From Oscillospiraceae bacterium (GTDB lineage: Bacteria; Bacillota; Clostridia; UBA1381; UMGS1253), in the NCBI GenBank assembly GCA_015068725.1, contig SVKA01000006.1, positions 11,562 through 75,561 of the forward strand: 64,000 nt of DNA. Reading direction: 5' to 3'. Each line of letters opens with the position of its first letter. Position 1 is the first letter of the stretch. A model generated the notes under the pieces. The model saw only the letters and a list, made by a program, of their open reading frames with translations. It was not told the DNA's origin and did no database searches. Position numbers and translations under genes: made by a program. Below, piece after piece: positions 1-64,000 of this stretch.

Positions 1-208
1 TTGGGAAATATTTGCCGAACTCACCGCGGAGCGGCTGCCGTGAAATTCTTTGAGAGTAGGGGCAGACGGGAACTCCCGTAACAGAGTAAAGATGTGATGG
101 CATCTAAGGGCATCCTTTAAGGATGAAGAAGAGTGGTACCGCGGAAGCATAATAAGGATTTTACGCTTTCGTCTCTTTGAAATCAACGAAGAGACGAGGG
201 CGTTTTTT
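1..208 (+). promoter_or_regulatory. T-box leader (tRNA-sensing transcription attenuator), 5'-truncated by the window edge; probable Leu (CUC) specifier
   Basis: T-box core AAGAGTGGTACCGCGG at 129-144. Stem III-like hairpin CATCCT/AGGATG at 111-125. A 14-15 bp terminator helix (164-177 pairing with 189-202) is followed by TTTTTT at 203-208. GAA-CTC-A at 17-23 fits the specifier-loop pattern. Stem I runs off the window. Confidence 0.8.
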
Positions 209-252
209 GTTGATTGGAAAAGAAAGGGTTAAAACGAAAGGGGTTTTATTAG

Positions 253-1641
253 GTGAAAAAAATCAATGTATCAGACATTACGTTAAAAAAGCTGGCACAG
301 GACAGAGAGGTTTCGCTTTTGTTTCGCGAAAAGACGGCAATTGCCGCTTGTGCAGATGCGCTTGGCGTAGATGCTATTGAGCTTTCGGCAATTAAAAATT
401 TGCGCGAAGATACTATTGTTTATAAAACGATTGCAAAAAATATTCAAAAGAGCATTGTTGCAATTCCTGTTGGTTTTTCATCTGATGATGTAAAAAATGC
501 GTGGGAATGTGTGAAGGAAGCCGCAGCACCGAGATTGCAGGTAGAAGTACCGACATCCACAGTTCAGATGGAGTATATGTATCATCTTAAGGCGGATAAA
601 ATGATAGCAAAAATTGCCGAGCTTGTTACAGAGGCAAAAAAGCTTTGTAATGATGTAGAGTTTGTTGCAACAGACGCTACACGTGCTGATGAGGAGTTTT
701 TGATTGAGGCAGTAAAAACGGCTGAGCAAAATGGTGCCAAGATAATTACAATTTGTGATGATGCAGGTATAGCACTTCCGGAAGAAATTGCAGCGCTTGT
801 TTCTAAGGTAAAGCAGGCTGTAAATGCAGATGTTTATGTGCAGGTATCTGACGCTATCGGTATGGCGGTATCTGCAGCAGTGGCGGCAATCAGTGTAGGC
901 ATTGATGGTCTAAAGTGTGCAATGGCAGGCGAAAATTCGCTTTCTATGGGCGCTTTGTCAAAAGCTATTTCAGCGCGCGGCGATGCGATTGGCGTTTCGG
1001 TAGCGTTAGAAAACACAAAAATTCACGCAAGCATTGATGATATGCTTTCAAAAATTAACCATGAAGCCTACAAAAGCGCAGATGATATAAGTGAGAAAAA
1101 GAAGATTTTGCTCGATGAGGATTCGACGCTTTCTGACGTGGCTTATGCGGCAAAGGTGCTCGGATACGATTTGTCGGATGAAGATAACGGCAAGGTGCAT
1201 AAGGTGCTTATGCAGGTTTGTGAAAAAAAGGGAAGCGTTGGTGCAAAGGAATTTGAGGCTCTTATTGCAAGCAACGCAATGCAGGCACCGTCAACATATC
1301 ATTTTGAAAGTTATTCAACAAGTTGCGGCAATTTGACGACGGCAATGTCACAGGTAACTCTTAGATGCGGTGATGAAATTCTTTGCGGCGTAAGCATAGG
1401 TGATGGTCCGATTGATTCGGTATTTCGTGCGATTGAGCAAAGCATTGGCTATCATTATGAGCTTGATGATTTTCAAATTCAGTCGGTAACAGACGGCAAG
1501 GAAGCACTTGGTTCTGCTTTGGTAAAGCTTCGCGTAGGCGGCAAGCTTTATTCAGGAAACGGCAGCTCTACCGATATTGTAGCGGCAAGCATCAGGGCAT
1601 ATATAAATGCACTCAACAAGATTGTGTTTGAGGAGGCGTAA
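253..1641 (+). CDS. LeuA-like protein: 2-isopropylmalate synthase-family TIM barrel with degenerate catalytic motifs plus a C-terminal LeuA regulatory/dimerisation domain
   Basis: GTG start 9 nt after AAAGGGG. Collinear with IPMS (TSTVQMEY, FVATDATRAD, ICDDAGIALP). The C-terminus (GDGPIDSVFRAIE...STDIVAASIRAYINALNKI) resembles the LeuA_dimer domain. DITLKKLAQ replaces DTTLRDGEQ, and VQVSDAIGMAV replaces HxHNDxGxAV. Confidence 0.85.
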   Translation: MKKINVSDITLKKLAQDREVSLLFREKTAIAACADALGVDAIELSAIKNLREDTIVYKTIAKNIQKSIVAIPVGFSSDDVKNAWECVKEAAAPRLQVEVPTSTVQMEYMYHLKADKMIAKIAELVTEAKKLCNDVEFVATDATRADEEFLIEAVKTAEQNGAKIITICDDAGIALPEEIAALVSKVKQAVNADVYVQVSDAIGMAVSAAVAAISVGIDGLKCAMAGENSLSMGALSKAISARGDAIGVSVALENTKIHASIDDMLSKINHEAYKSADDISEKKKILLDEDSTLSDVAYAAKVLGYDLSDEDNGKVHKVLMQVCEKKGSVGAKEFEALIASNAMQAPSTYHFESYSTSCGNLTTAMSQVTLRCGDEILCGVSIGDGPIDSVFRAIEQSIGYHYELDDFQIQSVTDGKEALGSALVKLRVGGKLYSGNGSSTDIVAASIRAYINALNKIVFEEA

Positions 1642-1643
1642 GG

Positions 1644-4103
1644 ATGAAACTGACCTTTTCTACAAAAAACGTAAACAGAGCATCTTTTTTTGATACCTGT
1701 CGTTATGCGTATGATTACGGATATGCGGGTTTTGAGATTTATGATGCAATAAAAGAGAGAAAACAACACCACGATAGTATTCTTCGAAGTGAACGCACGG
1801 CAGATTCTAAAAGAAAGCTTTTTAATCGTGGACTTAATGTTTCTGCTTTGGTGTATCCGTATCCGATAGAGAGTAGTGATGCGACCGCGGATTCCGTTGT
1901 AAAATATGTAGATATGGCGGCAAATGCGGGAATTGAGCGCATTATTGTGCGCATCGAGGAAAAAACCTCGAATGAGGTGCTTTGTGAAAAGATTGGCGAG
2001 GCTGTTAAAAAGGCAGGGAATGCTGATATTCAGATATTGTTTGAAACATCGGGTTATCTTGCAAAAACAGAGAACGTAATTGATATTATAAACTTTTTCT
2101 CTTCTGCGGCGGTAGGTGTTTCGTGGAATACGCGCGAAACGTACTTTAGAGCAGGTGAGAGCGCAGATACTACAATCAAAACGCTTGGTGCGTATATAAA
2201 ATATGTACGTCTTGGTGATATGAAGGATGGCAAAAGTGTGCTGATAGGAGAGGGCGAGCTTCCCGTAACAAACGTTATTAATGCTCTTTCTTCGCTGAAT
2301 TTTGACGGATATATCTGTGTCGATTGGAACGAAGAAATACAAGACGCCGATATTGTACTTACACATTTTACAAATTATATTGGAGGACTTTCCCGAAAGA
2401 AAAAGGAGAAAGACGGTGCATACTATAACCGCGACAAATCCGGTACGTTTGTGTGGAAAAAATACGACGTTATCGACGCAACTTTTTCCGATGTGCTTGA
2501 TACAATGGTTGAAAAGTATCCTGACCAGTATGCGTTTAAATACACAACGCTTGATTACACAAGAACGTATTCGCAGTTTCGTCGCGATGTAGACGAATGT
2601 GCGGCAGCGCTTATATCGCTTGGTGTAAAGGCGGGCGACCACGTTGCTATATGGGCGACGAATGTGCCTGCATGGTTTATTACCTTCTGGGCAACGACAA
2701 AAATCGGTGCAGTACTTGTTACAGTCAATACAGCATATAAAATTCATGAGATTGAATATCTTTTAAAGCAGTCAGATACACATACGCTTGTGATGATTGA
2801 GGATTGCAAAGATATTAACTATAAAGAAATTATCGAAGAACTTTGTCCCGAGCTTAAAAATATAAATCCGGGAGAGCCACTTTATTCGAAAAATCTTCCG
2901 TTCCTGCGAAATGTTGTTACGGTTGGATTTTCAATGGATGGCTGTCTTACATGGGAGCAGATGCTTGAGCGCTCATCGCTCATACCTCAGGAGGAGGTGC
3001 GCCGCAGAGCATCGCTTGTAAAGCCTGACGATGTTTGTAATATGCAGTATACATCAGGTACGACGGGATTTCCGAAGGGCGTTATGCTTACGCACAGAAA
3101 CATTGTTAATAATGGTAAAACTATTGGCGACAGAATGGATTTATCAACGGCAGATCGCATGATGATTCAGGTACCGATGTTCCATTGTTTTGGTATGGTG
3201 CTATCCATGACATCGATGATGACGCATGGCGGTACGCTCTGTCCAATGCCGTATTTTTCGCCAAAGTCATCGCTTGCATGTGTAAATGATGAGCATATTA
3301 CATGCTTCAACGGCGTGCCGACAATGTTTATAGCAATGTTTAACCACGCAGATTTTGCAAAAACAGACTTTTCGTATATGCGTACGGGAATTATGGCGGG
3401 CGCAAACTGTCCTGCGGATTTGATGCGCCGTGCATCTGTCGAGATGAATATGCGTGAGATTATTTCCGTATACGGTCAGACCGAGGCTTCGCCCGGATGT
3501 ACGATGGGCGAGGTTAATGAGGACCTTGACCACAGAGTTGAAACTGTTGGAAGCGCTTTTCCGGGAGTTGAATGTAAGATTATTGACCCTGAAACAGGCG
3601 AGGAGCTGCCTGATGGTGAAAGCGGCGAATTTGTTGCGCGTGGCTTTAACATTATGAAGGGCTACTATAAAATGCCCGAGGCAACAGCACAGACGATTGA
3701 TGCAGACGGATGGCTTCATTCGGGGGATATTTGCTGCAGAACATCTGACGGATATTACAAGGTTACAGGACGTCTTAAAGATATGATTATCCGTGGCGGT
3801 GAAAATCTTTATCCGCGTGAAATTGAAGAGTTTTATCTTACACATCCGAAGGTGCGCGACGTTCAGGTTGTAGGTGTGCCCGATGAAAAGTACGGTGAAG
3901 AATGTTGTGCGTGGATTATTCTTCATAAAGGGGAAGAGTCGGACGAAAATGAGATGCGTGAGTATGGTAATGCCTCTATTGCCCGCCATAAAGTGCCAAA
4001 GTACTTTGTGTTTGTAAAAGAGTTCCCCATGAATGCAGCAGGTAAAATTCTAAAATATAAGATGCGTGATGAATCGGTAGAAATTTTAGGATTAAAAAAG
4101 TAA
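1644..4103 (+). CDS. Fusion protein: N-terminal xylose-isomerase-like TIM barrel (sugar phosphate isomerase/epimerase family) plus C-terminal AMP-forming acyl-CoA synthetase
   Basis: The ATG lies 2 nt after the upstream stop. Residues 1-250 resemble AP_endonuc_2/TIM. Residues ~260-819 carry adenylation motifs YTSGTTGFPKGV, VYGQTEAS, GDICCRTSDGYYKVTGRLKD and the C-terminal GKILK. Confidence 0.85.
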   Translation: MKLTFSTKNVNRASFFDTCRYAYDYGYAGFEIYDAIKERKQHHDSILRSERTADSKRKLFNRGLNVSALVYPYPIESSDATADSVVKYVDMAANAGIERIIVRIEEKTSNEVLCEKIGEAVKKAGNADIQILFETSGYLAKTENVIDIINFFSSAAVGVSWNTRETYFRAGESADTTIKTLGAYIKYVRLGDMKDGKSVLIGEGELPVTNVINALSSLNFDGYICVDWNEEIQDADIVLTHFTNYIGGLSRKKKEKDGAYYNRDKSGTFVWKKYDVIDATFSDVLDTMVEKYPDQYAFKYTTLDYTRTYSQFRRDVDECAAALISLGVKAGDHVAIWATNVPAWFITFWATTKIGAVLVTVNTAYKIHEIEYLLKQSDTHTLVMIEDCKDINYKEIIEELCPELKNINPGEPLYSKNLPFLRNVVTVGFSMDGCLTWEQMLERSSLIPQEEVRRRASLVKPDDVCNMQYTSGTTGFPKGVMLTHRNIVNNGKTIGDRMDLSTADRMMIQVPMFHCFGMVLSMTSMMTHGGTLCPMPYFSPKSSLACVNDEHITCFNGVPTMFIAMFNHADFAKTDFSYMRTGIMAGANCPADLMRRASVEMNMREIISVYGQTEASPGCTMGEVNEDLDHRVETVGSAFPGVECKIIDPETGEELPDGESGEFVARGFNIMKGYYKMPEATAQTIDADGWLHSGDICCRTSDGYYKVTGRLKDMIIRGGENLYPREIEEFYLTHPKVRDVQVVGVPDEKYGEECCAWIILHKGEESDENEMREYGNASIARHKVPKYFVFVKEFPMNAAGKILKYKMRDESVEILGLKK

Positions 4104-4109
4104 ATTAAG

Positions 4110-4141
4110 AAAAAAATGCACCCCGCAGGGTGCATTTTTTG
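4110..4141. terminator. Bidirectional rho-independent terminator between convergent genes
   Basis: A-run, then TGCACCC-cgca-GGGTGCA, then T-run. Confidence 0.8.
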
Positions 4142-4159
4142 CGTTTAAGTTATAGTGTT

Positions 4160-7100
4160 TTATTTCTTTTCTGTAAATACAATCTCAACAAGTGAGTTCC
4201 ACTTATTTACGCTGTTTCCATAACCCTTGTATTTTACATATCTTGCCTTTGCACCACCAAGGTCAAACGGCTCAAGCTCTCCCGTTTTAAATGTACCACT
4301 TGTTTCCATACCGGTAATCACCGGCGTATAGTTTACGCCATCCTCGGAAACTTCTATGTCGAATTTGTATTTTCTTACATTACCCTGCATAAACGTGAAC
4401 ATAACCTTGTCAAGCGTTTTTACTCTGCCAAAATCATATATACCCCATGCGTCGTGATTATCGCTTGACACACCCCAATATGTGCCATAATTGCCATCAA
4501 AGCTTGCTTCAATTTGTCTTGCAGGATTTGCCTCTGCTCCGCTTTGTTCAGCTTTTACAATCTTGATATAATTTTCTACTCCAAGCTCTTTTTGTCCGTC
4601 CATAGCAGGGATTATTGTTACCTTTTCTGCAAATTCATCCCACGAAACCTTTGCGCCAAGGTTTTCAGCAACAAAACGTACAGGAATTACAAATCTGCCG
4701 TCAATTATCATCGCCGGAACATCAAGTTCAACTGGTTCATCATTTACATAAACCGTATTCTGATTTTCTGTAATTACTATCCTTGTATCACCATTATCAG
4801 CCGTTGCTGTCAAGGTTGCCTCATCCCAAGTTACCTCAGCATCCATAGCCTCTAAAAGCGCACGCATAGGAATAAGCGTTCTGCCATCTCTTATTGTCGG
4901 TGGTACATCTGAATAGAGGAAGTTGTTGTTAAAGAAGATTGTTACGCCTTCAACCTCGGGTGCGCCACCGTCTGTAAACTTTTTGTCTGCATCTGCGCTT
5001 GCATAGGTAAGTGTATACTCACCTGCAGGAGCAGTAAAGTAGATTATACCACCATCTTCTGATGCAATCTGTGTGTCGATTTCGCTACCGTTTACAGATA
5101 TTTTCCACGTACCTGCCTCAAGACCTGCAACGTTAACCTTGAGCGCAGCTTCGCCACCCGGAACTGTGAATGTTACAGCATCCTTTGTGCGAGCCTTGTT
5201 TTTATTAAACATAACAACTCTGTCAAATATCTTTGCACCGGCAAAGCTGTCTGTTTCAATAAGTTCTGCCTTTTCAACAGGTGAATTATCATCAGCATTG
5301 CCAACGTACATTACATTTAACATATAGTCAACCTTGCCCGACTTCTTTGGCATAATTTCAACTCTGCCCCATCCTGCTTCAAGGCTACCACTAACATCTT
5401 CAACTCTGCCCGCATCGGAACCTGTTGCTTTGCCTGATTCTTCCAAAGTAAACCAGTTCTGGTCTTTGTTCCAGAAGCGCTTATCTTTTCCGCCGATTTT
5501 TTCAATCGCTAAATTTTCAGCAGCAGGAAGAAGTGTCTGATTTACAAGTTTGCCGTTATAGTCACGCTCTGTTCTTTTTATTGTAGTAACGTTACCGCTA
5601 ACCTCAGGCTCTTCTTGTGAGTGAAGAAGAAATGCCTTTTTCTTTCCGCCAACCTTTGTATCAACCTTGTCAAACACAACAAACGCAGCAGGATTTTTCT
5701 CGTTACCTGTCGGAAGGAAAATCATATGACGAAGAGCTTCGTTTACGCCATCATCACTGTCAGAAGTGTATGCGTTTGCAATATCACCTGCTATATATGA
5801 ATATTCCGGATACTGCAAATCAGGACCAAACTCGTGGCCAATAACGTCTGCCCAGTGATTTTCCTTATTTTCCTGATAACCCTTCCATGTACTATCAATC
5901 CAGTAGAAGTTCTTTCCGGATCTGCTATCTACACCAATTCCGCCTATACCCTGGTTCTGATTGCCCCATTTATTATAATCAGTTTCTATTACAAGTGTGT
6001 TATGTGCAACAGACTGCACGGTATAGTGTGCATGCTGATCTGAGCTATGTTTTTCATACCAGCCCGAGTCATTTGCCAAAATACCTTTATAGTAAATCAT
6101 AAAGTGTCCGCAGTCATAGTGCGCATGGTTCATACCATTGTACTCACCAATCATCATCGTCGCTACAACGTCGTTTGACTTTGTGCCCATATTCCAGCCT
6201 GTACGTGCAACCATCTCACCAACCGGTGAACCAAAATATTTTGTAAGCGGAAGTGTTTCGGCAGATGCCTTTGTCGCATCAACTGAAATATCATTGAGCA
6301 GAAGCATTTCCGTAGGAAGTACACCCTCTCGGCCAATTCTTGGTTTAAATCCGCCCTGATATAAAAATTCTTTTTTCAAAATTGGATCGCCCTGTAAAAC
6401 CGAGCCCATAAACATACCGTCTGTGCCCTTCATTGCGTATGTATTTTTCGGTATTCCGTTAAATCCTGCAGTATCATCGCCGTCAATCATCAAAAGACCA
6501 TCGGGGCGACGCTTATATATCCACTCATACATAAGGCTTGCAAGCTGGTCTTCATTGAACAGTTCATAACCACTCATACGTTTAACAAGCATATGTGCAT
6601 ATGCCAAAGATGTATAACGATTCATAAGTCCATAGCAGCTTCCCTGTGAATGTTGTCCCGACTGAGTCCACCAGTTTGTATATGCAACAGACTCATCAGA
6701 CAATATCTTGCCCATTACAAGGTTATATGCATCGGGATATTCGTCATAAGCGGCAATCGCCATTACAAGCCAGTCACGATAAAGCTGTGCTTCGGCGCCG
6801 TGACCGCAGATGATAGTCTGTTTGTCCGGTGGGAAGCCAACCTCCATATCGGATGATATCTGCTGTGCAAGAAGCATCAGTTCTGCTTTATCCTTCTCAC
6901 TAAGCAATGGATAACACCAGTCATATACCTGACCAATGGTTTTTAATGCATGTCCTTCATTACGAGTATTATCACCTATCGCCGAAAAATCAATAGATTC
7001 TGCATAAGTTTTCATTGCAGAAATTGCCTGTTTAGCGTTTTCTTCGTTTCCATACAGCGCATAATCAAGCGCTTTTGCCGAAATTATCTCAAGTCCTCTA

Positions 7101-7954
7101 GCATTATAATTCGAAGATGTATTTGCAAGCACGCCATTATATTCTGCATCTTTAAGCGAGTTAAACTCTTTAACAATTTCAGTCATTTCCGGACTTGCTA
7201 TATTTTCCATAATTTTAGGAATATCCTTTTTTGTAAAAAATACTCTCGGATGCTCCGGAGGTGGTGTTATTGTAGGAATAGGATAGCGGTCCTCGGGCAT
7301 TTTGGCCGGTTTGCCAACTTCTGCAGGATCAGGCAACTTACCCGTCCCTTCCGGTTGATAAGCAGTATGTTTAGTTATAATAATCTTATCCAGTATACAT
7401 CCGGGTTCACGGGCTTGTATACGTATTTTTTGTTTATCGCCGGCATTTTCAACCAATATTGAACCCATTCTGTCCCATCTGTAGTCCGTTTCATGTTCAG
7501 ATAACTGTCCTGCAAAGCCATCAGAAAGGTAGCCTGTGTTACCTGTTCTGTATTCAGTAGCACCATAATCAATAAAGATTGTGTCACTGCCACCGGTCAT
7601 TGCCAGAAAGCGAACCCACATATTATATTTGCCCGCCTGATCAAATTCTACCTCAAAGCCTACCATAGCAGGGGTATCCGGTGCAGGTGTCACCAAATTT
7701 GTGGGGATAAACTTTACGTGTTTTCTGCCCGACGCTTCTTTGGCATTTTCTATTTGTACATTCCCCGGGTCAATAACATGTTTTTCAAGCTCGACCGCAA
7801 CCGAGCCTGCCTCCGTAGTATACAGTGCATACTTCGTCGGATCGTCAGCATCTGCCGAACCGGCACTTGTCATAACCGGATACACGGCAAATATACTCAT
7901 AAGCATTGTAAGTATCAAAACAAGTGTAATCGGTTTTACTGTTTGTTTTTTCAC
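4160..7954 (-). CDS. Secreted multidomain polysaccharide lyase (heparinase II/III-like) with an N-terminal CBM-like domain, a copper-amine-oxidase-N-like 'stalk' domain and a C-terminal F5/8 type C (discoidin/CBM32-like) domain
   Basis: Signal peptide MKKQTVKPITLVLILTMLMSIFAVYPVMTSAGSADA. EHPRVFFTKKDIPKI and NHAHYDCGHFMIYYKG are heparinase II/III-type motifs. A stalk-like repeat DGRTLIPMRALLEAM...GRFVIPVRFVAENLGAKVSW is present. The discoidin-like C-terminus contains FDGNYGTYWG. Confidence 0.75.
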   Translation of the reverse strand: MKKQTVKPITLVLILTMLMSIFAVYPVMTSAGSADADDPTKYALYTTEAGSVAVELEKHVIDPGNVQIENAKEASGRKHVKFIPTNLVTPAPDTPAMVGFEVEFDQAGKYNMWVRFLAMTGGSDTIFIDYGATEYRTGNTGYLSDGFAGQLSEHETDYRWDRMGSILVENAGDKQKIRIQAREPGCILDKIIITKHTAYQPEGTGKLPDPAEVGKPAKMPEDRYPIPTITPPPEHPRVFFTKKDIPKIMENIASPEMTEIVKEFNSLKDAEYNGVLANTSSNYNARGLEIISAKALDYALYGNEENAKQAISAMKTYAESIDFSAIGDNTRNEGHALKTIGQVYDWCYPLLSEKDKAELMLLAQQISSDMEVGFPPDKQTIICGHGAEAQLYRDWLVMAIAAYDEYPDAYNLVMGKILSDESVAYTNWWTQSGQHSQGSCYGLMNRYTSLAYAHMLVKRMSGYELFNEDQLASLMYEWIYKRRPDGLLMIDGDDTAGFNGIPKNTYAMKGTDGMFMGSVLQGDPILKKEFLYQGGFKPRIGREGVLPTEMLLLNDISVDATKASAETLPLTKYFGSPVGEMVARTGWNMGTKSNDVVATMMIGEYNGMNHAHYDCGHFMIYYKGILANDSGWYEKHSSDQHAHYTVQSVAHNTLVIETDYNKWGNQNQGIGGIGVDSRSGKNFYWIDSTWKGYQENKENHWADVIGHEFGPDLQYPEYSYIAGDIANAYTSDSDDGVNEALRHMIFLPTGNEKNPAAFVVFDKVDTKVGGKKKAFLLHSQEEPEVSGNVTTIKRTERDYNGKLVNQTLLPAAENLAIEKIGGKDKRFWNKDQNWFTLEESGKATGSDAGRVEDVSGSLEAGWGRVEIMPKKSGKVDYMLNVMYVGNADDNSPVEKAELIETDSFAGAKIFDRVVMFNKNKARTKDAVTFTVPGGEAALKVNVAGLEAGTWKISVNGSEIDTQIASEDGGIIYFTAPAGEYTLTYASADADKKFTDGGAPEVEGVTIFFNNNFLYSDVPPTIRDGRTLIPMRALLEAMDAEVTWDEATLTATADNGDTRIVITENQNTVYVNDEPVELDVPAMIIDGRFVIPVRFVAENLGAKVSWDEFAEKVTIIPAMDGQKELGVENYIKIVKAEQSGAEANPARQIEASFDGNYGTYWGVSSDNHDAWGIYDFGRVKTLDKVMFTFMQGNVRKYKFDIEVSEDGVNYTPVITGMETSGTFKTGELEPFDLGGAKARYVKYKGYGNSVNKWNSLVEIVFTEKK

Positions 7955-8095
7955 TTTTTATTCCTCCTTCGGATATTATTTGTGTAAGTGTTTACAACAC
8001 TTCTAATATTAATGTACGATATTTTTTTATAAGTTTCAAGACACTTTGCCGTTTTGTGTGAAATAGGAAATAAAATGTGTGATAATGGAAATATA

Positions 8096-8119
8096 AAAAG
8101 GACGCTTGTGCGTCCTTTT
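8096..8119 (-). terminator. rnj terminator
   Basis: AAAAGGACGC-ttgt-GCGTCCTTTT hairpin with a T-run on the minus strand, 12 nt after the rnj stop. Confidence 0.75.
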
Positions 8120-8130
8120 ATCTTAAAAAA

Positions 8131-9813
8131 TCAAACCTCCATAATAACGGGAAGTATCATTGGTGAGCGTTTTGTTTTTTCATACATATAGTCGCTCAGT
8201 GTATTTTTCATCGCAAGCTTTAATGCATTCCAGTCAGTTGCGCCCTTTAAAACGCACGCATCAAGTGCTTCTTTTGTAACCTGACGCGCTTCTTCCATCA
8301 ATTCTTCGGCTTCTCTTACATATACAAAGCCCCTTGATATAATGTCAGGTCCTGCGACGATTTCGCCATTATCTGCACTTATCGAAACGACGCAAACAAT
8401 AAGTCCGTCGTTTGAAAGGTGCTTTCTGTCGCGAAGGACAATGTTTCCAACGTCGCCAACGCCAAGACCATCTACCAAAAGCTTGCCCGATGGTACGGTG
8501 GTGGTCATTTTTGCGCCCTTTTCATCAAGCTCAAGCACACGGCCGTTTTCCATAATAAATACGTTTTTTTCTTCCACGCCCATGAGCGTACCAAGCTGCG
8601 AATGACGGTGCAAATGGCGGTATTCGCCGTGTACGGGCATAAAATATTTTGGTTTTGTAAGAGCAAGCATAAGCTTTAATTCTTCCTGACAAGCGTGCCC
8701 CGAAACGTGCACCTCGGCAAGTGATTCGTATATAACCTCTGTTCCTTGCTTGAAAAGCTCGTTTATAACGCGCGAAATTGTTTTTTCATTACCGGGAATA
8801 GGGCTTGCAGAAACTATGATAAGGTCATTTCTTGTAAGCTCTACCTTGCGGTGGTCAGAATATGCCATTCTGAAAAGCGCGCTCATCGCCTCGCCCTGCG
8901 AGCCTGTGGTTACTATGACAAGCTGATTGTCATTATAGCGGTTTATATCATCAATGCTGATGAGTGTTTTTTCAGGAATTGTCATATAACCAAGAAGTAT
9001 TGCAACCTCAATGATATTTTCCATGCTTCTGCCTGAAACGGCAACTTTTCTTCCATATTTTGCGGCGGTATTTATGATTTGCTGAACTCTGTGAACGTTC
9101 GATGCAAAGGTAGCTACAATAATACGTTTTTCACAGTTTTTGAAGATTTCATCAAAGGTTGAGCCGACGCTTCTCTCGCTCATTGTATAGCCTGCGCGCT
9201 CGACGTTGGTCGAATCACTCATTAAAAGAAGTACACCCTCGCGGCCAAGCTCGCCGAGTCTTGTAAGGTCAATCATTTCACCGTCTATGGGAGTTGAGTC
9301 GATTTTAAAGTCGCCTGTATGAACAACTGTACCGACGGGTGTTTTGATTGCAAGAGCAACCGAGCCTGCAATCGAGTGATTTGAGTGAATAAACTCAACC
9401 ATAAAGGAGCGCCCAATTTTGATACTGTCGCCGGGTTTTACACGATTTAGCTTGGCGCTTGACAATATGTTGTGCTCTTTAAGCTTTGTTTCGATAAGTC
9501 CTATCGTAAGCTTTGTTGCGTACACAGGCACGTTTACTTTCTTTAAAAAGAAGGGCAGGGCACCGATGTGATCTTCGTGTCCGTGTGTAATTACTACGCC
9601 ACGTACCCTTTCAATGTTTTTTTCAAGATACGACGTATCAGGTATGACAAGGTCGATACCGGGCATATCATCGTCGGGGAAAGCAATTCCACAGTCAACA
9701 ACAAAGATGTCGTCGCCGTACTCGAATACCGTCATATTTTTGCCAATTTCGTTCAGGCCGCCTAACGGTATAATTTTAAGTTTTTGTTTTTTTGGCACTA
9801 AAATATCCTCCAT
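8131..9813 (-). CDS. rnj: Ribonuclease J
   Basis: Beta-lactamase/beta-CASP layout, HGHEDHIGA motif, ~560 aa length and a typical N-terminus KIIPLGGLNEIGKNM. Confidence 0.92.
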   Translation of the reverse strand: MEDILVPKKQKLKIIPLGGLNEIGKNMTVFEYGDDIFVVDCGIAFPDDDMPGIDLVIPDTSYLEKNIERVRGVVITHGHEDHIGALPFFLKKVNVPVYATKLTIGLIETKLKEHNILSSAKLNRVKPGDSIKIGRSFMVEFIHSNHSIAGSVALAIKTPVGTVVHTGDFKIDSTPIDGEMIDLTRLGELGREGVLLLMSDSTNVERAGYTMSERSVGSTFDEIFKNCEKRIIVATFASNVHRVQQIINTAAKYGRKVAVSGRSMENIIEVAILLGYMTIPEKTLISIDDINRYNDNQLVIVTTGSQGEAMSALFRMAYSDHRKVELTRNDLIIVSASPIPGNEKTISRVINELFKQGTEVIYESLAEVHVSGHACQEELKLMLALTKPKYFMPVHGEYRHLHRHSQLGTLMGVEEKNVFIMENGRVLELDEKGAKMTTTVPSGKLLVDGLGVGDVGNIVLRDRKHLSNDGLIVCVVSISADNGEIVAGPDIISRGFVYVREAEELMEEARQVTKEALDACVLKGATDWNALKLAMKNTLSDYMYEKTKRSPMILPVIMEV

Positions 9814-10050
9814 TTCATTTAATTTTTCCGCTCATTAATAATAAAAAATAAGTTTATTTAATTTGATATAATATAAATACTGTATTTTCCGAACACAACA
9901 TATTATAATATTTTACCATAAAATTGAACAATAGTCAATCAATGCAATAAAAAAATGCCGCAAAATATGTGTTATATGTTATTTTTTACATACATAACAA
10001 TATTTATACATAAATCTGCGGCAAAAGAACTTATATTAAATTTTTATCAA

Positions 10051-10866
10051 TCAAAATTGTGAGCAAAGCTTGTCATAGCAGGCCTTGATTTGTGGTATTG
10101 TATAACCCTTTTTATCGGTTAGCTCAAAAAGCACGGGGCCTGTGTAGCCCGACTTTAAAAGAAGTGAAAAAATCATTTTCCAGTCATTTACACCCTCATA
10201 AGGCAACAAATGTCTTTCGTTAATGCGGTCATAGTCGCTTACGTGTATGGTGATGATTTTGTCGCCGAATGCCTTTATAAAATCTTCGTTTGTATCCGTA
10301 AGAAGATGGTTTGTATCAAAGCATACGCGAAGTCTGAAATCGGCTGAAACAATTTTTGCCGTATCTTCAATAGTGTTTGCAAGGCATGTGCGCGGCAGAC
10401 ATTCCACCGCAAGCTCAGCTCCGAGTCTTTCAGCTTCATCTGCAAGAATTCTTATCGATGCCTTTGCATTTTCTGTGTGAATAAATCTTTTGTCGGGCTC
10501 AATCGGCTCATACGAGGGGTGAATTACAAATATTTTTATATCTGTATTTTCGCGCACAAAACGCATCATATCAAGCTGACGCTCGATTGCCTTTTTACGA
10601 ACTTCCTTATCAAGCGAGGCAATATCGTATGGGTCCCAAAACGAAAGATGTGCCGACCAGAGCTTGATATCCGCTTTTTTACAAGAATCAATAAGCTTTA
10701 ACCAATGACTTTGAATTACCTCATTTTCCATTCCGGGACATACTCCACCGATTGAAAGCTCTAACATATCAATTCCATTATCCTTGCACTCTTTTAGCAC
10801 TTCATAATCAGCCGAGGGCAAAAATGAGCTTGAAATTGCAAGTGGATTATTTGAAAGTTTTATCAT
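10051..10866 (-). CDS. Sugar phosphate isomerase/epimerase (xylose-isomerase-like TIM barrel)
   Basis: 271 aa with AP_endonuc_2-type pattern (VECLPR, FDTNHL, IHVSD, LFEL). Starts 40 nt after the polC stop on the same strand. Confidence 0.7.
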   Translation of the reverse strand: MIKLSNNPLAISSSFLPSADYEVLKECKDNGIDMLELSIGGVCPGMENEVIQSHWLKLIDSCKKADIKLWSAHLSFWDPYDIASLDKEVRKKAIERQLDMMRFVRENTDIKIFVIHPSYEPIEPDKRFIHTENAKASIRILADEAERLGAELAVECLPRTCLANTIEDTAKIVSADFRLRVCFDTNHLLTDTNEDFIKAFGDKIITIHVSDYDRINERHLLPYEGVNDWKMIFSLLLKSGYTGPVLFELTDKKGYTIPQIKACYDKLCSQF

Positions 10867-10906
10867 AAGTTAACACGCCTTTCTGTTTTGTATATGTAAG
10901 ATAAAT

Positions 10907-13900
10907 TTAACCAAGTAAATCTTCAAGAGACATCTGCGAGCTTGCCTGCATTCCGTTAAAGCAGCCGCTTTGTTCGAGTGAATCAAGGGCAGTTTTACTG
11001 ATTTTTGTTCGCATATGAAGGTCCTCGATTGAGTGGAATATTCCCTTCTCACGCTCTTCGCATATTGTAGTGGCCTGCGCAATGCTCACGTTTGGCAGAC
11101 TCGAAAGAGGGGGAAGAATTTTGTCGCCCTTTGGCAAAAAGTTTTTAGCATCCGACTCATACAAATCAACCGGTAAAAAGTCAAATCCGCGCGCATACAT
11201 TTCGCGGCAAAGCTCAAGTGTAGTGTATAAATCCTTATCCTTTTGTGTCGGGAGCGGAATGTTTTTTATATTTTTCATTGCCGCAAGAACCGTTTCAGCT
11301 CCATGGCACATAATGCTTGCATCAAATGCACCGAGCGCACGTATCGTAAAGTACGCACAGTAATATGCAATAGGGTAGTGCACCTTGCAGTAAGCAATAC
11401 GAAACGCCATCATTACGTATGCAACCGCATGCGCTTTCGGGAACATATACTTGATTTTGTTACATGAGTCTATATACCACTGCGGAACTTCGTGCGCCTT
11501 CATTTCGATTTCATCATCGCTGCTGAGGCCTTTTCCCTTACGCACCTTTTCCATTATTGTAAATGCCAGTTTTGGTTCAAGCCCCATATGTATAAGATAA
11601 ATCATTATATCATCACGCGTACAGATAGCTTCTGAAAGAACGATTTCGCCGCTTTGGATATAATCCTGCGCGTTGTTTGTCCAAACGTCTGTACCATGCG
11701 AAAGCCCCGATATACGAAGAAGCTCTGAAAACTTGGTCGGCTTTGTATCGACAAGCATCTGACGCACAAAATTTGTACCAAATTCAGGTACACCAAAGGT
11801 TCCGACCTCGCTTCCGATATCTTCACTTGTAACGTTAAGAGCTTCAGTATTCAGGAAAAGCGACAATGTCGGCTTGTCATCGAGCGGAATTTTCTTTGCG
11901 TCAATTCCCGTCAAATCCTCAAGCATTCTTATAACTGTCGGGTCATCGTGTCCGAGTATATCAAGCTTTAAAAGATTATCGTGGATGGAATGATAATCAA
12001 AATGCGTTGTTATAATTGTACTGTCCGCATCGTCGGCGGGGTGTTGTACGGGACAGAACTGATGTATATCGTTTGCCTTTGGCAAAATTATTACACCGCC
12101 CGGATGCTGACCGGTTGTGCGCTTTACGCCCGTACAGCCGAGCGAAATACGCTTGATTTCTGCATTATGAGCGACGATTGAGCGCTCATCAAAATATTTT
12201 TTAGCGTAGCCAAAGGCGGTTTTTTCGGCGATTGTGCCGATTGTTCCTGCACGAAAGACGTGCCCTTCGCCAAAAAGCTCCTCTGTATATTTATGTGCAA
12301 CGCTCTGATATTCGCCCGAAAAGTTAAGGTCGATATCAGGCTCTTTGTCGCCCTCGAAGCCCAAAAATGTTTCGAACGGAATGTCGTGTCCGTCTTTGGC
12401 ATAATTTTCGCCGCAAACAGGGCATACCTTATCTGGAAGGTCGCACCCAGATAAACCCGAGCCATCTGTGATAAACTCGCTGTGCTTGCAATTTTTGCAA
12501 ATATAATGCGCGGGAAGAGCGTTAACCTCTGTAATGCCCGACAAAAATGCGACAAATGACGAGCCGACAGAGCCACGCGAGCCGACCAGATATCCGTCGG
12601 AGAGCGACTTGCTTACAAGCTGCTGGGCGATTTTATACATAACCGAAAAGCCGTATGTGGTAATTGATTTTAGCTCTTTGTCCATACGCTGCTTTACAAT
12701 ATCGGGAAGTGGCTCGCCATAGATTTGTTTTGCCTTTTCGTTTGACATATTGATTATATCCTCCTGCGCGCCTTCAATGCTCGGCGGATACGTTCCTGAG
12801 CGTACGGGTGCAAGCACCTCGGTCATTTCACTTATGATATTTGGATTTTTTACTACAACCTCATATGCCGTTTCTTCGCCAAGATAGTCAAATTCATCGA
12901 GCATTTCCTGCGTTGTGCGAAGATATAACGGCGCCTGAAAATCAGCATCGTCAAAGCCTTTTCCTGCCATCAGCACACGGCGAAAAACCTCGTCCTCGGG
13001 GTCTAAAAAGTGAACGTCGCCCGTAGCAACGGTGAGCTTTCCGTGTTTTTTTCCAAGGGCAATAATTTTTTTGTTAATCTCCTGCAGATCCTCTTTTGAG
13101 CCAACCTGACCGTTTCTGAGCATAAATTCGTTGTTTCCGAGAGGCTGAATTTCAAAATAGTCATAAAATGCAGCGATATTGTCGATTTCCTGGGCGCTGC
13201 GACCTGAAAAAATTGCCTGATAAAGCTCGCCCGATTCACACGCAGAGCCGATGATAAGTCCTTCGCGATGCTTGTTTATAAGGCTTTTTGGCATACGCGG
13301 TGTACGGTAAAAATAGTCAAGATGCGACGCAGAGATAAGCCTGTACAAATTTTCGAGTCCGACAGGATTTTTTGCAAGTATGATTATATGATGCGACGGT
13401 ATGCCGCGCACATCAATTTTATCTCCAAAACAGGTGTTTAGCTCACATACATCGGTTACATTCATTTTTGAAAGCGCTTCTAGCATTTTTCTAAATATAT
13501 GAGCCGTTGCAAGAGCGTCATCGACAGCTCTGTGATGATTTTCAAGCGTTACTTTCAAATGCTTTGTAAGATTGTTTAATTTGTGGTTTTTAAGCTCGGG
13601 ATAAAGCTTTCGTGCAAGAGAGAGTGTATCGACATAGCACATAGAAAAGCTTTTGCCCATTCTTTCAAGGCTTGTACGAATAAAGCCTGTGTCAAAGTTT
13701 GCATTATGTGCTACAAGAACGCATCCCTCGCAAAAGCTTATAAAATCGGTTACTGCTTTTTCCTCCTTAGGTGCGCCCTTTACCATCGCATCATTAATCC
13801 CCGTAAGCTCGGTGATTTTTTGCGGTATCGCTACGGGCGGCTCGACAAAGGTGGAAAATGAATCTACAATTTCGCCTTCCCTGATTTTTACTGCGCCGAT

Positions 13901-14926
13901 TTCTATAATAAAGTTTGTTTCGGCGGAAAGCCCCGTCGTTTCAAGGTCGAAAACGACAAATGTATCGTTTAATTTGTGTGGTTTTTCATTATATGCAATA
14001 AGCGAGCGGTCGTCTACAACATAACCCTCTACGCCATATATTACTTTTATATTATTGTCCTTTGCGGCTTTTGCCGCCTCTGGAAATGCCTGCACAACGC
14101 CGTGGTCAGTTATAGCGATAGCTTTGTGCCCCCACGATGCCGCGCGCGCTATAAGGTCTGTTGCGCTCGACACTCCGTCCATAGTCGACATTTGCGTATG
14201 CATATGAAGCTCTACGCGCTTTTCTTTTGCATCATCTGTTTTTAATGGCGGAGCTTCAAGCTCATTTATATCATAAGCGGTGATAACAGTGTCGCGCGAA
14301 TATTTATCGTAAGCAACATCACCGTATACAGACACCCATTTGCCTTTTTTTAGACGCTTTTCAACTTTTTCTTTTTGCGCGCTGTCGCGCGTATGACCAA
14401 AAGAGCCATCTGCATTTTTCCTTGGCTGAAGATTGCAAAACAGCTTTACTGTTCGTGAATCCTTTTTATCTGTGATATCAAATGTTACAATCCACGAATG
14501 GTCTTTTCTTTCAAGCCATTCAACACAGAATATTTCGCCGCTTGTACGAACTCGTCCTGCTTCGGGGGTTACCTCGTCAAGGGCTAAAAGCTTGCCTTTG
14601 ATTTTTTTGCCTGCTATCACCTCGCTCGGCTTATTTGTGCCAAGCTGCGACTCAAACTGCTTTATAAGAGCCTCTTGTTCCGCCTGTTGGCGCAGCATTA
14701 TTTCGCTAACCACGTTTGATGATGGAATTTGTATATTTATATCATCAAGTCTATATTTAGTTATAAAAGTGTTTTTGAGCATCAAAAGCTGAGCTTCGGT
14801 AAGTGTAGACGTTTCAGAAAGCTCAATTGACATTGTGCGCTGCTTTTTATTTACACTGATTTTTGAAAGCTCGACTCCGGCAAGTGTATCGTCGCAGTCA
14901 GCAATCAAATCCTTGATTCTTGTCAT
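10907..14926 (-). CDS. polC: DNA polymerase III PolC-type
   Basis: PHP motif VELHMHTQMSTMDG, inserted 3'-5' exonuclease FVVFDLETTGLS...HRAVDDA, Zn module CKNCKHSEF...CPVCG, and polymerase core. Confidence 0.95.
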   Translation of the reverse strand: MTRIKDLIADCDDTLAGVELSKISVNKKQRTMSIELSETSTLTEAQLLMLKNTFITKYRLDDINIQIPSSNVVSEIMLRQQAEQEALIKQFESQLGTNKPSEVIAGKKIKGKLLALDEVTPEAGRVRTSGEIFCVEWLERKDHSWIVTFDITDKKDSRTVKLFCNLQPRKNADGSFGHTRDSAQKEKVEKRLKKGKWVSVYGDVAYDKYSRDTVITAYDINELEAPPLKTDDAKEKRVELHMHTQMSTMDGVSSATDLIARAASWGHKAIAITDHGVVQAFPEAAKAAKDNNIKVIYGVEGYVVDDRSLIAYNEKPHKLNDTFVVFDLETTGLSAETNFIIEIGAVKIREGEIVDSFSTFVEPPVAIPQKITELTGINDAMVKGAPKEEKAVTDFISFCEGCVLVAHNANFDTGFIRTSLERMGKSFSMCYVDTLSLARKLYPELKNHKLNNLTKHLKVTLENHHRAVDDALATAHIFRKMLEALSKMNVTDVCELNTCFGDKIDVRGIPSHHIIILAKNPVGLENLYRLISASHLDYFYRTPRMPKSLINKHREGLIIGSACESGELYQAIFSGRSAQEIDNIAAFYDYFEIQPLGNNEFMLRNGQVGSKEDLQEINKKIIALGKKHGKLTVATGDVHFLDPEDEVFRRVLMAGKGFDDADFQAPLYLRTTQEMLDEFDYLGEETAYEVVVKNPNIISEMTEVLAPVRSGTYPPSIEGAQEDIINMSNEKAKQIYGEPLPDIVKQRMDKELKSITTYGFSVMYKIAQQLVSKSLSDGYLVGSRGSVGSSFVAFLSGITEVNALPAHYICKNCKHSEFITDGSGLSGCDLPDKVCPVCGENYAKDGHDIPFETFLGFEGDKEPDIDLNFSGEYQSVAHKYTEELFGEGHVFRAGTIGTIAEKTAFGYAKKYFDERSIVAHNAEIKRISLGCTGVKRTTGQHPGGVIILPKANDIHQFCPVQHPADDADSTIITTHFDYHSIHDNLLKLDILGHDDPTVIRMLEDLTGIDAKKIPLDDKPTLSLFLNTEALNVTSEDIGSEVGTFGVPEFGTNFVRQMLVDTKPTKFSELLRISGLSHGTDVWTNNAQDYIQSGEIVLSEAICTRDDIMIYLIHMGLEPKLAFTIMEKVRKGKGLSSDDEIEMKAHEVPQWYIDSCNKIKYMFPKAHAVAYVMMAFRIAYCKVHYPIAYYCAYFTIRALGAFDASIMCHGAETVLAAMKNIKNIPLPTQKDKDLYTTLELCREMYARGFDFLPVDLYESDAKNFLPKGDKILPPLSSLPNVSIAQATTICEEREKGIFHSIEDLHMRTKISKTALDSLEQSGCFNGMQASSQMSLEDLLG

Positions 14927-14955
14927 GGTTTTCTCCTTTTAAGTATAAGGTGAGT

Positions 14956-16017
14956 TTACATTTTCTCAATTTCCTGCATAAGCGTCTTTACTATATTTTC
15001 CTGAGGCACTTTTTTTACAATTTCGCCCTTTTTGAAAATAAGTCCTACGCCATCTCCACCCGCAATTCCAATGTCGGCATCGCGTGCTTCGCCAGGGCCG
15101 TTTACAGCGCAGCCCATAACGGCAACCTTAATATCTTTATCAACATTTTTTGTAAGCTCATATACTTTATTTGCGATTTCAATAAGATTGATGCGGCATC
15201 TTCCGCAAGTAGGGCAGGACACAAAAGTAACACCGCTCTTTCTAAGACCGAGAGCTTTTAAAATTTCAATTCCCGCATAAACCTCTTTTACGGGGTTATC
15301 GGATAAGGACACACGAATTGTATCACCGATGCCTTCAGCAAGAAGTGTGCCTATTCCGACAGATGATTTTACAATGCCGCTCTCGTATGTACCGGCTTCG
15401 GTAACGCCAAGGTGCAAAGGATAGTCGCATTTTTCACTTGCAAGTCGATATGCCTTAATCATAGTAGGCACGTCCGAGGCTTTAAGCGAAAGCGCAATAT
15501 CATAAAAATCGCACTCCTCTAAAAGCTTTGCGTGCCCAAGCGCACTTTCAACAAGAGCTTCGGCAGTAGGCGAGCCATATTTTTGCAAAATGGATTTTTC
15601 GAGTGAACCACCATTCACGCCTATGCGTATGGGTATGTTTTTGCTTTTCGCCATATCGCATACGGCGCGAATTTTGTCTTTATCACCGATGTTGCCGGGA
15701 TTTATGCGTACCTTATCTACGCCGCCCTCCATACAAAGAAGTGCAAGCCGGTAATCAAAATGTATATCACATACAAGTGGTATGCTTATTTGCTTTTTTA
15801 TTTTGCCGACTGCTATTGCCGCCGCCTCGTCAGGTACGGCTACACGCACAATGTCGCAGCCTGCCTTTGTAAGCTCATTTATCTGGGCAACGGTTTTTTC
15901 TACGTCGCGCGTGTCGGTGTTTGTCATTGACTGCACGCTGACAGGGTTTTGGCCACCTATTTTTAAAGAGCCGACAGTTATTTCTTTTGTAATTTTTCTA
16001 TTGTTCATGAAAATCAA
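14956..16017 (-). CDS. ispG: 4-hydroxy-3-methylbut-2-en-1-yl diphosphate synthase
   Basis: [19 protein letters not shown] and the C-terminal SCPTCGR...GCAVNGPGE cluster motifs. Confidence 0.93.
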
Positions 16018-16029
16018 ATCCTTTTTGTT

Positions 16030-17178
16030 TTATGAAAATATCCTGATAATATCGTTATACGTTGCAAAAAGCATTAAAGCAATCAAAAGTGCAAAGCCTG
16101 CAAGTTGAATTATTCCTTCATGCTCGGGCTTTAATTTTCTATGTGTAATTGCTTCTGCCAGAATTATCCAAAGCTTGCAGCCGTCAAGGGCGGGAATTGG
16201 CAAAAGGTTCATAACACCAAGGTTTACAGTCAGTAGTGCAATAAGATTAAAAAGCGCTTCGAGGTTAATTCTTGATGCCTGACCTATGACGTTTATTATA
16301 CCGATGGGACCGCTTATCTGTGAGGCGGGAACTGCGCCGCGTATAAGCTCGTAAAGTGAAACATATACGATTTTAATATTATAAAGCGTAAGATAAAATG
16401 CATTTTTTATCACGCCTGTAAATGTTTGCTTTTGCACCTCGGGAACAAAGCCGAGGATATAGCGCGACTGCGTCTGCGTCGTGCCAACGAGCGCTCTGTA
16501 TTCATCAGAATCGGGAGCATCAACGCTCTGACGCTCATCTTCAACTCCGTTAATGGTTGATATAGCGATAAATTCATCCTCGCCATAGATATATGTTACC
16601 TCCTGAAGAGAGGGAGTAACAATTTGCGTAATTATTTCACCGTTTCGTTCTGCTTTGACCTCGACAGGATTTTCGCTTACACGGCTAAGCTCAAAGGATA
16701 GGTCTTCAAATATATTTACTCTTGAACCTCCAACAGATATAATTCTGTCGCCCTTTTGAAAAGAAGAATTTACAAGATTGGTATTTGCGGTAAAATCGGA
16801 AATTGTCGTTGTTGTTAGCGTATTTGTTGATGCTTGTATACACAAAAATATGATAAATCCTAAAACAATATTAAGCGTCGCACCTGCAATTACAACAACA
16901 AAGCGTTTATACCACGCTGCTTTGTTAAATGAGCGCTCATCATCGCTGTCTTCTGTTTCGCCCTCCATCTGACAAAAGCCTCCCATAGGGATAGCGCGCA
17001 GTGAATACAGCGTTTCACCCCGGCGCTTTTTCCATATTGCAGGGCCCATGCCTATTGCAAATTCATTTACACGTATTTTAAAAAGCTTTGCTGCGCCAAA
17101 ATGTCCGAATTCATGGATTGCCACCATAAGAGCAAAAACTAAAATAGCTGTAACAATTGTGCCAATACTGCCTAACAA
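16030..17178 (-). CDS. rseP: RIP metalloprotease RseP/RasP (site-2 protease)
   Basis: HEFGHF zinc motif, central PDZ-like region and NLLPIPALDG motif. Confidence 0.9.
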   Translation of the reverse strand: MLGSIGTIVTAILVFALMVAIHEFGHFGAAKLFKIRVNEFAIGMGPAIWKKRRGETLYSLRAIPMGGFCQMEGETEDSDDERSFNKAAWYKRFVVVIAGATLNIVLGFIIFLCIQASTNTLTTTTISDFTANTNLVNSSFQKGDRIISVGGSRVNIFEDLSFELSRVSENPVEVKAERNGEIITQIVTPSLQEVTYIYGEDEFIAISTINGVEDERQSVDAPDSDEYRALVGTTQTQSRYILGFVPEVQKQTFTGVIKNAFYLTLYNIKIVYVSLYELIRGAVPASQISGPIGIINVIGQASRINLEALFNLIALLTVNLGVMNLLPIPALDGCKLWIILAEAITHRKLKPEHEGIIQLAGFALLIALMLFATYNDIIRIFS

Positions 17179-17200
17179 AAAATCACGTCCTTAAATACTT

Positions 17201-18352
17201 TTATAAAAATTTGCGATATACATACTCGCGTGCCCAGGCGTCTGCGGCGCATATGTTTTCAAGACTGTCTGCATCAGTGTTAGTATATGCGCTCATTGCC
17301 TCACCTATAACATCCGCAATTTCAAGATAGCGTATTTTTTCTTTAAAGAACATATCCACACACGCCTCATCAGCGGCGTTATATACCGCGCTCATTGTGC
17401 CGCCTTCTTTTAATGCTTTATACGCAAGTGGCAGAGCGGGGAAGGTATCCGTATCGGGCTTATCAAAGGTAAGCGTCGATATTTTTGCAAGGTCAAGCGG
17501 CTCGCCACCTATATCTGTTCTGTCAGGATAGGTAAGAGCGTATGCAATTGGAAGATGCATATCAGGCTGACCAAGCTGGGCAATAACGGAGCCGTCTATA
17601 TACTCAACCATCGAGTGTATAATGCTTTGAGGATGCACTAACACGTCTATGTTATCAGGCTCTATGTCAAAAAGCCATTTTGCCTCAATTACCTCAAGTC
17701 CCTTGTTAACAAGTGTAGACGAATCGATGGTTATTTTTGCGCCCATGCTCCAGTTTGGATGTTTTAGTGCCATTTCGGGCGTTATATTTTCAAGCTCGGC
17801 GCGTTTTTTCTTATAAAAAGGACCGCCCGATGCGGTAAGTATGATTTTTCTTACCTGTTTTTTATCCTGCATCCCGGATAGCGACTGAAAAATTGCGCTA
17901 TGCTCACTGTCAACGGGAAGGATTGATATATTGTGCTTTTTTGCAAGATTTGTAACAAGTAGTCCCGCCGCAACCATCGTTTCCTTGTTTGCAAGTGCAA
18001 TATTTTTTCCACTCTCTATTGCGGCAATAGTAGGACGAAGTCCTGCAAAGCCCATAACGGCGGTTAAAACGGTGTCAATTTCATCAATGGTTGCCACCTG
18101 ACACATACCGTCTGTGCCGCTTACTACCTTTACAGAGGTGTCTGCAAGCCTTGTTTTAAGCTCGTCGGCCTTTTTTTCATCATAAGCACACACAAGCTTT
18201 GGTTTAAACTTTCTTGCCTGCGCTTCGAGTAATTCTATATTATTATTTGCACAAAGCCCCAATACATTTATATCGGGGCTTTTTGAAACAATGTCAAGAC
18301 TCTGTGTACCGATTGAACCGGTAGAGCCTAAAATTGATATATTGTGTGCCAT
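17201..18352 (-). CDS. dxr: 1-deoxy-D-xylulose 5-phosphate reductoisomerase
   Basis: ILGSTGSIGTQ NADPH loop and LANKE, SEH, NKGLE motifs. Start taken at the ATG (MAHNISILG) 9 nt after AGAAGG; the ORF-track start is a TTG 9 nt upstream. Confidence 0.93.
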   Translation of the reverse strand: MAHNISILGSTGSIGTQSLDIVSKSPDINVLGLCANNNIELLEAQARKFKPKLVCAYDEKKADELKTRLADTSVKVVSGTDGMCQVATIDEIDTVLTAVMGFAGLRPTIAAIESGKNIALANKETMVAAGLLVTNLAKKHNISILPVDSEHSAIFQSLSGMQDKKQVRKIILTASGGPFYKKKRAELENITPEMALKHPNWSMGAKITIDSSTLVNKGLEVIEAKWLFDIEPDNIDVLVHPQSIIHSMVEYIDGSVIAQLGQPDMHLPIAYALTYPDRTDIGGEPLDLAKISTLTFDKPDTDTFPALPLAYKALKEGGTMSAVYNAADEACVDMFFKEKIRYLEIADVIGEAMSAYTNTDADSLENICAADAWAREYVYRKFL

Positions 18353-18384
18353 TTTACACAACCTTCTTTTTTATTTATCTTAAA

Positions 18385-19212
18385 TTAAAATACACTTATA
18401 CCTGCAAAACGCAACAACGCGCATACGCAAAATACAAACGGTGCAATCATAATCACACTGTCAAAACGGTCAAGCATACCGCCGTGGCCGGGCATTATAT
18501 TGCCAAAATCCTTTACGCCGCAATTTCTTTTAATAAGCGATGCCGTCAAATCGCCAAGCTGGGAAAGAACGGAGCCTATTATACCGATTATAGCAAGCGC
18601 AATATAGTTTGCATTTGTTTTTGATACAAGCACCGAAACAATACCAAGTATGATACAACCGACAGACGAAAAAATTACGCCGCCTATACTGCCTGCAACT
18701 GTTTTTTTTGGACTTATTTCGGGTGCAAGCTTTTTGTGCCCGAAAAGACATCCAATAAAATATGCGCCCGTATCGCTCATCCATGCACATGTGAAAATAA
18801 GGCAAAGATAGTATATGCCAAAGTCAAACGTGCTTCTCATAAGACCGATAAATGAAGAAAACATACTTATATACAAGGTGGCAAAAAGCACCTTGGAAAT
18901 ATCTTCAAAGCTTACTTTCTTATAGCACAAAACGGACTCTATTGCAAGTACACCTATATATGCAATTATTGAAAAGCTAAGCAAAGCATAATCAGATATC
19001 AAGGTTGTATATATAATTGGCAGTGAGCCTATAAGGGCGGTTACAATAAGGGTTTTAGAGAATTTAAATGCACTTAAAAACTCAAAAAGCATAAATAATA
19101 TAACTACCCCAAGAGCGATTTCGAACACAAGTGCATCAGACAGTGCTATTACAAAAAATACCACAAGTCCGATTAGTGCTGAAATGACTCTTGTCATTGT
19201 ACTTTTAGGCAT
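18385..19212 (-). CDS. cdsA: Phosphatidate cytidylyltransferase
   Basis: Polytopic membrane protein with the CDS signature SLIKRNCGVKDFGNIMPGHGGMLDRFDS. Confidence 0.9.
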   Translation of the reverse strand: MPKSTMTRVISALIGLVVFFVIALSDALVFEIALGVVILFMLFEFLSAFKFSKTLIVTALIGSLPIIYTTLISDYALLSFSIIAYIGVLAIESVLCYKKVSFEDISKVLFATLYISMFSSFIGLMRSTFDFGIYYLCLIFTCAWMSDTGAYFIGCLFGHKKLAPEISPKKTVAGSIGGVIFSSVGCIILGIVSVLVSKTNANYIALAIIGIIGSVLSQLGDLTASLIKRNCGVKDFGNIMPGHGGMLDRFDSVIMIAPFVFCVCALLRFAGISVF

Positions 19213-19254
19213 AAAAACTCCTCCGATGCCGATAAATATTCTATGTGCGGCGCT

Positions 19255-19992
19255 TTATCGTCCGCCAAAACGTCTGTTTCTTGATAAGTATTCGTCAATG
19301 GCTTGTGTAAATTCCTTTTCGCCAAAGTCGGGCCAAAGTACAGGCGTAAAATAAAATTCGCTGTAAGAGCTTTGCCACAAAAGGTAATTACTAAGACGCA
19401 TTTCGCCGCTTGTGCGAATCACAAGGTCGGGGTCGGGCATATAGTCTGTATAAAGCTTTGATGAAAAAAGCTTTTCATCAATATCGTTTATATCTACAAG
19501 GCCGCTTTTTACATCAAGTGCAATATTTTTTGCTGCGCGAAGAATTTCGTCGCGTCCGCCATAGTTGAGCGCAAGAGTAACCGTAACAGAGGTGTTATTT
19601 TGCGTAAGCTTTTCAACACGCACAATCTGCTCTTTGATTTCATCGGAAAAGCGTGATGTATCGCCGATTACGCGTATGCGAACATCATCTGCGCCAAGCT
19701 CTTTTTCGGCGTTTTTCAAATACTCCAAAAGCAGCGACATAAGACCGCTTACCTCTTCGTCCGAGCGTTTCCAGTTTTCAGTCGAAAAAGCATATACGGT
19801 TATATATTCAATGCCCATGTTACCTGCAAAACGGCTCACCTTGCGAAGTGCATCGGCGCCTGCTCGGTGTCCCATCATGCGTGGAAGCGAACGCTTTTTT
19901 GCCCATCTGCCGTTGCCGTCCATTATTATTGCCACATGCTTTGGCAAAGATGATTTGTCATACTCTTTTGGTTTCTTTTTAAAAAGTGCCAT
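19255..19992 (-). CDS. uppS: Isoprenyl transferase (undecaprenyl diphosphate synthase)
   Basis: HVAIIMDGNGRWAKKR, FSTENWKR and RTSGEMRLSNYLLWQ motifs. Confidence 0.93.
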   Translation of the reverse strand: MALFKKKPKEYDKSSLPKHVAIIMDGNGRWAKKRSLPRMMGHRAGADALRKVSRFAGNMGIEYITVYAFSTENWKRSDEEVSGLMSLLLEYLKNAEKELGADDVRIRVIGDTSRFSDEIKEQIVRVEKLTQNNTSVTVTLALNYGGRDEILRAAKNIALDVKSGLVDINDIDEKLFSSKLYTDYMPDPDLVIRTSGEMRLSNYLLWQSSYSEFYFTPVLWPDFGEKEFTQAIDEYLSRNRRFGGR

Positions 19993-20025
19993 AACAACCT
20001 CCGCACATAAGCTTTATACAGGTTA

Positions 20026-20580
20026 TCATACCTCTAAGATTTCTTTTTCTTTCTTAGCAAGCATTGTGTCAATCTCTTTTACATATTCATCTGTAAGAGA
20101 CTGAATGTTTTTCTCAATTTCCTTAAGGTCATCTTCGGTAATTTCGCCTGCTTTTTTCTGTGCCTTAAAGCCTTCGATAGCATCACGGCGTATTGAACGT
20201 ATTGCAACCTTTGCCTCCTCGGCGCGCTTGTGGATATCCTTTACGAGCTCCTTTCTGCGCTCCTCTGTAAGAGGCGGGAAGGAAAGACGAATTGACTTGC
20301 CGTCATTGTTGGGGTTGATGCCAAGCTCTGATTTCAAAATTGCTTTTTCAACCTCTTTTACAGCACTTACATCCCACGGCTGAATAAGAAGAGTGCGCGC
20401 TTCGGGAACAGAAACGCTTCCAAGCTGGGGAATAGGTGTAGGCGTGCCATAATAATCTACCATAATTTTGTCAAGAATTGCAGGGTTTGCACGACCTGCA
20501 CGAATTGATTGCAAATCTGCGCCGTAAACGCTGATAGTTTTATCCATTTTTGTTGAAATTTCGGGGTATTTTGATGCCAT
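20026..20580 (-). CDS. frr: Ribosome recycling factor
   Basis: 184 aa with SIRAGRANPAILD...PPLTEERRKELVK. Confidence 0.95.
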   Translation of the reverse strand: MASKYPEISTKMDKTISVYGADLQSIRAGRANPAILDKIMVDYYGTPTPIPQLGSVSVPEARTLLIQPWDVSAVKEVEKAILKSELGINPNNDGKSIRLSFPPLTEERRKELVKDIHKRAEEAKVAIRSIRRDAIEGFKAQKKAGEITEDDLKEIEKNIQSLTDEYVKEIDTMLAKKEKEILEV

Positions 20581-20637
20581 GATAATTTCCTCCTTGAATG
20601 TTTGTTTTATTATAATTTTATGTGTATATTTTCTAAT

Positions 20638-21411
<774 letters not shown>

Positions 21412-21464
21412 CTAAAAAATCCTGATAAAACGGGAACAAAATATTTGTCCCTTATATTTTACCA

Positions 21465-22352
21465 TTATTTTATCATGTTTGCAACCTCATCTGCAAAATT
21501 ATCTTCTCTTTTTTCTATTCCTTCACCTTTTTCGAAGCGAACGAAGTTTACAAGCTTAACGCCCTTTGATGCAAGATACTTTTCAACCTTGAATTCGCTA
21601 TCCTTAACGAACTCCTGCTGAAGCAAGCAGTTTTGCTCATAGAACTTATTGATTCTGCCGACAACCATTTTTTCGATGATTGCATCGGGTTTGCTTGAAT
21701 TTTTTGGATCTTCCTTGATTTGAGCAATAATGATGTTCTTTTCTTTTTCAAGCTCATTTGCAGGAATAACTTCAGAAGAAAGATATAAAGGATTGATAGC
21801 TGCAATCTGCATTGCAACATCTCTTGCAGCTTCGTAAGCAACTTCGTCTGCAAGACTTCCTTCAGCTTCAACAAGAACACCAATTCTGCCGCCACCATGG
21901 ATATATGTGCATACGTTACCTTCGATTCTTGCAAATCTTCTGATATTCATATTCTCGCCGATTTTTGCGATTTTTTCTGTAAGAGCATCACGAACGTTCT
22001 GGTCGCCATAGAGCTTTACGTCCATAAGTGCTTCAACATCAGCCGGTGCTGCTTCAGCAATCTTTTTCGCTACGTCAGCTACGAATGTACGGAATTCGTC
22101 GTTCTTTGCAACGAAGTCTGTCTCAGCATTAACCTCGACCAAAACGCCTACATTGCCGTCAACATAAGATTCAACAATACCTTCAGCAGCAATTCTGCCT
22201 GATTTTTTAGCAGCAGTAGCAAGACCCTTTTCTCTCAAAAATTCAATAGCTTTTTCCATATCGCCATTCGATTCTGTCAAAGCCTTTTTGCAGTCCATCA
22301 TACCGCAGCCTGTTTTTTCTCTCAAATTTTTAACGTCCATTGCGCTAAACAT
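21465..22352 (-). CDS. tsf: Elongation factor Ts
   Basis: LREKTGCGMMDCKKAL UBA-like N-terminus and EF-Ts core. Confidence 0.95.
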   Translation of the reverse strand: MFSAMDVKNLREKTGCGMMDCKKALTESNGDMEKAIEFLREKGLATAAKKSGRIAAEGIVESYVDGNVGVLVEVNAETDFVAKNDEFRTFVADVAKKIAEAAPADVEALMDVKLYGDQNVRDALTEKIAKIGENMNIRRFARIEGNVCTYIHGGGRIGVLVEAEGSLADEVAYEAARDVAMQIAAINPLYLSSEVIPANELEKEKNIIIAQIKEDPKNSSKPDAIIEKMVVGRINKFYEQNCLLQQEFVKDSEFKVEKYLASKGVKLVNFVRFEKGEGIEKREDNFADEVANMIK

Positions 22353-22472
22353 TTGTCATCAATCCTTTCGATATATAAATTGTTTTTTATCTCTACAATA
22401 AAGCGGCCTTTGCGTCTTTTCGCAAAAGACTTAAAAGACCGCCGTAATACTGTTTTAGTAAAAAATTAAATT

Positions 22473-23210
22473 TTACTCTTCTGTGCTCTCTTCAGCATCA
22501 TCTTCTACAACAGTTTCAATCTGCTCACCCTGTCTGCCTTCGATGATAGCGTTTGCCATAGCAGCAGCAATAAGCTTAACTGCACGGATAGCATCGTCGT
22601 TGCCGGGGATTACATAATCAACCTCTTCCGGATCACAGTTTGTATCAACGATTGCAACAACCGGAATACCAAGCTTCTTAGCTTCTGCGATAGCGATTTT
22701 CTCTTTGCGTGGGTCAACGATAAAGAGTGCTCCGGGGAGCTTTTTCATCTCTTTGATACCGCCAAGATACTTCTCGAGCTTTTCGCGCTCTGCCAAAAGG
22801 TTGCTTACTTCCTTTTTTGGAAGAAGATCAAATGTACCGTTTTCTTCCATCTGATTAAGCTGACTGAGTCTGTCGATACGCTTTTTGATTGTCTTAAAGT
22901 TTGTGAGCATACCGCCGAGCCATCTTGCGTTTACGTAGTACATACCAACACGAAGAGCCTCTTCTTTAATAGAATCCTGTGCCTGCTTCTTTGTACCAAC
23001 GAACAAAATGTCGTCGCCGTTAGCAGCAACTTCACGGATGAAGTTGTATGCTTCTTCTACTTTCTTTACAGTTTTCTGAAGGTCGATAATGTAGATACCG
23101 TTTCTCTCTGTAAAGATGTACTCTGCCATTTTTGGGTTCCAGCGTCTTGTCTGATGTCCGAAGTGAACACCTGCTTCAAGAAGCTGTTTCATTGAAATTA
23201 CGTTTGCCAT
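22473..23210 (-). CDS. rpsB: 30S ribosomal protein S2
   Basis: [31 protein letters not shown] 9 nt after GGAGGTG; the ORF-track start is 12 nt further upstream. Confidence 0.95.
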
Positions 23211-23420
23211 TTTAAATAGCACCTCCGGTTTTAATTTTTTTCGTCAAGGCTATGCCTTGTCCGATAATACCTCCGCTTTGTTCATCGCTTTCGGGAGCCG
23301 AAAAAACGGCACCGCCCTTAAGCTTACAAAGCGTGTGTATTTTTTACGCCATAATAGAATAACATATTATGAAACAAAAAGCAAGCATTTTTTTGAAATT
23401 ATGCAAATTTTTTGTTTTAA

Positions 23421-25754
23421 TCATACCCCAATGATATTTTTAACATTCTCTTCTGTAAGAGATATACCCATAAATTCATCTATAAATGCTTCAAACGAGC
23501 CTGATTCATTTTTATCAGAGCAACGAACAACCCATGCGCAAGTGTCGCCATAAGCACGGTAATCGCAATCCATTACGGCGTCATCATTGTTAAGCTCGAG
23601 CGGCTTAGAACACCACATACCCATATAGCTGTCGCCGACGCGCGCAAACATAAAGCCATCGCGCTTTACTTCTTCCTCCATCGCAAATGATGGCCAGTAC
23701 ATATGAGTGAATTTTGTCGGGTGATCATCGGGGATATTGTAATAACAATAAAGCGTATTATTATCTTGCATTAAAGCGGGGAATACGCCGTTTCCATACC
23801 AATAGTCAGGACGCATACCTCCAAAATCTTTTTCAGTACCCGGATGATTTACGAATGTATAACAACGGTTTGAAATAGCTGCATACCAAAGATGTTGCTG
23901 ATAGCCGTATTCACCGGGAACAAACAACGATGTTCCATGGAACCATTCGTTCATAACCTTTGTAGCATAATATTCGGTGTCTGTATATTTTTCCTCCGGA
24001 AGCGGTGTGCGCCTTGGAGAAGCAACCGATGTAAGCATATAGTTTTTCGTTTTTTTTGTAGTAATGCTTGCTCTTCCTGAATCAAATGTAACATTGGCAT
24101 TATTGCGCATAAGGTCCGTCAAATCATCAGGCATTTTATATGAGCTGTAATAGAAGTATATAAGCCAACCACTGTATGCTTGGGCGCAGTTTTCGTCAAT
24201 CGCATACAAAAGACTTTGCAGAGCTGAATCGTAAGGTGTGAGAGCTCCTCTGTATATTCTTCCCATAGGTGCCATATGTATACCATCAAAGCATTGAAGT
24301 GCCGCTTCGCGCATAATTCTGTCAAGAGTGTTTTTTGCGCGTGCTTTTATAACCTCGTCGGTTGAAAAATCATAAAGAACAAAAAGCGGCGCTGTTGTTA
24401 CAAGCAGATATCCGCCTGCCAAAAATTCTTCGAAACCTTCGTGTTCAATTACATCAAACCACTGGTTTATACGATTCATACCCTTTTTATATAGGTCTAT
24501 ACCACGCTTGCCTGAACGATGGAAAAATTCTTCGGGCCATATACTTCCGGCGAGCGTCTGACATACAAAAAATGTAAGTGCATGATTTTCGCTCCAGAAG
24601 CACATTGCATCTGCGCCTTCTTCGTCCATCCAATATCTGTAATCGAGAGCAACATCGTGTATCTTTTTTTTGTATTCGTCGCTTATGGGAAGCAGTTTGT
24701 AGATATACAACAAGCCCATAAGAGCAAAGTCGGAACAGTCTTTTCGAATTGCAACATATTCAAGTGCGTTGTCAATAAGCTTGTAATCTTCATCGCTGAT
24801 TGTTTGGTTGATGTAGTACTTGGAAAGAAAAGCAAAAAGTATTGACCAATCCGGGGTGAAGGGAGTGTTAGCAATTTTAGTTAATACTGCGTTTTTGCGT
24901 GATTGACTGGAATTGTCCTTGTTAAATACGAGCTTTTCATTCTGAAGAATGTCAAAACGACGCATAAATTGCTGTGAACATACGTCGAAAGATACTGCGA
25001 CATTTCTTTTGCCCGCTACACCATAAGAGCAGCCTTCATTCCAAACGTATTCGTCCTCGTCTAATTTAACTGTTACGGGGAAGGAAGGTTGTTTTTTTGA
25101 AACAAGCTTTGTTTTATCACAACGCAAATCACAAAGCCAGTTTTCAGCTTCTTTGAGCTTTGTGAGCGTATCGCTTTCTATGGGAAGCGTTACACATACT
25201 CCGTCTGTGTCAAAAAGCTGAAGCGAGAACATATTTCTTGTATCACGTACGCCAAAGTTCTGAAGAGATACAAAAATATCGTTTATGCCTTCTCTTAGCT
25301 CAAGAGTAATATCAAGATGACTTATCGGTTTATATACGGGGTCTTTGATGTTTGCACAGTGAGTACCATTAAGCCACATATCAACTGTGCAGTACGACCA
25401 GATTCTTGCGCGGACAGCTTTTGCCCTGTCGCTTACAAGCTGAGTTATAGCATGGATATTAACACTCGTAAGGGTGAAATAGAAAGTTGAAAAATCTATA
25501 TATGTATTGCGGTTTTTTGCATAAAACTTCCACTCGGCACCAAGTGAACTTTTCTCGCCAATAGTTCCCGATGGAGGAACCTGCGAGATGGGTTTTGCAA
25601 AAATTTTTCGCATATCAGCTTCAAATTTTAATTGGTTTTTGTCTGTATGAGGAGCAATAAATGGTTCTGTAACAGCCTCAGTTGTAAGATAATTTAGTAC
25701 ATACCCCTCTTTTGACAAAGAAAAACATACTTTTGAATCAGTCAATGTAAGCAC
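23421..25754 (-). CDS. Large cytoplasmic protein of unknown function; possibly a beta-sandwich plus alpha/alpha-toroid glycan-active enzyme
   Basis: Long ORF in good coding context with no signal peptide. The true start is probably GTG 25754 or TTG 25745, after the GAAAGG RBS and a TTGCTT-17-TATAAT promoter. The first ~50 codons of the ORF-track model (FSVCYFC x3) are translated tandem repeat plus promoter. The functional guess rests only on weak motif resemblance (ARIWSYCTVDMWLNG, CFWSENHALTFF). Confidence 0.6.
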   Translation of the reverse strand: MLTLTDSKVCFSLSKEGYVLNYLTTEAVTEPFIAPHTDKNQLKFEADMRKIFAKPISQVPPSGTIGEKSSLGAEWKFYAKNRNTYIDFSTFYFTLTSVNIHAITQLVSDRAKAVRARIWSYCTVDMWLNGTHCANIKDPVYKPISHLDITLELREGINDIFVSLQNFGVRDTRNMFSLQLFDTDGVCVTLPIESDTLTKLKEAENWLCDLRCDKTKLVSKKQPSFPVTVKLDEDEYVWNEGCSYGVAGKRNVAVSFDVCSQQFMRRFDILQNEKLVFNKDNSSQSRKNAVLTKIANTPFTPDWSILFAFLSKYYINQTISDEDYKLIDNALEYVAIRKDCSDFALMGLLYIYKLLPISDEYKKKIHDVALDYRYWMDEEGADAMCFWSENHALTFFVCQTLAGSIWPEEFFHRSGKRGIDLYKKGMNRINQWFDVIEHEGFEEFLAGGYLLVTTAPLFVLYDFSTDEVIKARAKNTLDRIMREAALQCFDGIHMAPMGRIYRGALTPYDSALQSLLYAIDENCAQAYSGWLIYFYYSSYKMPDDLTDLMRNNANVTFDSGRASITTKKTKNYMLTSVASPRRTPLPEEKYTDTEYYATKVMNEWFHGTSLFVPGEYGYQQHLWYAAISNRCYTFVNHPGTEKDFGGMRPDYWYGNGVFPALMQDNNTLYCYYNIPDDHPTKFTHMYWPSFAMEEEVKRDGFMFARVGDSYMGMWCSKPLELNNDDAVMDCDYRAYGDTCAWVVRCSDKNESGSFEAFIDEFMGISLTEENVKNIIGV

Positions 25755-25784
25755 GACCTTTCTTTTTTGATAAAATTCAGCTAT

Positions 25785-25813
25785 ATTATATTTTATATTG
25801 TCCGCAAAAGCAA
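25785..25813 (-). promoter_or_regulatory. SigA-type promoter of the orphan gene
   Basis: On the minus strand, TTGCTT, a 17-nt spacer, then TATAAT, about 30 nt upstream of the RBS. Confidence 0.6.
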
Positions 25814-25829
25814 TAAAAAAATCAAAAAA

Positions 25830-25896
25830 ACAAAAATAACAAACAGAAAAACAAAAATAACAAACAGAAAAACAAAAATAACAAACAGAAAAACAA
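25830..25896. repeat. Perfect 21-bp tandem repeat, ~3.2 copies (ACAAAAATAACAAACAGAAAA)
   Basis: Read directly. Units at 25830-25850, 25851-25871 and 25872-25892, plus a partial unit. It lies between the ATPase terminator and the downstream promoter. Confidence 0.95.
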
Positions 25897-25917
25897 GCCG
25901 TGGTCAAAACACGGCTT
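25895..25917 (-). terminator. Terminator of the P-type ATPase gene
   Basis: AAGCCGTG-ttttgac-CACGGCTT followed by a T-rich run on the minus strand, 9 nt after the stop. Confidence 0.75.
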
Positions 25918-25925
25918 ATTCGTTA

Positions 25926-28400
25926 TTAAGATTTTTCAGGCTTTGACACAAAAATCCGACGTGTAGCCTTGACTGTAATATTGTGCAGCTTGTACAGCGC
26001 AAAGAAAAGCTTTGTCATATATCTTAGCACAGGCTCGGTTGCAATTATAAATATGACTAAAAGCATACTTGCTTTAAGCGAAAGCGGTGTGATGCCGAAT
26101 AAGTCATTTAAGAATATGCTCGATAAAACAAGTCCTGCGAGCATTGCACCCCATATACACCACCTGAGCACATTCATGGGCCTGCTCATGCGGTACAAAA
26201 ACAACATACCAACCGTTGATAAAAGAAGAGCAGAAACAGTTGACATATCAGCTTCGCCCACACCAAAAATTTCGGTAAAAAGCATAAGTGATGCAACTAT
26301 AACAAATCCCGTAAGTCCTGCGGGCAGCGCTTCGCCAAGCACATTTGGCAAAAACTTTCCTTTTATAATATTGTGATTTGGTTCAAGAGCCAAAAAGAAT
26401 GCAGGCATGCCAATTGTAAACATACTTACAAGAGAAATCTGTGATGGAAGGAGAGGATAATTCACGACAAAAATCATCGAGAAAAGCGCCATCATCATAG
26501 AAAAAATATTTTTAACCAAAAACAGTGATGCCGAGCGTTCGATGTTGTTTACTACGCGCCTTCCTTCGAGCACGACAGAGGGCATATACGCAAAATCCGA
26601 GTCGAGCAGTACAAGCTGAGAAACATGTGTGGCGGCCTCGCTTCCTGATGCCATAGCTATACTGCAATCAGCTTTTTTGAGTGCGAGCACGTCATTTACA
26701 CCATCGCCAGTCATCGCAACGGTTTTTCCCGCTTTTTTGAGTGCGAGTACAAACTGTTTTTTCTGCTTGGGTGTTACTCTGCCAAATACCGTGTATTTCA
26801 TAATCGCTTCGCCGATTTGCTCATCTGTAACAAGCGTGCTTGCGTCAATGTAATTATCAGAATTTTTAATGCCTGCACGCTCTGCAACTGCTGATACGGT
26901 GAGCGGGTTGTCGCCCGAAATTACCTTTATCTCAACGCCTTGCTCATCAAAATATTCAAAGGTTTGCTTTGCGTCTTTTCTTATAGGATTTGATGCAACA
27001 ATAAGACACAACGCAGTTACGTCTTCTGCAAGAGCGTTGCCGTCGGGGACGCCATCGTATTTTGCAAACACAAGCACTCTTTGTCCGTTTTTTGAATAGC
27101 CTTCAATTTGCTCTTTGTACTCCTCATAGCGCTCACGCAGTATAAATTCGGGCGCGCCGAGAACGTACGCATCCTCGCCAAAAACTGCGGATGAATATTT
27201 ATATGCAGATGAAAACGAAATCACCTTATCTGCAAGTGTGCCGCTGTTTTGGGTAAAACGCTCCTTTATGGCAGCCATAGTTATATTGTCTTCGCTCATA
27301 TTTGCCGCAAAATCGCCGACAAGAATTTCGAGCGAAGGCTCGTTTTCGCCAAAAATATATTCATCAAGCTCTACAAGCTCGTCAACTTTTATGTTGTTCT
27401 CCGTAATAGTTCCTGTTTTATCGACACACAAAACATTTACGCGTGCAAGTGTTTCTATGCACGAAAGCTCATGCACAAGAACTCTTTTTTTCGCAAGGCG
27501 CATTACACTTAAAACCATTGCAACGCTTGCCAAAAGATAAAGCCCTTCGGGAATCATACCGATAAGCGCCGCTACCATTGATACAACGCTTTGCGAAAGC
27601 GTTTCTCCAAGCTTAATATAATGCTGCCAGAACATTATAACTCCAATCGGTATTATGGCTATACCAACAATGGCAATAAGGCGGTTTAAAGAGCGAATCA
27701 TTTCCGAGCGCTCGCCCTTTTTTTCAGCCTTTGCTTCAAGCATAAGCCTTGATATATACGAGTTCTCACCGACGGTAGTAAGCTGTGCCATACAATGTCC
27801 CGATACAACAAAGCTGCCCGACATAAGCTTATCGCCGCTGTTTTTTGAAACCTCGTCTGCCTCTCCCGTAAGGAGTGATTCGTTTACATTTATCTGTCCG
27901 TCAACAACTACTGCGTCTGCGCAAATCTGATTACCTGCGTCGAATATGACAATATCATCTACAACGAGATTTTCGCAAGCTATTGTGCTTATCTGACCAT
28001 CGCGCAGCACGCGTGCCGTTGGAGCGTTCATAATTGAAAGCTTGTCCAAAACGCGTTTTGAACGTATTTCCTGCACTATACCGATTAAGGTATTTAAAAT
28101 GATTACGGGAAGAAAAGTAAGCTCGCGAAATGAGCCGACCAAAATCAAAAGAAGGGCCAGAAACGCAAACACAAAATTAAAATATGTAAAAACATTGCTT
28201 GCGATAATCTGGGGTATTGTCTTTGATGGGGCATCTATGCTTTCGTTTATCAAGCCTGCATTTTCGCGCTCGGCAACCTCACCACGCAAAAGTCCCGTAT
28301 TTATGTCGGTGTAAATTATTTGATTTTCATATTCTGAGCTTATAGCTTCGTTTGTTTTTCTCATCATTTCCTCCGAAAAATTCAGAATAGTTATCATCAA
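25926..28400 (-). CDS. Cation-transporting P-type ATPase (P2-like, HAD-IC family)
   Basis: DKTGTITEN phosphorylation site, MTGDGVNDVLALKKAD hinge, IPEGL in TM4 and ~10 predicted TM segments. Confidence 0.88.
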   Translation of the reverse strand: MMITILNFSEEMMRKTNEAISSEYENQIIYTDINTGLLRGEVAERENAGLINESIDAPSKTIPQIIASNVFTYFNFVFAFLALLLILVGSFRELTFLPVIILNTLIGIVQEIRSKRVLDKLSIMNAPTARVLRDGQISTIACENLVVDDIVIFDAGNQICADAVVVDGQINVNESLLTGEADEVSKNSGDKLMSGSFVVSGHCMAQLTTVGENSYISRLMLEAKAEKKGERSEMIRSLNRLIAIVGIAIIPIGVIMFWQHYIKLGETLSQSVVSMVAALIGMIPEGLYLLASVAMVLSVMRLAKKRVLVHELSCIETLARVNVLCVDKTGTITENNIKVDELVELDEYIFGENEPSLEILVGDFAANMSEDNITMAAIKERFTQNSGTLADKVISFSSAYKYSSAVFGEDAYVLGAPEFILRERYEEYKEQIEGYSKNGQRVLVFAKYDGVPDGNALAEDVTALCLIVASNPIRKDAKQTFEYFDEQGVEIKVISGDNPLTVSAVAERAGIKNSDNYIDASTLVTDEQIGEAIMKYTVFGRVTPKQKKQFVLALKKAGKTVAMTGDGVNDVLALKKADCSIAMASGSEAATHVSQLVLLDSDFAYMPSVVLEGRRVVNNIERSASLFLVKNIFSMMMALFSMIFVVNYPLLPSQISLVSMFTIGMPAFFLALEPNHNIIKGKFLPNVLGEALPAGLTGFVIVASLMLFTEIFGVGEADMSTVSALLLSTVGMLFLYRMSRPMNVLRWCIWGAMLAGLVLSSIFLNDLFGITPLSLKASMLLVIFIIATEPVLRYMTKLFFALYKLHNITVKATRRIFVSKPEKS

Positions 28401-28490
28401 TATTGATTATTCTCAAAAATGCTATATTATATTACCATATAATAAATTGTTCTTCAACAAAAAATATAAAAAGTTAATGTAATATTAAAA

Positions 28491-28514
28491 AAGCAGTGTA
28501 GATGTCTACACTGC
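28491..28514 (-). terminator. Terminator of the small membrane protein gene
   Basis: AGCAGTGTAG...CTACACTGCT stem with a T-run on the minus strand. Confidence 0.75.
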
Positions 28515-28526
28515 TGATTTAACAAA

Positions 28527-29051
28527 TTATCTTGTTTTTTTTGCCTTCTTTGCTTTCTTTGTAAACTTTTTAATAAGAATGCCGTAGTACACAAAAGTAA
28601 ATACAAGATATGCAAGCATAAGATATGCAACTACAAAATACTCATAACGTGTGTTTTTAAGAAAAACAACTATTGAGCGAAAAGCGGCGGGAACCGTTTC
28701 AACAGGCATCCATTTTGTGTAGAATGGAAGATTCAGATAGAACACTACAAGACAGATTGCAAGTGTCATATGAGCATAGTTTTTAAATGTTGATGAATAT
28801 GTCTCAAGTTTTGGCAATTTTGTGTATGAAAGCGTATACAAAGCTACAGTGCCAAGTGCAAGAAGCACAAATACTGCGCACATTACATAGCGATATGTTA
28901 AAATATTTCCTATACGTCCCATTGCATAAAGATAAAATGCATACAAAAGAACATAACCTAAAATAGTGTAACCGAAATTTATAAGCATTCGGTTAGTAAG
29001 CTTTTCTTCAATCTGCTTTGCGCTAAGATTTGCCATATCCTTAATTTTCAT
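28527..29051 (-). CDS. Hypothetical integral membrane protein with a polybasic C-terminus
   Basis: 174 aa with ~4 hydrophobic segments and a KKFTKKAKKAKKTR tail. No family recognised. Confidence 0.55.
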   Translation of the reverse strand: MKIKDMANLSAKQIEEKLTNRMLINFGYTILGYVLLYAFYLYAMGRIGNILTYRYVMCAVFVLLALGTVALYTLSYTKLPKLETYSSTFKNYAHMTLAICLVVFYLNLPFYTKWMPVETVPAAFRSIVVFLKNTRYEYFVVAYLMLAYLVFTFVYYGILIKKFTKKAKKAKKTR

Positions 29052-29090
29052 GTAAAAAATCCCCCTTGTATCCTTATCCTGTGTTTATAA

Positions 29091-29828
29091 TTAAAGCAAA
29101 AATTCGTAATTTATCATAGAAAGCACAGCCGCTCCTGCTGTTTCTGTCCGCAGTATCCGCTTGCCAAGACTGACGGTTGCAATTTCCGAGGCTTTTATTT
29201 TTTCAAGCTCGCTATCGGAAATACCACCCTCGGGACCTATAACATAAGCTATACTTTTTATGTCTTTGGTTTTTTTGAAAGCATCTTTAATTGTTGTACC
29301 GTCTTCGTTTTCGTATGCTGTAAAGCTTAAATCATACTCTTTTATCAAGCCGAGCATATCATTAAAAGTAACGGGCATTTCAACTTTCGGAACAATTCCG
29401 CGCCCCGATTGCTTTGACGCTGCAAGAGCAATGCTCTGATAGCGCTCGGTTTTCCTTTTTGCATCAGCCTCACTATTTAATTTTACAACACATCTGTCCA
29501 TAATGCAAGGAATAATTTTATTAATTCCAAGCTCGGTGCATTTTTGAATTATATATTCCATTTTTCCCGACTTTGGAAGCGCCTGAAAAAGTGTTATTTC
29601 GATATCAGGCTCTGACTCACTCTTTTTTTGAGAAATGATAGATGCACTGACCGAGTCTTTATCAGATTTTTCTATCTTTGCCTCGTAATCGCTGCCACAG
29701 CCGTCGCAAAGTGTAATCATATCGCCCGCTTTCATACGAAGAACCTTTGATATGTGCTTTGCATCTTCGCCGCATATTGTTATATGAGCATCCAAAATGT
29801 CGTTTTTATCTATAAAAAATCGCGGCAT
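29091..29828 (-). CDS. rsmE: 16S rRNA (uracil1498-N3)-methyltransferase
   Basis: MPRFFI...H.KVLR N-terminal PUA-like region, and a C-terminal SPOUT region with IGPEGG and LGKRILRTETA. Confidence 0.88.
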   Translation of the reverse strand: MPRFFIDKNDILDAHITICGEDAKHISKVLRMKAGDMITLCDGCGSDYEAKIEKSDKDSVSASIISQKKSESEPDIEITLFQALPKSGKMEYIIQKCTELGINKIIPCIMDRCVVKLNSEADAKRKTERYQSIALAASKQSGRGIVPKVEMPVTFNDMLGLIKEYDLSFTAYENEDGTTIKDAFKKTKDIKSIAYVIGPEGGISDSELEKIKASEIATVSLGKRILRTETAGAAVLSMINYEFLL

Positions 29829-29974
29829 AATTCACCTCGTAAACGTATAGGCAGTAATTTTTTTACAAAGTTGTTTTAAACTCTACATAATATATTATCA
29901 AATTCAAACAAAAAAATCAATACAAAAATAAAAAATCGAATATAAATTTTGTATCCGATTTTTTAAACCAATCT

Positions 29975-30940
29975 TTATTTTGCAACTATCGATGCCCATT
30001 CGCCCTTTTCGTGAACGTGTAAAATTTCAAAATCTGCTTTTTTAAGAGCGCTTTTTACATCGTTAATTCTTTCAAGTATTATTCCCGAGCAGATAAATAC
30101 GCCATCTGTTTTCATAACGGATTTTGCAAATGGCGCAAGAGCGATTATTACGTCTGCGACGATATTTGCAAGCACTATATCATATTTTTGCGAAGAAATT
30201 TTCTCTCTTGCATCGGTATCGGACAAAACATCTGCAGCAAGAGTAATGTACTCAGGCTCACCAAAACCGTTTTTCTGGGCATTTTCCATCGCTATTTTCG
30301 CGGCGTTGGGGTCGATGTCAACAGCCAAAGCATTTTTCGCCTTCAGAAGCAGAGCGATAATTGACAAAATACCGCTTCCGCATCCAAGGTCGAGTACGTT
30401 GTCGCCCTCTTTTATGTAGTTTTCAAGGCTTTCTATGCAAAGCTGTGTGCTCTGATGCGTGCCCGTGCCAAAGCTCATTCCGGGGTTTATGTTAAACACT
30501 GTGCGGCCTTCATCATCGTCAAGAATTTCCCATTCGGGCTTTACAAGAATGTGCTTGCCGACTTTGAGCGGTTTATAGTACTGTTTCCAATTTTCTGCCC
30601 AGTCCTGCTCGGACATATCCGTAAGAGAAATATCGAGTGTGCCGAAAATGCCCTCGCTGTCAAAAGCTTTCAGCGCAGCCATTGCTTCTTTTACTGCGAG
30701 TAGTTGTTCATGGCCGCTTTCGTTTTCAGTTACATAGATTTTTACAAGTGTAGGTGCACTTTTTTTATACATAAGTGATTCATCTACATAATCCCAGTAT
30801 TTTGTTTCGTTTTCTAAAAAGTCGTTAAAGTCAGCGGCGTCCTCAATTTCTGTCCCCGTAATGCCTATCGAATAAAGTCGTCCGCATACCGGCTCTATTC
30901 CTTGTGTTGTTGTTTGTATCGAAACCTGAATCCAATTCAT
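29975..30940 (-). CDS. prmA: Ribosomal protein L11 methyltransferase
   Basis: WAENWKQYYKP, FGTGTHQST and VLDLGCGSGILSI motifs. Confidence 0.9.
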   Translation of the reverse strand: MNWIQVSIQTTTQGIEPVCGRLYSIGITGTEIEDAADFNDFLENETKYWDYVDESLMYKKSAPTLVKIYVTENESGHEQLLAVKEAMAALKAFDSEGIFGTLDISLTDMSEQDWAENWKQYYKPLKVGKHILVKPEWEILDDDEGRTVFNINPGMSFGTGTHQSTQLCIESLENYIKEGDNVLDLGCGSGILSIIALLLKAKNALAVDIDPNAAKIAMENAQKNGFGEPEYITLAADVLSDTDAREKISSQKYDIVLANIVADVIIALAPFAKSVMKTDGVFICSGIILERINDVKSALKKADFEILHVHEKGEWASIVAK

Positions 30941-31139
30941 ATCGGCATACCTCTTTGTTTTTAAAATTATACGTCTTGTATAATCATTATAATTAGTATT
31001 TATGTTTTCTGCAAGTGTTTTTTTAAAACAATAACTTATAATGAGTAAACAAATTATGAATATATTTCTAAAATAATTGATTTTTTTCGGAAAAAGAGGT
31101 AAAATTTTAAATAAGAAACTGATAAAGGAGTGCGAATGT

Positions 31140-32870
31140 GTGTCGACAGTAGCAAAATATTTAAAACCATATATACCATATATGTTTTTAGTGCTTATAT
31201 TTGTATTTACAAGAGTGCTTTGCGACCTTGCTCTTCCGGGATATATGTCCGAAATTGTGGATAATGGAATTGCAAAAGGTGATATTTCTTACATTATATC
31301 AACGGGTGTTACGATGCTACTCGTATCACTTTTGGGTATTGGTGCGGCGGCGGCAAACAGCTTTACCGCTTCGTATATAGGTGCAAATACTGCAAAGCAT
31401 CTTCGTGATGATGTGTTTAAGAAAACAGAGGCGTTCTCGCTTGCAGAGTTTGACAAGTTTTCAACAGCATCGCTTATTACAAGAACGACAAACGATATTG
31501 TTCAGCTGCAAAATATTATAATAATGTTTATGCGCTTTATGATAACGGCGCCGATAATGGGTATAGGCGGAATTGTGCTTGCACTTCGCAAAAGCGTTTC
31601 AATGTCATGGACGATAGCGCTTGGCGTTATTATAATACTCGGCATGGTTTCAGTGCTGTTTTCGCTTACAATGCCGCGCTTTAAAATAATACAAAAGCTT
31701 ATTGACAGATTAAATCTTGTCAGCCGCGAAGGACTCAGCGGCGTAATGGTAATACGTGCATTTAAAAATCAGCCGTTATGGCAACAGCGCTTTGAAGATT
31801 CCAACAGCGCACTTACGAAAAACAACCTTTTTACGAGCAGAGTAATGAGCCTTATGCATCCGGCGATGATGCTCGTTATGAATATTATTACTGTGGTAAT
31901 TGTATATATAAGTGCCCGCTACATTGATATAGGTGCTCTTGACGTGGGCGATATGATGGCATTTATACAGTACGCATCACAGATTATGCATTCGTTTTTG
32001 ATGATGTCTATGATGTCAACGCATTTTCCGCGTGCGCTTGTTTCAGCAAACAGAGTAAAAGAAGTGCTTGAAACCGAGCCTGATATACAAGACCCCAAGG
32101 AGCCTGTTTGTTTTGATGAGAGCAAGCGTGGTGAGGTCAGATTTGAAAACGTAAGCTTTTATTACCCCGACGCAGACGAGGCGGCGCTTAAGGATATTTC
32201 ATTTGTTGCAGAGTCTGGAAAAACTACGGCAATAATCGGAAGTACCGGTTCGGGCAAATCGACGCTTGTAAATCTTATAATGCGTTTTTATGATGCAACC
32301 GATGGCGAGGTAATAGTTGACGGAGCAAACGTAAAAAATGTGTGTCAGAAAGCTTTGAGAGAGCGCATTGGCTATGTGCCGCAAAAGGGCATACTGTTTT
32401 CGGGCACAATAGAGTCGAATTTACGCTATGGCGATGAGAATGCTGACTGGCAGACTGTTTTGTCGGCAAGCCAGACTGCTCAGGCATCAGACTTTATAGA
32501 AGAAAAAGAAAAGGGCTATGAGAGCGAAATTTCTCAGGGTGGTACAAATGTGTCGGGTGGACAACGTCAAAGACTATCTATCGCCCGCGCACTTGTAAAA
32601 AAGAGCGAAATATATATCTTTGATGACAGCTTTTCGGCACTTGACTTTAAAACCGATGCCGCACTTAGAAGTGCGCTTAAAGAAAAGATGCAGGGAGCGA
32701 CACTTATAATTGTTGCGCAAAGAATTAATACAATTATGAATGCTGACCGGATAGTTGTCATGGACGAAGGAAAAGTGGTGGGCGTTGGCACACACCGCGA
32801 ACTTTTAAACAGCTGTGATGTATACAGACAGATTGCGTATACACAGCTTTCAGAGGAGGAATTAGCATGA
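31140..32870 (+). CDS. ABC transporter permease/ATPase, half of a heterodimeric exporter (degenerate-site subunit)
   Basis: 6-TM domain plus NBD. Walker A GSTGSGKST, signature VSGGQRQR, Walker B IYIFDDS (Asp in place of the catalytic Glu). GTG start 9 nt after AAAGGAG; the ORF-track TTG at 31077 is possible but less likely. Confidence 0.85.
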   Translation: MSTVAKYLKPYIPYMFLVLIFVFTRVLCDLALPGYMSEIVDNGIAKGDISYIISTGVTMLLVSLLGIGAAAANSFTASYIGANTAKHLRDDVFKKTEAFSLAEFDKFSTASLITRTTNDIVQLQNIIIMFMRFMITAPIMGIGGIVLALRKSVSMSWTIALGVIIILGMVSVLFSLTMPRFKIIQKLIDRLNLVSREGLSGVMVIRAFKNQPLWQQRFEDSNSALTKNNLFTSRVMSLMHPAMMLVMNIITVVIVYISARYIDIGALDVGDMMAFIQYASQIMHSFLMMSMMSTHFPRALVSANRVKEVLETEPDIQDPKEPVCFDESKRGEVRFENVSFYYPDADEAALKDISFVAESGKTTAIIGSTGSGKSTLVNLIMRFYDATDGEVIVDGANVKNVCQKALRERIGYVPQKGILFSGTIESNLRYGDENADWQTVLSASQTAQASDFIEEKEKGYESEISQGGTNVSGGQRQRLSIARALVKKSEIYIFDDSFSALDFKTDAALRSALKEKMQGATLIIVAQRINTIMNADRIVVMDEGKVVGVGTHRELLNSCDVYRQIAYTQLSEEELA

Positions 32871-34714
32871 GCCCGCCGCCAATGATGGGACCAAAGGGAA
32901 AGCCGGGTAATGGTGCAGGGGTTGCAGGCCCTATGGCACGTATGATGCCTGGTGTAAAAGCAAAAAACTTTAAACAAACAGTATCAAGACTTTTTAAGTA
33001 TATGGGACCTTATAAGGTTGCACTTTTGATGACGGTTATTTTTGCCGTGCTCTCAACAGTGTTTGATATTTTTGCACCGCTTGTGCTTGGCGAGGCTACA
33101 ACACTTATTTTCAATGGCGTCGTGCGCGACAAAACGGGTGTTGATTTTGTAGCTATAGGCTATATTATTATGAAGCTTTTAGCGGTGTACTTTGCGTGCA
33201 CATTCTTTACGTTTTTTCAAAGCTATCTTACAGCGGGAATATCGCAAAAAATTTCATACAAGATTCGTTATGATATTGCAAAGAAAATTGACCGTCTTCC
33301 CGTAAGCATGTTTGAATCGACCACGCACGGCGAGATACTCAGCCGTATAACAAATGATGTTGATACTGTGGCACAGACGCTTAATCAGGGTATTTCGCAG
33401 TCGATAACCTCTGTGATTACTATCAGTGGTATTATCGCGGTTATGTTTTCGATTAACGTATGGATGAGTCTTGTAACGCTTATAATATTGCCCGTAGTGC
33501 TTATATTTGTGCGTCTTATAGTAAAGGCGTCCAGCAAGTTTTACCGCGCTCAGCAAAAAACACTTGGCCAGATTAACGGCCATGTTGAAGAAATGTATTC
33601 AGGGCACAATGTCGTAAAGGCGTTTAACGGTGAAGAGTCATCAGTGAAAACCTTTACAGAGTATAGTGATATTTTGTGCAAAACCGCATGGAAATCGCAG
33701 GCACTTTCAGGTCTTATGATGCCTATGGTAAATTTTATAGGAAATGTCGGCTACGTTGTGATATGTATAATGGGTGGTGCTTTTGTTCTTGCGGGCACAC
33801 TTGAGGTAGGAAATATACAGTCCTTTATCCACTATATGCGCCACTTTACAAGGCCTATAAGCGAGGTTTCAAATATCGCAAACGTATTTCAGTCTACTGC
33901 AGCTGCGGCGGAAAGAGTGTTTGAGTTTTTGGACAGCGAGGAAGAGTGCGAGGAAACAAAAACGCCTGCAAGCACCGAAAATATAAAAGGCTTTGTAACA
34001 TTTGAGCATGTACGCTTTGGATATTTAAAGGACAAAATCGTAATCAAGGATTTTTCCTGCGAGGTACAAAGTGGTATGCAAGTGGCAATTGTTGGGCCGA
34101 CGGGTTCGGGCAAGACCACACTTGTAAAGCTTTTGATGCGTTATTACGATGTAAATGACGGAAGCATTAAAATTGACGGCGTTGATATACGCGATTTTAC
34201 AAGAGACGATTTGCGTTCGCAATTCGCAATGGTGCTTCAGGATACATGGCTGTTTAATGATACCGTAATGGAAAACATCAGATACGGAAAGCCCGATGCA
34301 ACCGATGAAGAGGTTATTGCAGCCGCAAAAACGGCGTGCGTTGACCGCTTTATACATCAGCTTGCGGGCGGATATAATATGGTGATAAACGAAGAGGCAA
34401 ATAATATATCCCAGGGACAAAAACAGCTTATCACAATTGCAAGAGCAGTTTTGGCAAATCCGCCGATGCTTATTTTGGACGAGGCGACAAGCTCTGTCGA
34501 TACAAGAACAGAGTCGCTTATACAAACGGCGATGAAAAATCTTATGAAGGACAGAACGAGCTTTGTGATTGCACACCGTCTTTCTACTATACGCGATGCA
34601 GATATGATATTGGTTGTAAATGACGGCGATGTTGTTGAAAGAGGTAACCATAGTGAGCTTATGGCGAAAAACGGATTTTATGCCGAGCTTTATAACAGTC
34701 AGTTTAAAAAATAA
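32867..34714 (+). CDS. ABC transporter permease/ATPase, half of a heterodimeric exporter (consensus-site subunit)
   Basis: Overlaps the upstream stop by 4 nt. Walker A GPTGSGKTT, Walker B LILDEATS, atypical signature ISQGQKQ. Confidence 0.88.
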   Translation: MSPPPMMGPKGKPGNGAGVAGPMARMMPGVKAKNFKQTVSRLFKYMGPYKVALLMTVIFAVLSTVFDIFAPLVLGEATTLIFNGVVRDKTGVDFVAIGYIIMKLLAVYFACTFFTFFQSYLTAGISQKISYKIRYDIAKKIDRLPVSMFESTTHGEILSRITNDVDTVAQTLNQGISQSITSVITISGIIAVMFSINVWMSLVTLIILPVVLIFVRLIVKASSKFYRAQQKTLGQINGHVEEMYSGHNVVKAFNGEESSVKTFTEYSDILCKTAWKSQALSGLMMPMVNFIGNVGYVVICIMGGAFVLAGTLEVGNIQSFIHYMRHFTRPISEVSNIANVFQSTAAAAERVFEFLDSEEECEETKTPASTENIKGFVTFEHVRFGYLKDKIVIKDFSCEVQSGMQVAIVGPTGSGKTTLVKLLMRYYDVNDGSIKIDGVDIRDFTRDDLRSQFAMVLQDTWLFNDTVMENIRYGKPDATDEEVIAAAKTACVDRFIHQLAGGYNMVINEEANNISQGQKQLITIARAVLANPPMLILDEATSSVDTRTESLIQTAMKNLMKDRTSFVIAHRLSTIRDADMILVVNDGDVVERGNHSELMAKNGFYAELYNSQFKK

Positions 34715-34723
34715 AAAAGTTGC

Positions 34724-34756
34724 CGCAGGGCTTTGCAAATACAGCGAAGTCCTGCG
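34724..34756 (+). terminator. Terminator after the ABC pair
   Basis: CGCAGGGCTT...AAGTCCTGCG stem (one mismatch) followed by a T-rich tail. Confidence 0.55.
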
Positions 34757-34888
34757 TTAAATTTTGTATAAAAAAATAATTTAAGAAAAAAATCTTTGAC
34801 AAACGGATAATTTTGTAGTAATGTATTAAATCGTAGAGTATATTAAAATGAAGTTTTTAAATTTTGGGGAAAAATCGGGAGGGAGAGT

Positions 34889-36106
34889 ATGTCAAAAGAG
34901 CAGTATTGGCTATGGCTTGTAAATTTGCCGTCTATAAGCTCGACAAAAATCACCCTTCTGTTAGAAAGATTTGAAACTGTAGAAAAAATATATCAGGCAC
35001 AGAAAAGTGATTTTGAGGGTATTGACAAAATAGGTAAGCGTGAGATAGATGCACTTTGCAACAAAGACCTTGCAAAAGCAAACGAAATTATAAAAAAGCT
35101 TGATGAGGTAGGAGCTTATACGCTATGTTTTGATGACAAGCATTATCCTGATATGTTAAGATATTGTTATGAGCCACCGTATGTTTTGTATGCCATGGGC
35201 GAAAAGCTTGATTTTGACAAGATGCTTTTTATTTCGGTGGTGGGCTCGCGCGAGTGCAGTGATTATGGAATTGATGCAACTGACGAAATATGCACCGAAC
35301 TTGCACAAAACGGTGTCGTAATTGTGAGCGGAATGGCCAGAGGTATTGACTCTGCAGCGCACAGAAGTGCACTTAAAGCAGGTGCTAAGACTGTGGCGTT
35401 TTTAGGATGCGGAATTGATGTGGTTTATCCACCTGAAAATGACGAGCTTATGCAAGCGATTGCTAAAAATGGTATGCTTATAACCGAGTTTGCACCGGGA
35501 ACAGCGCCGTATTCTAAAAATTTTCCGATACGAAACAGGCTTATCGGAGCGTTTTCACGTGGGGTTTTGCTTGTCGAAGCAAGAGAGAAAAGCGGAACGC
35601 TTATTACGGCAAATTGGGCGCTTGAAAATGGCAGGGATGTTTTCGCTTTGCCGGGAGATTATAACCGCGAAGGCTCGGCAGGCTGCAACGAGCTTATAAA
35701 AAGCGGCGGGGCAAAGCTTGTAATGTGCGCAGAGGATATACTTGAAGAATATGTCTACGAGCTTGAAAATATGGATATGGGAAAATACGGCAGAGCTGAG
35801 CCTGTGTTTGTAGAGGTTGCTGCAAGAAAGCAAAGCAAAAAAGCGCATAACGAAAATAATAGTGTAAATAATGAAAGTAATAAGGATAATAAGAAAAATA
35901 TTGATGTAAACAATCCGCGTTATGACGTGCTTGATGAAAAGCAAAAGCATATAATTGAGCTTTTGGCAAATGGCGATATGCATATTGACCGGATATGCAG
36001 AGCCGTTGATATGAGCGCGTCAGAGGCAGCAGCGGCACTTACAATAATGGAGCTTTACGGCTTTGTTGTTGCGCTTGCAGGTAAAATGTTTACATTAAAC
36101 ATATAA
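34889..36106 (+). CDS. dprA: DNA-processing protein DprA
   Basis: Rossmann core with SGMARGIDSAAHRSAL and an FPIRNR motif. An N/K-rich linker precedes the C-terminal winged-helix-like domain. Confidence 0.88.
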   Translation: MSKEQYWLWLVNLPSISSTKITLLLERFETVEKIYQAQKSDFEGIDKIGKREIDALCNKDLAKANEIIKKLDEVGAYTLCFDDKHYPDMLRYCYEPPYVLYAMGEKLDFDKMLFISVVGSRECSDYGIDATDEICTELAQNGVVIVSGMARGIDSAAHRSALKAGAKTVAFLGCGIDVVYPPENDELMQAIAKNGMLITEFAPGTAPYSKNFPIRNRLIGAFSRGVLLVEAREKSGTLITANWALENGRDVFALPGDYNREGSAGCNELIKSGGAKLVMCAEDILEEYVYELENMDMGKYGRAEPVFVEVAARKQSKKAHNENNSVNNESNKDNKKNIDVNNPRYDVLDEKQKHIIELLANGDMHIDRICRAVDMSASEAAAALTIMELYGFVVALAGKMFTLNI

Positions 36107-36188
36107 AATTCAGAGCGTATCCCACTTTTGCAGATGGGATATGTGAGCCTGATAAAGTTTTAATGAAAGAAAGGCTGTGAAAAATAAA

Positions 36189-38282
36189 ATGTCAAAAAAG
36201 CTTGTTATAGTTGAGTCGCCGTCAAAGGCGAAAACAATAAAAAAATACCTTGGCTCGACGTATAGTGTCGAGGCTTCGATGGGACATATTATAGACCTTC
36301 CGAAAAGTCAGATGGGTGTTGATATTGACAAGGATTTCGAGCCGCACTATATCACAATAAGGGGAAAGGGAGAGCTTCTTTCAAAGCTTAAAAAAGAAGC
36401 AAAAGCAGCAGATAAGGTTTATCTTGCAACTGACCCTGACCGCGAGGGTGAGGCTATAAGCTGGCATCTGGCGCATGCGCTTGAGCTTGATGAGAATGTA
36501 GCTTGCCGTGTTACATTTAATGAGATTACAAAGGCTGCGGTGCAAAAGGCTATAAAGGAGCCAAGAAGCATTGACCAAAGCCTTGTTGATGCACAGCAGG
36601 CAAGAAGAGTGCTTGACAGAATTGTTGGTTATAAAATAAGCCCTATTTTGTGGAAAAAGGTTAAAAAGGGTCTCAGCGCAGGCCGTGTGCAATCTGTTGC
36701 AACGCGTCTTATTTGCGACCGCGAAGAAGAAATTGAGGCATTTGTACCACAGGAATACTGGACAATTGTGGCAGAGCTTACAGAGCCAAATTCCAAAAAA
36801 AGCTTTAAGGCGACATATCATGGTAAGGGCAAAAACAAGGTTGAGATAAAAAATGAAAAGGAAGCACTTTCGATATATAATGAGGTAAAGGATGCCGATT
36901 TTATTGTATCGAGCGTAAAAACAAGCGACGTAAAGCGTTCACCTGCGCCGCCGTTTACTACATCAACTATGCAGCAGGAGGCGTCAAGAAAAATAAACTT
37001 CCAGTCAAGAAAAACAATGCAGACGGCGCAGACTCTGTACGAAGGTGTCGATATAAAAGGAATTGGTACTGTCGGACTTATTACGTATATGCGTACCGAC
37101 TCGACACGTATAGCGACAGAGGCACAGTACGCTGCACGTGATTATATTAATGCAAATTATGGCGAAAATTATGCGCCGAAAAGCTTTCGTTACTATAAGA
37201 GCCGTAAAAACGCTCAGGATGCTCACGAGGCAATCAGACCGACAGATGTATCGCTTACACCTGCTCGCATAAAAGAATCGCTTACAAATGACCAATACAA
37301 GCTTTATAAGCTTATCTGGGAGCGTTTTGTGGCAAGTCAGATGAAAGATGCCATTATAGAGTCTACTGCGTGTGATATCGAGGCGAACGGACATATATTT
37401 AAGGCAGCTGGTACAAAAGTAAAGTTTGATGGCTTTATGAAGGTATATATAGAAGGTACAGATACAGAAAAGCAGAAGGAAACAGCACTTCCGTTGCTTA
37501 CAGAAAAAGAAACACTTAAACTGAAAAATATAGAACAAAAACAGCACTTTACACAGCCGCCGGCTCGCTATACAGAGGCAAGCCTTGTAAAGATGCTTGA
37601 AGAAGAGGGCATTGGAAGACCGTCTACGTTTGCACCGACAATTACGACAATTCTTGCACGTGGATATGTTACGCGTGATAAAAAGTCGCTTATACCAACA
37701 GAGCTTGGACGCGTAACCACGCAGCTTTTAAAAGAGAATTTTAAAGATATTGTTGATGTGGATTTTACAGCAAGCATGGAAAGTCAGCTTGACAGCGTTG
37801 AAAGCGGCGATGCAAAGTGGAAGGAAATTATAAAAGAGTTTTATTACCCATTTGCCGAAAGCGTAAAAACCGCAGAAGAAAGCGTAAACCGCATTAAGAT
37901 TGCAGATGAGGTAAGCGACGTTGTGTGTGAAAAGTGCGGACGAATGATGGTTTATAAAATGGGCCGATATGGAAAGTTTTTGGCATGTCCGGGATTTCCA
38001 GAGTGTCGAAATGCAAAGCCTATTGTTATAGAGGCGGGTGTTGATTGCCCGAAATGCGGAAAGAAAGTGCTTGTAAAGAAGAGTAAATCAGGAAGAACAT
38101 ATTACGGCTGCGAGGATAATCCGAAGTGTGATTTTATGACGTGGGATACACCGGTCAAGGACAAACAATGTCCAAAATGCGGCTCGCTGCTTCTTAAGAA
38201 AAATATGCGCGGACCGAAAAAGACAGTTTGTGCAAACGAAAATTGTGATTATGAAACGGGCGGTAAAAAAAGTGAGAGTTAA
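36189..38282 (+). CDS. topA: DNA topoisomerase I
   Basis: [19 protein letters not shown], active-site region YMRTDST and three C-terminal CxxC...CxxC zinc ribbons. The start could instead be GTG 36177. Confidence 0.93.
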
Positions 38283-39576
38283 TGTAATCGGCGCCGGTCT
38301 TGCCGGATGCGAGGCTGCGTGGCAGCTTGCAAACAGAAATGTGCAGGTGCGCCTTTATGAGATGAAACCAAAAAAACATTCACCTGCGCATCACAGCGAC
38401 AATTTTGCCGAGCTTGTGTGCAGTAATTCGCTTCGTTCGGACCAGATTTTTAATGCGGTAGGCCTTTTGAAAGAAGAAATGCGCCATCTTAGCTCTGTTA
38501 TTATAGAGTGTGCTGACAAAACCCGTGTGCCCGCAGGAGGCGCTCTTGCGGTTGACCGCGAGGGCTTTTCGGCTATGATTACCGAAAAAATCAAAGGGCA
38601 TGAAAACATTGAGGTAATAAATGAAGAGGTTAGCCACATAAATGAGGATGAGTATACAATAGTTGCCTCGGGGCCGCTTACGAGCGATGCGCTATCAAAT
38701 GAAATTGCGCGCATTACGGGCACAGAATATCTGCATTTTTTTGATGCTGCGGCGCCACTTGTTACGCGCGAAAGCATTGATATGGAAAATGCGTTTTTTG
38801 CTGCGCGCTATGACAGGGGCGAGGCGGACTATATAAACTGCCCTATGAATAAAGAAGAGTATGAGGCGTTTTACAGAGAGATTATAAATGCAGATACAGC
38901 AGAGCTTAAAGAATTTGAAAATGGCAAGGTGTTTGAAGGATGTATGCCCGTCGAGGTTATGGCATCGCGTGGTATACAGACGCTTCTTTTCGGGCCGTTA
39001 AAGCCCGTTGGAATTACAAATCCAAAGACGGGCAAGGACGATTTTTATGCTGTGATACAGCTTCGTCAGGACAATGCCGATGCAACGCTTTATAATATCG
39101 TAGGCTTTCAGACGCATTTAAAATTTGGCGAGCAAAAACGTGTATTTTCAATGATACCTGCGCTAAAAAATGCAGAGTTTGTGCGTTATGGTGTTATGCA
39201 CAGAAACACATTTTTGAATTCGCCTGACCTTTTAGATAAATATTATCGTTTAAAATCAAATGAGAAAATATATTTTGCAGGTCAGATTACGGGCGTGGAA
39301 GGCTATGTCGAATCAGCCTCATCGGGACTTTTGGCGGGAATAAATTTGTCGCGTGTACTAAGCGGGGATGAGCCGATAGATTTTACGACTAAAACGGCGA
39401 TAGGTGCGCTTTCTAATTACGTTTCAAATCCTACTGTAAATGATTTTCAGCCGATGAATGTAAACTTTGGCATAATAGCTTCGCTTGATGAAAGAATAAA
39501 AAACAAGCGTGAAAGATACGAAAAAATATCTGAGCGCGCACTTTTGACGCTTGATGAAATTGCAAAGAACTTATAA
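38251..39576 (+). CDS. trmFO: Methylenetetrahydrofolate--tRNA-(uracil54-C5)-methyltransferase
   Basis: [21 protein letters not shown] loop and the dprA-topA-trmFO synteny typical of Firmicutes. Overlaps the topA 3' end; the exact start (38230, 38251 or 38272) is uncertain. Confidence 0.9.
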
Positions 39577-39587
39577 GGAGTATGGGT

Positions 39588-40574
39588 ATGCTTGAACCGT
39601 TAAAGATGGCCCCTGTGTTTAAAGAAGCGATATGGGGCGGCACTACACTTAAAACAAAATACCAAAAGCCAATTGTTTCTGACAAAACGAGCGAATCGTG
39701 GGAAATTGCGGCTCATAAAAACGGGCAAAGTCGTGTGTGTGGCGGAAAATATGATGGTTATACTTTAAATGAAATTTCGGATAAGCTTAAAGAAAAGCTG
39801 CTTGGAGATTATGTATTAAAAACATCTCCTGACAAATTTCCGCTGCTTGTAAAGCTCTTAGATTGCAACGACAAGCTGAGCGTGCAGGTGCATCCTGATG
39901 ATGAGTATGCGTTTTTAAATGAAAACGGCGAGCTTGGAAAAACGGAGATGTGGTACATACTTGATGCAAAACCGGGCGCAAAGCTTATTTACGGATTTAA
40001 TAAGGATGTAAGCCGCGAGGAGTTTAAAAGTGCTGTTGAAAACGGCACTCTTGAAAAAATATTAAATTATGTGCCCGCACAGACGGGAGACTGCTTTTTT
40101 ATCCCGTCGCGCACACTTCACGCACTTTTAGACGGACTTTTAGTGGCAGAAATTCAGCAAAATTCTGATACTACATATCGTGTGTATGATCATGGACGAG
40201 TTGATAAAAATGGAAAAAGCCGTGAACTTCATATAGATAAGTCGGTAGACGTTACTGATTTATCGTGTGGTGTCGGAAACGAAAAAGTTATACAAAAAGC
40301 ATATGAGCTTGATGGCGGAGTAAGGTATGACTTGTGTAAATGCAAATATTTTTGCACACAAAAATATGTTGTAGAGGAAAGTATAGAACTTGAAACTGGC
40401 AACCAAAGCTTTGAAACGATTATTGTATGCGCGGGGAGCGGCGAAATCACCTATGATGGCGGCAGTATGGATATAAACGAGGGTGAGAGTATTGTTTTAC
40501 CGGCGTATCTTGGAAAATATAAAATTTGCGGAGAGTGTGAGCTTTTAAAAAGCTACGTTCCGCACGAAGAGTAA
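39588..40574 (+). CDS. manA: Class I mannose-6-phosphate isomerase
   Basis: Cupin motifs SESWEI, LSVQVHPDD, KTEMWYIL and LHAL. The second ATG has better RBS spacing (AAGGAG, 7 nt). Confidence 0.8.
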   Translation: MLEPLKMAPVFKEAIWGGTTLKTKYQKPIVSDKTSESWEIAAHKNGQSRVCGGKYDGYTLNEISDKLKEKLLGDYVLKTSPDKFPLLVKLLDCNDKLSVQVHPDDEYAFLNENGELGKTEMWYILDAKPGAKLIYGFNKDVSREEFKSAVENGTLEKILNYVPAQTGDCFFIPSRTLHALLDGLLVAEIQQNSDTTYRVYDHGRVDKNGKSRELHIDKSVDVTDLSCGVGNEKVIQKAYELDGGVRYDLCKCKYFCTQKYVVEESIELETGNQSFETIIVCAGSGEITYDGGSMDINEGESIVLPAYLGKYKICGECELLKSYVPHEE

Positions 40575-40585
40575 AATAGTATAAA

Positions 40586-40610
40586 AAAGCCTGCTTATTA
40601 AGCAGGCTTT
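40586..40610. terminator. Bidirectional terminator between manA and cassette A
   Basis: AAAGCCTGCT-tatta-AGCAGGCTTT flanked by A and T runs. Confidence 0.8.
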
Positions 40611-40614
40611 CAAT

Positions 40615-41457
40615 TTATAAAATTTCGTTAAGCTTTTTTATTGCATCAAGGAACGCAACTTGCTGATTTTCGTATTTATACGGATTGTCAAAGGTTTTGT
40701 CGGTAAGAGAGCTTAAATTATCAAATGTGAGAAGATGCGGCTCGAGTGTGATGATAACATCGCGCTCGTATTCGCTTCTGTATGCCTTTAATATCTCACC
40801 AAGCTTTGCCTCGCCTTTTCCGGGAGGAACGATTGCGCCTGTGCTGAAGCTATCTTTTATATGGAAATACTCGATGTGGTCTTTTAAAAGGTTATATGCA
40901 TGAGGATAAGTTTCGTAGTTATCCAATACAAAGTTTCCTGCATCGAAAACACATTTTAATTTTCCGCCAAATTCATTAAACAAATCAAGGCAACGCTCGG
41001 GGCTTTCGCCGTATATGCCTGCTTCGTTTTCGTGGCAAAGCACAACGTCAAAGTTGCTGGCAGTATCTAAAAGTGCGCCAACCCAATCCATAACCTGCGC
41101 TCTGCAATCATCACGTGTTTTTCCCTTTGGAATATAAAAGCTGAACATTCTTATATTTTTTGTATTTAGCTTTTCGGCAATTGAAAACGTTCTCTTTGCT
41201 TTTTCAAGATGCGCAGCCAAATCGTCTTCAAGGCTTATCTTTCCGAGTGGTGAGCCAAGTGCGGAAAGCGTGATGCCTGTTTTTTCAAGCTTGCTTTTTA
41301 TTTCTGATACATGCTCATCTGTCAAATCCGAAACATTTACTCCGTCTGCAAAGCGAAGCTCGAGCTTTTCAAAATCATTTTGACAAAGCACCTCAAGTTG
41401 TTTATCGATTGATGCATCATATTCGTCTGCAAAACCTGAAAGTATTATTCTGCCCAT
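40615..41457 (-). CDS. Xylose-isomerase-like TIM barrel protein (sugar phosphate isomerase/epimerase family), cassette A gene 3
   Basis: 280 aa with LCHENEAGIYG, VFDAGNF, FHIKD and ITLEPHL patterns. The start is 2 nt from the upstream stop. Confidence 0.75.
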   Translation of the reverse strand: MGRIILSGFADEYDASIDKQLEVLCQNDFEKLELRFADGVNVSDLTDEHVSEIKSKLEKTGITLSALGSPLGKISLEDDLAAHLEKAKRTFSIAEKLNTKNIRMFSFYIPKGKTRDDCRAQVMDWVGALLDTASNFDVVLCHENEAGIYGESPERCLDLFNEFGGKLKCVFDAGNFVLDNYETYPHAYNLLKDHIEYFHIKDSFSTGAIVPPGKGEAKLGEILKAYRSEYERDVIITLEPHLLTFDNLSSLTDKTFDNPYKYENQQVAFLDAIKKLNEIL

Positions 41458-41459
41458 TA

Positions 41460-42329
41460 TCAGTTCACCTCGTATGTATTTACTTTTTCTTCTTTGCCGC
41501 TTATAAGGGCACGATCAAGTGCGTTTAAGATGAATACAGGCTTAATAAAGTCGTATGCACTGCATTCTGACTCGCCACCTGTAAGTACGCTGTAAAATGT
41601 TTGGAATTCACCGTCAAAGCATCCGTCAAGCTTGATTACGCCGCCTTCATTTCCTTTTTCAAAGGCTACTGCACCAAAGTATGCATAGCAGTTGTCTGTA
41701 AACTGTGCGGTTATATCAAACTTTTCATAGCGGAAAACAACGCTTACCGTTCTGTCATTTTTTGTAGCAAGCACAGATTTTATATCATTACCGAAGATTT
41801 GAGTAACCATCTGTACCAAATGCTGTGAGTAAAAATAAAATCCGCCGTATTCATTTTCGAGAGAGATAGGTGCGCGAACATATCCGCCGACAACCTCGCC
41901 AAATTCTTTTTTCTCGATTGCGGCTTTCAATTCTTGAACCTTTTCGGCATATATACACATTGAACCGCCACAAAATCTTACGCCGTTTTCTTTGAATTCG
42001 CGCATCATTTCAATTGCGTCGCTCTCCGATACGGTAATCGGCTTGTCAATAAACATCGGCACGCCCGATTTGATGTATGGCTTTGCGTATTTATAGTGAT
42101 TATCACCGTGTCTTGCGGTTACAACAACGCCGTCAACGTTGCCGATAAGCTCATCATAGCTTTTCATTTTGTAAACGCCAAACTCGCCGCAAAGCTTGTC
42201 AGCGGCTGTGTCATCGTCGCTGTAAATACCTATAACCTGTACGTCTTTGTATGCCTCGTTTTCTTTGATAGTTTTTAAAAACTTGTCTGCGTGTGAATTT
42301 TCACAACCTAATATAACGATTTTATACAT
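41460..42329 (-). CDS. Short Gfo/Idh/MocA-like protein with a degenerate dinucleotide loop, cassette A gene 2
   Basis: 289 aa. ILGCENSHADKF instead of GxGxxG, and FIDKP instead of EKP. Confidence 0.7.
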   Translation of the reverse strand: MYKIVILGCENSHADKFLKTIKENEAYKDVQVIGIYSDDDTAADKLCGEFGVYKMKSYDELIGNVDGVVVTARHGDNHYKYAKPYIKSGVPMFIDKPITVSESDAIEMMREFKENGVRFCGGSMCIYAEKVQELKAAIEKKEFGEVVGGYVRAPISLENEYGGFYFYSQHLVQMVTQIFGNDIKSVLATKNDRTVSVVFRYEKFDITAQFTDNCYAYFGAVAFEKGNEGGVIKLDGCFDGEFQTFYSVLTGGESECSAYDFIKPVFILNALDRALISGKEEKVNTYEVN

Positions 42330-42347
42330 ATTATAGCCTCCTTGTGA

Positions 42348-43430
42348 TTAATAAATTAGCGGCAACGGATTTTCTGCGTGCAGCTGCTCGATTGCACCGA
42401 CAATCATCGTTGCATTTTCAGGCTCGATATACATCTTTTTGCCCTCGGTCAATTTAAAGTATAGCTCTTTGTAAAGTGTAGCAGTTCCGACATCAAACGC
42501 TGTGCCCGTAAACTCCGTGCTTTCTTCGTGGATAATCAGATTATCCTTGCAGTAAGCCGGTACACCGTTTTCATCCTTCATACTTTCAAAAATTACGCTG
42601 CGCTCGGTGTTTTCACCATCTTTGATATATTTTACTTCGCATTTTTCGGCAGTTGCTTTAAGGCCGCCCTTTGAGCCCTGAATCTTTACATTATAATTGG
42701 AAAATGCATCGGCAGAGCTTATCTCGATATCAACAAGAGGTTTGTTTGGTGCGCTGATAAGCATTTTGACATAATCTTCGGCGTCGCCGCTCGAAAGCTC
42801 TGTCTTTGCAAGACGTGAATATACAACCTTTGCAGCTTTATCAAAATCAAGAAGACCATATGCAATACCGATTGGATGCGGACCTGTGTTGTATGCGTTT
42901 CCGGCAAGCTTTTTTTGAAGCGTCTGCCAGTCCCAGCGACGTGCAAAGCCACTAAAACGGATGCTGATTTGCTCGATTTTTCCAAATATGCCCGATTCAA
43001 TCTTTTCTTTTATATACTGATAATATGGGGCATAAAATGTCTGCTGAAATACCGACAAAACTACGTCGTTATCCTTTGCGGTTTTTATCAAATCCTTGCA
43101 CTCATATCTGTTGCGTGCCATAGGCTTTTCAACGAGAACGTTGAATTTGTGCTCCAAAAATTCTTTTGTAATGTTGTAATGAGTTTCGCTGTATGTAGAA
43201 TTTACAACCAAATCGATGTCCTTTTTGTCAAACAATCCCTTGTAGTCAGAAAGCACCTCGCAGCCCGGATAACGAGTGAGCGCCTCCTCTCTTAATGCCG
43301 CATCATTTTCTACAACATAGCGCACGTTGTAATAAATGTTGTCGTCGCTGATATAATATTTACCGTGAATGTTGCGTCCGCTTCTGCCCTGACCAATTAT
43401 GGCGAGGTTAAGCTTTTTTATTTCTGCCAT
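42348..43430 (-). CDS. Gfo/Idh/MocA family oxidoreductase, cassette A gene 1
   Basis: 360 aa with LAIIGQGRSGRNIH Rossmann loop and VLVEKPMARN motif. Confidence 0.82.
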   Translation of the reverse strand: MAEIKKLNLAIIGQGRSGRNIHGKYYISDDNIYYNVRYVVENDAALREEALTRYPGCEVLSDYKGLFDKKDIDLVVNSTYSETHYNITKEFLEHKFNVLVEKPMARNRYECKDLIKTAKDNDVVLSVFQQTFYAPYYQYIKEKIESGIFGKIEQISIRFSGFARRWDWQTLQKKLAGNAYNTGPHPIGIAYGLLDFDKAAKVVYSRLAKTELSSGDAEDYVKMLISAPNKPLVDIEISSADAFSNYNVKIQGSKGGLKATAEKCEVKYIKDGENTERSVIFESMKDENGVPAYCKDNLIIHEESTEFTGTAFDVGTATLYKELYFKLTEGKKMYIEPENATMIVGAIEQLHAENPLPLIY

Positions 43431-43471
43431 TTTAACTCCTCCTTATTTTGCAAAACTTTCTTATCACTTGT

Positions 43472-43500
43472 ATTATAATCCTTTAAAATGTATAATGCAA
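43472..43500 (-). promoter_or_regulatory. SigA-type promoter for cassette A
   Basis: On the minus strand, TTGCAT, a 17-nt spacer, then TATAAT. Confidence 0.6.
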
Positions 43501-43528
43501 TAATATTTCTTTTGTAAAAAGATATCAT

Positions 43529-43559
43529 TTTTTAATATTTTTTATAAAAATATTAAAAA
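43529..43559. repeat. Perfect 14-bp inverted repeat with a 3-bp spacer (TTTTTAATATTTTT-tat-AAAAATATTAAAAA) in the divergent promoter region
   Basis: Read directly. It lies 5 bp upstream of a TTGACG(-35)-17-TATTTT candidate promoter for the AraC gene. Confidence 0.9.
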
Positions 43560-43623
43560 CAGCCTTGACGTGAGGTTTTGTTTGTGTTATTTTAAAAGAA
43601 AATTGTGTGGGGGGGATAATGTG

Positions 43624-44502
43624 ATGGAAAAATTTAATGCCAGGATGCCGGGTATTATAAAAAATAAATACAGAATAACTAAAAACTGGTTCAAAACACC
43701 ACTTGAGCTCAACGAAAACGCCCTTTTGCAGATAGGGGCAACATATTTTAATGAATATACCCACATTACGCCTCACAGTCATACGAATTTTTACGAGCTG
43801 ACATACATAAAGGATGGCGAGGGAAGCGTTATAATAAACAACGTTGAGGTGAAAGTGAAAAAAGATGATATATGTCTTACGATGCCGTATGACAAGCACG
43901 AAATCGTTTCGTCAAAGGACAATCTTTTAGAAATTTTCAACCTTGCATTTATTGTGTCAAATACAGACTTTGTGCGTCAGTTAAATCAGATTTGCCATAG
44001 CTTTCATGCGCCTGAAAAACGTATATTTTCAGACAACAATATTGTTTATTTGATAGGACTTATGCTAAATGAGGTGCATAGTGATGAAGAAAATCAACGG
44101 TTGATGCTTTCTTCTTTGCTTGATAGTATAATTCTTTATCTTATGCGTAATTTTAGACCGAAAAGCGATAAAAAAAGCCTTGGTAACATAACCGAGCACG
44201 AAATTTTGTGCTATCAGATTATGAATTATATTGATACAAATATTTTAAATCTTAAAAATTTAAATGAGCTTGCCGAGCTTACGAATTACAGTTATCCGTA
44301 TCTGTCGCTTGTGTTCAAAAATACGACCAATATGACGCTTAAAGAATATTTTATGAATGCAAAATTTGAAAAAGCACGCAAGCTGCTATTTGAGGAGCAT
44401 ATCAGTGTGAATAAGGTTTCGCAGATGCTTAATTATTCATCTGCCAATGCTTTTACAAAGGCATATAAAAACAAATTTGGCACTTCGCCAACGAAAAACT
44501 GA
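43624..44502 (+). CDS. AraC family transcriptional regulator (cupin-like N-domain plus HTH)
   Basis: C-terminal AraC HTH (LNELAELTNYSYPYLSLVFK...FTKAYKNKFGTSP). ATG 8 nt after GGGGGGG. Confidence 0.85.
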   Translation: MEKFNARMPGIIKNKYRITKNWFKTPLELNENALLQIGATYFNEYTHITPHSHTNFYELTYIKDGEGSVIINNVEVKVKKDDICLTMPYDKHEIVSSKDNLLEIFNLAFIVSNTDFVRQLNQICHSFHAPEKRIFSDNNIVYLIGLMLNEVHSDEENQRLMLSSLLDSIILYLMRNFRPKSDKKSLGNITEHEILCYQIMNYIDTNILNLKNLNELAELTNYSYPYLSLVFKNTTNMTLKEYFMNAKFEKARKLLFEEHISVNKVSQMLNYSSANAFTKAYKNKFGTSPTKN

Positions 44503-44513
44503 TTTGCAATATA

Positions 44514-44545
44514 AAAAATCCCTGTCCATAGAACAGGGATTTTTG
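44514..44545. terminator. Bidirectional terminator
   Basis: AAAAATCCCTGT...ACAGGGATTTTT. Confidence 0.8.
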
Positions 44546-44555
44546 AGTTTTAATA

Positions 44556-45503
44556 TTAGTTACACTCTGCAACGAGCGGTCCTTCAAGGTCTTTAAGATA
44601 GAAAAGCTTGCCCGGAAGAGTCGGGATAAAGCTTGATGTAATCCACTTATCAGGACCATAACGAAGTGTCATCCAGAAGCTCATACCTTGCCATTGCATA
44701 CCTCTGTTAAACGCACCATCTGCACCGCCGATTGCATAATCAGCCTGCAAGAACAAGCCAGGTCCGATTGTGTTAGCACGGCACGGAACGAGTGTTGTAC
44801 GAGATTTGAAGCTTGTGATAGCGTTCTGCTCGATTGTAAGCGGATGAAGCTTTGCGCCGATTCTGTAGCATTCCTTCTTCCAGTCCTCTACGCTGTTGTA
44901 CTCACCTGCAAACTGCGGCTCCCAGAAAGCGATATGGCACATTCTGCCTATTCCGTAAACGAGGATAAGCTTTACGCCTTCTGCTTTAAGCTTTGCAATC
45001 TTTTCAGGATATGTAGGAAGGTTTTCTTTTGTTGCAAAGTTTCTCTGTGATGGAGGAACTGTCAACTCGCCGAGAGGATTAAAGAGTGCATCGCACATTG
45101 CATTCTGAAATGCAGCCGGGTCATTTGACGGAAGTGTGTTACCATCAGCATCTGACCACTCGTCCATATTGAATGTGTAAACGTGGTCGCACTTTACATT
45201 CCACTGCTTAAGGAAATAAACAGCCCACTTATACATACCCATAGGACCAACAGGCAAAATGAAAGCAATCTTTTCGCCGTTATCGCGTGCGTTCTTTATT
45301 GCAAGCGCGATTTCGTGGCCCATATATGTATCAAATTCTCCAAGAGTATCACATTTTATAGGTGTGAAATCCTTGTGCCAGAAGCTCTGTCTGTCCTCTA
45401 CCTTGTTTTCGGGATTGCAGCATGCATCAATTTTCTCCATATCCCAACCTGCGGGATAAAAGCCTTCAAGAAGTGAACCTTTTACTGTACTGTTAAAATC
45501 CAT
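44556..45503 (-). CDS. NagB/6-phosphogluconolactonase-fold sugar-phosphate isomerase/deaminase-like protein
   Basis: FNMDEW and [13 protein letters not shown] correspond to NagB FNLDEY and GIGxDGHIAFNEP. It has a ~60-aa N-terminal extension. Confidence 0.7.
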
Positions 45504-45516
45504 TTTTTATTCCTCC

Positions 45517-46461
45517 TTATTTGTTTAACGATTTACGAACCTCTTTAACTACGAGGTCAACGATAGCCTGCATTTTGCTGTCGTCAAGAGTGCTCTGTGA
45601 AAGCGAACCCTTATCAACACTTGAGAAAAGTTCCATCTTTGCGATTGTTTCTTGCTTTACAGCCTCAACTGCTGCGGGAATAAGGTCGATAATACCCTTG
45701 TTCATATCAGTAAACTTGCTAAACTCAGCCTTTACTGCGGCAATGTTGATATCGGTAAAGATGTTAACCTTGCTGATACCTTCTTTTATAGCACGTCTGA
45801 AATCGTCATCAGTAAGACCTGAACCACCGTGCAAAACGAGCGGAACATTTACTGTGTTTGCGATTGTCTTGATTCTCTCAAAATCGAGTTTTGGCGGAAG
45901 CTTGTATGCACCGTGAGCATTACCTACTGCGATTGCAAGAGCATCCACCTTTGTCTTTTCAACATAATCTTTTGCAAGCTTGGGGTCTGTGAAGAATTTG
46001 CTCGGGTCTTCAAGATGGCTGCTGCCTTCTGCCGAACCCTCGTTATCACCTACATGACCAAGCTCGCCCTCGATTGTTGCGCCGTATGAATGGGCAATCT
46101 CTGCCATTTCTTTTACTTTCTTTACGTTTGTGTCATAGTCATCTGTTGAGCAGTCATACATAATTGATGTAAAACCAAGCTCAAGTGCTTTAAGACAGGT
46201 TTCCTTTCGAAGACCATGGTCAAGATGAATAACTACCGGAACTCTTGCTTTTTTAGCCATCGGAAGAAGATAATACGATACCTCTTCAAGCGGACCGTAC
46301 GGGAAAAGCACTTCTGCTGTACCCATAATTACGGGAGAATTTGTTTTCTCTGCCGCAGCGATTATACCCCTTGCAAGCTCCATATTTACAGCGTTGAAAA
46401 GACCAACTGCGTATTTACCTTGCTTTGCCGGGATAAGTACTTGATTTAGATTTACTAACAT
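45517..46461 (-). CDS. Class II ketose-bisphosphate aldolase (FBA / tagatose-bisphosphate aldolase family)
   Basis: HLDHG, EGELGHVG, VGNAHG and LVLHGGSG motifs. Confidence 0.85.
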   Translation of the reverse strand: MLVNLNQVLIPAKQGKYAVGLFNAVNMELARGIIAAAEKTNSPVIMGTAEVLFPYGPLEEVSYYLLPMAKKARVPVVIHLDHGLRKETCLKALELGFTSIMYDCSTDDYDTNVKKVKEMAEIAHSYGATIEGELGHVGDNEGSAEGSSHLEDPSKFFTDPKLAKDYVEKTKVDALAIAVGNAHGAYKLPPKLDFERIKTIANTVNVPLVLHGGSGLTDDDFRRAIKEGISKVNIFTDINIAAVKAEFSKFTDMNKGIIDLIPAAVEAVKQETIAKMELFSSVDKGSLSQSTLDDSKMQAIVDLVVKEVRKSLNK

Positions 46462-46534
46462 ATAACATCACCTTTCTGCTTTTGTGATTTTTGTGTCAAG
46501 TATTTTGTATACTTATTCATATTATACGGATTCT

Positions 46535-46563
46535 ATTATACAATAACTGACAGAATATGTCAA
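46535..46563 (-). promoter_or_regulatory. Consensus SigA promoter of the aldolase operon
   Basis: On the minus strand, TTGACA, a 17-nt spacer, then TATAAT. Confidence 0.7.
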
Positions 46564-46590
46564 GAGAAGAATAAGCAAAAATAGATTAAA

Positions 46591-46617
46591 AACACACCCT
46601 CGCGGAGTGTGTTTTTT
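46591..46617. terminator. Hairpin terminator (second terminator downstream of the tRNA operon)
   Basis: AACACAC...GTGTGTT stem flanked by A and T runs. Confidence 0.6.
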
Positions 46618-46688
46618 GCTTGTTATCTATTACTTTCCAAAAATCCTTGTTTCTTAGTAAAGAACGAATAGGGAATAGGTAAAAAGTG

Positions 46689-46718
46689 AAAATCCCCGTA
46701 CTGTTGTACGAGGATTTT
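46689..46718 (-). terminator. tRNA operon terminator
   Basis: AAAATCCCCGTAC...GTACGAGGATTTT immediately 3' of tRNA-Lys. Confidence 0.75.
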
Positions 46719-46794
46719 TGGTGAGCCATCCGCGATTCGAACGCGGGACACCTTGATTAAAAGTCAAGTGCTCTGCCGACTGAGCTAATGGCCC
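46719..46794 (-). tRNA. tRNA-Lys(UUU)
   Basis: Cloverleaf folded by hand: acceptor GGGCCAT/ATGGCTC, anticodon loop CTTTTAA, T-loop TTCGAAT, encoded CCA. Confidence 0.9.
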
Positions 46795-46799
46795 GTATG

Positions 46800-46876
46800 T
46801 GGTTGGGATGGCAGGACTCGAACCTACGAAATGCCAGAGTCAAAGTCTGGTGCCTTACCGACTTGGCTACATCCCA
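46800..46876 (-). tRNA. tRNA-Gln(UUG)
   Basis: Acceptor TGGGATG/CATCCCA, anticodon loop CTTTGAC, T-loop TTCGAGT, encoded CCA. The 5' end may be off by 2 nt. Confidence 0.85.
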
Positions 46877-46904
46877 GCATCACCAAAATAAATATATAAT
46901 AAAG

Positions 46905-46982
46905 TGGGGTGGATAGTGAGAGTCGAACTCACGACCTCCAGAGCCACAATCTGGCGCTCTAACCAACTGAGCTATACCCACC
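46905..46982 (-). tRNA. tRNA-His(GUG)
   Basis: Extra G-1, anticodon loop TTGTGGC, T-loop TTCGACT, encoded CCA. Confidence 0.9.
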
Positions 46983-46998
46983 ATATTTTGTAAAAAAA

Positions 46999-47075
<77 letters not shown>

Positions 47076-47079
47076 ATTT

Positions 47080-47154
47080 TGGAGCGGGTGATGGGAATCG
47101 AACCCACACAATCAGCTTGGAAGGCTGAGATTCTAGCCATTGAACTACACCCGC
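47080..47154 (-). tRNA. tRNA-Gly(UCC)
   Basis: Acceptor GCGGGTG, anticodon loop CTTCCAA, T-loop TTCGATT, encoded CCA. Confidence 0.9.
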
Positions 47155-47189
47155 AAATATGTGCGTCTTATTGACAGCTGACTTATAAA

Positions 47190-47219
47190 ATTATAACAGT
47201 ACTCATCGTGTTTGTCAAC
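47190..47219 (-). promoter_or_regulatory. Consensus SigA promoter of the tRNA operon
   Basis: On the minus strand, TTGACA, a 17-nt spacer, then TATAAT, about 35 nt upstream of tRNA-Gly. Confidence 0.75.
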
Positions 47220-47302
47220 ACTTTTTTTCAAAAAGACGCAAATTTTTTCTTGAAAACCATATTTTGTGCCTTTAATAGTTGTTTTGATTTGGAAAATTCA
47301 AA

Positions 47303-47333
47303 TAATTGCCACTCCGAAGGGGGTGGCAATTAT
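47303..47333 (-). terminator. clpE terminator
   Basis: ATAATTGCCAC...GTGGCAATTAT stem with a T-rich tail on the minus strand. Confidence 0.7.
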
Positions 47334-47358
47334 TCCGGTTATTAATTATTTTTAACAA

Positions 47359-49683
47359 TTATTCTTTTATTATACTGATTTTGTTGTCATCTGCGATTAC
47401 TTTCGCACACTCTCCTGCGCAAAGCTCGGATTTTATTATCATATACGCAATTTCATCCTCGATTTTGCGTGCGATTACACGTCTTAGCGGTCTTGCACCG
47501 TATTTGGGGTCGTAGCCTTCTTTTAGGATAAGCTCTTTTGCATCGTCTGAAACAATGAGGGTAATTCCTTTTTCTGAAAGCTCACTAATCATATCTGCAA
47601 GCATCAAATCAATAATCTTTAGAAGCTCATCGTGCTTAAGCTGCTTAAACACAACAGTTTCATCAATTCTGTTTAAAAATTCAGGTCTAAAAATTGATTT
47701 GAGCGCTGTGCTTACCTTTGATTCAATAGCGCTGTCCTCGTCATTTATAAAGCCGAGATTGCCTGTTTTTAAGTCACTTCCGGCGTTTGATGTCATTACA
47801 ATAACAGTGTTTTCAAAGCTTACGACCTTGCCGTGACTGTCTGTGATGCGACCATCGTCAAGTATCTGTAAAAGTATATTAAATATTTCAGGGTGAGCCT
47901 TCTCGATTTCGTCGAGTAGTATAATAGAGTACGGCTTGCGACGCACTTTTTCCGTAAGCTGACCTGCATCGTCGTATCCAACATATCCGGGAGGCGCTCC
48001 GATAAGCTTTGCCACGGAATGCTTTTCAGAAAATTCGCTCATATCAAAGCGGATAATTGATTCTTCGTTATCAAAAAGTGCCTCTGCCATAGCCTTTACA
48101 AGCTCGGTTTTACCAACGCCCGTAGGACCGACAAAAACAAATGAAACAGGACGTACTTTTTTTGTTATGCCTGCGCGGCGGCGTCTTATTGCTCTGCATA
48201 CTGCCTCTACGGCGGTATCCTGACCGATTATGCGTTTGTGTATGCGGTCTTCAAGCTCTAAAAGCTTTTCGGATTCAAGCTCTGTAATACGTTGTACGGG
48301 AATTTTTGTCCACGCCTCAATTACGCTTGCAATATCGTCAACAGTAATTTCGGGGCTTTTGCTCTCGAGCTTCTTTTTCTCAATATCCTCACGAAGCTTT
48401 GACTCGGCAAATTTAAGCTCTGCCGCCTTTTGATAATCGTCAATAGAATCTGCGCGCGCGGCGTCTTCTTTTTGAGCGAGCACCTGCGCAAGCTCATTTT
48501 CAAGCACTGCAAGCTCGACAAGAGCCATATTTTTGAGGTTTGCACGCGAGCCAGCCTCGTCGATAACATCTATTGCTTTGTCGGGCAAAAATCTGTCGGT
48601 GATGTATCTTTCTGAAAGCTTTACCGCAGCCTCGATAAGCTTATCCGATATTTTTACGCTGTGATAATTTTCATAGTACTCACGAATGCCTTTTAAAATT
48701 TCTATGCTGTCCTCAATTGACGGTTCATCAACGATAACCGTCTGAAAACGACGCTCAAGCGCAGTATCTTTTTCAATGTGCTTGCGATATTCGTTCAGCG
48801 TTGTCGCACCAAGCACCTGTATTTCACCGCGTGCGAGGGCAGGCTTTAATATATTTGCTGCGCTCATTGCACCTTCGGCATCGCCTGCGCCCACGATATT
48901 GTGCAGCTCGTCTATTACAAGAATTATGTTTCCAAGGCTTTTAACCTCTTCGATTACATTTTTGAGTCTTGCCTCGAACTGTCCGCGAAATTGTGTGCCG
49001 GCAACAAGCGCAGTAAAGTCTAAAAGATATACCTCGCGGTCAAACAGCTTTGGCGGAACGTTTTTTTCGTATATGCGAACAGCAAGACCTTCTGCAATAG
49101 CAGTTTTTCCAACGCCCGGCTCGCCGAGAAGGACGGGATTGTTTTTTGTGCGTCTGTTTAAAATCTGTACTACTCTGTCAATTTCCGCATTTCTTCCGAT
49201 TACGCGGTCAACAAGACCTGCAGCCGCTTTTGCGCTAAGGTTTGTGCCATACGTTTCGAGCATTTTTTTCTTTTTCTTTTTAGGCTTTTGAGTAGCTGTT
49301 TTTACAGACGATTTTTCCTCGCTATTATTTTCATCAGCGTTTTTGTTTTCATTTTTAGGCATATTCGTCATACCAAACGAGCCAAACATTTTGCCAAGAA
49401 GATTCATAGTTGGTGCATTAGCTTCATCGCCTTCTTCAAAACCGGCGAGCATAGACTCGTCAATTTCTCCGCTTTCAATTCCCTGCATCATAGAAGTAAG
49501 CTCGCTGCTTAGCGCATCTATATCGGCATCTTCGATGCCCATTTGTCCAACAAACTGATCTATTGGAGCTATGCCAAGCGCCTTTGCACACGAAAGGCAA
49601 AGTCCTTCGTTTGTCTGTTTATCTCCTTCAAGCTTTGTTATAAAAACTACTGCGACATTTTTTTTACATTTGCTGCACAGCAT
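47359..49683 (-). CDS. clpE: ATP-dependent Clp protease ATP-binding subunit, ClpE type (N-terminal zinc ribbon, two AAA+ modules)
   Basis: N-terminal CSKC-X22-CLSC. D1 Walker A GEPGVGKTA, D2 Walker A GPTGVGKTE, short UVR-like middle region, and a GNLGF ClpP-loop tripeptide. No Clp_N repeats. Confidence 0.85.
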   Translation of the reverse strand: MLCSKCKKNVAVVFITKLEGDKQTNEGLCLSCAKALGIAPIDQFVGQMGIEDADIDALSSELTSMMQGIESGEIDESMLAGFEEGDEANAPTMNLLGKMFGSFGMTNMPKNENKNADENNSEEKSSVKTATQKPKKKKKKMLETYGTNLSAKAAAGLVDRVIGRNAEIDRVVQILNRRTKNNPVLLGEPGVGKTAIAEGLAVRIYEKNVPPKLFDREVYLLDFTALVAGTQFRGQFEARLKNVIEEVKSLGNIILVIDELHNIVGAGDAEGAMSAANILKPALARGEIQVLGATTLNEYRKHIEKDTALERRFQTVIVDEPSIEDSIEILKGIREYYENYHSVKISDKLIEAAVKLSERYITDRFLPDKAIDVIDEAGSRANLKNMALVELAVLENELAQVLAQKEDAARADSIDDYQKAAELKFAESKLREDIEKKKLESKSPEITVDDIASVIEAWTKIPVQRITELESEKLLELEDRIHKRIIGQDTAVEAVCRAIRRRRAGITKKVRPVSFVFVGPTGVGKTELVKAMAEALFDNEESIIRFDMSEFSEKHSVAKLIGAPPGYVGYDDAGQLTEKVRRKPYSIILLDEIEKAHPEIFNILLQILDDGRITDSHGKVVSFENTVIVMTSNAGSDLKTGNLGFINDEDSAIESKVSTALKSIFRPEFLNRIDETVVFKQLKHDELLKIIDLMLADMISELSEKGITLIVSDDAKELILKEGYDPKYGARPLRRVIARKIEDEIAYMIIKSELCAGECAKVIADDNKISIIKE

Positions 49684-49867
49684 ATTAACTACCTTCTTTC
49701 TGTCTTTGCGTATATATAAAGTGTGATATAAATCAAAATCAATTATATATTAAAATGCTATAATACACTATTATAAAGTATAACATATCTGCAGCTACTA
49801 TGCAAAGCTTTTTATGTTTTAATTCACAGAAAATTAATATTGTAGGAGGGGATAACTGTAAAAGCGG

Positions 49868-49895
49868 TTGCAAAATTTGTATTTTTTGATATAAT
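49868..49895 (+). promoter_or_regulatory. SigA-type promoter with extended -10 for the nuclease gene
   Basis: TTGCAA, a 16-nt spacer, then TGaTATAAT. Confidence 0.6.
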
Positions 49896-49933
49896 ATAAA
49901 CTGATACGTAATGATAACAAGGGGGGAGATATA

Positions 49934-51031
49934 TTGTTAAAAATAAAAAGGTTATCAGCAGTACTTACGATGATTTGTATAATTCTTATTTGCTCGGTTT
50001 CTATCTGCGCTCACAGTGCAAGTCCTGCTGATGTTGTTGTCAGTATGCAAATCAATAATTCGATAATGAAAATAAATGGCGAAAGCACTCAAATTGATAC
50101 TGGACGCGCAACTACACCTGTTATAATAAACGACAGAACTCTTGTACCTATAAGAGCGATTATTGAGGCATTTGGTGGAAGTGTTGGTTGGGACGATAAT
50201 ACAAAAACCGTAACACTTACAATGAATGATGATAAAATAAAGCTTGTTATAAACAGCAAGACAGCATATTTAAACAACCGCGCACATACGCTTGACGTTT
50301 CGCCTGCAATAATCAATGAAAGAACAATGCTGCCGATACGCTTTATTGCCGAAGGGTTTAATCTTGGGGTTGCATGGGAAGGCGACACTAAAACAGTTTA
50401 CATAATACGAAACTTGTTTGAAGATGATGAATATCAGACTATAATGAGCATGCTTCCTGCTTATAGTGGGGAAGCGTATGCCAAGCTTAATGGCAATATT
50501 CCATTTTTTGAAGAATATGAAATAATTGATGCTTCTTTTGAATATTATAGCACGCTCGATTATCTTGGCAGATGTGATGTATGTATGGCGTCTGTATCGA
50601 GCGAGCTTATGCCGACGCAGAAAAGAGAAAGCATCAGTTCTGTAAAGCCTACGGGCTGGATAAACAAGGCATATGATGTTGTTGATGGAAGGTATTTATA
50701 TAACAGATGTCATCTGATTGGCTTTCAGTTGACGGGCGAGAATGCAAACAAAAGGAATCTTATTACCGGAACGAGATATATGAATGTCGAAGGCATGCTT
50801 CCGTTTGAAAATAAAATAGATGACTATATTGACCGGACAGGCAATAACGTTATGTATCGTGTAACGCCCGTTTTTACAGGGAAAAATCTTGTAGCAGACG
50901 GGGTATTACTCGAAGCATATTCAGTAGAAGACAATGGAAAGGGTATTTGCTTTTGTGTATATTGCTACAATGTTCAGCCACAGATAACAATAGATTATGC
51001 GACGGGCGAGAGTTGGTATGTGGGACAATAA
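49934..51031 (+). CDS. Secreted DNA/RNA non-specific endonuclease (EndA/NucA 'DNA-entry nuclease'-like) with an N-terminal copper-amine-oxidase-N-like stalk domain
   Basis: TTG start after GGGGGGA. Signal peptide present. Stalk repeats NDRTLVPIRAIIEAFGGSVGW and NERTMLPIRFIAEGFNLGVAW. Nuclease core YNRCHLIGFQLTGENANKRNLITGTRYMN. Confidence 0.8.
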   Translation: MLKIKRLSAVLTMICIILICSVSICAHSASPADVVVSMQINNSIMKINGESTQIDTGRATTPVIINDRTLVPIRAIIEAFGGSVGWDDNTKTVTLTMNDDKIKLVINSKTAYLNNRAHTLDVSPAIINERTMLPIRFIAEGFNLGVAWEGDTKTVYIIRNLFEDDEYQTIMSMLPAYSGEAYAKLNGNIPFFEEYEIIDASFEYYSTLDYLGRCDVCMASVSSELMPTQKRESISSVKPTGWINKAYDVVDGRYLYNRCHLIGFQLTGENANKRNLITGTRYMNVEGMLPFENKIDDYIDRTGNNVMYRVTPVFTGKNLVADGVLLEAYSVEDNGKGICFCVYCYNVQPQITIDYATGESWYVGQ

Positions 51032-51054
51032 TTGATTTTTCGTAAAAATAAAGG

Positions 51055-51089
51055 AAAGCTGTGATAAAAATATAATTTATCACAGCTTT
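51055..51089. terminator. Bidirectional terminator between the nuclease gene and mntP
   Basis: AAAGCTGTGATAA...TTATCACAGCTTT with flanking A and T runs. Confidence 0.8.
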
Positions 51090-51094
51090 ATTTT

Positions 51095-51682
51095 TTAAAA
51101 TATTCCTGATATAAATATCTCTATTCCAATGCCTATAAGAATAATTCCACCAAGGATACCGGCTTTGCCCGCAAGCTTTGTGCCTGCACTTCTTCCAATG
51201 AGTACACCGGGCAGACATATACAAAACGTAACAAGGGCGATAATAAGAGCAGCAAAAAGCGCCGAAACCAGATTGTAGCTTGCGATTGCAAAGCCGACAG
51301 AGAGTGCATCGATAGAGGTTGCGATGCCCTGCATTATTAAGGCAGTCAGACCAAGGCGTTTGCTTAAGCAAGGGTCATCTGTTTCGTTTTTTATACCTTC
51401 GATGAGCATTTTGCCACCAATAAATCCAAGTAAAATAAGAGCAATCCATGGGATAAACATTTCAAATGTTTTAAAATGCTGTGCGATAGTATGCACGCAT
51501 ATCCATCCAAGCATTGGCATAAGTGCCTGGAAAAATGCAAATGTGCCTGCAATAGCGAACACCTTTATTTTTCTCATACACGGCTCGTTTAGTCCGTTTG
51601 CAAGCGAAACCGAAAAGGCGTCCATGGCAAGACCTACACCGAGCATAATATTGGTTACAAAAAAGCTCCATCCAAAATTCAT
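51095..51682 (-). CDS. mntP: Manganese efflux pump MntP
   Basis: 195 aa, 6 TM, duplicated DAFSV/DALSVG motifs (DUF204 type), preceded by a Mn2+ riboswitch. Confidence 0.88.
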   Translation of the reverse strand: MNFGWSFFVTNIMLGVGLAMDAFSVSLANGLNEPCMRKIKVFAIAGTFAFFQALMPMLGWICVHTIAQHFKTFEMFIPWIALILLGFIGGKMLIEGIKNETDDPCLSKRLGLTALIMQGIATSIDALSVGFAIASYNLVSALFAALIIALVTFCICLPGVLIGRSAGTKLAGKAGILGGIILIGIGIEIFISGIF

Positions 51683-51700
51683 ATTAAAATCCTCCGCAAT

Positions 51701-51875
51701 AAAAAAATACTAAGTATGGCAAAACCATACTTAGTAATCAAATCTTAAATGAACAGACTACACGTATAGCTTTGCAGATATACGTGAGTCTCGCATATTA
51801 AAGCAAGCCAGACCATTTTGGTCAGCATGTTGACTTGCTGCGTTTTATAAAAACGCTTGCTACTCCCTCACAGCA
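51701..51875 (-). ncRNA. yybP-ykoY (Mn2+) riboswitch with terminator expression platform
   Basis: The minus strand reads CTTGCTGTGAGGGAGTAGCAAGC...AGTCAACATG...GCGAGAC, which are conserved yybP-ykoY elements. An extra hairpin lies at 51761-51786, followed by a terminator ACTAAGTATGG-ttttg-CCATACTTAGT plus T7 at 51701-51735. Confidence 0.8.
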
Positions 51876-51881
51876 AGAAGT

Positions 51882-51910
51882 AATATATCACAAACGCATA
51901 AATTTGTCAA
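51882..51910 (-). promoter_or_regulatory. SigA promoter of the riboswitch-mntP unit
   Basis: On the minus strand, TTGACA, a 17-nt spacer, then TATATT. Confidence 0.7.
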
Positions 51911-51942
51911 TACACTTTTTTCTTATGCGAGGCTGAATGATT

Positions 51943-53043
51943 TTATTCTATCTCATTAGTCATATTTGTGGTCTTAAAAAGCTCGCGCCATACATCTGTA
52001 TGAGCCTGACAGTCGAGATGGTGAGCAAAACGATGGTTGTCAAAGTCGGTCGAGGCTTCGTTTGCGGCATCACGTATCGATTTATAATATGTATCCTTCA
52101 TACTGATGCAAAAATCGTGCCAACCCTGTTTCCACTCGTCTGTTTTAAGCTGCTCGTTTCTTTTGTAAAAGTCATCCATTATCTCTTTTGCGATATCGCC
52201 TTTTGCAATATTTATGCCGGGCGCATTCGCAACAAGCGGAATAAAATCTATTTTGCCGCTTGTTGTGTCATATTTTGCGACAAGAGAGGTTTTAAAGCAC
52301 TCTTTTCTCGTTTCGTTTGTAAATTCTGTTTTCACAAAGTGGAAGTTACCCTGACCGTAGAGTATATGACAATCGTCGTAAAGCTCATAGCAGCCGATGC
52401 AGTGGCTGTGCTGACAAAGAACAACATCGGCACCGTTTCTTGCCATCGCTCTGCAAGCATTTCTAAGACGCGGAGAAGGGTAGCGGCAATACTCTTTTCC
52501 ACCATGATATGTAACAATAACTCTGTCGTACATTTCCTTTGCGTGTCTTATATCATCTATGGTTTCAAACTCGTCAAAAGGTCTTGCTCCCATACGGTTT
52601 TCAAGTGCGTATGAATATTCGCGCTCACATACGGCTATGATACAAACCTTTTCGCCGTCTTTTTCTATAACAAGATTTTTTCTCGAATCCTCATAGTTTT
52701 CGCCAAAGCCTGTGTGTAAAATTCCTTCCGCCTCGAGAGCTTTGATTGTGTCCATAGCACCTTTTTTGCCAAAATCAAATATGTGATTGTTGCTAAGACC
52801 ACAGCAGTTAACGCCGAGCTGTTTTAAAACCTTGGCGGTATTATAGCACGCCTTGAGAGCAGGACCGAATTTGATTATATCTTTATCGTGCTCTGTAAGT
52901 GCACACTCAAGATTTACAAGATTTATGTCGTTATTTTCAAATAGCGTTGTTGTATCGCCAAAGAGAGTGTCGATATCCATTTTGTCAAATAACGGATTTG
53001 TTAAACCGGTAGGGCATACGTCTCCTAAAAGTAAAGTTTTCAT
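51943..53043 (-). CDS. CapA/PGA_cap family metallophosphoesterase-like protein
   Basis: LLLGDVCPTG, NLECALT, GLSNNHIFDFG and HGGKEY...CQHSH motifs. Starts 17 nt after the GH4 stop. Confidence 0.75.
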   Translation of the reverse strand: MKTLLLGDVCPTGLTNPLFDKMDIDTLFGDTTTLFENNDINLVNLECALTEHDKDIIKFGPALKACYNTAKVLKQLGVNCCGLSNNHIFDFGKKGAMDTIKALEAEGILHTGFGENYEDSRKNLVIEKDGEKVCIIAVCEREYSYALENRMGARPFDEFETIDDIRHAKEMYDRVIVTYHGGKEYCRYPSPRLRNACRAMARNGADVVLCQHSHCIGCYELYDDCHILYGQGNFHFVKTEFTNETRKECFKTSLVAKYDTTSGKIDFIPLVANAPGINIAKGDIAKEIMDDFYKRNEQLKTDEWKQGWHDFCISMKDTYYKSIRDAANEASTDFDNHRFAHHLDCQAHTDVWRELFKTTNMTNEIE

Positions 53044-53060
53044 AAAAACTCCTCCATCAA

Positions 53061-54446
53061 TTAAATGCTGTAGTCTTTAAGATACTCCTTTGTATTTTCT
53101 ACCATTTCATCAAAAAGCGTGCGTGCTTGGTCAATCGGAATGTCAACCTGCTGTATAAATGCGTTGAAAATTACATCAAGATTTCTTTCGGCAACGCCTT
53201 TATCAATCATTTCCTGAACGCCGACAACTTTTGAAATAAGCGGGTAAATACTCTCTGGGAGATTTCCTGCCAAAACAGGTACTACCGAGTCATCCGAGAA
53301 AACAGCGTTTGTTTCTACCACCGCTCCGTAGGGAAGGTTTGGAATCTGACCAACGTTTGGGATATTTACATTAGTAACCAAGTCTTCAAGTCCCAAAAGT
53401 GCACGAATCTGCTTTACGCCATCTTCGCCTGTTTCCTGAAATTCGAATTTTTCCTCGCCCGAAACAAGTCTTTGGCTTTTTTCAATTCTGCCTGCAAGCT
53501 TTTCTTTTCGAAATGATACGGGTGTAAGAGCAAAGAGCCAGCTTGTTGCACACTCGGGGCTTGCGAGATACCACTTTGGCGGGCAAAATTCTGCCAAATG
53601 TCTGTCACCTGCGGCAGCGATAAAGCCGAAACGCTTAAACAAATCAAACTTGATTTTGTGTCCTGTATAGAAGAAGCTGTTTAGCCAGTTATCATCTCTG
53701 CCATCGTTAAAACCATTTTCGTAATATTTTTCTATAAATTGAGCGTAAACAGGCATAACGTCAATATCTTTATACTTTGCCTCTGTAAGCCATGTAAAGT
53801 GGTTTACGCCCGTAACATTTACCTTGATTTCTTCTCTTGACGGTTTTTCGATTCCCAATATATCTTCAAGAGCCTGAGCGAGAAGCTTTTGTGTGCCGAA
53901 AACCTCGTGGCAGCAGCCAAATGCTTTGATTTCAGGGAATACTCTGTAAAGAGTTTTGATGCAAAGCGTCATAGGGTTTGTATAGTTGATAATCCACGCC
54001 TTTGGGCAGTATTCTTTGATTGCTTCGCCGATAACTTCGTACATAGGAATAGTACGCATCGCACGGATTGTGCCGCCCGGGCCGTATGTATCGCCTACGG
54101 ACTGATAAATGCCGTATTTTTCAGGTGCGTGAACATCAGAGTCCATTTCGTCAAATGTTCCTGGAAGAATAGAGATGATGACAAAGTTTGCTCCATCAAG
54201 AGCTTCGCCGATAGTTTCAACTGCTTTGTAATTCCAAACGGATTTGCAACCTTCTACATCTTTGATTTTGTTTCCAATAATTTCGTTTGCCTTTGCTGCA
54301 TCATAATTGATGTCGTAAAGGTATACATCGCCCGATATATCGTCAGCTGTACTAAGGTCTGACATAAGTCCCCATGCCCATCCTTGTGAGCCGCCGCCAA
54401 TATAGGCAATTTTAATGTCTTCGACTTTGTTGTTTACATATTTCAT
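53061..54446 (-). CDS. Glycoside hydrolase family 4 (NAD+/Mn2+-dependent; LplD/alpha-galacturonidase-like by N-terminus and context)
   Basis: IKIAYIGGGSQGWAWGLMSDL Rossmann N-terminus, INYTNPM and GCCHEV motifs. Confidence 0.8.
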   Translation of the reverse strand: MKYVNNKVEDIKIAYIGGGSQGWAWGLMSDLSTADDISGDVYLYDINYDAAKANEIIGNKIKDVEGCKSVWNYKAVETIGEALDGANFVIISILPGTFDEMDSDVHAPEKYGIYQSVGDTYGPGGTIRAMRTIPMYEVIGEAIKEYCPKAWIINYTNPMTLCIKTLYRVFPEIKAFGCCHEVFGTQKLLAQALEDILGIEKPSREEIKVNVTGVNHFTWLTEAKYKDIDVMPVYAQFIEKYYENGFNDGRDDNWLNSFFYTGHKIKFDLFKRFGFIAAAGDRHLAEFCPPKWYLASPECATSWLFALTPVSFRKEKLAGRIEKSQRLVSGEEKFEFQETGEDGVKQIRALLGLEDLVTNVNIPNVGQIPNLPYGAVVETNAVFSDDSVVPVLAGNLPESIYPLISKVVGVQEMIDKGVAERNLDVIFNAFIQQVDIPIDQARTLFDEMVENTKEYLKDYSI

Positions 54447-54463
54447 AAATAATCCCTCTTTTT

Positions 54464-55831
54464 TTATAATGTAACCCCATCTTTGAAGATGGAAATTTCT
54501 TCGTATCCGTTTTCCTCGTTTTTGGCTTTTTTGCCGTTTGCTACTTCGATGACGTACTCGAAAAGCTCATCTGTCAAATCATTTCCTTCTATTGCACTAC
54601 CTGCATCAAAATCAATCCAGTTTTGTTTCTTTTGAGCCAGTGCGCTGTTGGTTGAAATTTTTACCGTGGGAACTGCCGTTCCAAGAGGTGTTCCGCGCCC
54701 CGTTGTAAAGAGTATCATATGCACTCCTGCCGCCATAAGATTTGTAACGGCTACGATATCATTTCCGGGTCCGGTAAGAAGTGAAAGCCCTTGTTTTGTT
54801 ACCTTATCGCCATATGATAAAACATCAGTAATTGTCGAGCTGCCGCCTTTTTGTATGCAGCCGAGCGATTTTTCTTCAAGAGTTGTTATGCCACCGGCTT
54901 TATTTCCGGGAGAAGGATTTTCGTATATAACCTGATTATGTCTTTCGTAATAATCCTTAAAATCGTTTATAAGGGCAACCGTTTTGTCAAACATTTCCCT
55001 GCTTTCGCATCTGTTCATAAGCAGATGCTCGGCGCCAAACATTTCTGGCACTTCCGTAAGCACACAGCTGCCGCCAAAGCCTGTGAGCATATCGCAAAAG
55101 CGTCCGACCAAAGGGTTTGCGGTTATTCCCGAAAAGCCATCACTTCCGCCGCATTTAAGACCGATTTTAAGCTTTGATACGTGAACAGGCTCGCGTTTTG
55201 CCTTTTTAGCATGCTCTTTAAGCTCGTTTATAAGGCGCACGCCCTCTTCAAGTTCGTCTTCTACATCCTGGGTATTTAAAAATTTTACATGCTCCTCATC
55301 ATAAGAGCCTAAAACCTTTTTAAACTCCTCAATATTGTTGTTTTCGCAGCCAAGTCCCAGCACCAAAACTCCACCACAGTTTGGATGAAAAACCATACCC
55401 GAAAGAATTTGTTGGGTTGTTTTCTGGTCATCGCCAAGCTGTGAACAACCAAACGGGTGAGGAAAGGACTTTGCCCCCGTTTTTGAGGCGAGCTTTTCGG
55501 CAATTTTGTTGACACATCCAACGGTATTGATAATCCATATATCGTTTCTTATGCCGACCGAGCCGTCCTTGCGAACATATCCCATAAATGTTTTGTCGGT
55601 TTTGGCTGTGTTGTCAGTAAGTTCGGGAGCGTATGTATATTCGATTTTTCCCGAAAGGTTAGTTTTCAGGTTGTGAGTGTGAACATGCTCGCCTTTTTTG
55701 ATATCACAAGTAGCGTGGCCAATGGGATTTCCGTATTTTATAACGTTCTGCCCGCATTTTATATCACAAATTGCATATTTGTGTCCTGTTTCTATGTTGA
55801 CTTCTACGTTATCCTTTTTATTTATTAACAT
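54464..55831 (-). CDS. uxaA: Altronate dehydratase
   Basis: SAF N-domain (DNVEV...GHKYAICDIKCGQNVIKYG.PIG.A...I.KGEHVHTHN) plus a large UxaA/GarD C-domain. Start taken at ATG 55831, overlapping the uxaB stop by 14 nt; the ORF-track start at 55906 lies inside uxaB. Confidence 0.88.
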   Translation of the reverse strand: MLINKKDNVEVNIETGHKYAICDIKCGQNVIKYGNPIGHATCDIKKGEHVHTHNLKTNLSGKIEYTYAPELTDNTAKTDKTFMGYVRKDGSVGIRNDIWIINTVGCVNKIAEKLASKTGAKSFPHPFGCSQLGDDQKTTQQILSGMVFHPNCGGVLVLGLGCENNNIEEFKKVLGSYDEEHVKFLNTQDVEDELEEGVRLINELKEHAKKAKREPVHVSKLKIGLKCGGSDGFSGITANPLVGRFCDMLTGFGGSCVLTEVPEMFGAEHLLMNRCESREMFDKTVALINDFKDYYERHNQVIYENPSPGNKAGGITTLEEKSLGCIQKGGSSTITDVLSYGDKVTKQGLSLLTGPGNDIVAVTNLMAAGVHMILFTTGRGTPLGTAVPTVKISTNSALAQKKQNWIDFDAGSAIEGNDLTDELFEYVIEVANGKKAKNEENGYEEISIFKDGVTL

Positions 55832-57083
55832 ATTTTTCAATCTCGCTTTCAAGCCATGAAAGGTCTTCGTCCCATAGCTGTGTATTTTTAAGTATCTCCG
55901 AAACACTTGCCGTTTTCATAAACGCACAGATTTTTTCATCGTCGTTTGCCATATCTGTTCTGTAAAAATCGATCAGCTTTGCAAAAGAGAAGATCAAAGC
56001 TTCGGGCATTTTGTTAAAGCGTTTTACATACTCGCTTATTGACGGAAGAACACGCACCTTGAATTTGCTTACCGAATTGAGTGCGATAGATGACCAATAA
56101 TGCTTAATATGAGGATTTTCAAAACGTGTTATAACATTATTTGCATACTCTATAAGCTCGTCCTTTGGCAAATCGAGTGTTGGGATTATTTCGTCAAATA
56201 TACATTTTTCCAAATGCTCGCGCATTTTTTTGTCATCGACGCACGATTTTACCGTATCAAAGCCGGACAAAAGTGCGTAACCTACAAGAGATGTGTGTGC
56301 ACCGTTTAGTATGCGCACCTTTCTTGTGCGATACATTTCAAGATTGTCTGTTACGATTACGTTAAGACCACACTTGTCAAACGGAATTTCGTCGCACAAA
56401 CCAAGATAACCCTCAATAACCCACAAATGAAAATACTCGGATGTATTTATAAGATTATCCCATGAAGAAAACTCGAAGGTTTCACCCTTTGGAAAGCCCG
56501 GGTTTATGCGGTCAACAAGAGTGTTTGTGAAAATGTTTTCCTCTTCAATCCATTTTTTGAAGTCAGCGCTAAGGTTCCAAAGATCTGCATATTTGAGAAC
56601 GCAGCTTTTTAAAAGTGCTCCGTTTTTGTCTGTAAGCTCGCACGGCAAAAATACAAAGCCGTCAAGTCCTTTTTCAAAACGCTTTACCAAAAGCTGTGTA
56701 AGCTTGCCGGGAAAAGTGCTTGCCGGACGGTCTGTTATTTTGTCATTTTCATCAAAGCAAATGCCTGCCTCAGTAGTATTTGAAACGATAAAACGAAAAT
56801 CGGGATTGTTTGCCAAATCAAGATATGATTCGAAGTCGTCATATGGCTTTACGCACCTTGAAATTACATCAATTTTTTTAATATCTACGCCTTCTTTACC
56901 GCGGCAGATATGAGTGTACTCGCAATTCTGACTTGTGAGCATATCGCACATTCCGTTCTTTATGGGCTGAACCACGCAAACCTTTCCGTCAAAATCGGTT
57001 TTTTCATTTACGGTTTGCAGCATCCAGTCAACAAAGCCTCTTAAAAAACCACCTTCGCCAAACTGTATAATTTTTTCTGCCAT
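55818..57083 (-). CDS. uxaB: Tagaturonate reductase (altronate oxidoreductase), mannitol dehydrogenase family
   Basis: IIQFGEGGFLRGFVDWM N-terminus and NGAHTSL motif. ATG 8 nt after GCGAGG. Confidence 0.85.
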   Translation of the reverse strand: MAEKIIQFGEGGFLRGFVDWMLQTVNEKTDFDGKVCVVQPIKNGMCDMLTSQNCEYTHICRGKEGVDIKKIDVISRCVKPYDDFESYLDLANNPDFRFIVSNTTEAGICFDENDKITDRPASTFPGKLTQLLVKRFEKGLDGFVFLPCELTDKNGALLKSCVLKYADLWNLSADFKKWIEEENIFTNTLVDRINPGFPKGETFEFSSWDNLINTSEYFHLWVIEGYLGLCDEIPFDKCGLNVIVTDNLEMYRTRKVRILNGAHTSLVGYALLSGFDTVKSCVDDKKMREHLEKCIFDEIIPTLDLPKDELIEYANNVITRFENPHIKHYWSSIALNSVSKFKVRVLPSISEYVKRFNKMPEALIFSFAKLIDFYRTDMANDDEKICAFMKTASVSEILKNTQLWDEDLSWLESEIEKYVNK

Positions 57084-57182
57084 TTTTATTGCCTCGCTTT
57101 CAAAATATTTATTCACAGTTTAATTATATATCAAAAAATTAGTGTATACCTTAAAATTTTTGACTAATTAATCGAAAAAATC

Positions 57183-57211
57183 TTGATTTTTTTGATATGC
57201 TGTGGTATGAT
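57183..57211 (+). promoter_or_regulatory. SigA-type promoter with extended -10 for the island B leading genes
   Basis: TTGATT, a 17-nt spacer ending in TGg, then TATGAT. Confidence 0.6.
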
Positions 57212-57265
57212 GAGATGGAGCAAAATACATAAATTTTTTGGCTTAAAATCAGGAGGTAAAATAAA

Positions 57266-58090
57266 GTGCAAAAATACAAAATCGTAGCAAGCGACCTTGA
57301 CGGGACACTTTTTAACAATAGTTCTCAAATAAGTGAGGAAAATATGAGGGCAATAGCTGAGCTTGCAAAAAGAGATGTTTGTTTTGTGCCTTCCACAGGC
57401 AGAGGCTTTTCAGAATTACCGGAGGAGTTAAAGAATAATCCAAATATTCGTTATTTGATTTGCTCTAACGGAGCGGTTGTTTTTGACAAAAAGACTTCAA
57501 ACAGCATAAAGGCTTGCATATCACAAGAACTTAGCAATCAGGTTCTTGGTTTGCTAAATTCCTATGAAACACATCTTTCGATACGTCATAACGGAGGGCT
57601 TTTTGTAGATTCTGGGATTTACACTGACGAGCAATTTACTTACTACAATTTTCCATTGGTGCACAGCAAGGTTTTACGTGAATACGGTCAATTTATAGAT
57701 GATTTTAAAAATGTCATCTATTCTTTTGATGATATAGAAGTCATTTCTGCGTTTTTCAAAAGTAATGACGATAGAATGGAGTGCAAAAAGGTTCTTGAGA
57801 AAAATAAATCCCTTATAGTTGTTGAAGGGTGTGATTATAATCTTGAGATTTTTAGTGCTTCCGCGGGCAAAGGAAGCGCCTTGCACGCTCTTGCCGACAT
57901 GCTTGGAGTTGATTATGCTGATACTATAAGCATTGGTGACAGTGATAACGATACAAGCAGTATAAAAGCTGCAGGGCTTGGACTTGCGGTGTCAAATGCG
58001 TGTGATTCATTAAAAGAGATTGCAGATGAGGTTATCTGTTCAAACGATGAACACGCAGTAGAATACGTTTTAAATAATTATATAAAATAA
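57266..58090 (+). CDS. Cof-type HAD-IIB family phosphatase
   Basis: GTG start 9 nt after AGGAGG. Motifs DLDGTL, PSTGRG and GDSDND. Confidence 0.85.
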   Translation: MQKYKIVASDLDGTLFNNSSQISEENMRAIAELAKRDVCFVPSTGRGFSELPEELKNNPNIRYLICSNGAVVFDKKTSNSIKACISQELSNQVLGLLNSYETHLSIRHNGGLFVDSGIYTDEQFTYYNFPLVHSKVLREYGQFIDDFKNVIYSFDDIEVISAFFKSNDDRMECKKVLEKNKSLIVVEGCDYNLEIFSASAGKGSALHALADMLGVDYADTISIGDSDNDTSSIKAAGLGLAVSNACDSLKEIADEVICSNDEHAVEYVLNNYIK

Positions 58091-58107
58091 AAGAGAGGAT
58101 TTTGATT

Positions 58108-58854
58108 ATGAAACTTTATACTTTGGGAACAAGCCATGGAGCAACAGAAAAGGGACGTTCTTGTTCTGTGAACTTACTTGAGGTGGGCGATGCGTATTAT
58201 TTGTTTGATTGCGGTGGTTGTGTCGAGGAGAGAATGACTGACCTTGATTTGCCGATGCAGAACATAAAAGGCGTTTTTATATCACATATGCACTCGGATC
58301 ATGTGACTAATTTGCCGTCGGTAATAAAAAGACTTGTAAGATATAACAAAAGTAAAAATGAGGAACTGACGCAGAAGATATTTATGCCTGAACAACGTGG
58401 CATAGATGCTATTAATATATGGATGGACGCAACTCACAGAAACGAGAACGACAATAGATTTTATTCTTTTGAGCTTACTTTGCCGGGAGTGGTTTATTCT
58501 GATGAAAATATAACCGTTACGGCAATAGAAACACACCACGTTGAAAACGGAAAATATCCGAGCTATGCCTATATGGTTGAGGCAGAGGGTAAGAGCTTTT
58601 TCTATACAGGCGATTTGGCATACGATTTTCATGATTATCCAAAAATTCTTTCGGAAAAAGAATTTGATGCGGTGCTTTGCGAGCTTGTGCATTTTGATAT
58701 TGATGCCAATTTTGAAACGCTTAAAAATACAAAAACAAAGCATCTTATATTTACTCACGGCTATCCGAAGAAAATCGCGCAAATGGAGCCACGTCTTAGC
58801 GAATTTCCTTTCCCGGTTACGATTACAAATGAATGTGATGTTTACGAGATATGA
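58108..58854 (+). CDS. MBL-fold metallo-hydrolase
   Basis: HMHSDH motif and later His/Asp ligands. ATG 9 nt after AGAGAGGA. Confidence 0.75.
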   Translation: MKLYTLGTSHGATEKGRSCSVNLLEVGDAYYLFDCGGCVEERMTDLDLPMQNIKGVFISHMHSDHVTNLPSVIKRLVRYNKSKNEELTQKIFMPEQRGIDAINIWMDATHRNENDNRFYSFELTLPGVVYSDENITVTAIETHHVENGKYPSYAYMVEAEGKSFFYTGDLAYDFHDYPKILSEKEFDAVLCELVHFDIDANFETLKNTKTKHLIFTHGYPKKIAQMEPRLSEFPFPVTITNECDVYEI

Positions 58855-58894
58855 TGTAAAATTTTGTGTGTGAAAATCTTTGGAGGAGGGCGCT

Positions 58895-59707
58895 ATGCGA
58901 TATAACAAATTCCCTGAAAGTGATCCGTTTTATTTTGACCGGCGCAGCTATTTGAAAAAGCGTGGCTCTGCTCCGGGCCCAAGGCACTATCATAACTTTT
59001 TTGAGGTATATTATATCGAAAATGGTTATTGTAATTATTTTATCGACAATAAAGCGTACAAGCTTGAAGAGGGCGATCTGGTGCTTATTCCCGAGGGTAT
59101 TATACATAATACTCTGTACTGGGAAAACAGTGAATCAACAAGACTTCTTATCAACTGCACAAGAAAATATATTCCAAAGTCGGCAGAGTTTATATTTGCA
59201 AAAAAGAATTACTTTTATCGAAACAGGGGTATAAAAGAAAAGCTTTATGAGCTATTATTAAAAATTGAGGCAGAATATAATAATCCTGACGAATTTTCTG
59301 ACGATTTAATAAAGAGCTATATGACAACTTTCTTTATGCTGATGGCACGAAACGAAAATGAATACAGCGAGAAAAATTCCAAGACGGGATATATACAAAG
59401 TGCCATTGATTATATTCAGGAAAATCTGTCCGAGGAAATATCACTTCAGGATATGGCAAACCGTTTTTCTGTAAGCAGAGAGCATTTTTCGAGAAGGTTT
59501 AAAAAGGAAACGGGCTTTGGATTTTGTGATTATGTAAACCTGTTGCGTATGAAAAAAGCAGAAACTCTGTTAAAGCAGATGGATAACATATCAGTGGCAA
59601 AGGTTGCGACACAGTGTGGTTTTTCGGATAGCAACTACTTTTCGGTAAAATTTAAAAAGATGTATAATATTTCTCCGAAAGCCGTTCAAAAAATGTCAAG
59701 AGAATAA
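58895..59707 (+). CDS. AraC family transcriptional regulator (cupin plus HTH), first of a tandem pair
   Basis: ATG after GGAGGAGGG. The C-terminus LQDMANRFSVSREHFSRRFKK...FSDSNYFSVKFKKMYNISP is an AraC HTH. Confidence 0.85.
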   Translation: MRYNKFPESDPFYFDRRSYLKKRGSAPGPRHYHNFFEVYYIENGYCNYFIDNKAYKLEEGDLVLIPEGIIHNTLYWENSESTRLLINCTRKYIPKSAEFIFAKKNYFYRNRGIKEKLYELLLKIEAEYNNPDEFSDDLIKSYMTTFFMLMARNENEYSEKNSKTGYIQSAIDYIQENLSEEISLQDMANRFSVSREHFSRRFKKETGFGFCDYVNLLRMKKAETLLKQMDNISVAKVATQCGFSDSNYFSVKFKKMYNISPKAVQKMSRE

Positions 59708-59722
59708 AAAAGGAGGCGTGGC

Positions 59723-60580
59723 ATGGAATTTTCGAGCAGAGTATTTTTGTATGACTATCTTGTGTCTGACAATAAAATAGTTATTCCTGCAGGTGAGCTT
59801 TTCCAGGTGTCTGAGCTTTCGGTTATTCGCGGAGGTGAAATAGCGGAGCATGTGCAGCAGTGCGACGAAATTACATATGCTGTGTCGGGAAGTGCAAAGT
59901 TTTATTCGGATGACCATGTAGAGGATGTGTCGGGCGGACAGATACACTTTATAAAAAAAGGCATGAAACATAAAATTGTTGCGTCCGAGAACTCGAATTT
60001 TCGTTATATATGTATAGGTTTTAACGCAAATCAGGACTGTGCGGATATAAAAGCTTTTTTTAAGATGAGAGATAAGACCGATTGGTTTGTTAAAAACGAT
60101 GACGGAAGCATAAAGCGCCTTACAGAACTTCTTTTAAATGAATTCTATATGGAGGATGAGCAAAAAAATATAATGATAAATCTGTATCTTTCACAGATTT
60201 TAATTTCTGTTGCCCGTATTTACAGAGGAAATATAAGTTATATTGACAAAAAAAGTACGTCAACCTCCAACTATGCTGTTTATAAAGCGCTAAGGTATAT
60301 TGACAGAGAATATATGTATATAACAAGCGTTAAAAATGTGGCAAAGGAGCTTTCGTACAGTGAGTATTATCTTTCTCATGCTTTTTCCGAGAAGGTGGGT
60401 ATGAGTATAAAAGAGTACATAACCAAAAAGAAGCTTCAGGCTGCAGCAGGTATGCTTAAAACAACAAATCTTGGCATAAATGAAATATCGGATTATCTCA
60501 ATTTCAGCACACAGCATACTTTCAGGCAGGCATTTAAAAGAATGTATATGATGAGCCCGAGCGAGTATCGCACGAAATGA
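59723..60580 (+). CDS. AraC family transcriptional regulator (cupin plus HTH), second of a tandem pair
   Basis: ATG after AGGAGG. The C-terminus VAKELSYSEYYLSHAFSEKVG...FSTQHTFRQAFKRMYMMSPSEY is an AraC HTH. Confidence 0.85.
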   Translation: MEFSSRVFLYDYLVSDNKIVIPAGELFQVSELSVIRGGEIAEHVQQCDEITYAVSGSAKFYSDDHVEDVSGGQIHFIKKGMKHKIVASENSNFRYICIGFNANQDCADIKAFFKMRDKTDWFVKNDDGSIKRLTELLLNEFYMEDEQKNIMINLYLSQILISVARIYRGNISYIDKKSTSTSNYAVYKALRYIDREYMYITSVKNVAKELSYSEYYLSHAFSEKVGMSIKEYITKKKLQAAAGMLKTTNLGINEISDYLNFSTQHTFRQAFKRMYMMSPSEYRTK

Positions 60581-60676
60581 GAGCAAATTTTAGACGCTTG
60601 AAAGACAAGTTTTAATATTGTAATTCCTCCTTATTTTTGGTATGTTTAAGGTACAAAAAATGAGGAGGTTTTTATT

Positions 60677-61738
60677 ATGAAAATAGCTGTTATTGGATGC
60701 GGTACGATTGCAAACAAGCGTCATATACCATCATATTTGCAAAATGACAAGGTAGAGATTAAGTATTTTTGCGACATTATACTAGAAAGAGCGCAAAAAG
60801 CGGTCGAGGATTATGGATGCGGCACAGCAGTTGCCGATTATAAAGAGGTGCTTGCTGACAAAGAAATCGAGGCGATTTCTGTTTGTACTCCCAATCACAT
60901 GCACTCGGTTATTACAATAGATGCTCTTAAAGCCGGCAAGAACGTTCTTTGTGAAAAGCCTGCTGCAAGAACATATGCTGAGGCGCTTGAAATGCAAAAA
61001 GCGCAGCATGAAACAGGTAAAGTGTTAAATATCGGCGTGGTTAACCGCTTTAATGCAGGTATCAGACAAATCAAAAAGCTTATTGATGAGGGAGAGCTTG
61101 GCGAGGTTTATCAGGTTTATGTAAGCTTCAGAGCACACAGAAGCATCCCCGGCCTTGGCGGTGATTTTACAAATATAGCTGTTGCGGGCGGCGGTGTTAC
61201 AATCGACTGGGGCGTACACTTTTTTGATATAGTTATGTATTGCTGTGGCGATCCTGAGGTAAAAACAGTTTCGGCAGAAAAATTCTGCAAGCTTGGCAAT
61301 CCTATGGAAGAGTACGTTTATACATCAATGTGGGCAGGACCGCCGACATTTGATGGTGTGTGCGATGTTGAAGAGGGTGTAACAGGTATGATAAGAACAA
61401 ATGGCCCTGTTATTACATTTAATGGTGCATGGGCACAAAACATTGGTGAGGATGAAATGTTTATTGACTTTATCGGAACCAAAGGTGGCATAAGACTCCA
61501 TTACACAAAGGATTTTGTTTTCTATTCAACAAAGAATGGTATGCTTACAAAAACAACCTTTAAGATGAATGAAGGAATGGATATGGAGGCTATGTTTAAA
61601 AACGAGATAAATGCTTTTGTAGATTGTATTGAAAGCAAAGAAAAGCTTCCATCACACATTGACATAAACATCCTTACATCAAAGATGATGGATGCGATTT
61701 ATCGCTCGGCAGAAACGCATAAGGAAATTGAGTTTTAA
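60677..61738 (+). CDS. Gfo/Idh/MocA family oxidoreductase, cassette B gene 1
   Basis: 353 aa with KIAVIGCGTIANKRH Rossmann loop and VLCEKPAART motif. Confidence 0.85.
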   Translation: MKIAVIGCGTIANKRHIPSYLQNDKVEIKYFCDIILERAQKAVEDYGCGTAVADYKEVLADKEIEAISVCTPNHMHSVITIDALKAGKNVLCEKPAARTYAEALEMQKAQHETGKVLNIGVVNRFNAGIRQIKKLIDEGELGEVYQVYVSFRAHRSIPGLGGDFTNIAVAGGGVTIDWGVHFFDIVMYCCGDPEVKTVSAEKFCKLGNPMEEYVYTSMWAGPPTFDGVCDVEEGVTGMIRTNGPVITFNGAWAQNIGEDEMFIDFIGTKGGIRLHYTKDFVFYSTKNGMLTKTTFKMNEGMDMEAMFKNEINAFVDCIESKEKLPSHIDINILTSKMMDAIYRSAETHKEIEF

Positions 61739-61833
61739 GTCAAAATTGTGCTAATGGAAATCAAATGCGTTATTGACCGGAGCGAAAAGGTATAATATAC
61801 TGATTAATATAATAGGAAGAGGATTTACCCGAT

Positions 61834-62676
61834 ATGAAAAAAATTGGTTTTATAGATTATTATCTTGATGAGTTTCATGCAAACAACTATCCCGAAATGA
61901 TAAAAAAGCAGTCAAACGGACGATATGAGGTTTGTTATGCTTATGCAAAAATTGACAGTCCTATCGGAGGAATGACAAGCAAAGAGTGGTCTGAAAAATA
62001 CAAAGTTGAGCTTCTTGACACTATTGAAGAGGTTATTGAAAAGAGTGATTTGCTCATAGTTTTGTCGCCTGATAATCCTGAGATGCATTTGGAGCTTACA
62101 GACCTTGCATTAAAGTCGGGCAAGCTTGTTTATGTAGACAAAACATTTGCGCCTGATAAAGAAACTGCAATCAAAATATTTGAAAATGCAGATAAGCATG
62201 GTACAAAATGCTTTTCAAGCTCGGCACTCAGATTTGTAACAGAACTTAAAAAGATTGATACAGACAAAATTTATAAGGTATACACCGAGGGTCCGGGAAG
62301 CTATGACATTTATTCGATACATCAGTTAGAGCCTATAATGAGCCTTATGAAATGCAGAGCAAAAAGAGTTATGGCGCTTTCGGATAAAGAGCATCCGTCG
62401 CTTGTGATTGAGTTTGAGGACGGAAGATATGCTCAAATGTATCAGCGCATTGCAGAAGGTCCGAGAAGCTTTCGTATTACTGCTTGTTATGATGATAATA
62501 CAGCGGATATACATAAAATCGAGTCTGATTATTTCTCGCTCTTTATCGATGCTATGATAGAGTTTTTTGATACGGGAGTTGTTCCTGTGCCGCATGAGCA
62601 GACCATTGATGTTATTGCCGTAAGGGAAGCGGGCTTTAAAGCGTTTGAAAATCCATTTACATGGATAAATATTTAA
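61834..62676 (+). CDS. Short Gfo/Idh/MocA-like protein with a degenerate dinucleotide loop, cassette B gene 2
   Basis: 280 aa. IGFIDYYLDEFHANNY instead of GxGxxG, and VYVDKT instead of EKP. Alignable by eye with the 289-aa protein of cassette A. Confidence 0.7.
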   Translation: MKKIGFIDYYLDEFHANNYPEMIKKQSNGRYEVCYAYAKIDSPIGGMTSKEWSEKYKVELLDTIEEVIEKSDLLIVLSPDNPEMHLELTDLALKSGKLVYVDKTFAPDKETAIKIFENADKHGTKCFSSSALRFVTELKKIDTDKIYKVYTEGPGSYDIYSIHQLEPIMSLMKCRAKRVMALSDKEHPSLVIEFEDGRYAQMYQRIAEGPRSFRITACYDDNTADIHKIESDYFSLFIDAMIEFFDTGVVPVPHEQTIDVIAVREAGFKAFENPFTWINI

Positions 62677-62696
62677 TAAAGTCAGGAGAGATTTGA

Positions 62697-63554
62697 ATGT
62701 ATAATTTTCCAATAGGTGTAATTCTGGAATCCTTCAAGCTTGGTCGCAGCGAAGCGATAAAAAAAGCTGCCGAGCTTGGTGCAAATGGTATACAGATGTA
62801 TGCTACAAAGGGGGATAACGCACCTGAAAATTTGAGTGCGTCTGACAGAACCATGCTCAAAAAGGAAGTTAATGATGCGGGCTTGGTATTTTCTGCGCTT
62901 TGCGGTGACCTTGGCATGGGATTTGGAAATAAAGAGAAAAACCCTGAACTGATTGAAAAATCAAAGAGGATTGTGGAGCTTGCAAAGGACCTTGGAACAG
63001 ATATCATCACAACACACATCGGTGTTGTGCCAAATGACAAAAATCACGAAAGATATAAGATTATGCAGGAGGCTTGCTTTGAGCTTTCGAAGTTTGCAGA
63101 CAGTATGGATGCTCATTTTGCCATTGAAACGGGCCCTGAAACTGCGGATGTTTTAAAGAGCTTTTTGGATGATTTACATTCAACAGGTGTTGCGGTAAAT
63201 CTTGACCCCGCAAACTTTAAAATGGTTACGGGCGATGACCCTGTCAAAGCGGTACATACGCTCAAGGATTATATCGTTCATACCCATGCAAAAGACGGAA
63301 ACCGCTTAAATATCGGAAATCCTGAGTTTATATACAAGGCGGTTCATCCTGTACCGCAGGGCTTTAATGATATCAAGTATTTTGAAGAGGTTCCGCTCGG
63401 AACGGGAAGCGTCGATTTCCCGAATTATTTAAAAGCACTTGAAGAAATTGGATATAAAGGCTTTTTGACAATTGAGCGCGAGGTTGGAGATACTCCCGCA
63501 AAGGATATAAAAACGGCGTATGACTTTTTAAAGAAGGTTATTTCGGACAATTAA
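62697..63554 (+). CDS. Xylose-isomerase-like TIM barrel protein, cassette B gene 3
   Basis: 285 aa with [21 protein letters not shown] and LTIEREV patterns. Confidence 0.78.
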
Positions 63555-63561
63555 AAACAAG

Positions 63562-63596
63562 CACCTGTATACGATATTTGTATACAGGTGTTTTTT
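63562..63596 (+). terminator. Terminator after cassette B
   Basis: CACCTGTATA...TATACAGGTG followed by TTTTTT. Confidence 0.8.
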
Positions 63597-63720
63597 ATAT
63601 GGTACATCAAAAAAATCAAGAAAATTCGCATAAAATAATCAAAAAAATCAAGGCATACACAAAAAAGTTGGTATATAATTAAAATAAGTTTTACTTTGAT
63701 TGCAAAGGGAGCGATTATTT

Positions 63721-64000
63721 ATGGAAAAAAACTATAATGCTTTAAATCATATACACAGCATTTTAAAAGAACCTACCATGAAATATGATAGCGGTGTCGA
63801 TTTTAAAAAGTGGCAGGCGGAGGGCAAAGCGAAGCTTACAGAGCTTTTGGGACTGCCTTTTGAAATGTGCGATGATATGTTCTGCGTAACAAATACCGAG
63901 AAAAAAGATGGTTATACACAAATTAATTTTGAATTTCAAAGTGAAGAGGGATATTTTGTGCCGTGCAGCATGCTTGTCCCTGACAATATGACAAAGCCAC
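63721..64000 (+). CDS. Partial ORF (3'-truncated by window end), possibly an alpha/beta hydrolase (acetyl-esterase/dienelactone-hydrolase-like N-terminus)
   Basis: My own translation from ATG 63721: MEKNYNALNHIHSILKEPTMKYDSGVDFKKWQAEGKAKLTELLGLPFEMCDD...GYFVPCSMLVPDNMTKP, with no stop to the window end. RBS AAAGGGAG upstream. The family call rests on weak resemblance only. Confidence 0.45.
   Translation, partial: MEKNYNALNHIHSILKEPTMKYDSGVDFKKWQAEGKAKLTELLGLPFEMCDDMFCVTNTEKKDGYTQINFEFQSEEGYFVPCSMLVPDNMTKP

Follow-up and report, generated by a model that had tools for sequence, protein, structure and literature searches.

Two diverged gene cassettes of an Oscillospiraceae bacterium pair a canonical Gfo/Idh/MocA dehydrogenase with a compact, loop-less Gfo-fold protein and may encode new variants of keto-sugar pathways

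The E. coli YcjQ-YcjR-YcjS system, responsible for glucoside-guloside interconversion, and the IolG/IolW/IolI/IolE enzymes each combine two dehydrogenases with a TIM-barrel epimerase, isomerase or dehydratase acting on a keto intermediate; the second dehydrogenase is of the Zn-ADH type in the former, while both are canonical Gfo enzymes in the latter. The levoglucosan pathway (LgdA, LgdB1, LgdB2, LgdC) follows an oxidise-eliminate-hydrate-reduce logic. The same logic is found in the Agrobacterium GlycDH/AtOGE/AtHYD/Gfo route, which has a TIM-barrel lyase and hydratase, and in both cases the reductases are NADH-dependent canonical Gfo enzymes. In gut bacteria, stepwise glycoside cleavage by oxidation, elimination and hydration has been described for BT2156-BT2160/AL1-AL4 and for the Gram-positive P2B11 (Nasseri et al., bioRxiv 10.1101/2024.03.25.586180). 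These clusters contain two Gfo-type genes each, encoding Gfo/Idh/MocA dehydrogenases, together with TIM barrels, of which those named 'sugar phosphate isomerase' are metal-dependent 3-keto-glycoside lyases or hydratases. In the DgpA-DgpBC (strain PUE) and DfgE-DfgAB systems, oxidation at C3 of the sugar is followed by the action of a metal-dependent lyase; DgpA binds NAD tightly, and 3-oxo-glucose serves as the hydride acceptor (10.1101/816074).

Here we analysed a 64,000-nucleotide stretch of contig SVKA01000006.1 (the window) from an Oscillospiraceae bacterium that, like those carrying the BT, AL and P2B11 clusters, is a gut organism. In this stretch two loci share the gene order G (full-length Gfo/Idh/MocA dehydrogenase), S (loop-less Gfo-like protein) and T (xylose-isomerase-like TIM barrel). 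Cassette 1 lies on the minus strand and cassette 2 on the plus strand (Table 1). The original prediction, made from the sequence alone, was borne out by ORF and Pfam analysis as regards gene order, coordinates, sizes and the glycine-loop, EKP, DKP and DKT motifs. It was also right that AraC genes neighbour both cassettes and that neither has an adjoining transporter or kinase in the window. In cassette 1 the T1 start is 2 nt past the S1 stop, and the divergent AraC gene is likely to be the regulator of this cassette. In two loci related to cassette 2 (L088 and L090), the position orthologous to its AraC genes is annotated HTH_AraC and HTH_18. Pairwise alignments confirmed that the cassettes are deeply diverged: G1 and G2 share 25% identity over 153 aa, S1 and S2 21% over 182 aa, and T1 and T2 24% over 157 aa, i.e. 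the resemblance (21-25%) is at family level only. A third TIM barrel gene is also present in the window.

Table 1. Genes and other features of the two cassettes (positions within the window)
Feature	Position	Strand	Basis
T1, xylose-isomerase-like TIM barrel, 280 aa	40615..41457	-	ORF; PF01261
S1, compact two-domain Gfo-fold protein, 289 aa	41460..42329	-	ORF; Pfam: PF01408 only
G1, canonical full-length Gfo/Idh/MocA dehydrogenase, 360 aa	42348..43430	-	ORF; PF01408 + PF22725 + PF02894
AraC-family regulator, divergent from G1	43570..44502	+	Pfam HTH_18, HTH_AraC, AraC_binding
Two tandem AraC-family regulator genes directly 5' of G2	58880-59707 and 59723-60580	+	ORFs
G2, canonical Gfo/Idh/MocA dehydrogenase, DgpA homologue, 353 aa	60677..61738	+	ORF; Pfam
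S2, compact Gfo-fold protein, 280 aa	61834..62676	+	ORF; PF01408 only, E 1.4e-5
T2, xylose-isomerase-like TIM barrel, 285 aa	62697..63554	+	ORF; PF01261
Intrinsic-terminator-like hairpin (16-bp stem + T run) closing the cassette-2 operon	63559..63593	+	Sequence

Both G proteins are canonical, having an intact glycine loop (GxGxxG/A) and EKP motif: IIGQGRSG (GxGxxG = GQGRSG) and VEKP in G1, VIGCGTIA and CEKP in G2. The GGX3DX3H motif is complete in G2 (GGGVTIDWGVH), while in G1 its Asp is read as replaced by Asn. The best solved relatives of G1 are 3fhl, RgNanOx and YjhC (1e-14 to 3e-17). G2 matches DgpA (7xr9) over its full length (residues 1-348, 9.2e-56), and the score of 193 bits marks it as a distant paralogue, not an orthologue. 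The likeness of G2 to P2B11-Oxi1 is much lower (only 2e-12).

In both T proteins a metal-ligand pattern is conserved (E143, D172, H199 and E239 in T1; E144, D170, H197 and E260 in T2). Profile searches of the PDB matched T1 to Art22 (2e-10), AsbF (8e-8) and IolI (3e-3), and T2 to 3tva (2e-29), Art22 (1e-13), UlaE (4e-8) and, weakly, YcjR (6wn6, 6e-3), IolI and one unidentified 'sugar phosphate isomerase' entry. Since E-D-H-E is invariant and the nearest solved relatives work beside a carbonyl (the 3-dehydroshikimate dehydratase AsbF, IolI, UlaE and the 3-keto-glucoside 4-epimerase YcjR), T1 and T2 resemble metal-dependent enzymes that act on keto compounds. Neither matched the characterised 3-keto-glycoside lyases (DgpB/C, AtOGE), as named in the PDB copy searched, and T2 had no match to DgpB or DgpC at E<=0.01.

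The S proteins are the most unusual components of the cassettes. In S1 the glycine loop is replaced by an invariant GCENSHA motif (stretch ILGCENSHADKF) and EKP by FIDKP. The corresponding loop of S2, GFIDYYLDEFHANNY (D-Y-Y-L-D-E-W-H-A), is two residues longer and lacks any glycine, EKP is replaced by YVDKT, and a YSIH motif is present. In sequence alignments neither protein has a GxGxxG/A loop with an acidic residue ending beta2. When S1 is aligned to G2, the second Gly corresponds to Glu10, His13 is inserted, the Asp of beta2 becomes an invariant Ser37 (followed by a residue that varies in the family: D, E, H, N or Y), and the 'NRF' motif of canonical enzymes has lost its conserved Asn. Four canonical NAD contacts have been exchanged for invariant polar residues. 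Invariant polar residues of S occupy loop positions which in canonical Gfo enzymes line the cofactor/active-site cleft. The EKP Lys is invariant in both S families, and its Glu neighbour has become an invariant Asp (DKP in S1, DKT in S2). Only the His of the catalytic GGX3DX3(H/Y) motif is kept (YSQH170 in S1, YSIH163 in S2), the GGX3D part being deleted or its Asp position variable; in S1 this segment is deleted, so that Lys96 and His170 are retained and the catalytic Asp is not. The sequence argues against canonical NAD(P) binding by S, although the missing glycine motif hints at this without proving it. A Ser in place of the second Gly is tolerated by 1,5-anhydro-D-fructose reductase.

The original prediction described S as degenerate, a view that our results contradict. 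Homology searches yielded 2693 matches for S1 and 2709 for S2, the top 120 being 50-94% and 64-97% identical, respectively; the S2 family accounts for 247 out of 1.84 billion cluster representatives at E<=1e-30. S1 and S2 form separate, strongly conserved families, each with invariant motifs of its own. Both are under strong constraint (mean pairwise identity 52-53%, compared with 58-68% for G and T), and the S1 family has invariant E10, N11, H13, T71, R73, H78, D95, K96, P97 and H170, as well as a nearly invariant H74. Moreover, AF2 models (pLDDT 93 for S1 and 92.5 for S2) predict complete two-domain Gfo folds, with an N-terminal Rossmann domain and a C-terminal alpha/beta sheet. Foldseek aligned these models over their whole length with inositol dehydrogenases, AFR and GenD2 (TM 0.76-0.87). 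The identity was low, at 19% or less for S1 with inositol dehydrogenases (TM 0.8-0.87) and 17% or less for S2 with GenD2 and inositol dehydrogenases, and no solved structure more than 19% identical to S was found. S1 and S2 have in common the motifs HAN, H, DK and YSxH. Their alignment (247 columns, score 68.7) is fuller than any between S2 and G1 or G2 (score 46 or less, <100 columns), and S2 resembles S1 more completely than it resembles canonical Gfo enzymes. In GenBank, S1 (MBE7026462.1) is named 'Gfo/Idh/MocA family oxidoreductase' and S2 (MBE7026479.1) 'hypothetical protein'.

Co-occurrence of the three genes elsewhere was surveyed by tblastn in 80 species genomes for the S1 family and 80 metagenome loci for the S2 family (80+80 independent loci). 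A G1 orthologue lies immediately 5' of S1 in 49/75 loci and within 8 kb in 66/75; G2 immediately precedes S2 in 39/58, and in all three contexts picked via G2. The junction is tight, the stop and start codons often overlapping, and the pairing is kept in hundreds of gut Clostridia. The TIM barrel gene is less constant: it follows S1 directly in 35/76 loci (46%) and S2 in 13/63 (21%), and the exact G-S-T order was found in 25/71 and 10/52 loci, respectively. The conserved functional module proposed originally is therefore upheld for G and S, which adjoin each other in some two thirds of the loci, and not for the triplet, of which T (21-46% of loci) is a facultative member. Neither G nor T is near S in 7/71 (S1) and 11/52 (S2) loci. 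Pairwise identity in G rises and falls with that in S (r 0.64-0.87). A divergent AraC-like gene, mostly two genes 5' of S1, is present in 52/76 S1 loci. AraC genes also recur beside G2-S2, in one family directly after S2 in the same operon, and the G2-S2-AraC unit can stand alone amid housekeeping genes. Relatives of cassette 2 adjoin genes for sugar ABC transporters, GH88 and AraC. Some related loci carry extra Gfo genes.

In relatives of cassette 1 the typical order is AraC | G1-S1-T1-NagB-like-NagA, the last two genes continuing the operon in 34-35/76 S1 loci. The NagA of these relatives is bona fide, scoring 247 bits on TIGR00221 (cut-off 226), whereas the NagB-like protein reaches 118 bits on the NagB model, with a cut-off of 237. 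A linked kinase or PTS is absent. Unlike in the relatives, genes of NagA/NagB amino-sugar catabolism do not adjoin cassette 1 in the window, where no NagA gene or close NagB-like gene was found, the sole remote NagB-like gene being located at 44556-45503.

Comparison with the described systems revealed both shared and distinctive features. Like P2B11, the cassettes lack DUF1080 and a nearby transporter; neither cassette encodes a DUF1080 protein, a second TIM barrel or a second canonical Gfo enzyme. The second oxidoreductases of the BT, AL and P2B11 clusters are canonical full-length proteins (AL4 41 kDa, BT2159 44 kDa, P2B11-Oxido2 40.6 kDa, N-terminus MIVGMG), in contrast to the 32 kDa loop-less S, and two TIM barrels are present there instead of one (often none in relatives of the cassettes). 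G2 is a full-length homologue of DgpA, but a DgpB/DgpC-type heteromeric lyase is absent from the cassette and S has no counterpart in dgpABC. Scores on NCBIfam models were far under the cut-offs for inositol enzymes (TIGR04380, IolG: G2 134 and G1 61 vs 355; TIGR04379, IolE: T2 32 vs 290), for levoglucosan dehydrogenase (44-105 bits vs 650) and, in the case of G1 and G2, for BT_2158 and BT_2159 (NF058561 and NF058563; 44-62 bits vs 650-750). None of the cassette proteins reached an NCBIfam equivalog cut-off. Together with the absence of a closer solved structure for S, this agrees with the initial view that the module does not map to a characterised pathway. No experimental study of the G-S pairing was found in the literature.

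The best reading of these data is that the cassettes are new variants of the known pathways in which a sugar is oxidised, enolised (eliminated, hydrated or epimerised) and reduced through a keto form, the precedents being BT2156-2159/AL1-4 and P2B11 (10.1101/2024.03.25.586180) and AtOGE/AtHYD/Gfo (PMC10628242). We propose, with a probability of roughly 0.45, that each cassette is under AraC control and serves sugar catabolism by way of a keto-sugar intermediate, and that S, derived from the Gfo fold, acts without canonical NAD(P) use on the keto product of its partner. What the data show directly are the genes present, their conservation and synteny, the predicted folds and the altered motifs; all of the chemistry, both substrates and the absence of NAD binding are inferred. 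G, a canonical NAD-type enzyme, would oxidise one of the hydroxyl groups on the substrate ring, C3 being the most likely position by analogy, and the new ketone would acidify the neighbouring C-H bonds. T, putatively metal-dependent, and S would then perform non-redox, enolisation-type steps in which they might beta-eliminate the aglycone, hydrate the glycal, or epimerise or isomerise the sugar. Finally, the ketone would be re-reduced, probably by NADH kept on G, as in DgpA. S has kept the sugar-facing Lys and His, and invariant Glu, Asn, His and Arg residues now occupy what was its dinucleotide cleft, which suggests an enzyme that makes no canonical use of NAD(P) and takes the keto intermediate from G. 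The originally suggested logic of oxidation followed by TIM-barrel catalysis thus remains the most reasonable frame, given the G2-DgpA match (9e-56) and the E-D-H-E residues kept in T. As for substrates, the usual NagB-like and NagA neighbours of cassette-1 relatives point away from inositols and flavonoid C-glycosides and towards an amino sugar. Because the products of those relatives would pass to NagA and NagB-like enzymes, cassette 1 probably acts on an N-acetyl-hexosamine-type sugar or glycoside; the substrate of cassette 2 is probably an imported glycoside or oligosaccharide.

The tight G-S adjacency fits a heteromer and sequential enzymes equally well, and S might instead be a non-catalytic pseudoenzyme subunit that forms a heterodimer with G through the C-terminal beta-sheet and tunes its specificity, stability or active-site gating. 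This would accord with the loss of canonical NAD contacts and with the predicted retention of the entire sheet domain, through which Gfo-family enzymes oligomerise; AL3 and P2B11-Oxi1 each have a subunit loop that gates the active site of the partner subunit. We nevertheless consider it rather unlikely, as the invariant residues of S (E10, N11, H13, R73, H78, D95, K96 and H170) occupy cleft positions and not an obvious interface, no G lies within 8 kb of S in 10-20% of loci, and the co-variation of G and S could be mere co-inheritance. Furthermore, S is linked to a range of partners besides G, and the fusions found (T2-S2, S1-NagB-like and S2-FAD-oxidoreductase, each a single instance in one metagenome assembly or gene call) include none between S and G; adjacency of S2 and the FAD-oxidoreductase recurs in other loci. 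It seems about equally improbable that S, despite its unorthodox cofactor loop, is a keto-sugar reductase or dehydrogenase dependent on NAD(P)H. In that case S would correspond to BT2159/AL4, LgdC or the Agrobacterium Gfo reductase, or else it would be another dehydrogenase whose stereochemistry is opposite to that of the first, giving net epimerisation as with IolG and IolW. Precedent does indicate a redox role, because characterised keto-sugar operons hold one oxidising and one reducing Gfo protein, the second being a canonical reductase (of minor effect in vitro), and S retains the Rossmann topology, the EKP Lys and the catalytic His, S1 still scoring 54.8 bits on PF01408. The Glu, His and Ser changes and the lost catalytic Asp segment of S1, as well as the glycine-free loop of S2, argue against it, the negatively charged residues that may follow Ser37 argue against NADP, and the single studied Gram-positive 'Oxido2' is not of the S type.

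Gal80p is a Gfo-fold transcriptional regulator, and the AraC genes beside S in most loci, including the one placed right after S2, could be taken to mean that S is a Gal80-like sensor, devoid of enzymatic activity, which reports a pathway intermediate to AraC or to G. We regard this as very unlikely: the AraC proteins of these loci carry their own cupin ligand domain, the fusion partners of S are enzymes rather than DNA-binding proteins, and apart from the fold common to the whole family nothing in S specifically resembles Gal80. Least credible of all is a coincidental origin of the two G-S-T runs from common genes without any functional module. Gfo and PF01261 genes are abundant in Clostridial sugar loci, with further examples in the window and in related loci, and S1 stood alone in the first three contexts inspected, but orthologue-level synteny across 160 independent loci and in contexts selected via G2 contradicts such a reading. 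The G-S-T arrangement goes beyond chance, since it recurs with each S family at other loci.

Within the proposed keto-sugar pathway, it is possible, though still tentative, that S1 and S2 represent a new enzyme class on the Gfo/Idh/MocA fold, in which the NAD cleft has been turned into a cofactor-independent, possibly metal-assisted keto-sugar site (a lyase, hydratase or epimerase). If so, as few as two proteins, a canonical Gfo dehydrogenase and S, would make up a non-Koshland glycosidase or sugar epimerase that is widespread among gut Clostridia, and the S1 branch would provide a new amino-sugar entry route into NagA/NagB.

The window contains two cassettes of identical gene order, each composed of a full-length canonical Gfo/Idh/MocA dehydrogenase (G1 and G2), a compact Gfo-like protein without the glycine loop (S1 and S2) and a xylose-isomerase-like TIM barrel (T1 and T2). 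All six open reading frames were found exactly where the original prediction had placed them, with AraC regulators adjoining both cassettes as it had stated. Only 2 nt separate the stop codon of S1 from the start of T1. The two cassettes are also diverged, as previously proposed: pairwise identity amounts to 25% for the G proteins, 21% for S and 24% for T in partial alignments, i.e. family-level kinship only. The source is an Oscillospiraceae/Ruminococcaceae MAG, in whose GenBank record the product name given to S1 is "Gfo/Idh/MocA family oxidoreductase" and that given to S2 "hypothetical protein".

Features of the two cassettes and of other loci in the window
Feature	Position	Strand	Remarks
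Third TIM barrel	10051-10866	minus	271 aa; PF01261 at 6e-30
Topoisomerase I ORF	36177-38282		
GIDA/TrmFO-like ORF	38230-39576		GTG start; overlaps preceding ORF by 53 nt (38230-38282)
T1	40615-41457	minus	280 aa; PF01261
S1	41460-42329	minus	289 aa; only Pfam domain the N-terminal PF01408, 54.8 bits
G1	42348-43430	minus	360 aa; all three Gfo/Idh/MocA Pfam domains
AraC regulator, cassette 1	43570-44502		
Remote NagB-like locus	44556-46461	minus	315-aa protein without Pfam match
Region with ~8 kb extra relative to L090	51943-59707		
GH4 locus	53061-57116	minus	GH4 glycosidase adjoining UxaA-like and mannitol-DH-family genes
MBL-fold gene	58102-58854		
AraC regulators, cassette 2	58880-59707, 59723-60580		
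G2	60677-61738	plus	353 aa; all three Gfo/Idh/MocA Pfam domains
S2	61834-62676	plus	280 aa; PF01408 barely matched, 26.2 bits (cut-off 24)
T2	62697-63554	plus	285 aa; PF01261
Terminator	63559-63593		16-bp stem; end of cassette 2

Proteins related to S1 and S2 are numerous. The S1 search yielded 2693 relatives, the top 120 of which are all about 288 aa long and 50-94% identical, and the S2 search 2709, most of them without a Pfam match. Scanning one genome per species, we detected S1 relatives in 448 species-level genomes; S2 relatives are present on at least 393 metagenome contigs, and the S2 family accounts for 247 cluster representatives (50% identity) at E<=1e-30 among 1.84 billion. The neighbourhoods of the 80 best S1 loci (one genome per species) and of 80 metagenome loci of S2 were then surveyed by tblastn, with orthologues defined by at least 38% identity and at least 60% coverage. 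With the exception of one record titled Acidiphilium sp. CAG:727, all of these S1 loci are labelled Clostridia or Bacillota, and many come from gut or rumen samples.

In about two thirds of the loci a G gene lies directly upstream of S (49/75 for the S1 family, 39/58 for S2), and it is found within 8 kb in 66/75 and 42/58, respectively. T directly follows S in 35 of 76 S1 and 13 of 63 S2 loci, the exact G-S-T order is present in 25/71 and 10/52, and S occurs with neither G nor T nearby in 7/71 and 11/52. Moreover, an S2 orthologue was located immediately downstream of G2 in all three contexts picked via G2 rather than S2, one of them a bare G2-S2-AraC unit amid housekeeping genes. On the basis of these counts and of the G2-picked contexts, the conserved core is G-S, with T as a common, facultative addition; the recurrence of G-S-T within the window is therefore family-typical synteny and not chance. 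Thus, of the conserved three-gene module originally predicted to co-occur in other genomes, the G-S pairing holds, but T is often missing and the complete order is kept in only part of the loci. The opposite conclusion, that there is no conserved cassette, had been suggested by S1 standing alone at P0109, P0014 and P0016, and was overturned by the 80-genome survey.

The S proteins had been described as degenerate, a term that must be abandoned: they are strongly conserved (columns of the sampled alignments are on average 64% identical for S1 and 74% for S2), and AlphaFold2 predicts complete two-domain Gfo folds for both (pLDDT 93.0 and 92.5). Among co-located orthologues, mean pairwise identity is 0.53 for S1 versus 0.60 for G1 and 0.58 for T1, and 0.52 for S2 versus 0.68 for G2. 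Judged from these sequences, S evolves somewhat faster than its neighbours, yet clearly under purifying selection. In Foldseek searches the S1 and S2 models align over their full length with inositol dehydrogenases, AFR, GenD2 and others (TM 0.76-0.87); these best fold matches are generic Gfo enzymes of at most 19% identity, and the search yielded no solved structure for the S1 or S2 family. By sequence, the best match among solved structures is DgpA (5e-8, N-domain only).

Profile alignment of S1 with G2 revealed which parts of the canonical enzyme have been altered. The G-C-G-T-I-A loop of G2 corresponds to G-C-E-N-S-H-A in S1, with Glu10 in place of the second glycine and His13 inserted; the beta2 Asp is replaced by an invariant Ser37; TPNxxH becomes TARHGDNH, in which His78 is retained, while two residues are new, the invariant Arg73 and the almost invariant His74; and EKP is changed to DKP with Lys96 retained. 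The Asn of "NRF" is not conserved, the GGX3D segment is deleted, and the catalytic His is represented by His170 within YSQH. S2 follows the same pattern in a more extreme form, with a loop (DYYLDEWHAN) that is two residues longer and devoid of glycine, and with DKT and YSIH motifs. The S proteins share the predicted fold and the Lys of the Gfo family, but not its glycine loop and Asp. In canonical Gfo enzymes the dinucleotide cleft is bordered by the β1-αA loop, the β4-α4 loop and the EKP strand; a rebuilt version of this cleft is therefore the most likely location of the invariant polar residues of S.

S1 and S2 have the positions HAN, H, SG, DK, S and YSxH in common and align over 247 columns (hhalign score 68.7, E 3e-9). 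The alignment of S2 with G1 or G2 covers fewer than 100 columns, all N-terminal, with scores of at most 46, and S1 is similarly close to G1 (77.7) and to S2. We tentatively read S1 and S2 as one divergent "short" lineage, of which S2 would be the more derived branch.

The commonest architecture of the S1 loci is G1-S1-T1-NagB-like-NagA with a divergent AraC gene (52 loci). The NagB-like protein (252 aa; below the NagB cut-off) is encoded in 34 loci and NagA (~382 aa; above the TIGR00221 cut-off) in 35. Cassette 1 of the window represents the minimal G1-S1-T1 form, and no NagA was found anywhere within the window. In one variant, T1 is swapped for a ~320-aa Gfo-like protein with a GFRHSH loop, and a canonical Gfo enzyme of 340 aa usually comes next; in another, a 326-aa canonical Gfo enzyme precedes S1 and G1 lies further downstream. 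The neighbours of S2 include a sugar ABC transporter, AraC or response-regulator-AraC proteins, GH88, an ADP-ribosylglycohydrolase and a PF12831 FAD oxidoreductase, whose gene directly follows S2 in L154, L159 and L160. Several apparent fusions, each a single case, were also identified: T2-S2 (L149:5995-7695, 566 aa), S1-NagB-like (L047:8001-9635, 544 aa) and, in P0254 and P0287, S2 joined to the PF12831 oxidoreductase (740 aa) and to a PD40/oligogalacturonate-lyase-like propeller (643 aa). No G-S fusion was seen among the surveyed relatives.

The GFRHSH-loop protein (S3), located directly after S1, is a third loop-less Gfo-like kind. Its N-terminus, MNIAFAGFRHSHI, replaces GxGxxG (L011:8937-9917), and it is also encoded in L013, L017, L018, L021, L026, L029, L030, L048, L052, L072, L077 and L080. 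S3 was rejected as a third S family, since it retains CDKP and GGTINDIAIHG, i.e. the canonical Lys, Asp and His, and its profile resembles canonical Gfo enzymes more than it does S1 or S2.

Several other loci of the window deserve mention. The remote NagB-like gene (TIGR00502, E 7e-11) is in an operon with a class-II ketose-bisphosphate aldolase gene, and this operon and the cassette-1 AraC gene are convergent. The operon may constitute a divergent module for amino sugars or ketose phosphates. In a related genome (L090, GCA_045592745.1), with 97% identity to the window in G2 and S2, mntP is directly followed by AraC-G2-S2-T2. The extra DNA of the window encodes PGA_cap, GH4, altronate/galactarate dehydratase, mannitol-dehydrogenase-family, HAD and MBL proteins and the second AraC, making up a variable island of sugar genes next to cassette 2. 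The gene after T2 differs as well, being a Mn catalase gene in L090. GH4 enzymes cleave glycosides by NAD/Mn oxidation and elimination; with its GH4 gene, the window has a second case of keto-sugar chemistry, this one classical. Because an MBL gene separates S2 from T2 in L089, the MBL-fold gene of the window was considered as a member of cassette 2; this was dismissed, as there is no specific relationship between the two MBL genes (E 0.013). The third TIM barrel gene adjoins a 1339-aa ORF and an RNase J gene, with no Gfo partner nearby, and the true start of the GIDA/TrmFO-like gene probably lies further downstream.

G2 matches over its full length (9.2e-56) DgpA, a C-glycoside 3''-oxidase in which NAD stays bound and 3-oxo-glucose is the hydride acceptor (10.1101/816074). 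The nearest solved relatives of G1 are 3fhl, RgNanOx and YjhC. T1 and T2 retain the invariant Glu, Asp, His and Glu positions; their profiles are nearest to Art22, AsbF, IolI and UlaE and weakly resemble YcjR, and profile comparison gave no significant match to characterised 3-keto-glycoside lyases. AsbF is a dehydratase of a 3-keto cyclitol and YcjR a 3-keto-glucoside 4-epimerase, and enzymes of the AsbF, IolI, UlaE and YcjR type rely on metal-assisted enolisation next to a carbonyl.

Keto-sugar pathway logic is followed by the levoglucosan, Ycj and inositol systems. It is also established for BT2156-2159/AL1-4 and the Gram-positive P2B11 cluster (10.1101/2024.03.25.586180), an Agrobacterium operon (PMC10628242) and DgpABC (10.1101/816074). 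In our reading the cassettes work alike, yet they belong to none of these specific systems: they have no DUF1080 protein, second isomerase or canonical second oxidoreductase of the BT2156-2159/AL1-4/P2B11 type, and no DgpB/C pair. All six proteins fall far below the cut-offs of the NCBIfam equivalog models, so that, in line with the original prediction, the cassettes do not map onto a characterised pathway. "Oxido2" of P2B11 (Nasseri et al.), which would have made S an already characterised protein, was ruled out by its size (40.6 kDa) and GxG N-terminus. A literature search of partial coverage, partly blunted by the slash-spelled family name, returned nothing relevant on loop-less, heteromeric or NagA/NagB-linked Gfo proteins or on Art22, and no description of an S-type protein in papers or structures.

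Keto-sugar logic is nevertheless the best-supported frame for the cassettes. In our main, tentative reading (probability of roughly 0.45), with every chemical step inferred, G would oxidise a ring hydroxyl, T and S would perform non-redox steps on the keto intermediate, and NADH bound to G would reduce the product. Since G-S is often found without T, S probably brings chemistry that G lacks, which in T-less loci would be elimination, hydration or epimerisation. The tight G-S adjacency and the retained sheet domain would equally suit a pseudoenzyme partner of G, but three features make us prefer an enzymatic or ligand-binding function to a purely structural one: Lys and His are conserved, the putative cleft residues are invariant, and S is linked to partners other than G. 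We consider a pseudoenzyme partner unlikely. An unorthodox NAD(P)H reductase, for which known keto-sugar operons offer a precedent, seems just as doubtful, and a Gal80-like sensor highly improbable. Under the favoured keto-sugar reading, the linkage with NagB-like and NagA genes and the S1-NagB-like fusion point to a substrate of N-acetyl-hexosamine type for cassette 1, and the ABC transporters and DgpA-like G2 to imported glycosides or oligosaccharides for cassette 2.

Keto-sugar routes (oxidise, eliminate, hydrate, reduce), whose targets include drugs, glucosinolates and C-glycosides, have only lately been recognised in gut bacteria as a general alternative to classical glycosidases. To this pathway of current interest S adds a widespread, conserved component missing from every characterised system: a Gfo-fold protein with a putatively rebuilt cofactor cleft, usually encoded right after a canonical dehydrogenase. 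The cassettes possibly contain a new family of enzymes or pseudoenzymes. Direct tests are feasible: the proteins are small, their predicted folding is good and candidate substrates can be purchased. If catalytic, S would represent a new activity for a very large enzyme superfamily; if a pseudoenzyme, a partner controlling a sugar dehydrogenase. Knowledge of its role would also help to annotate the many gut-metagenome genes labelled "hypothetical" or, generically, "oxidoreductase".
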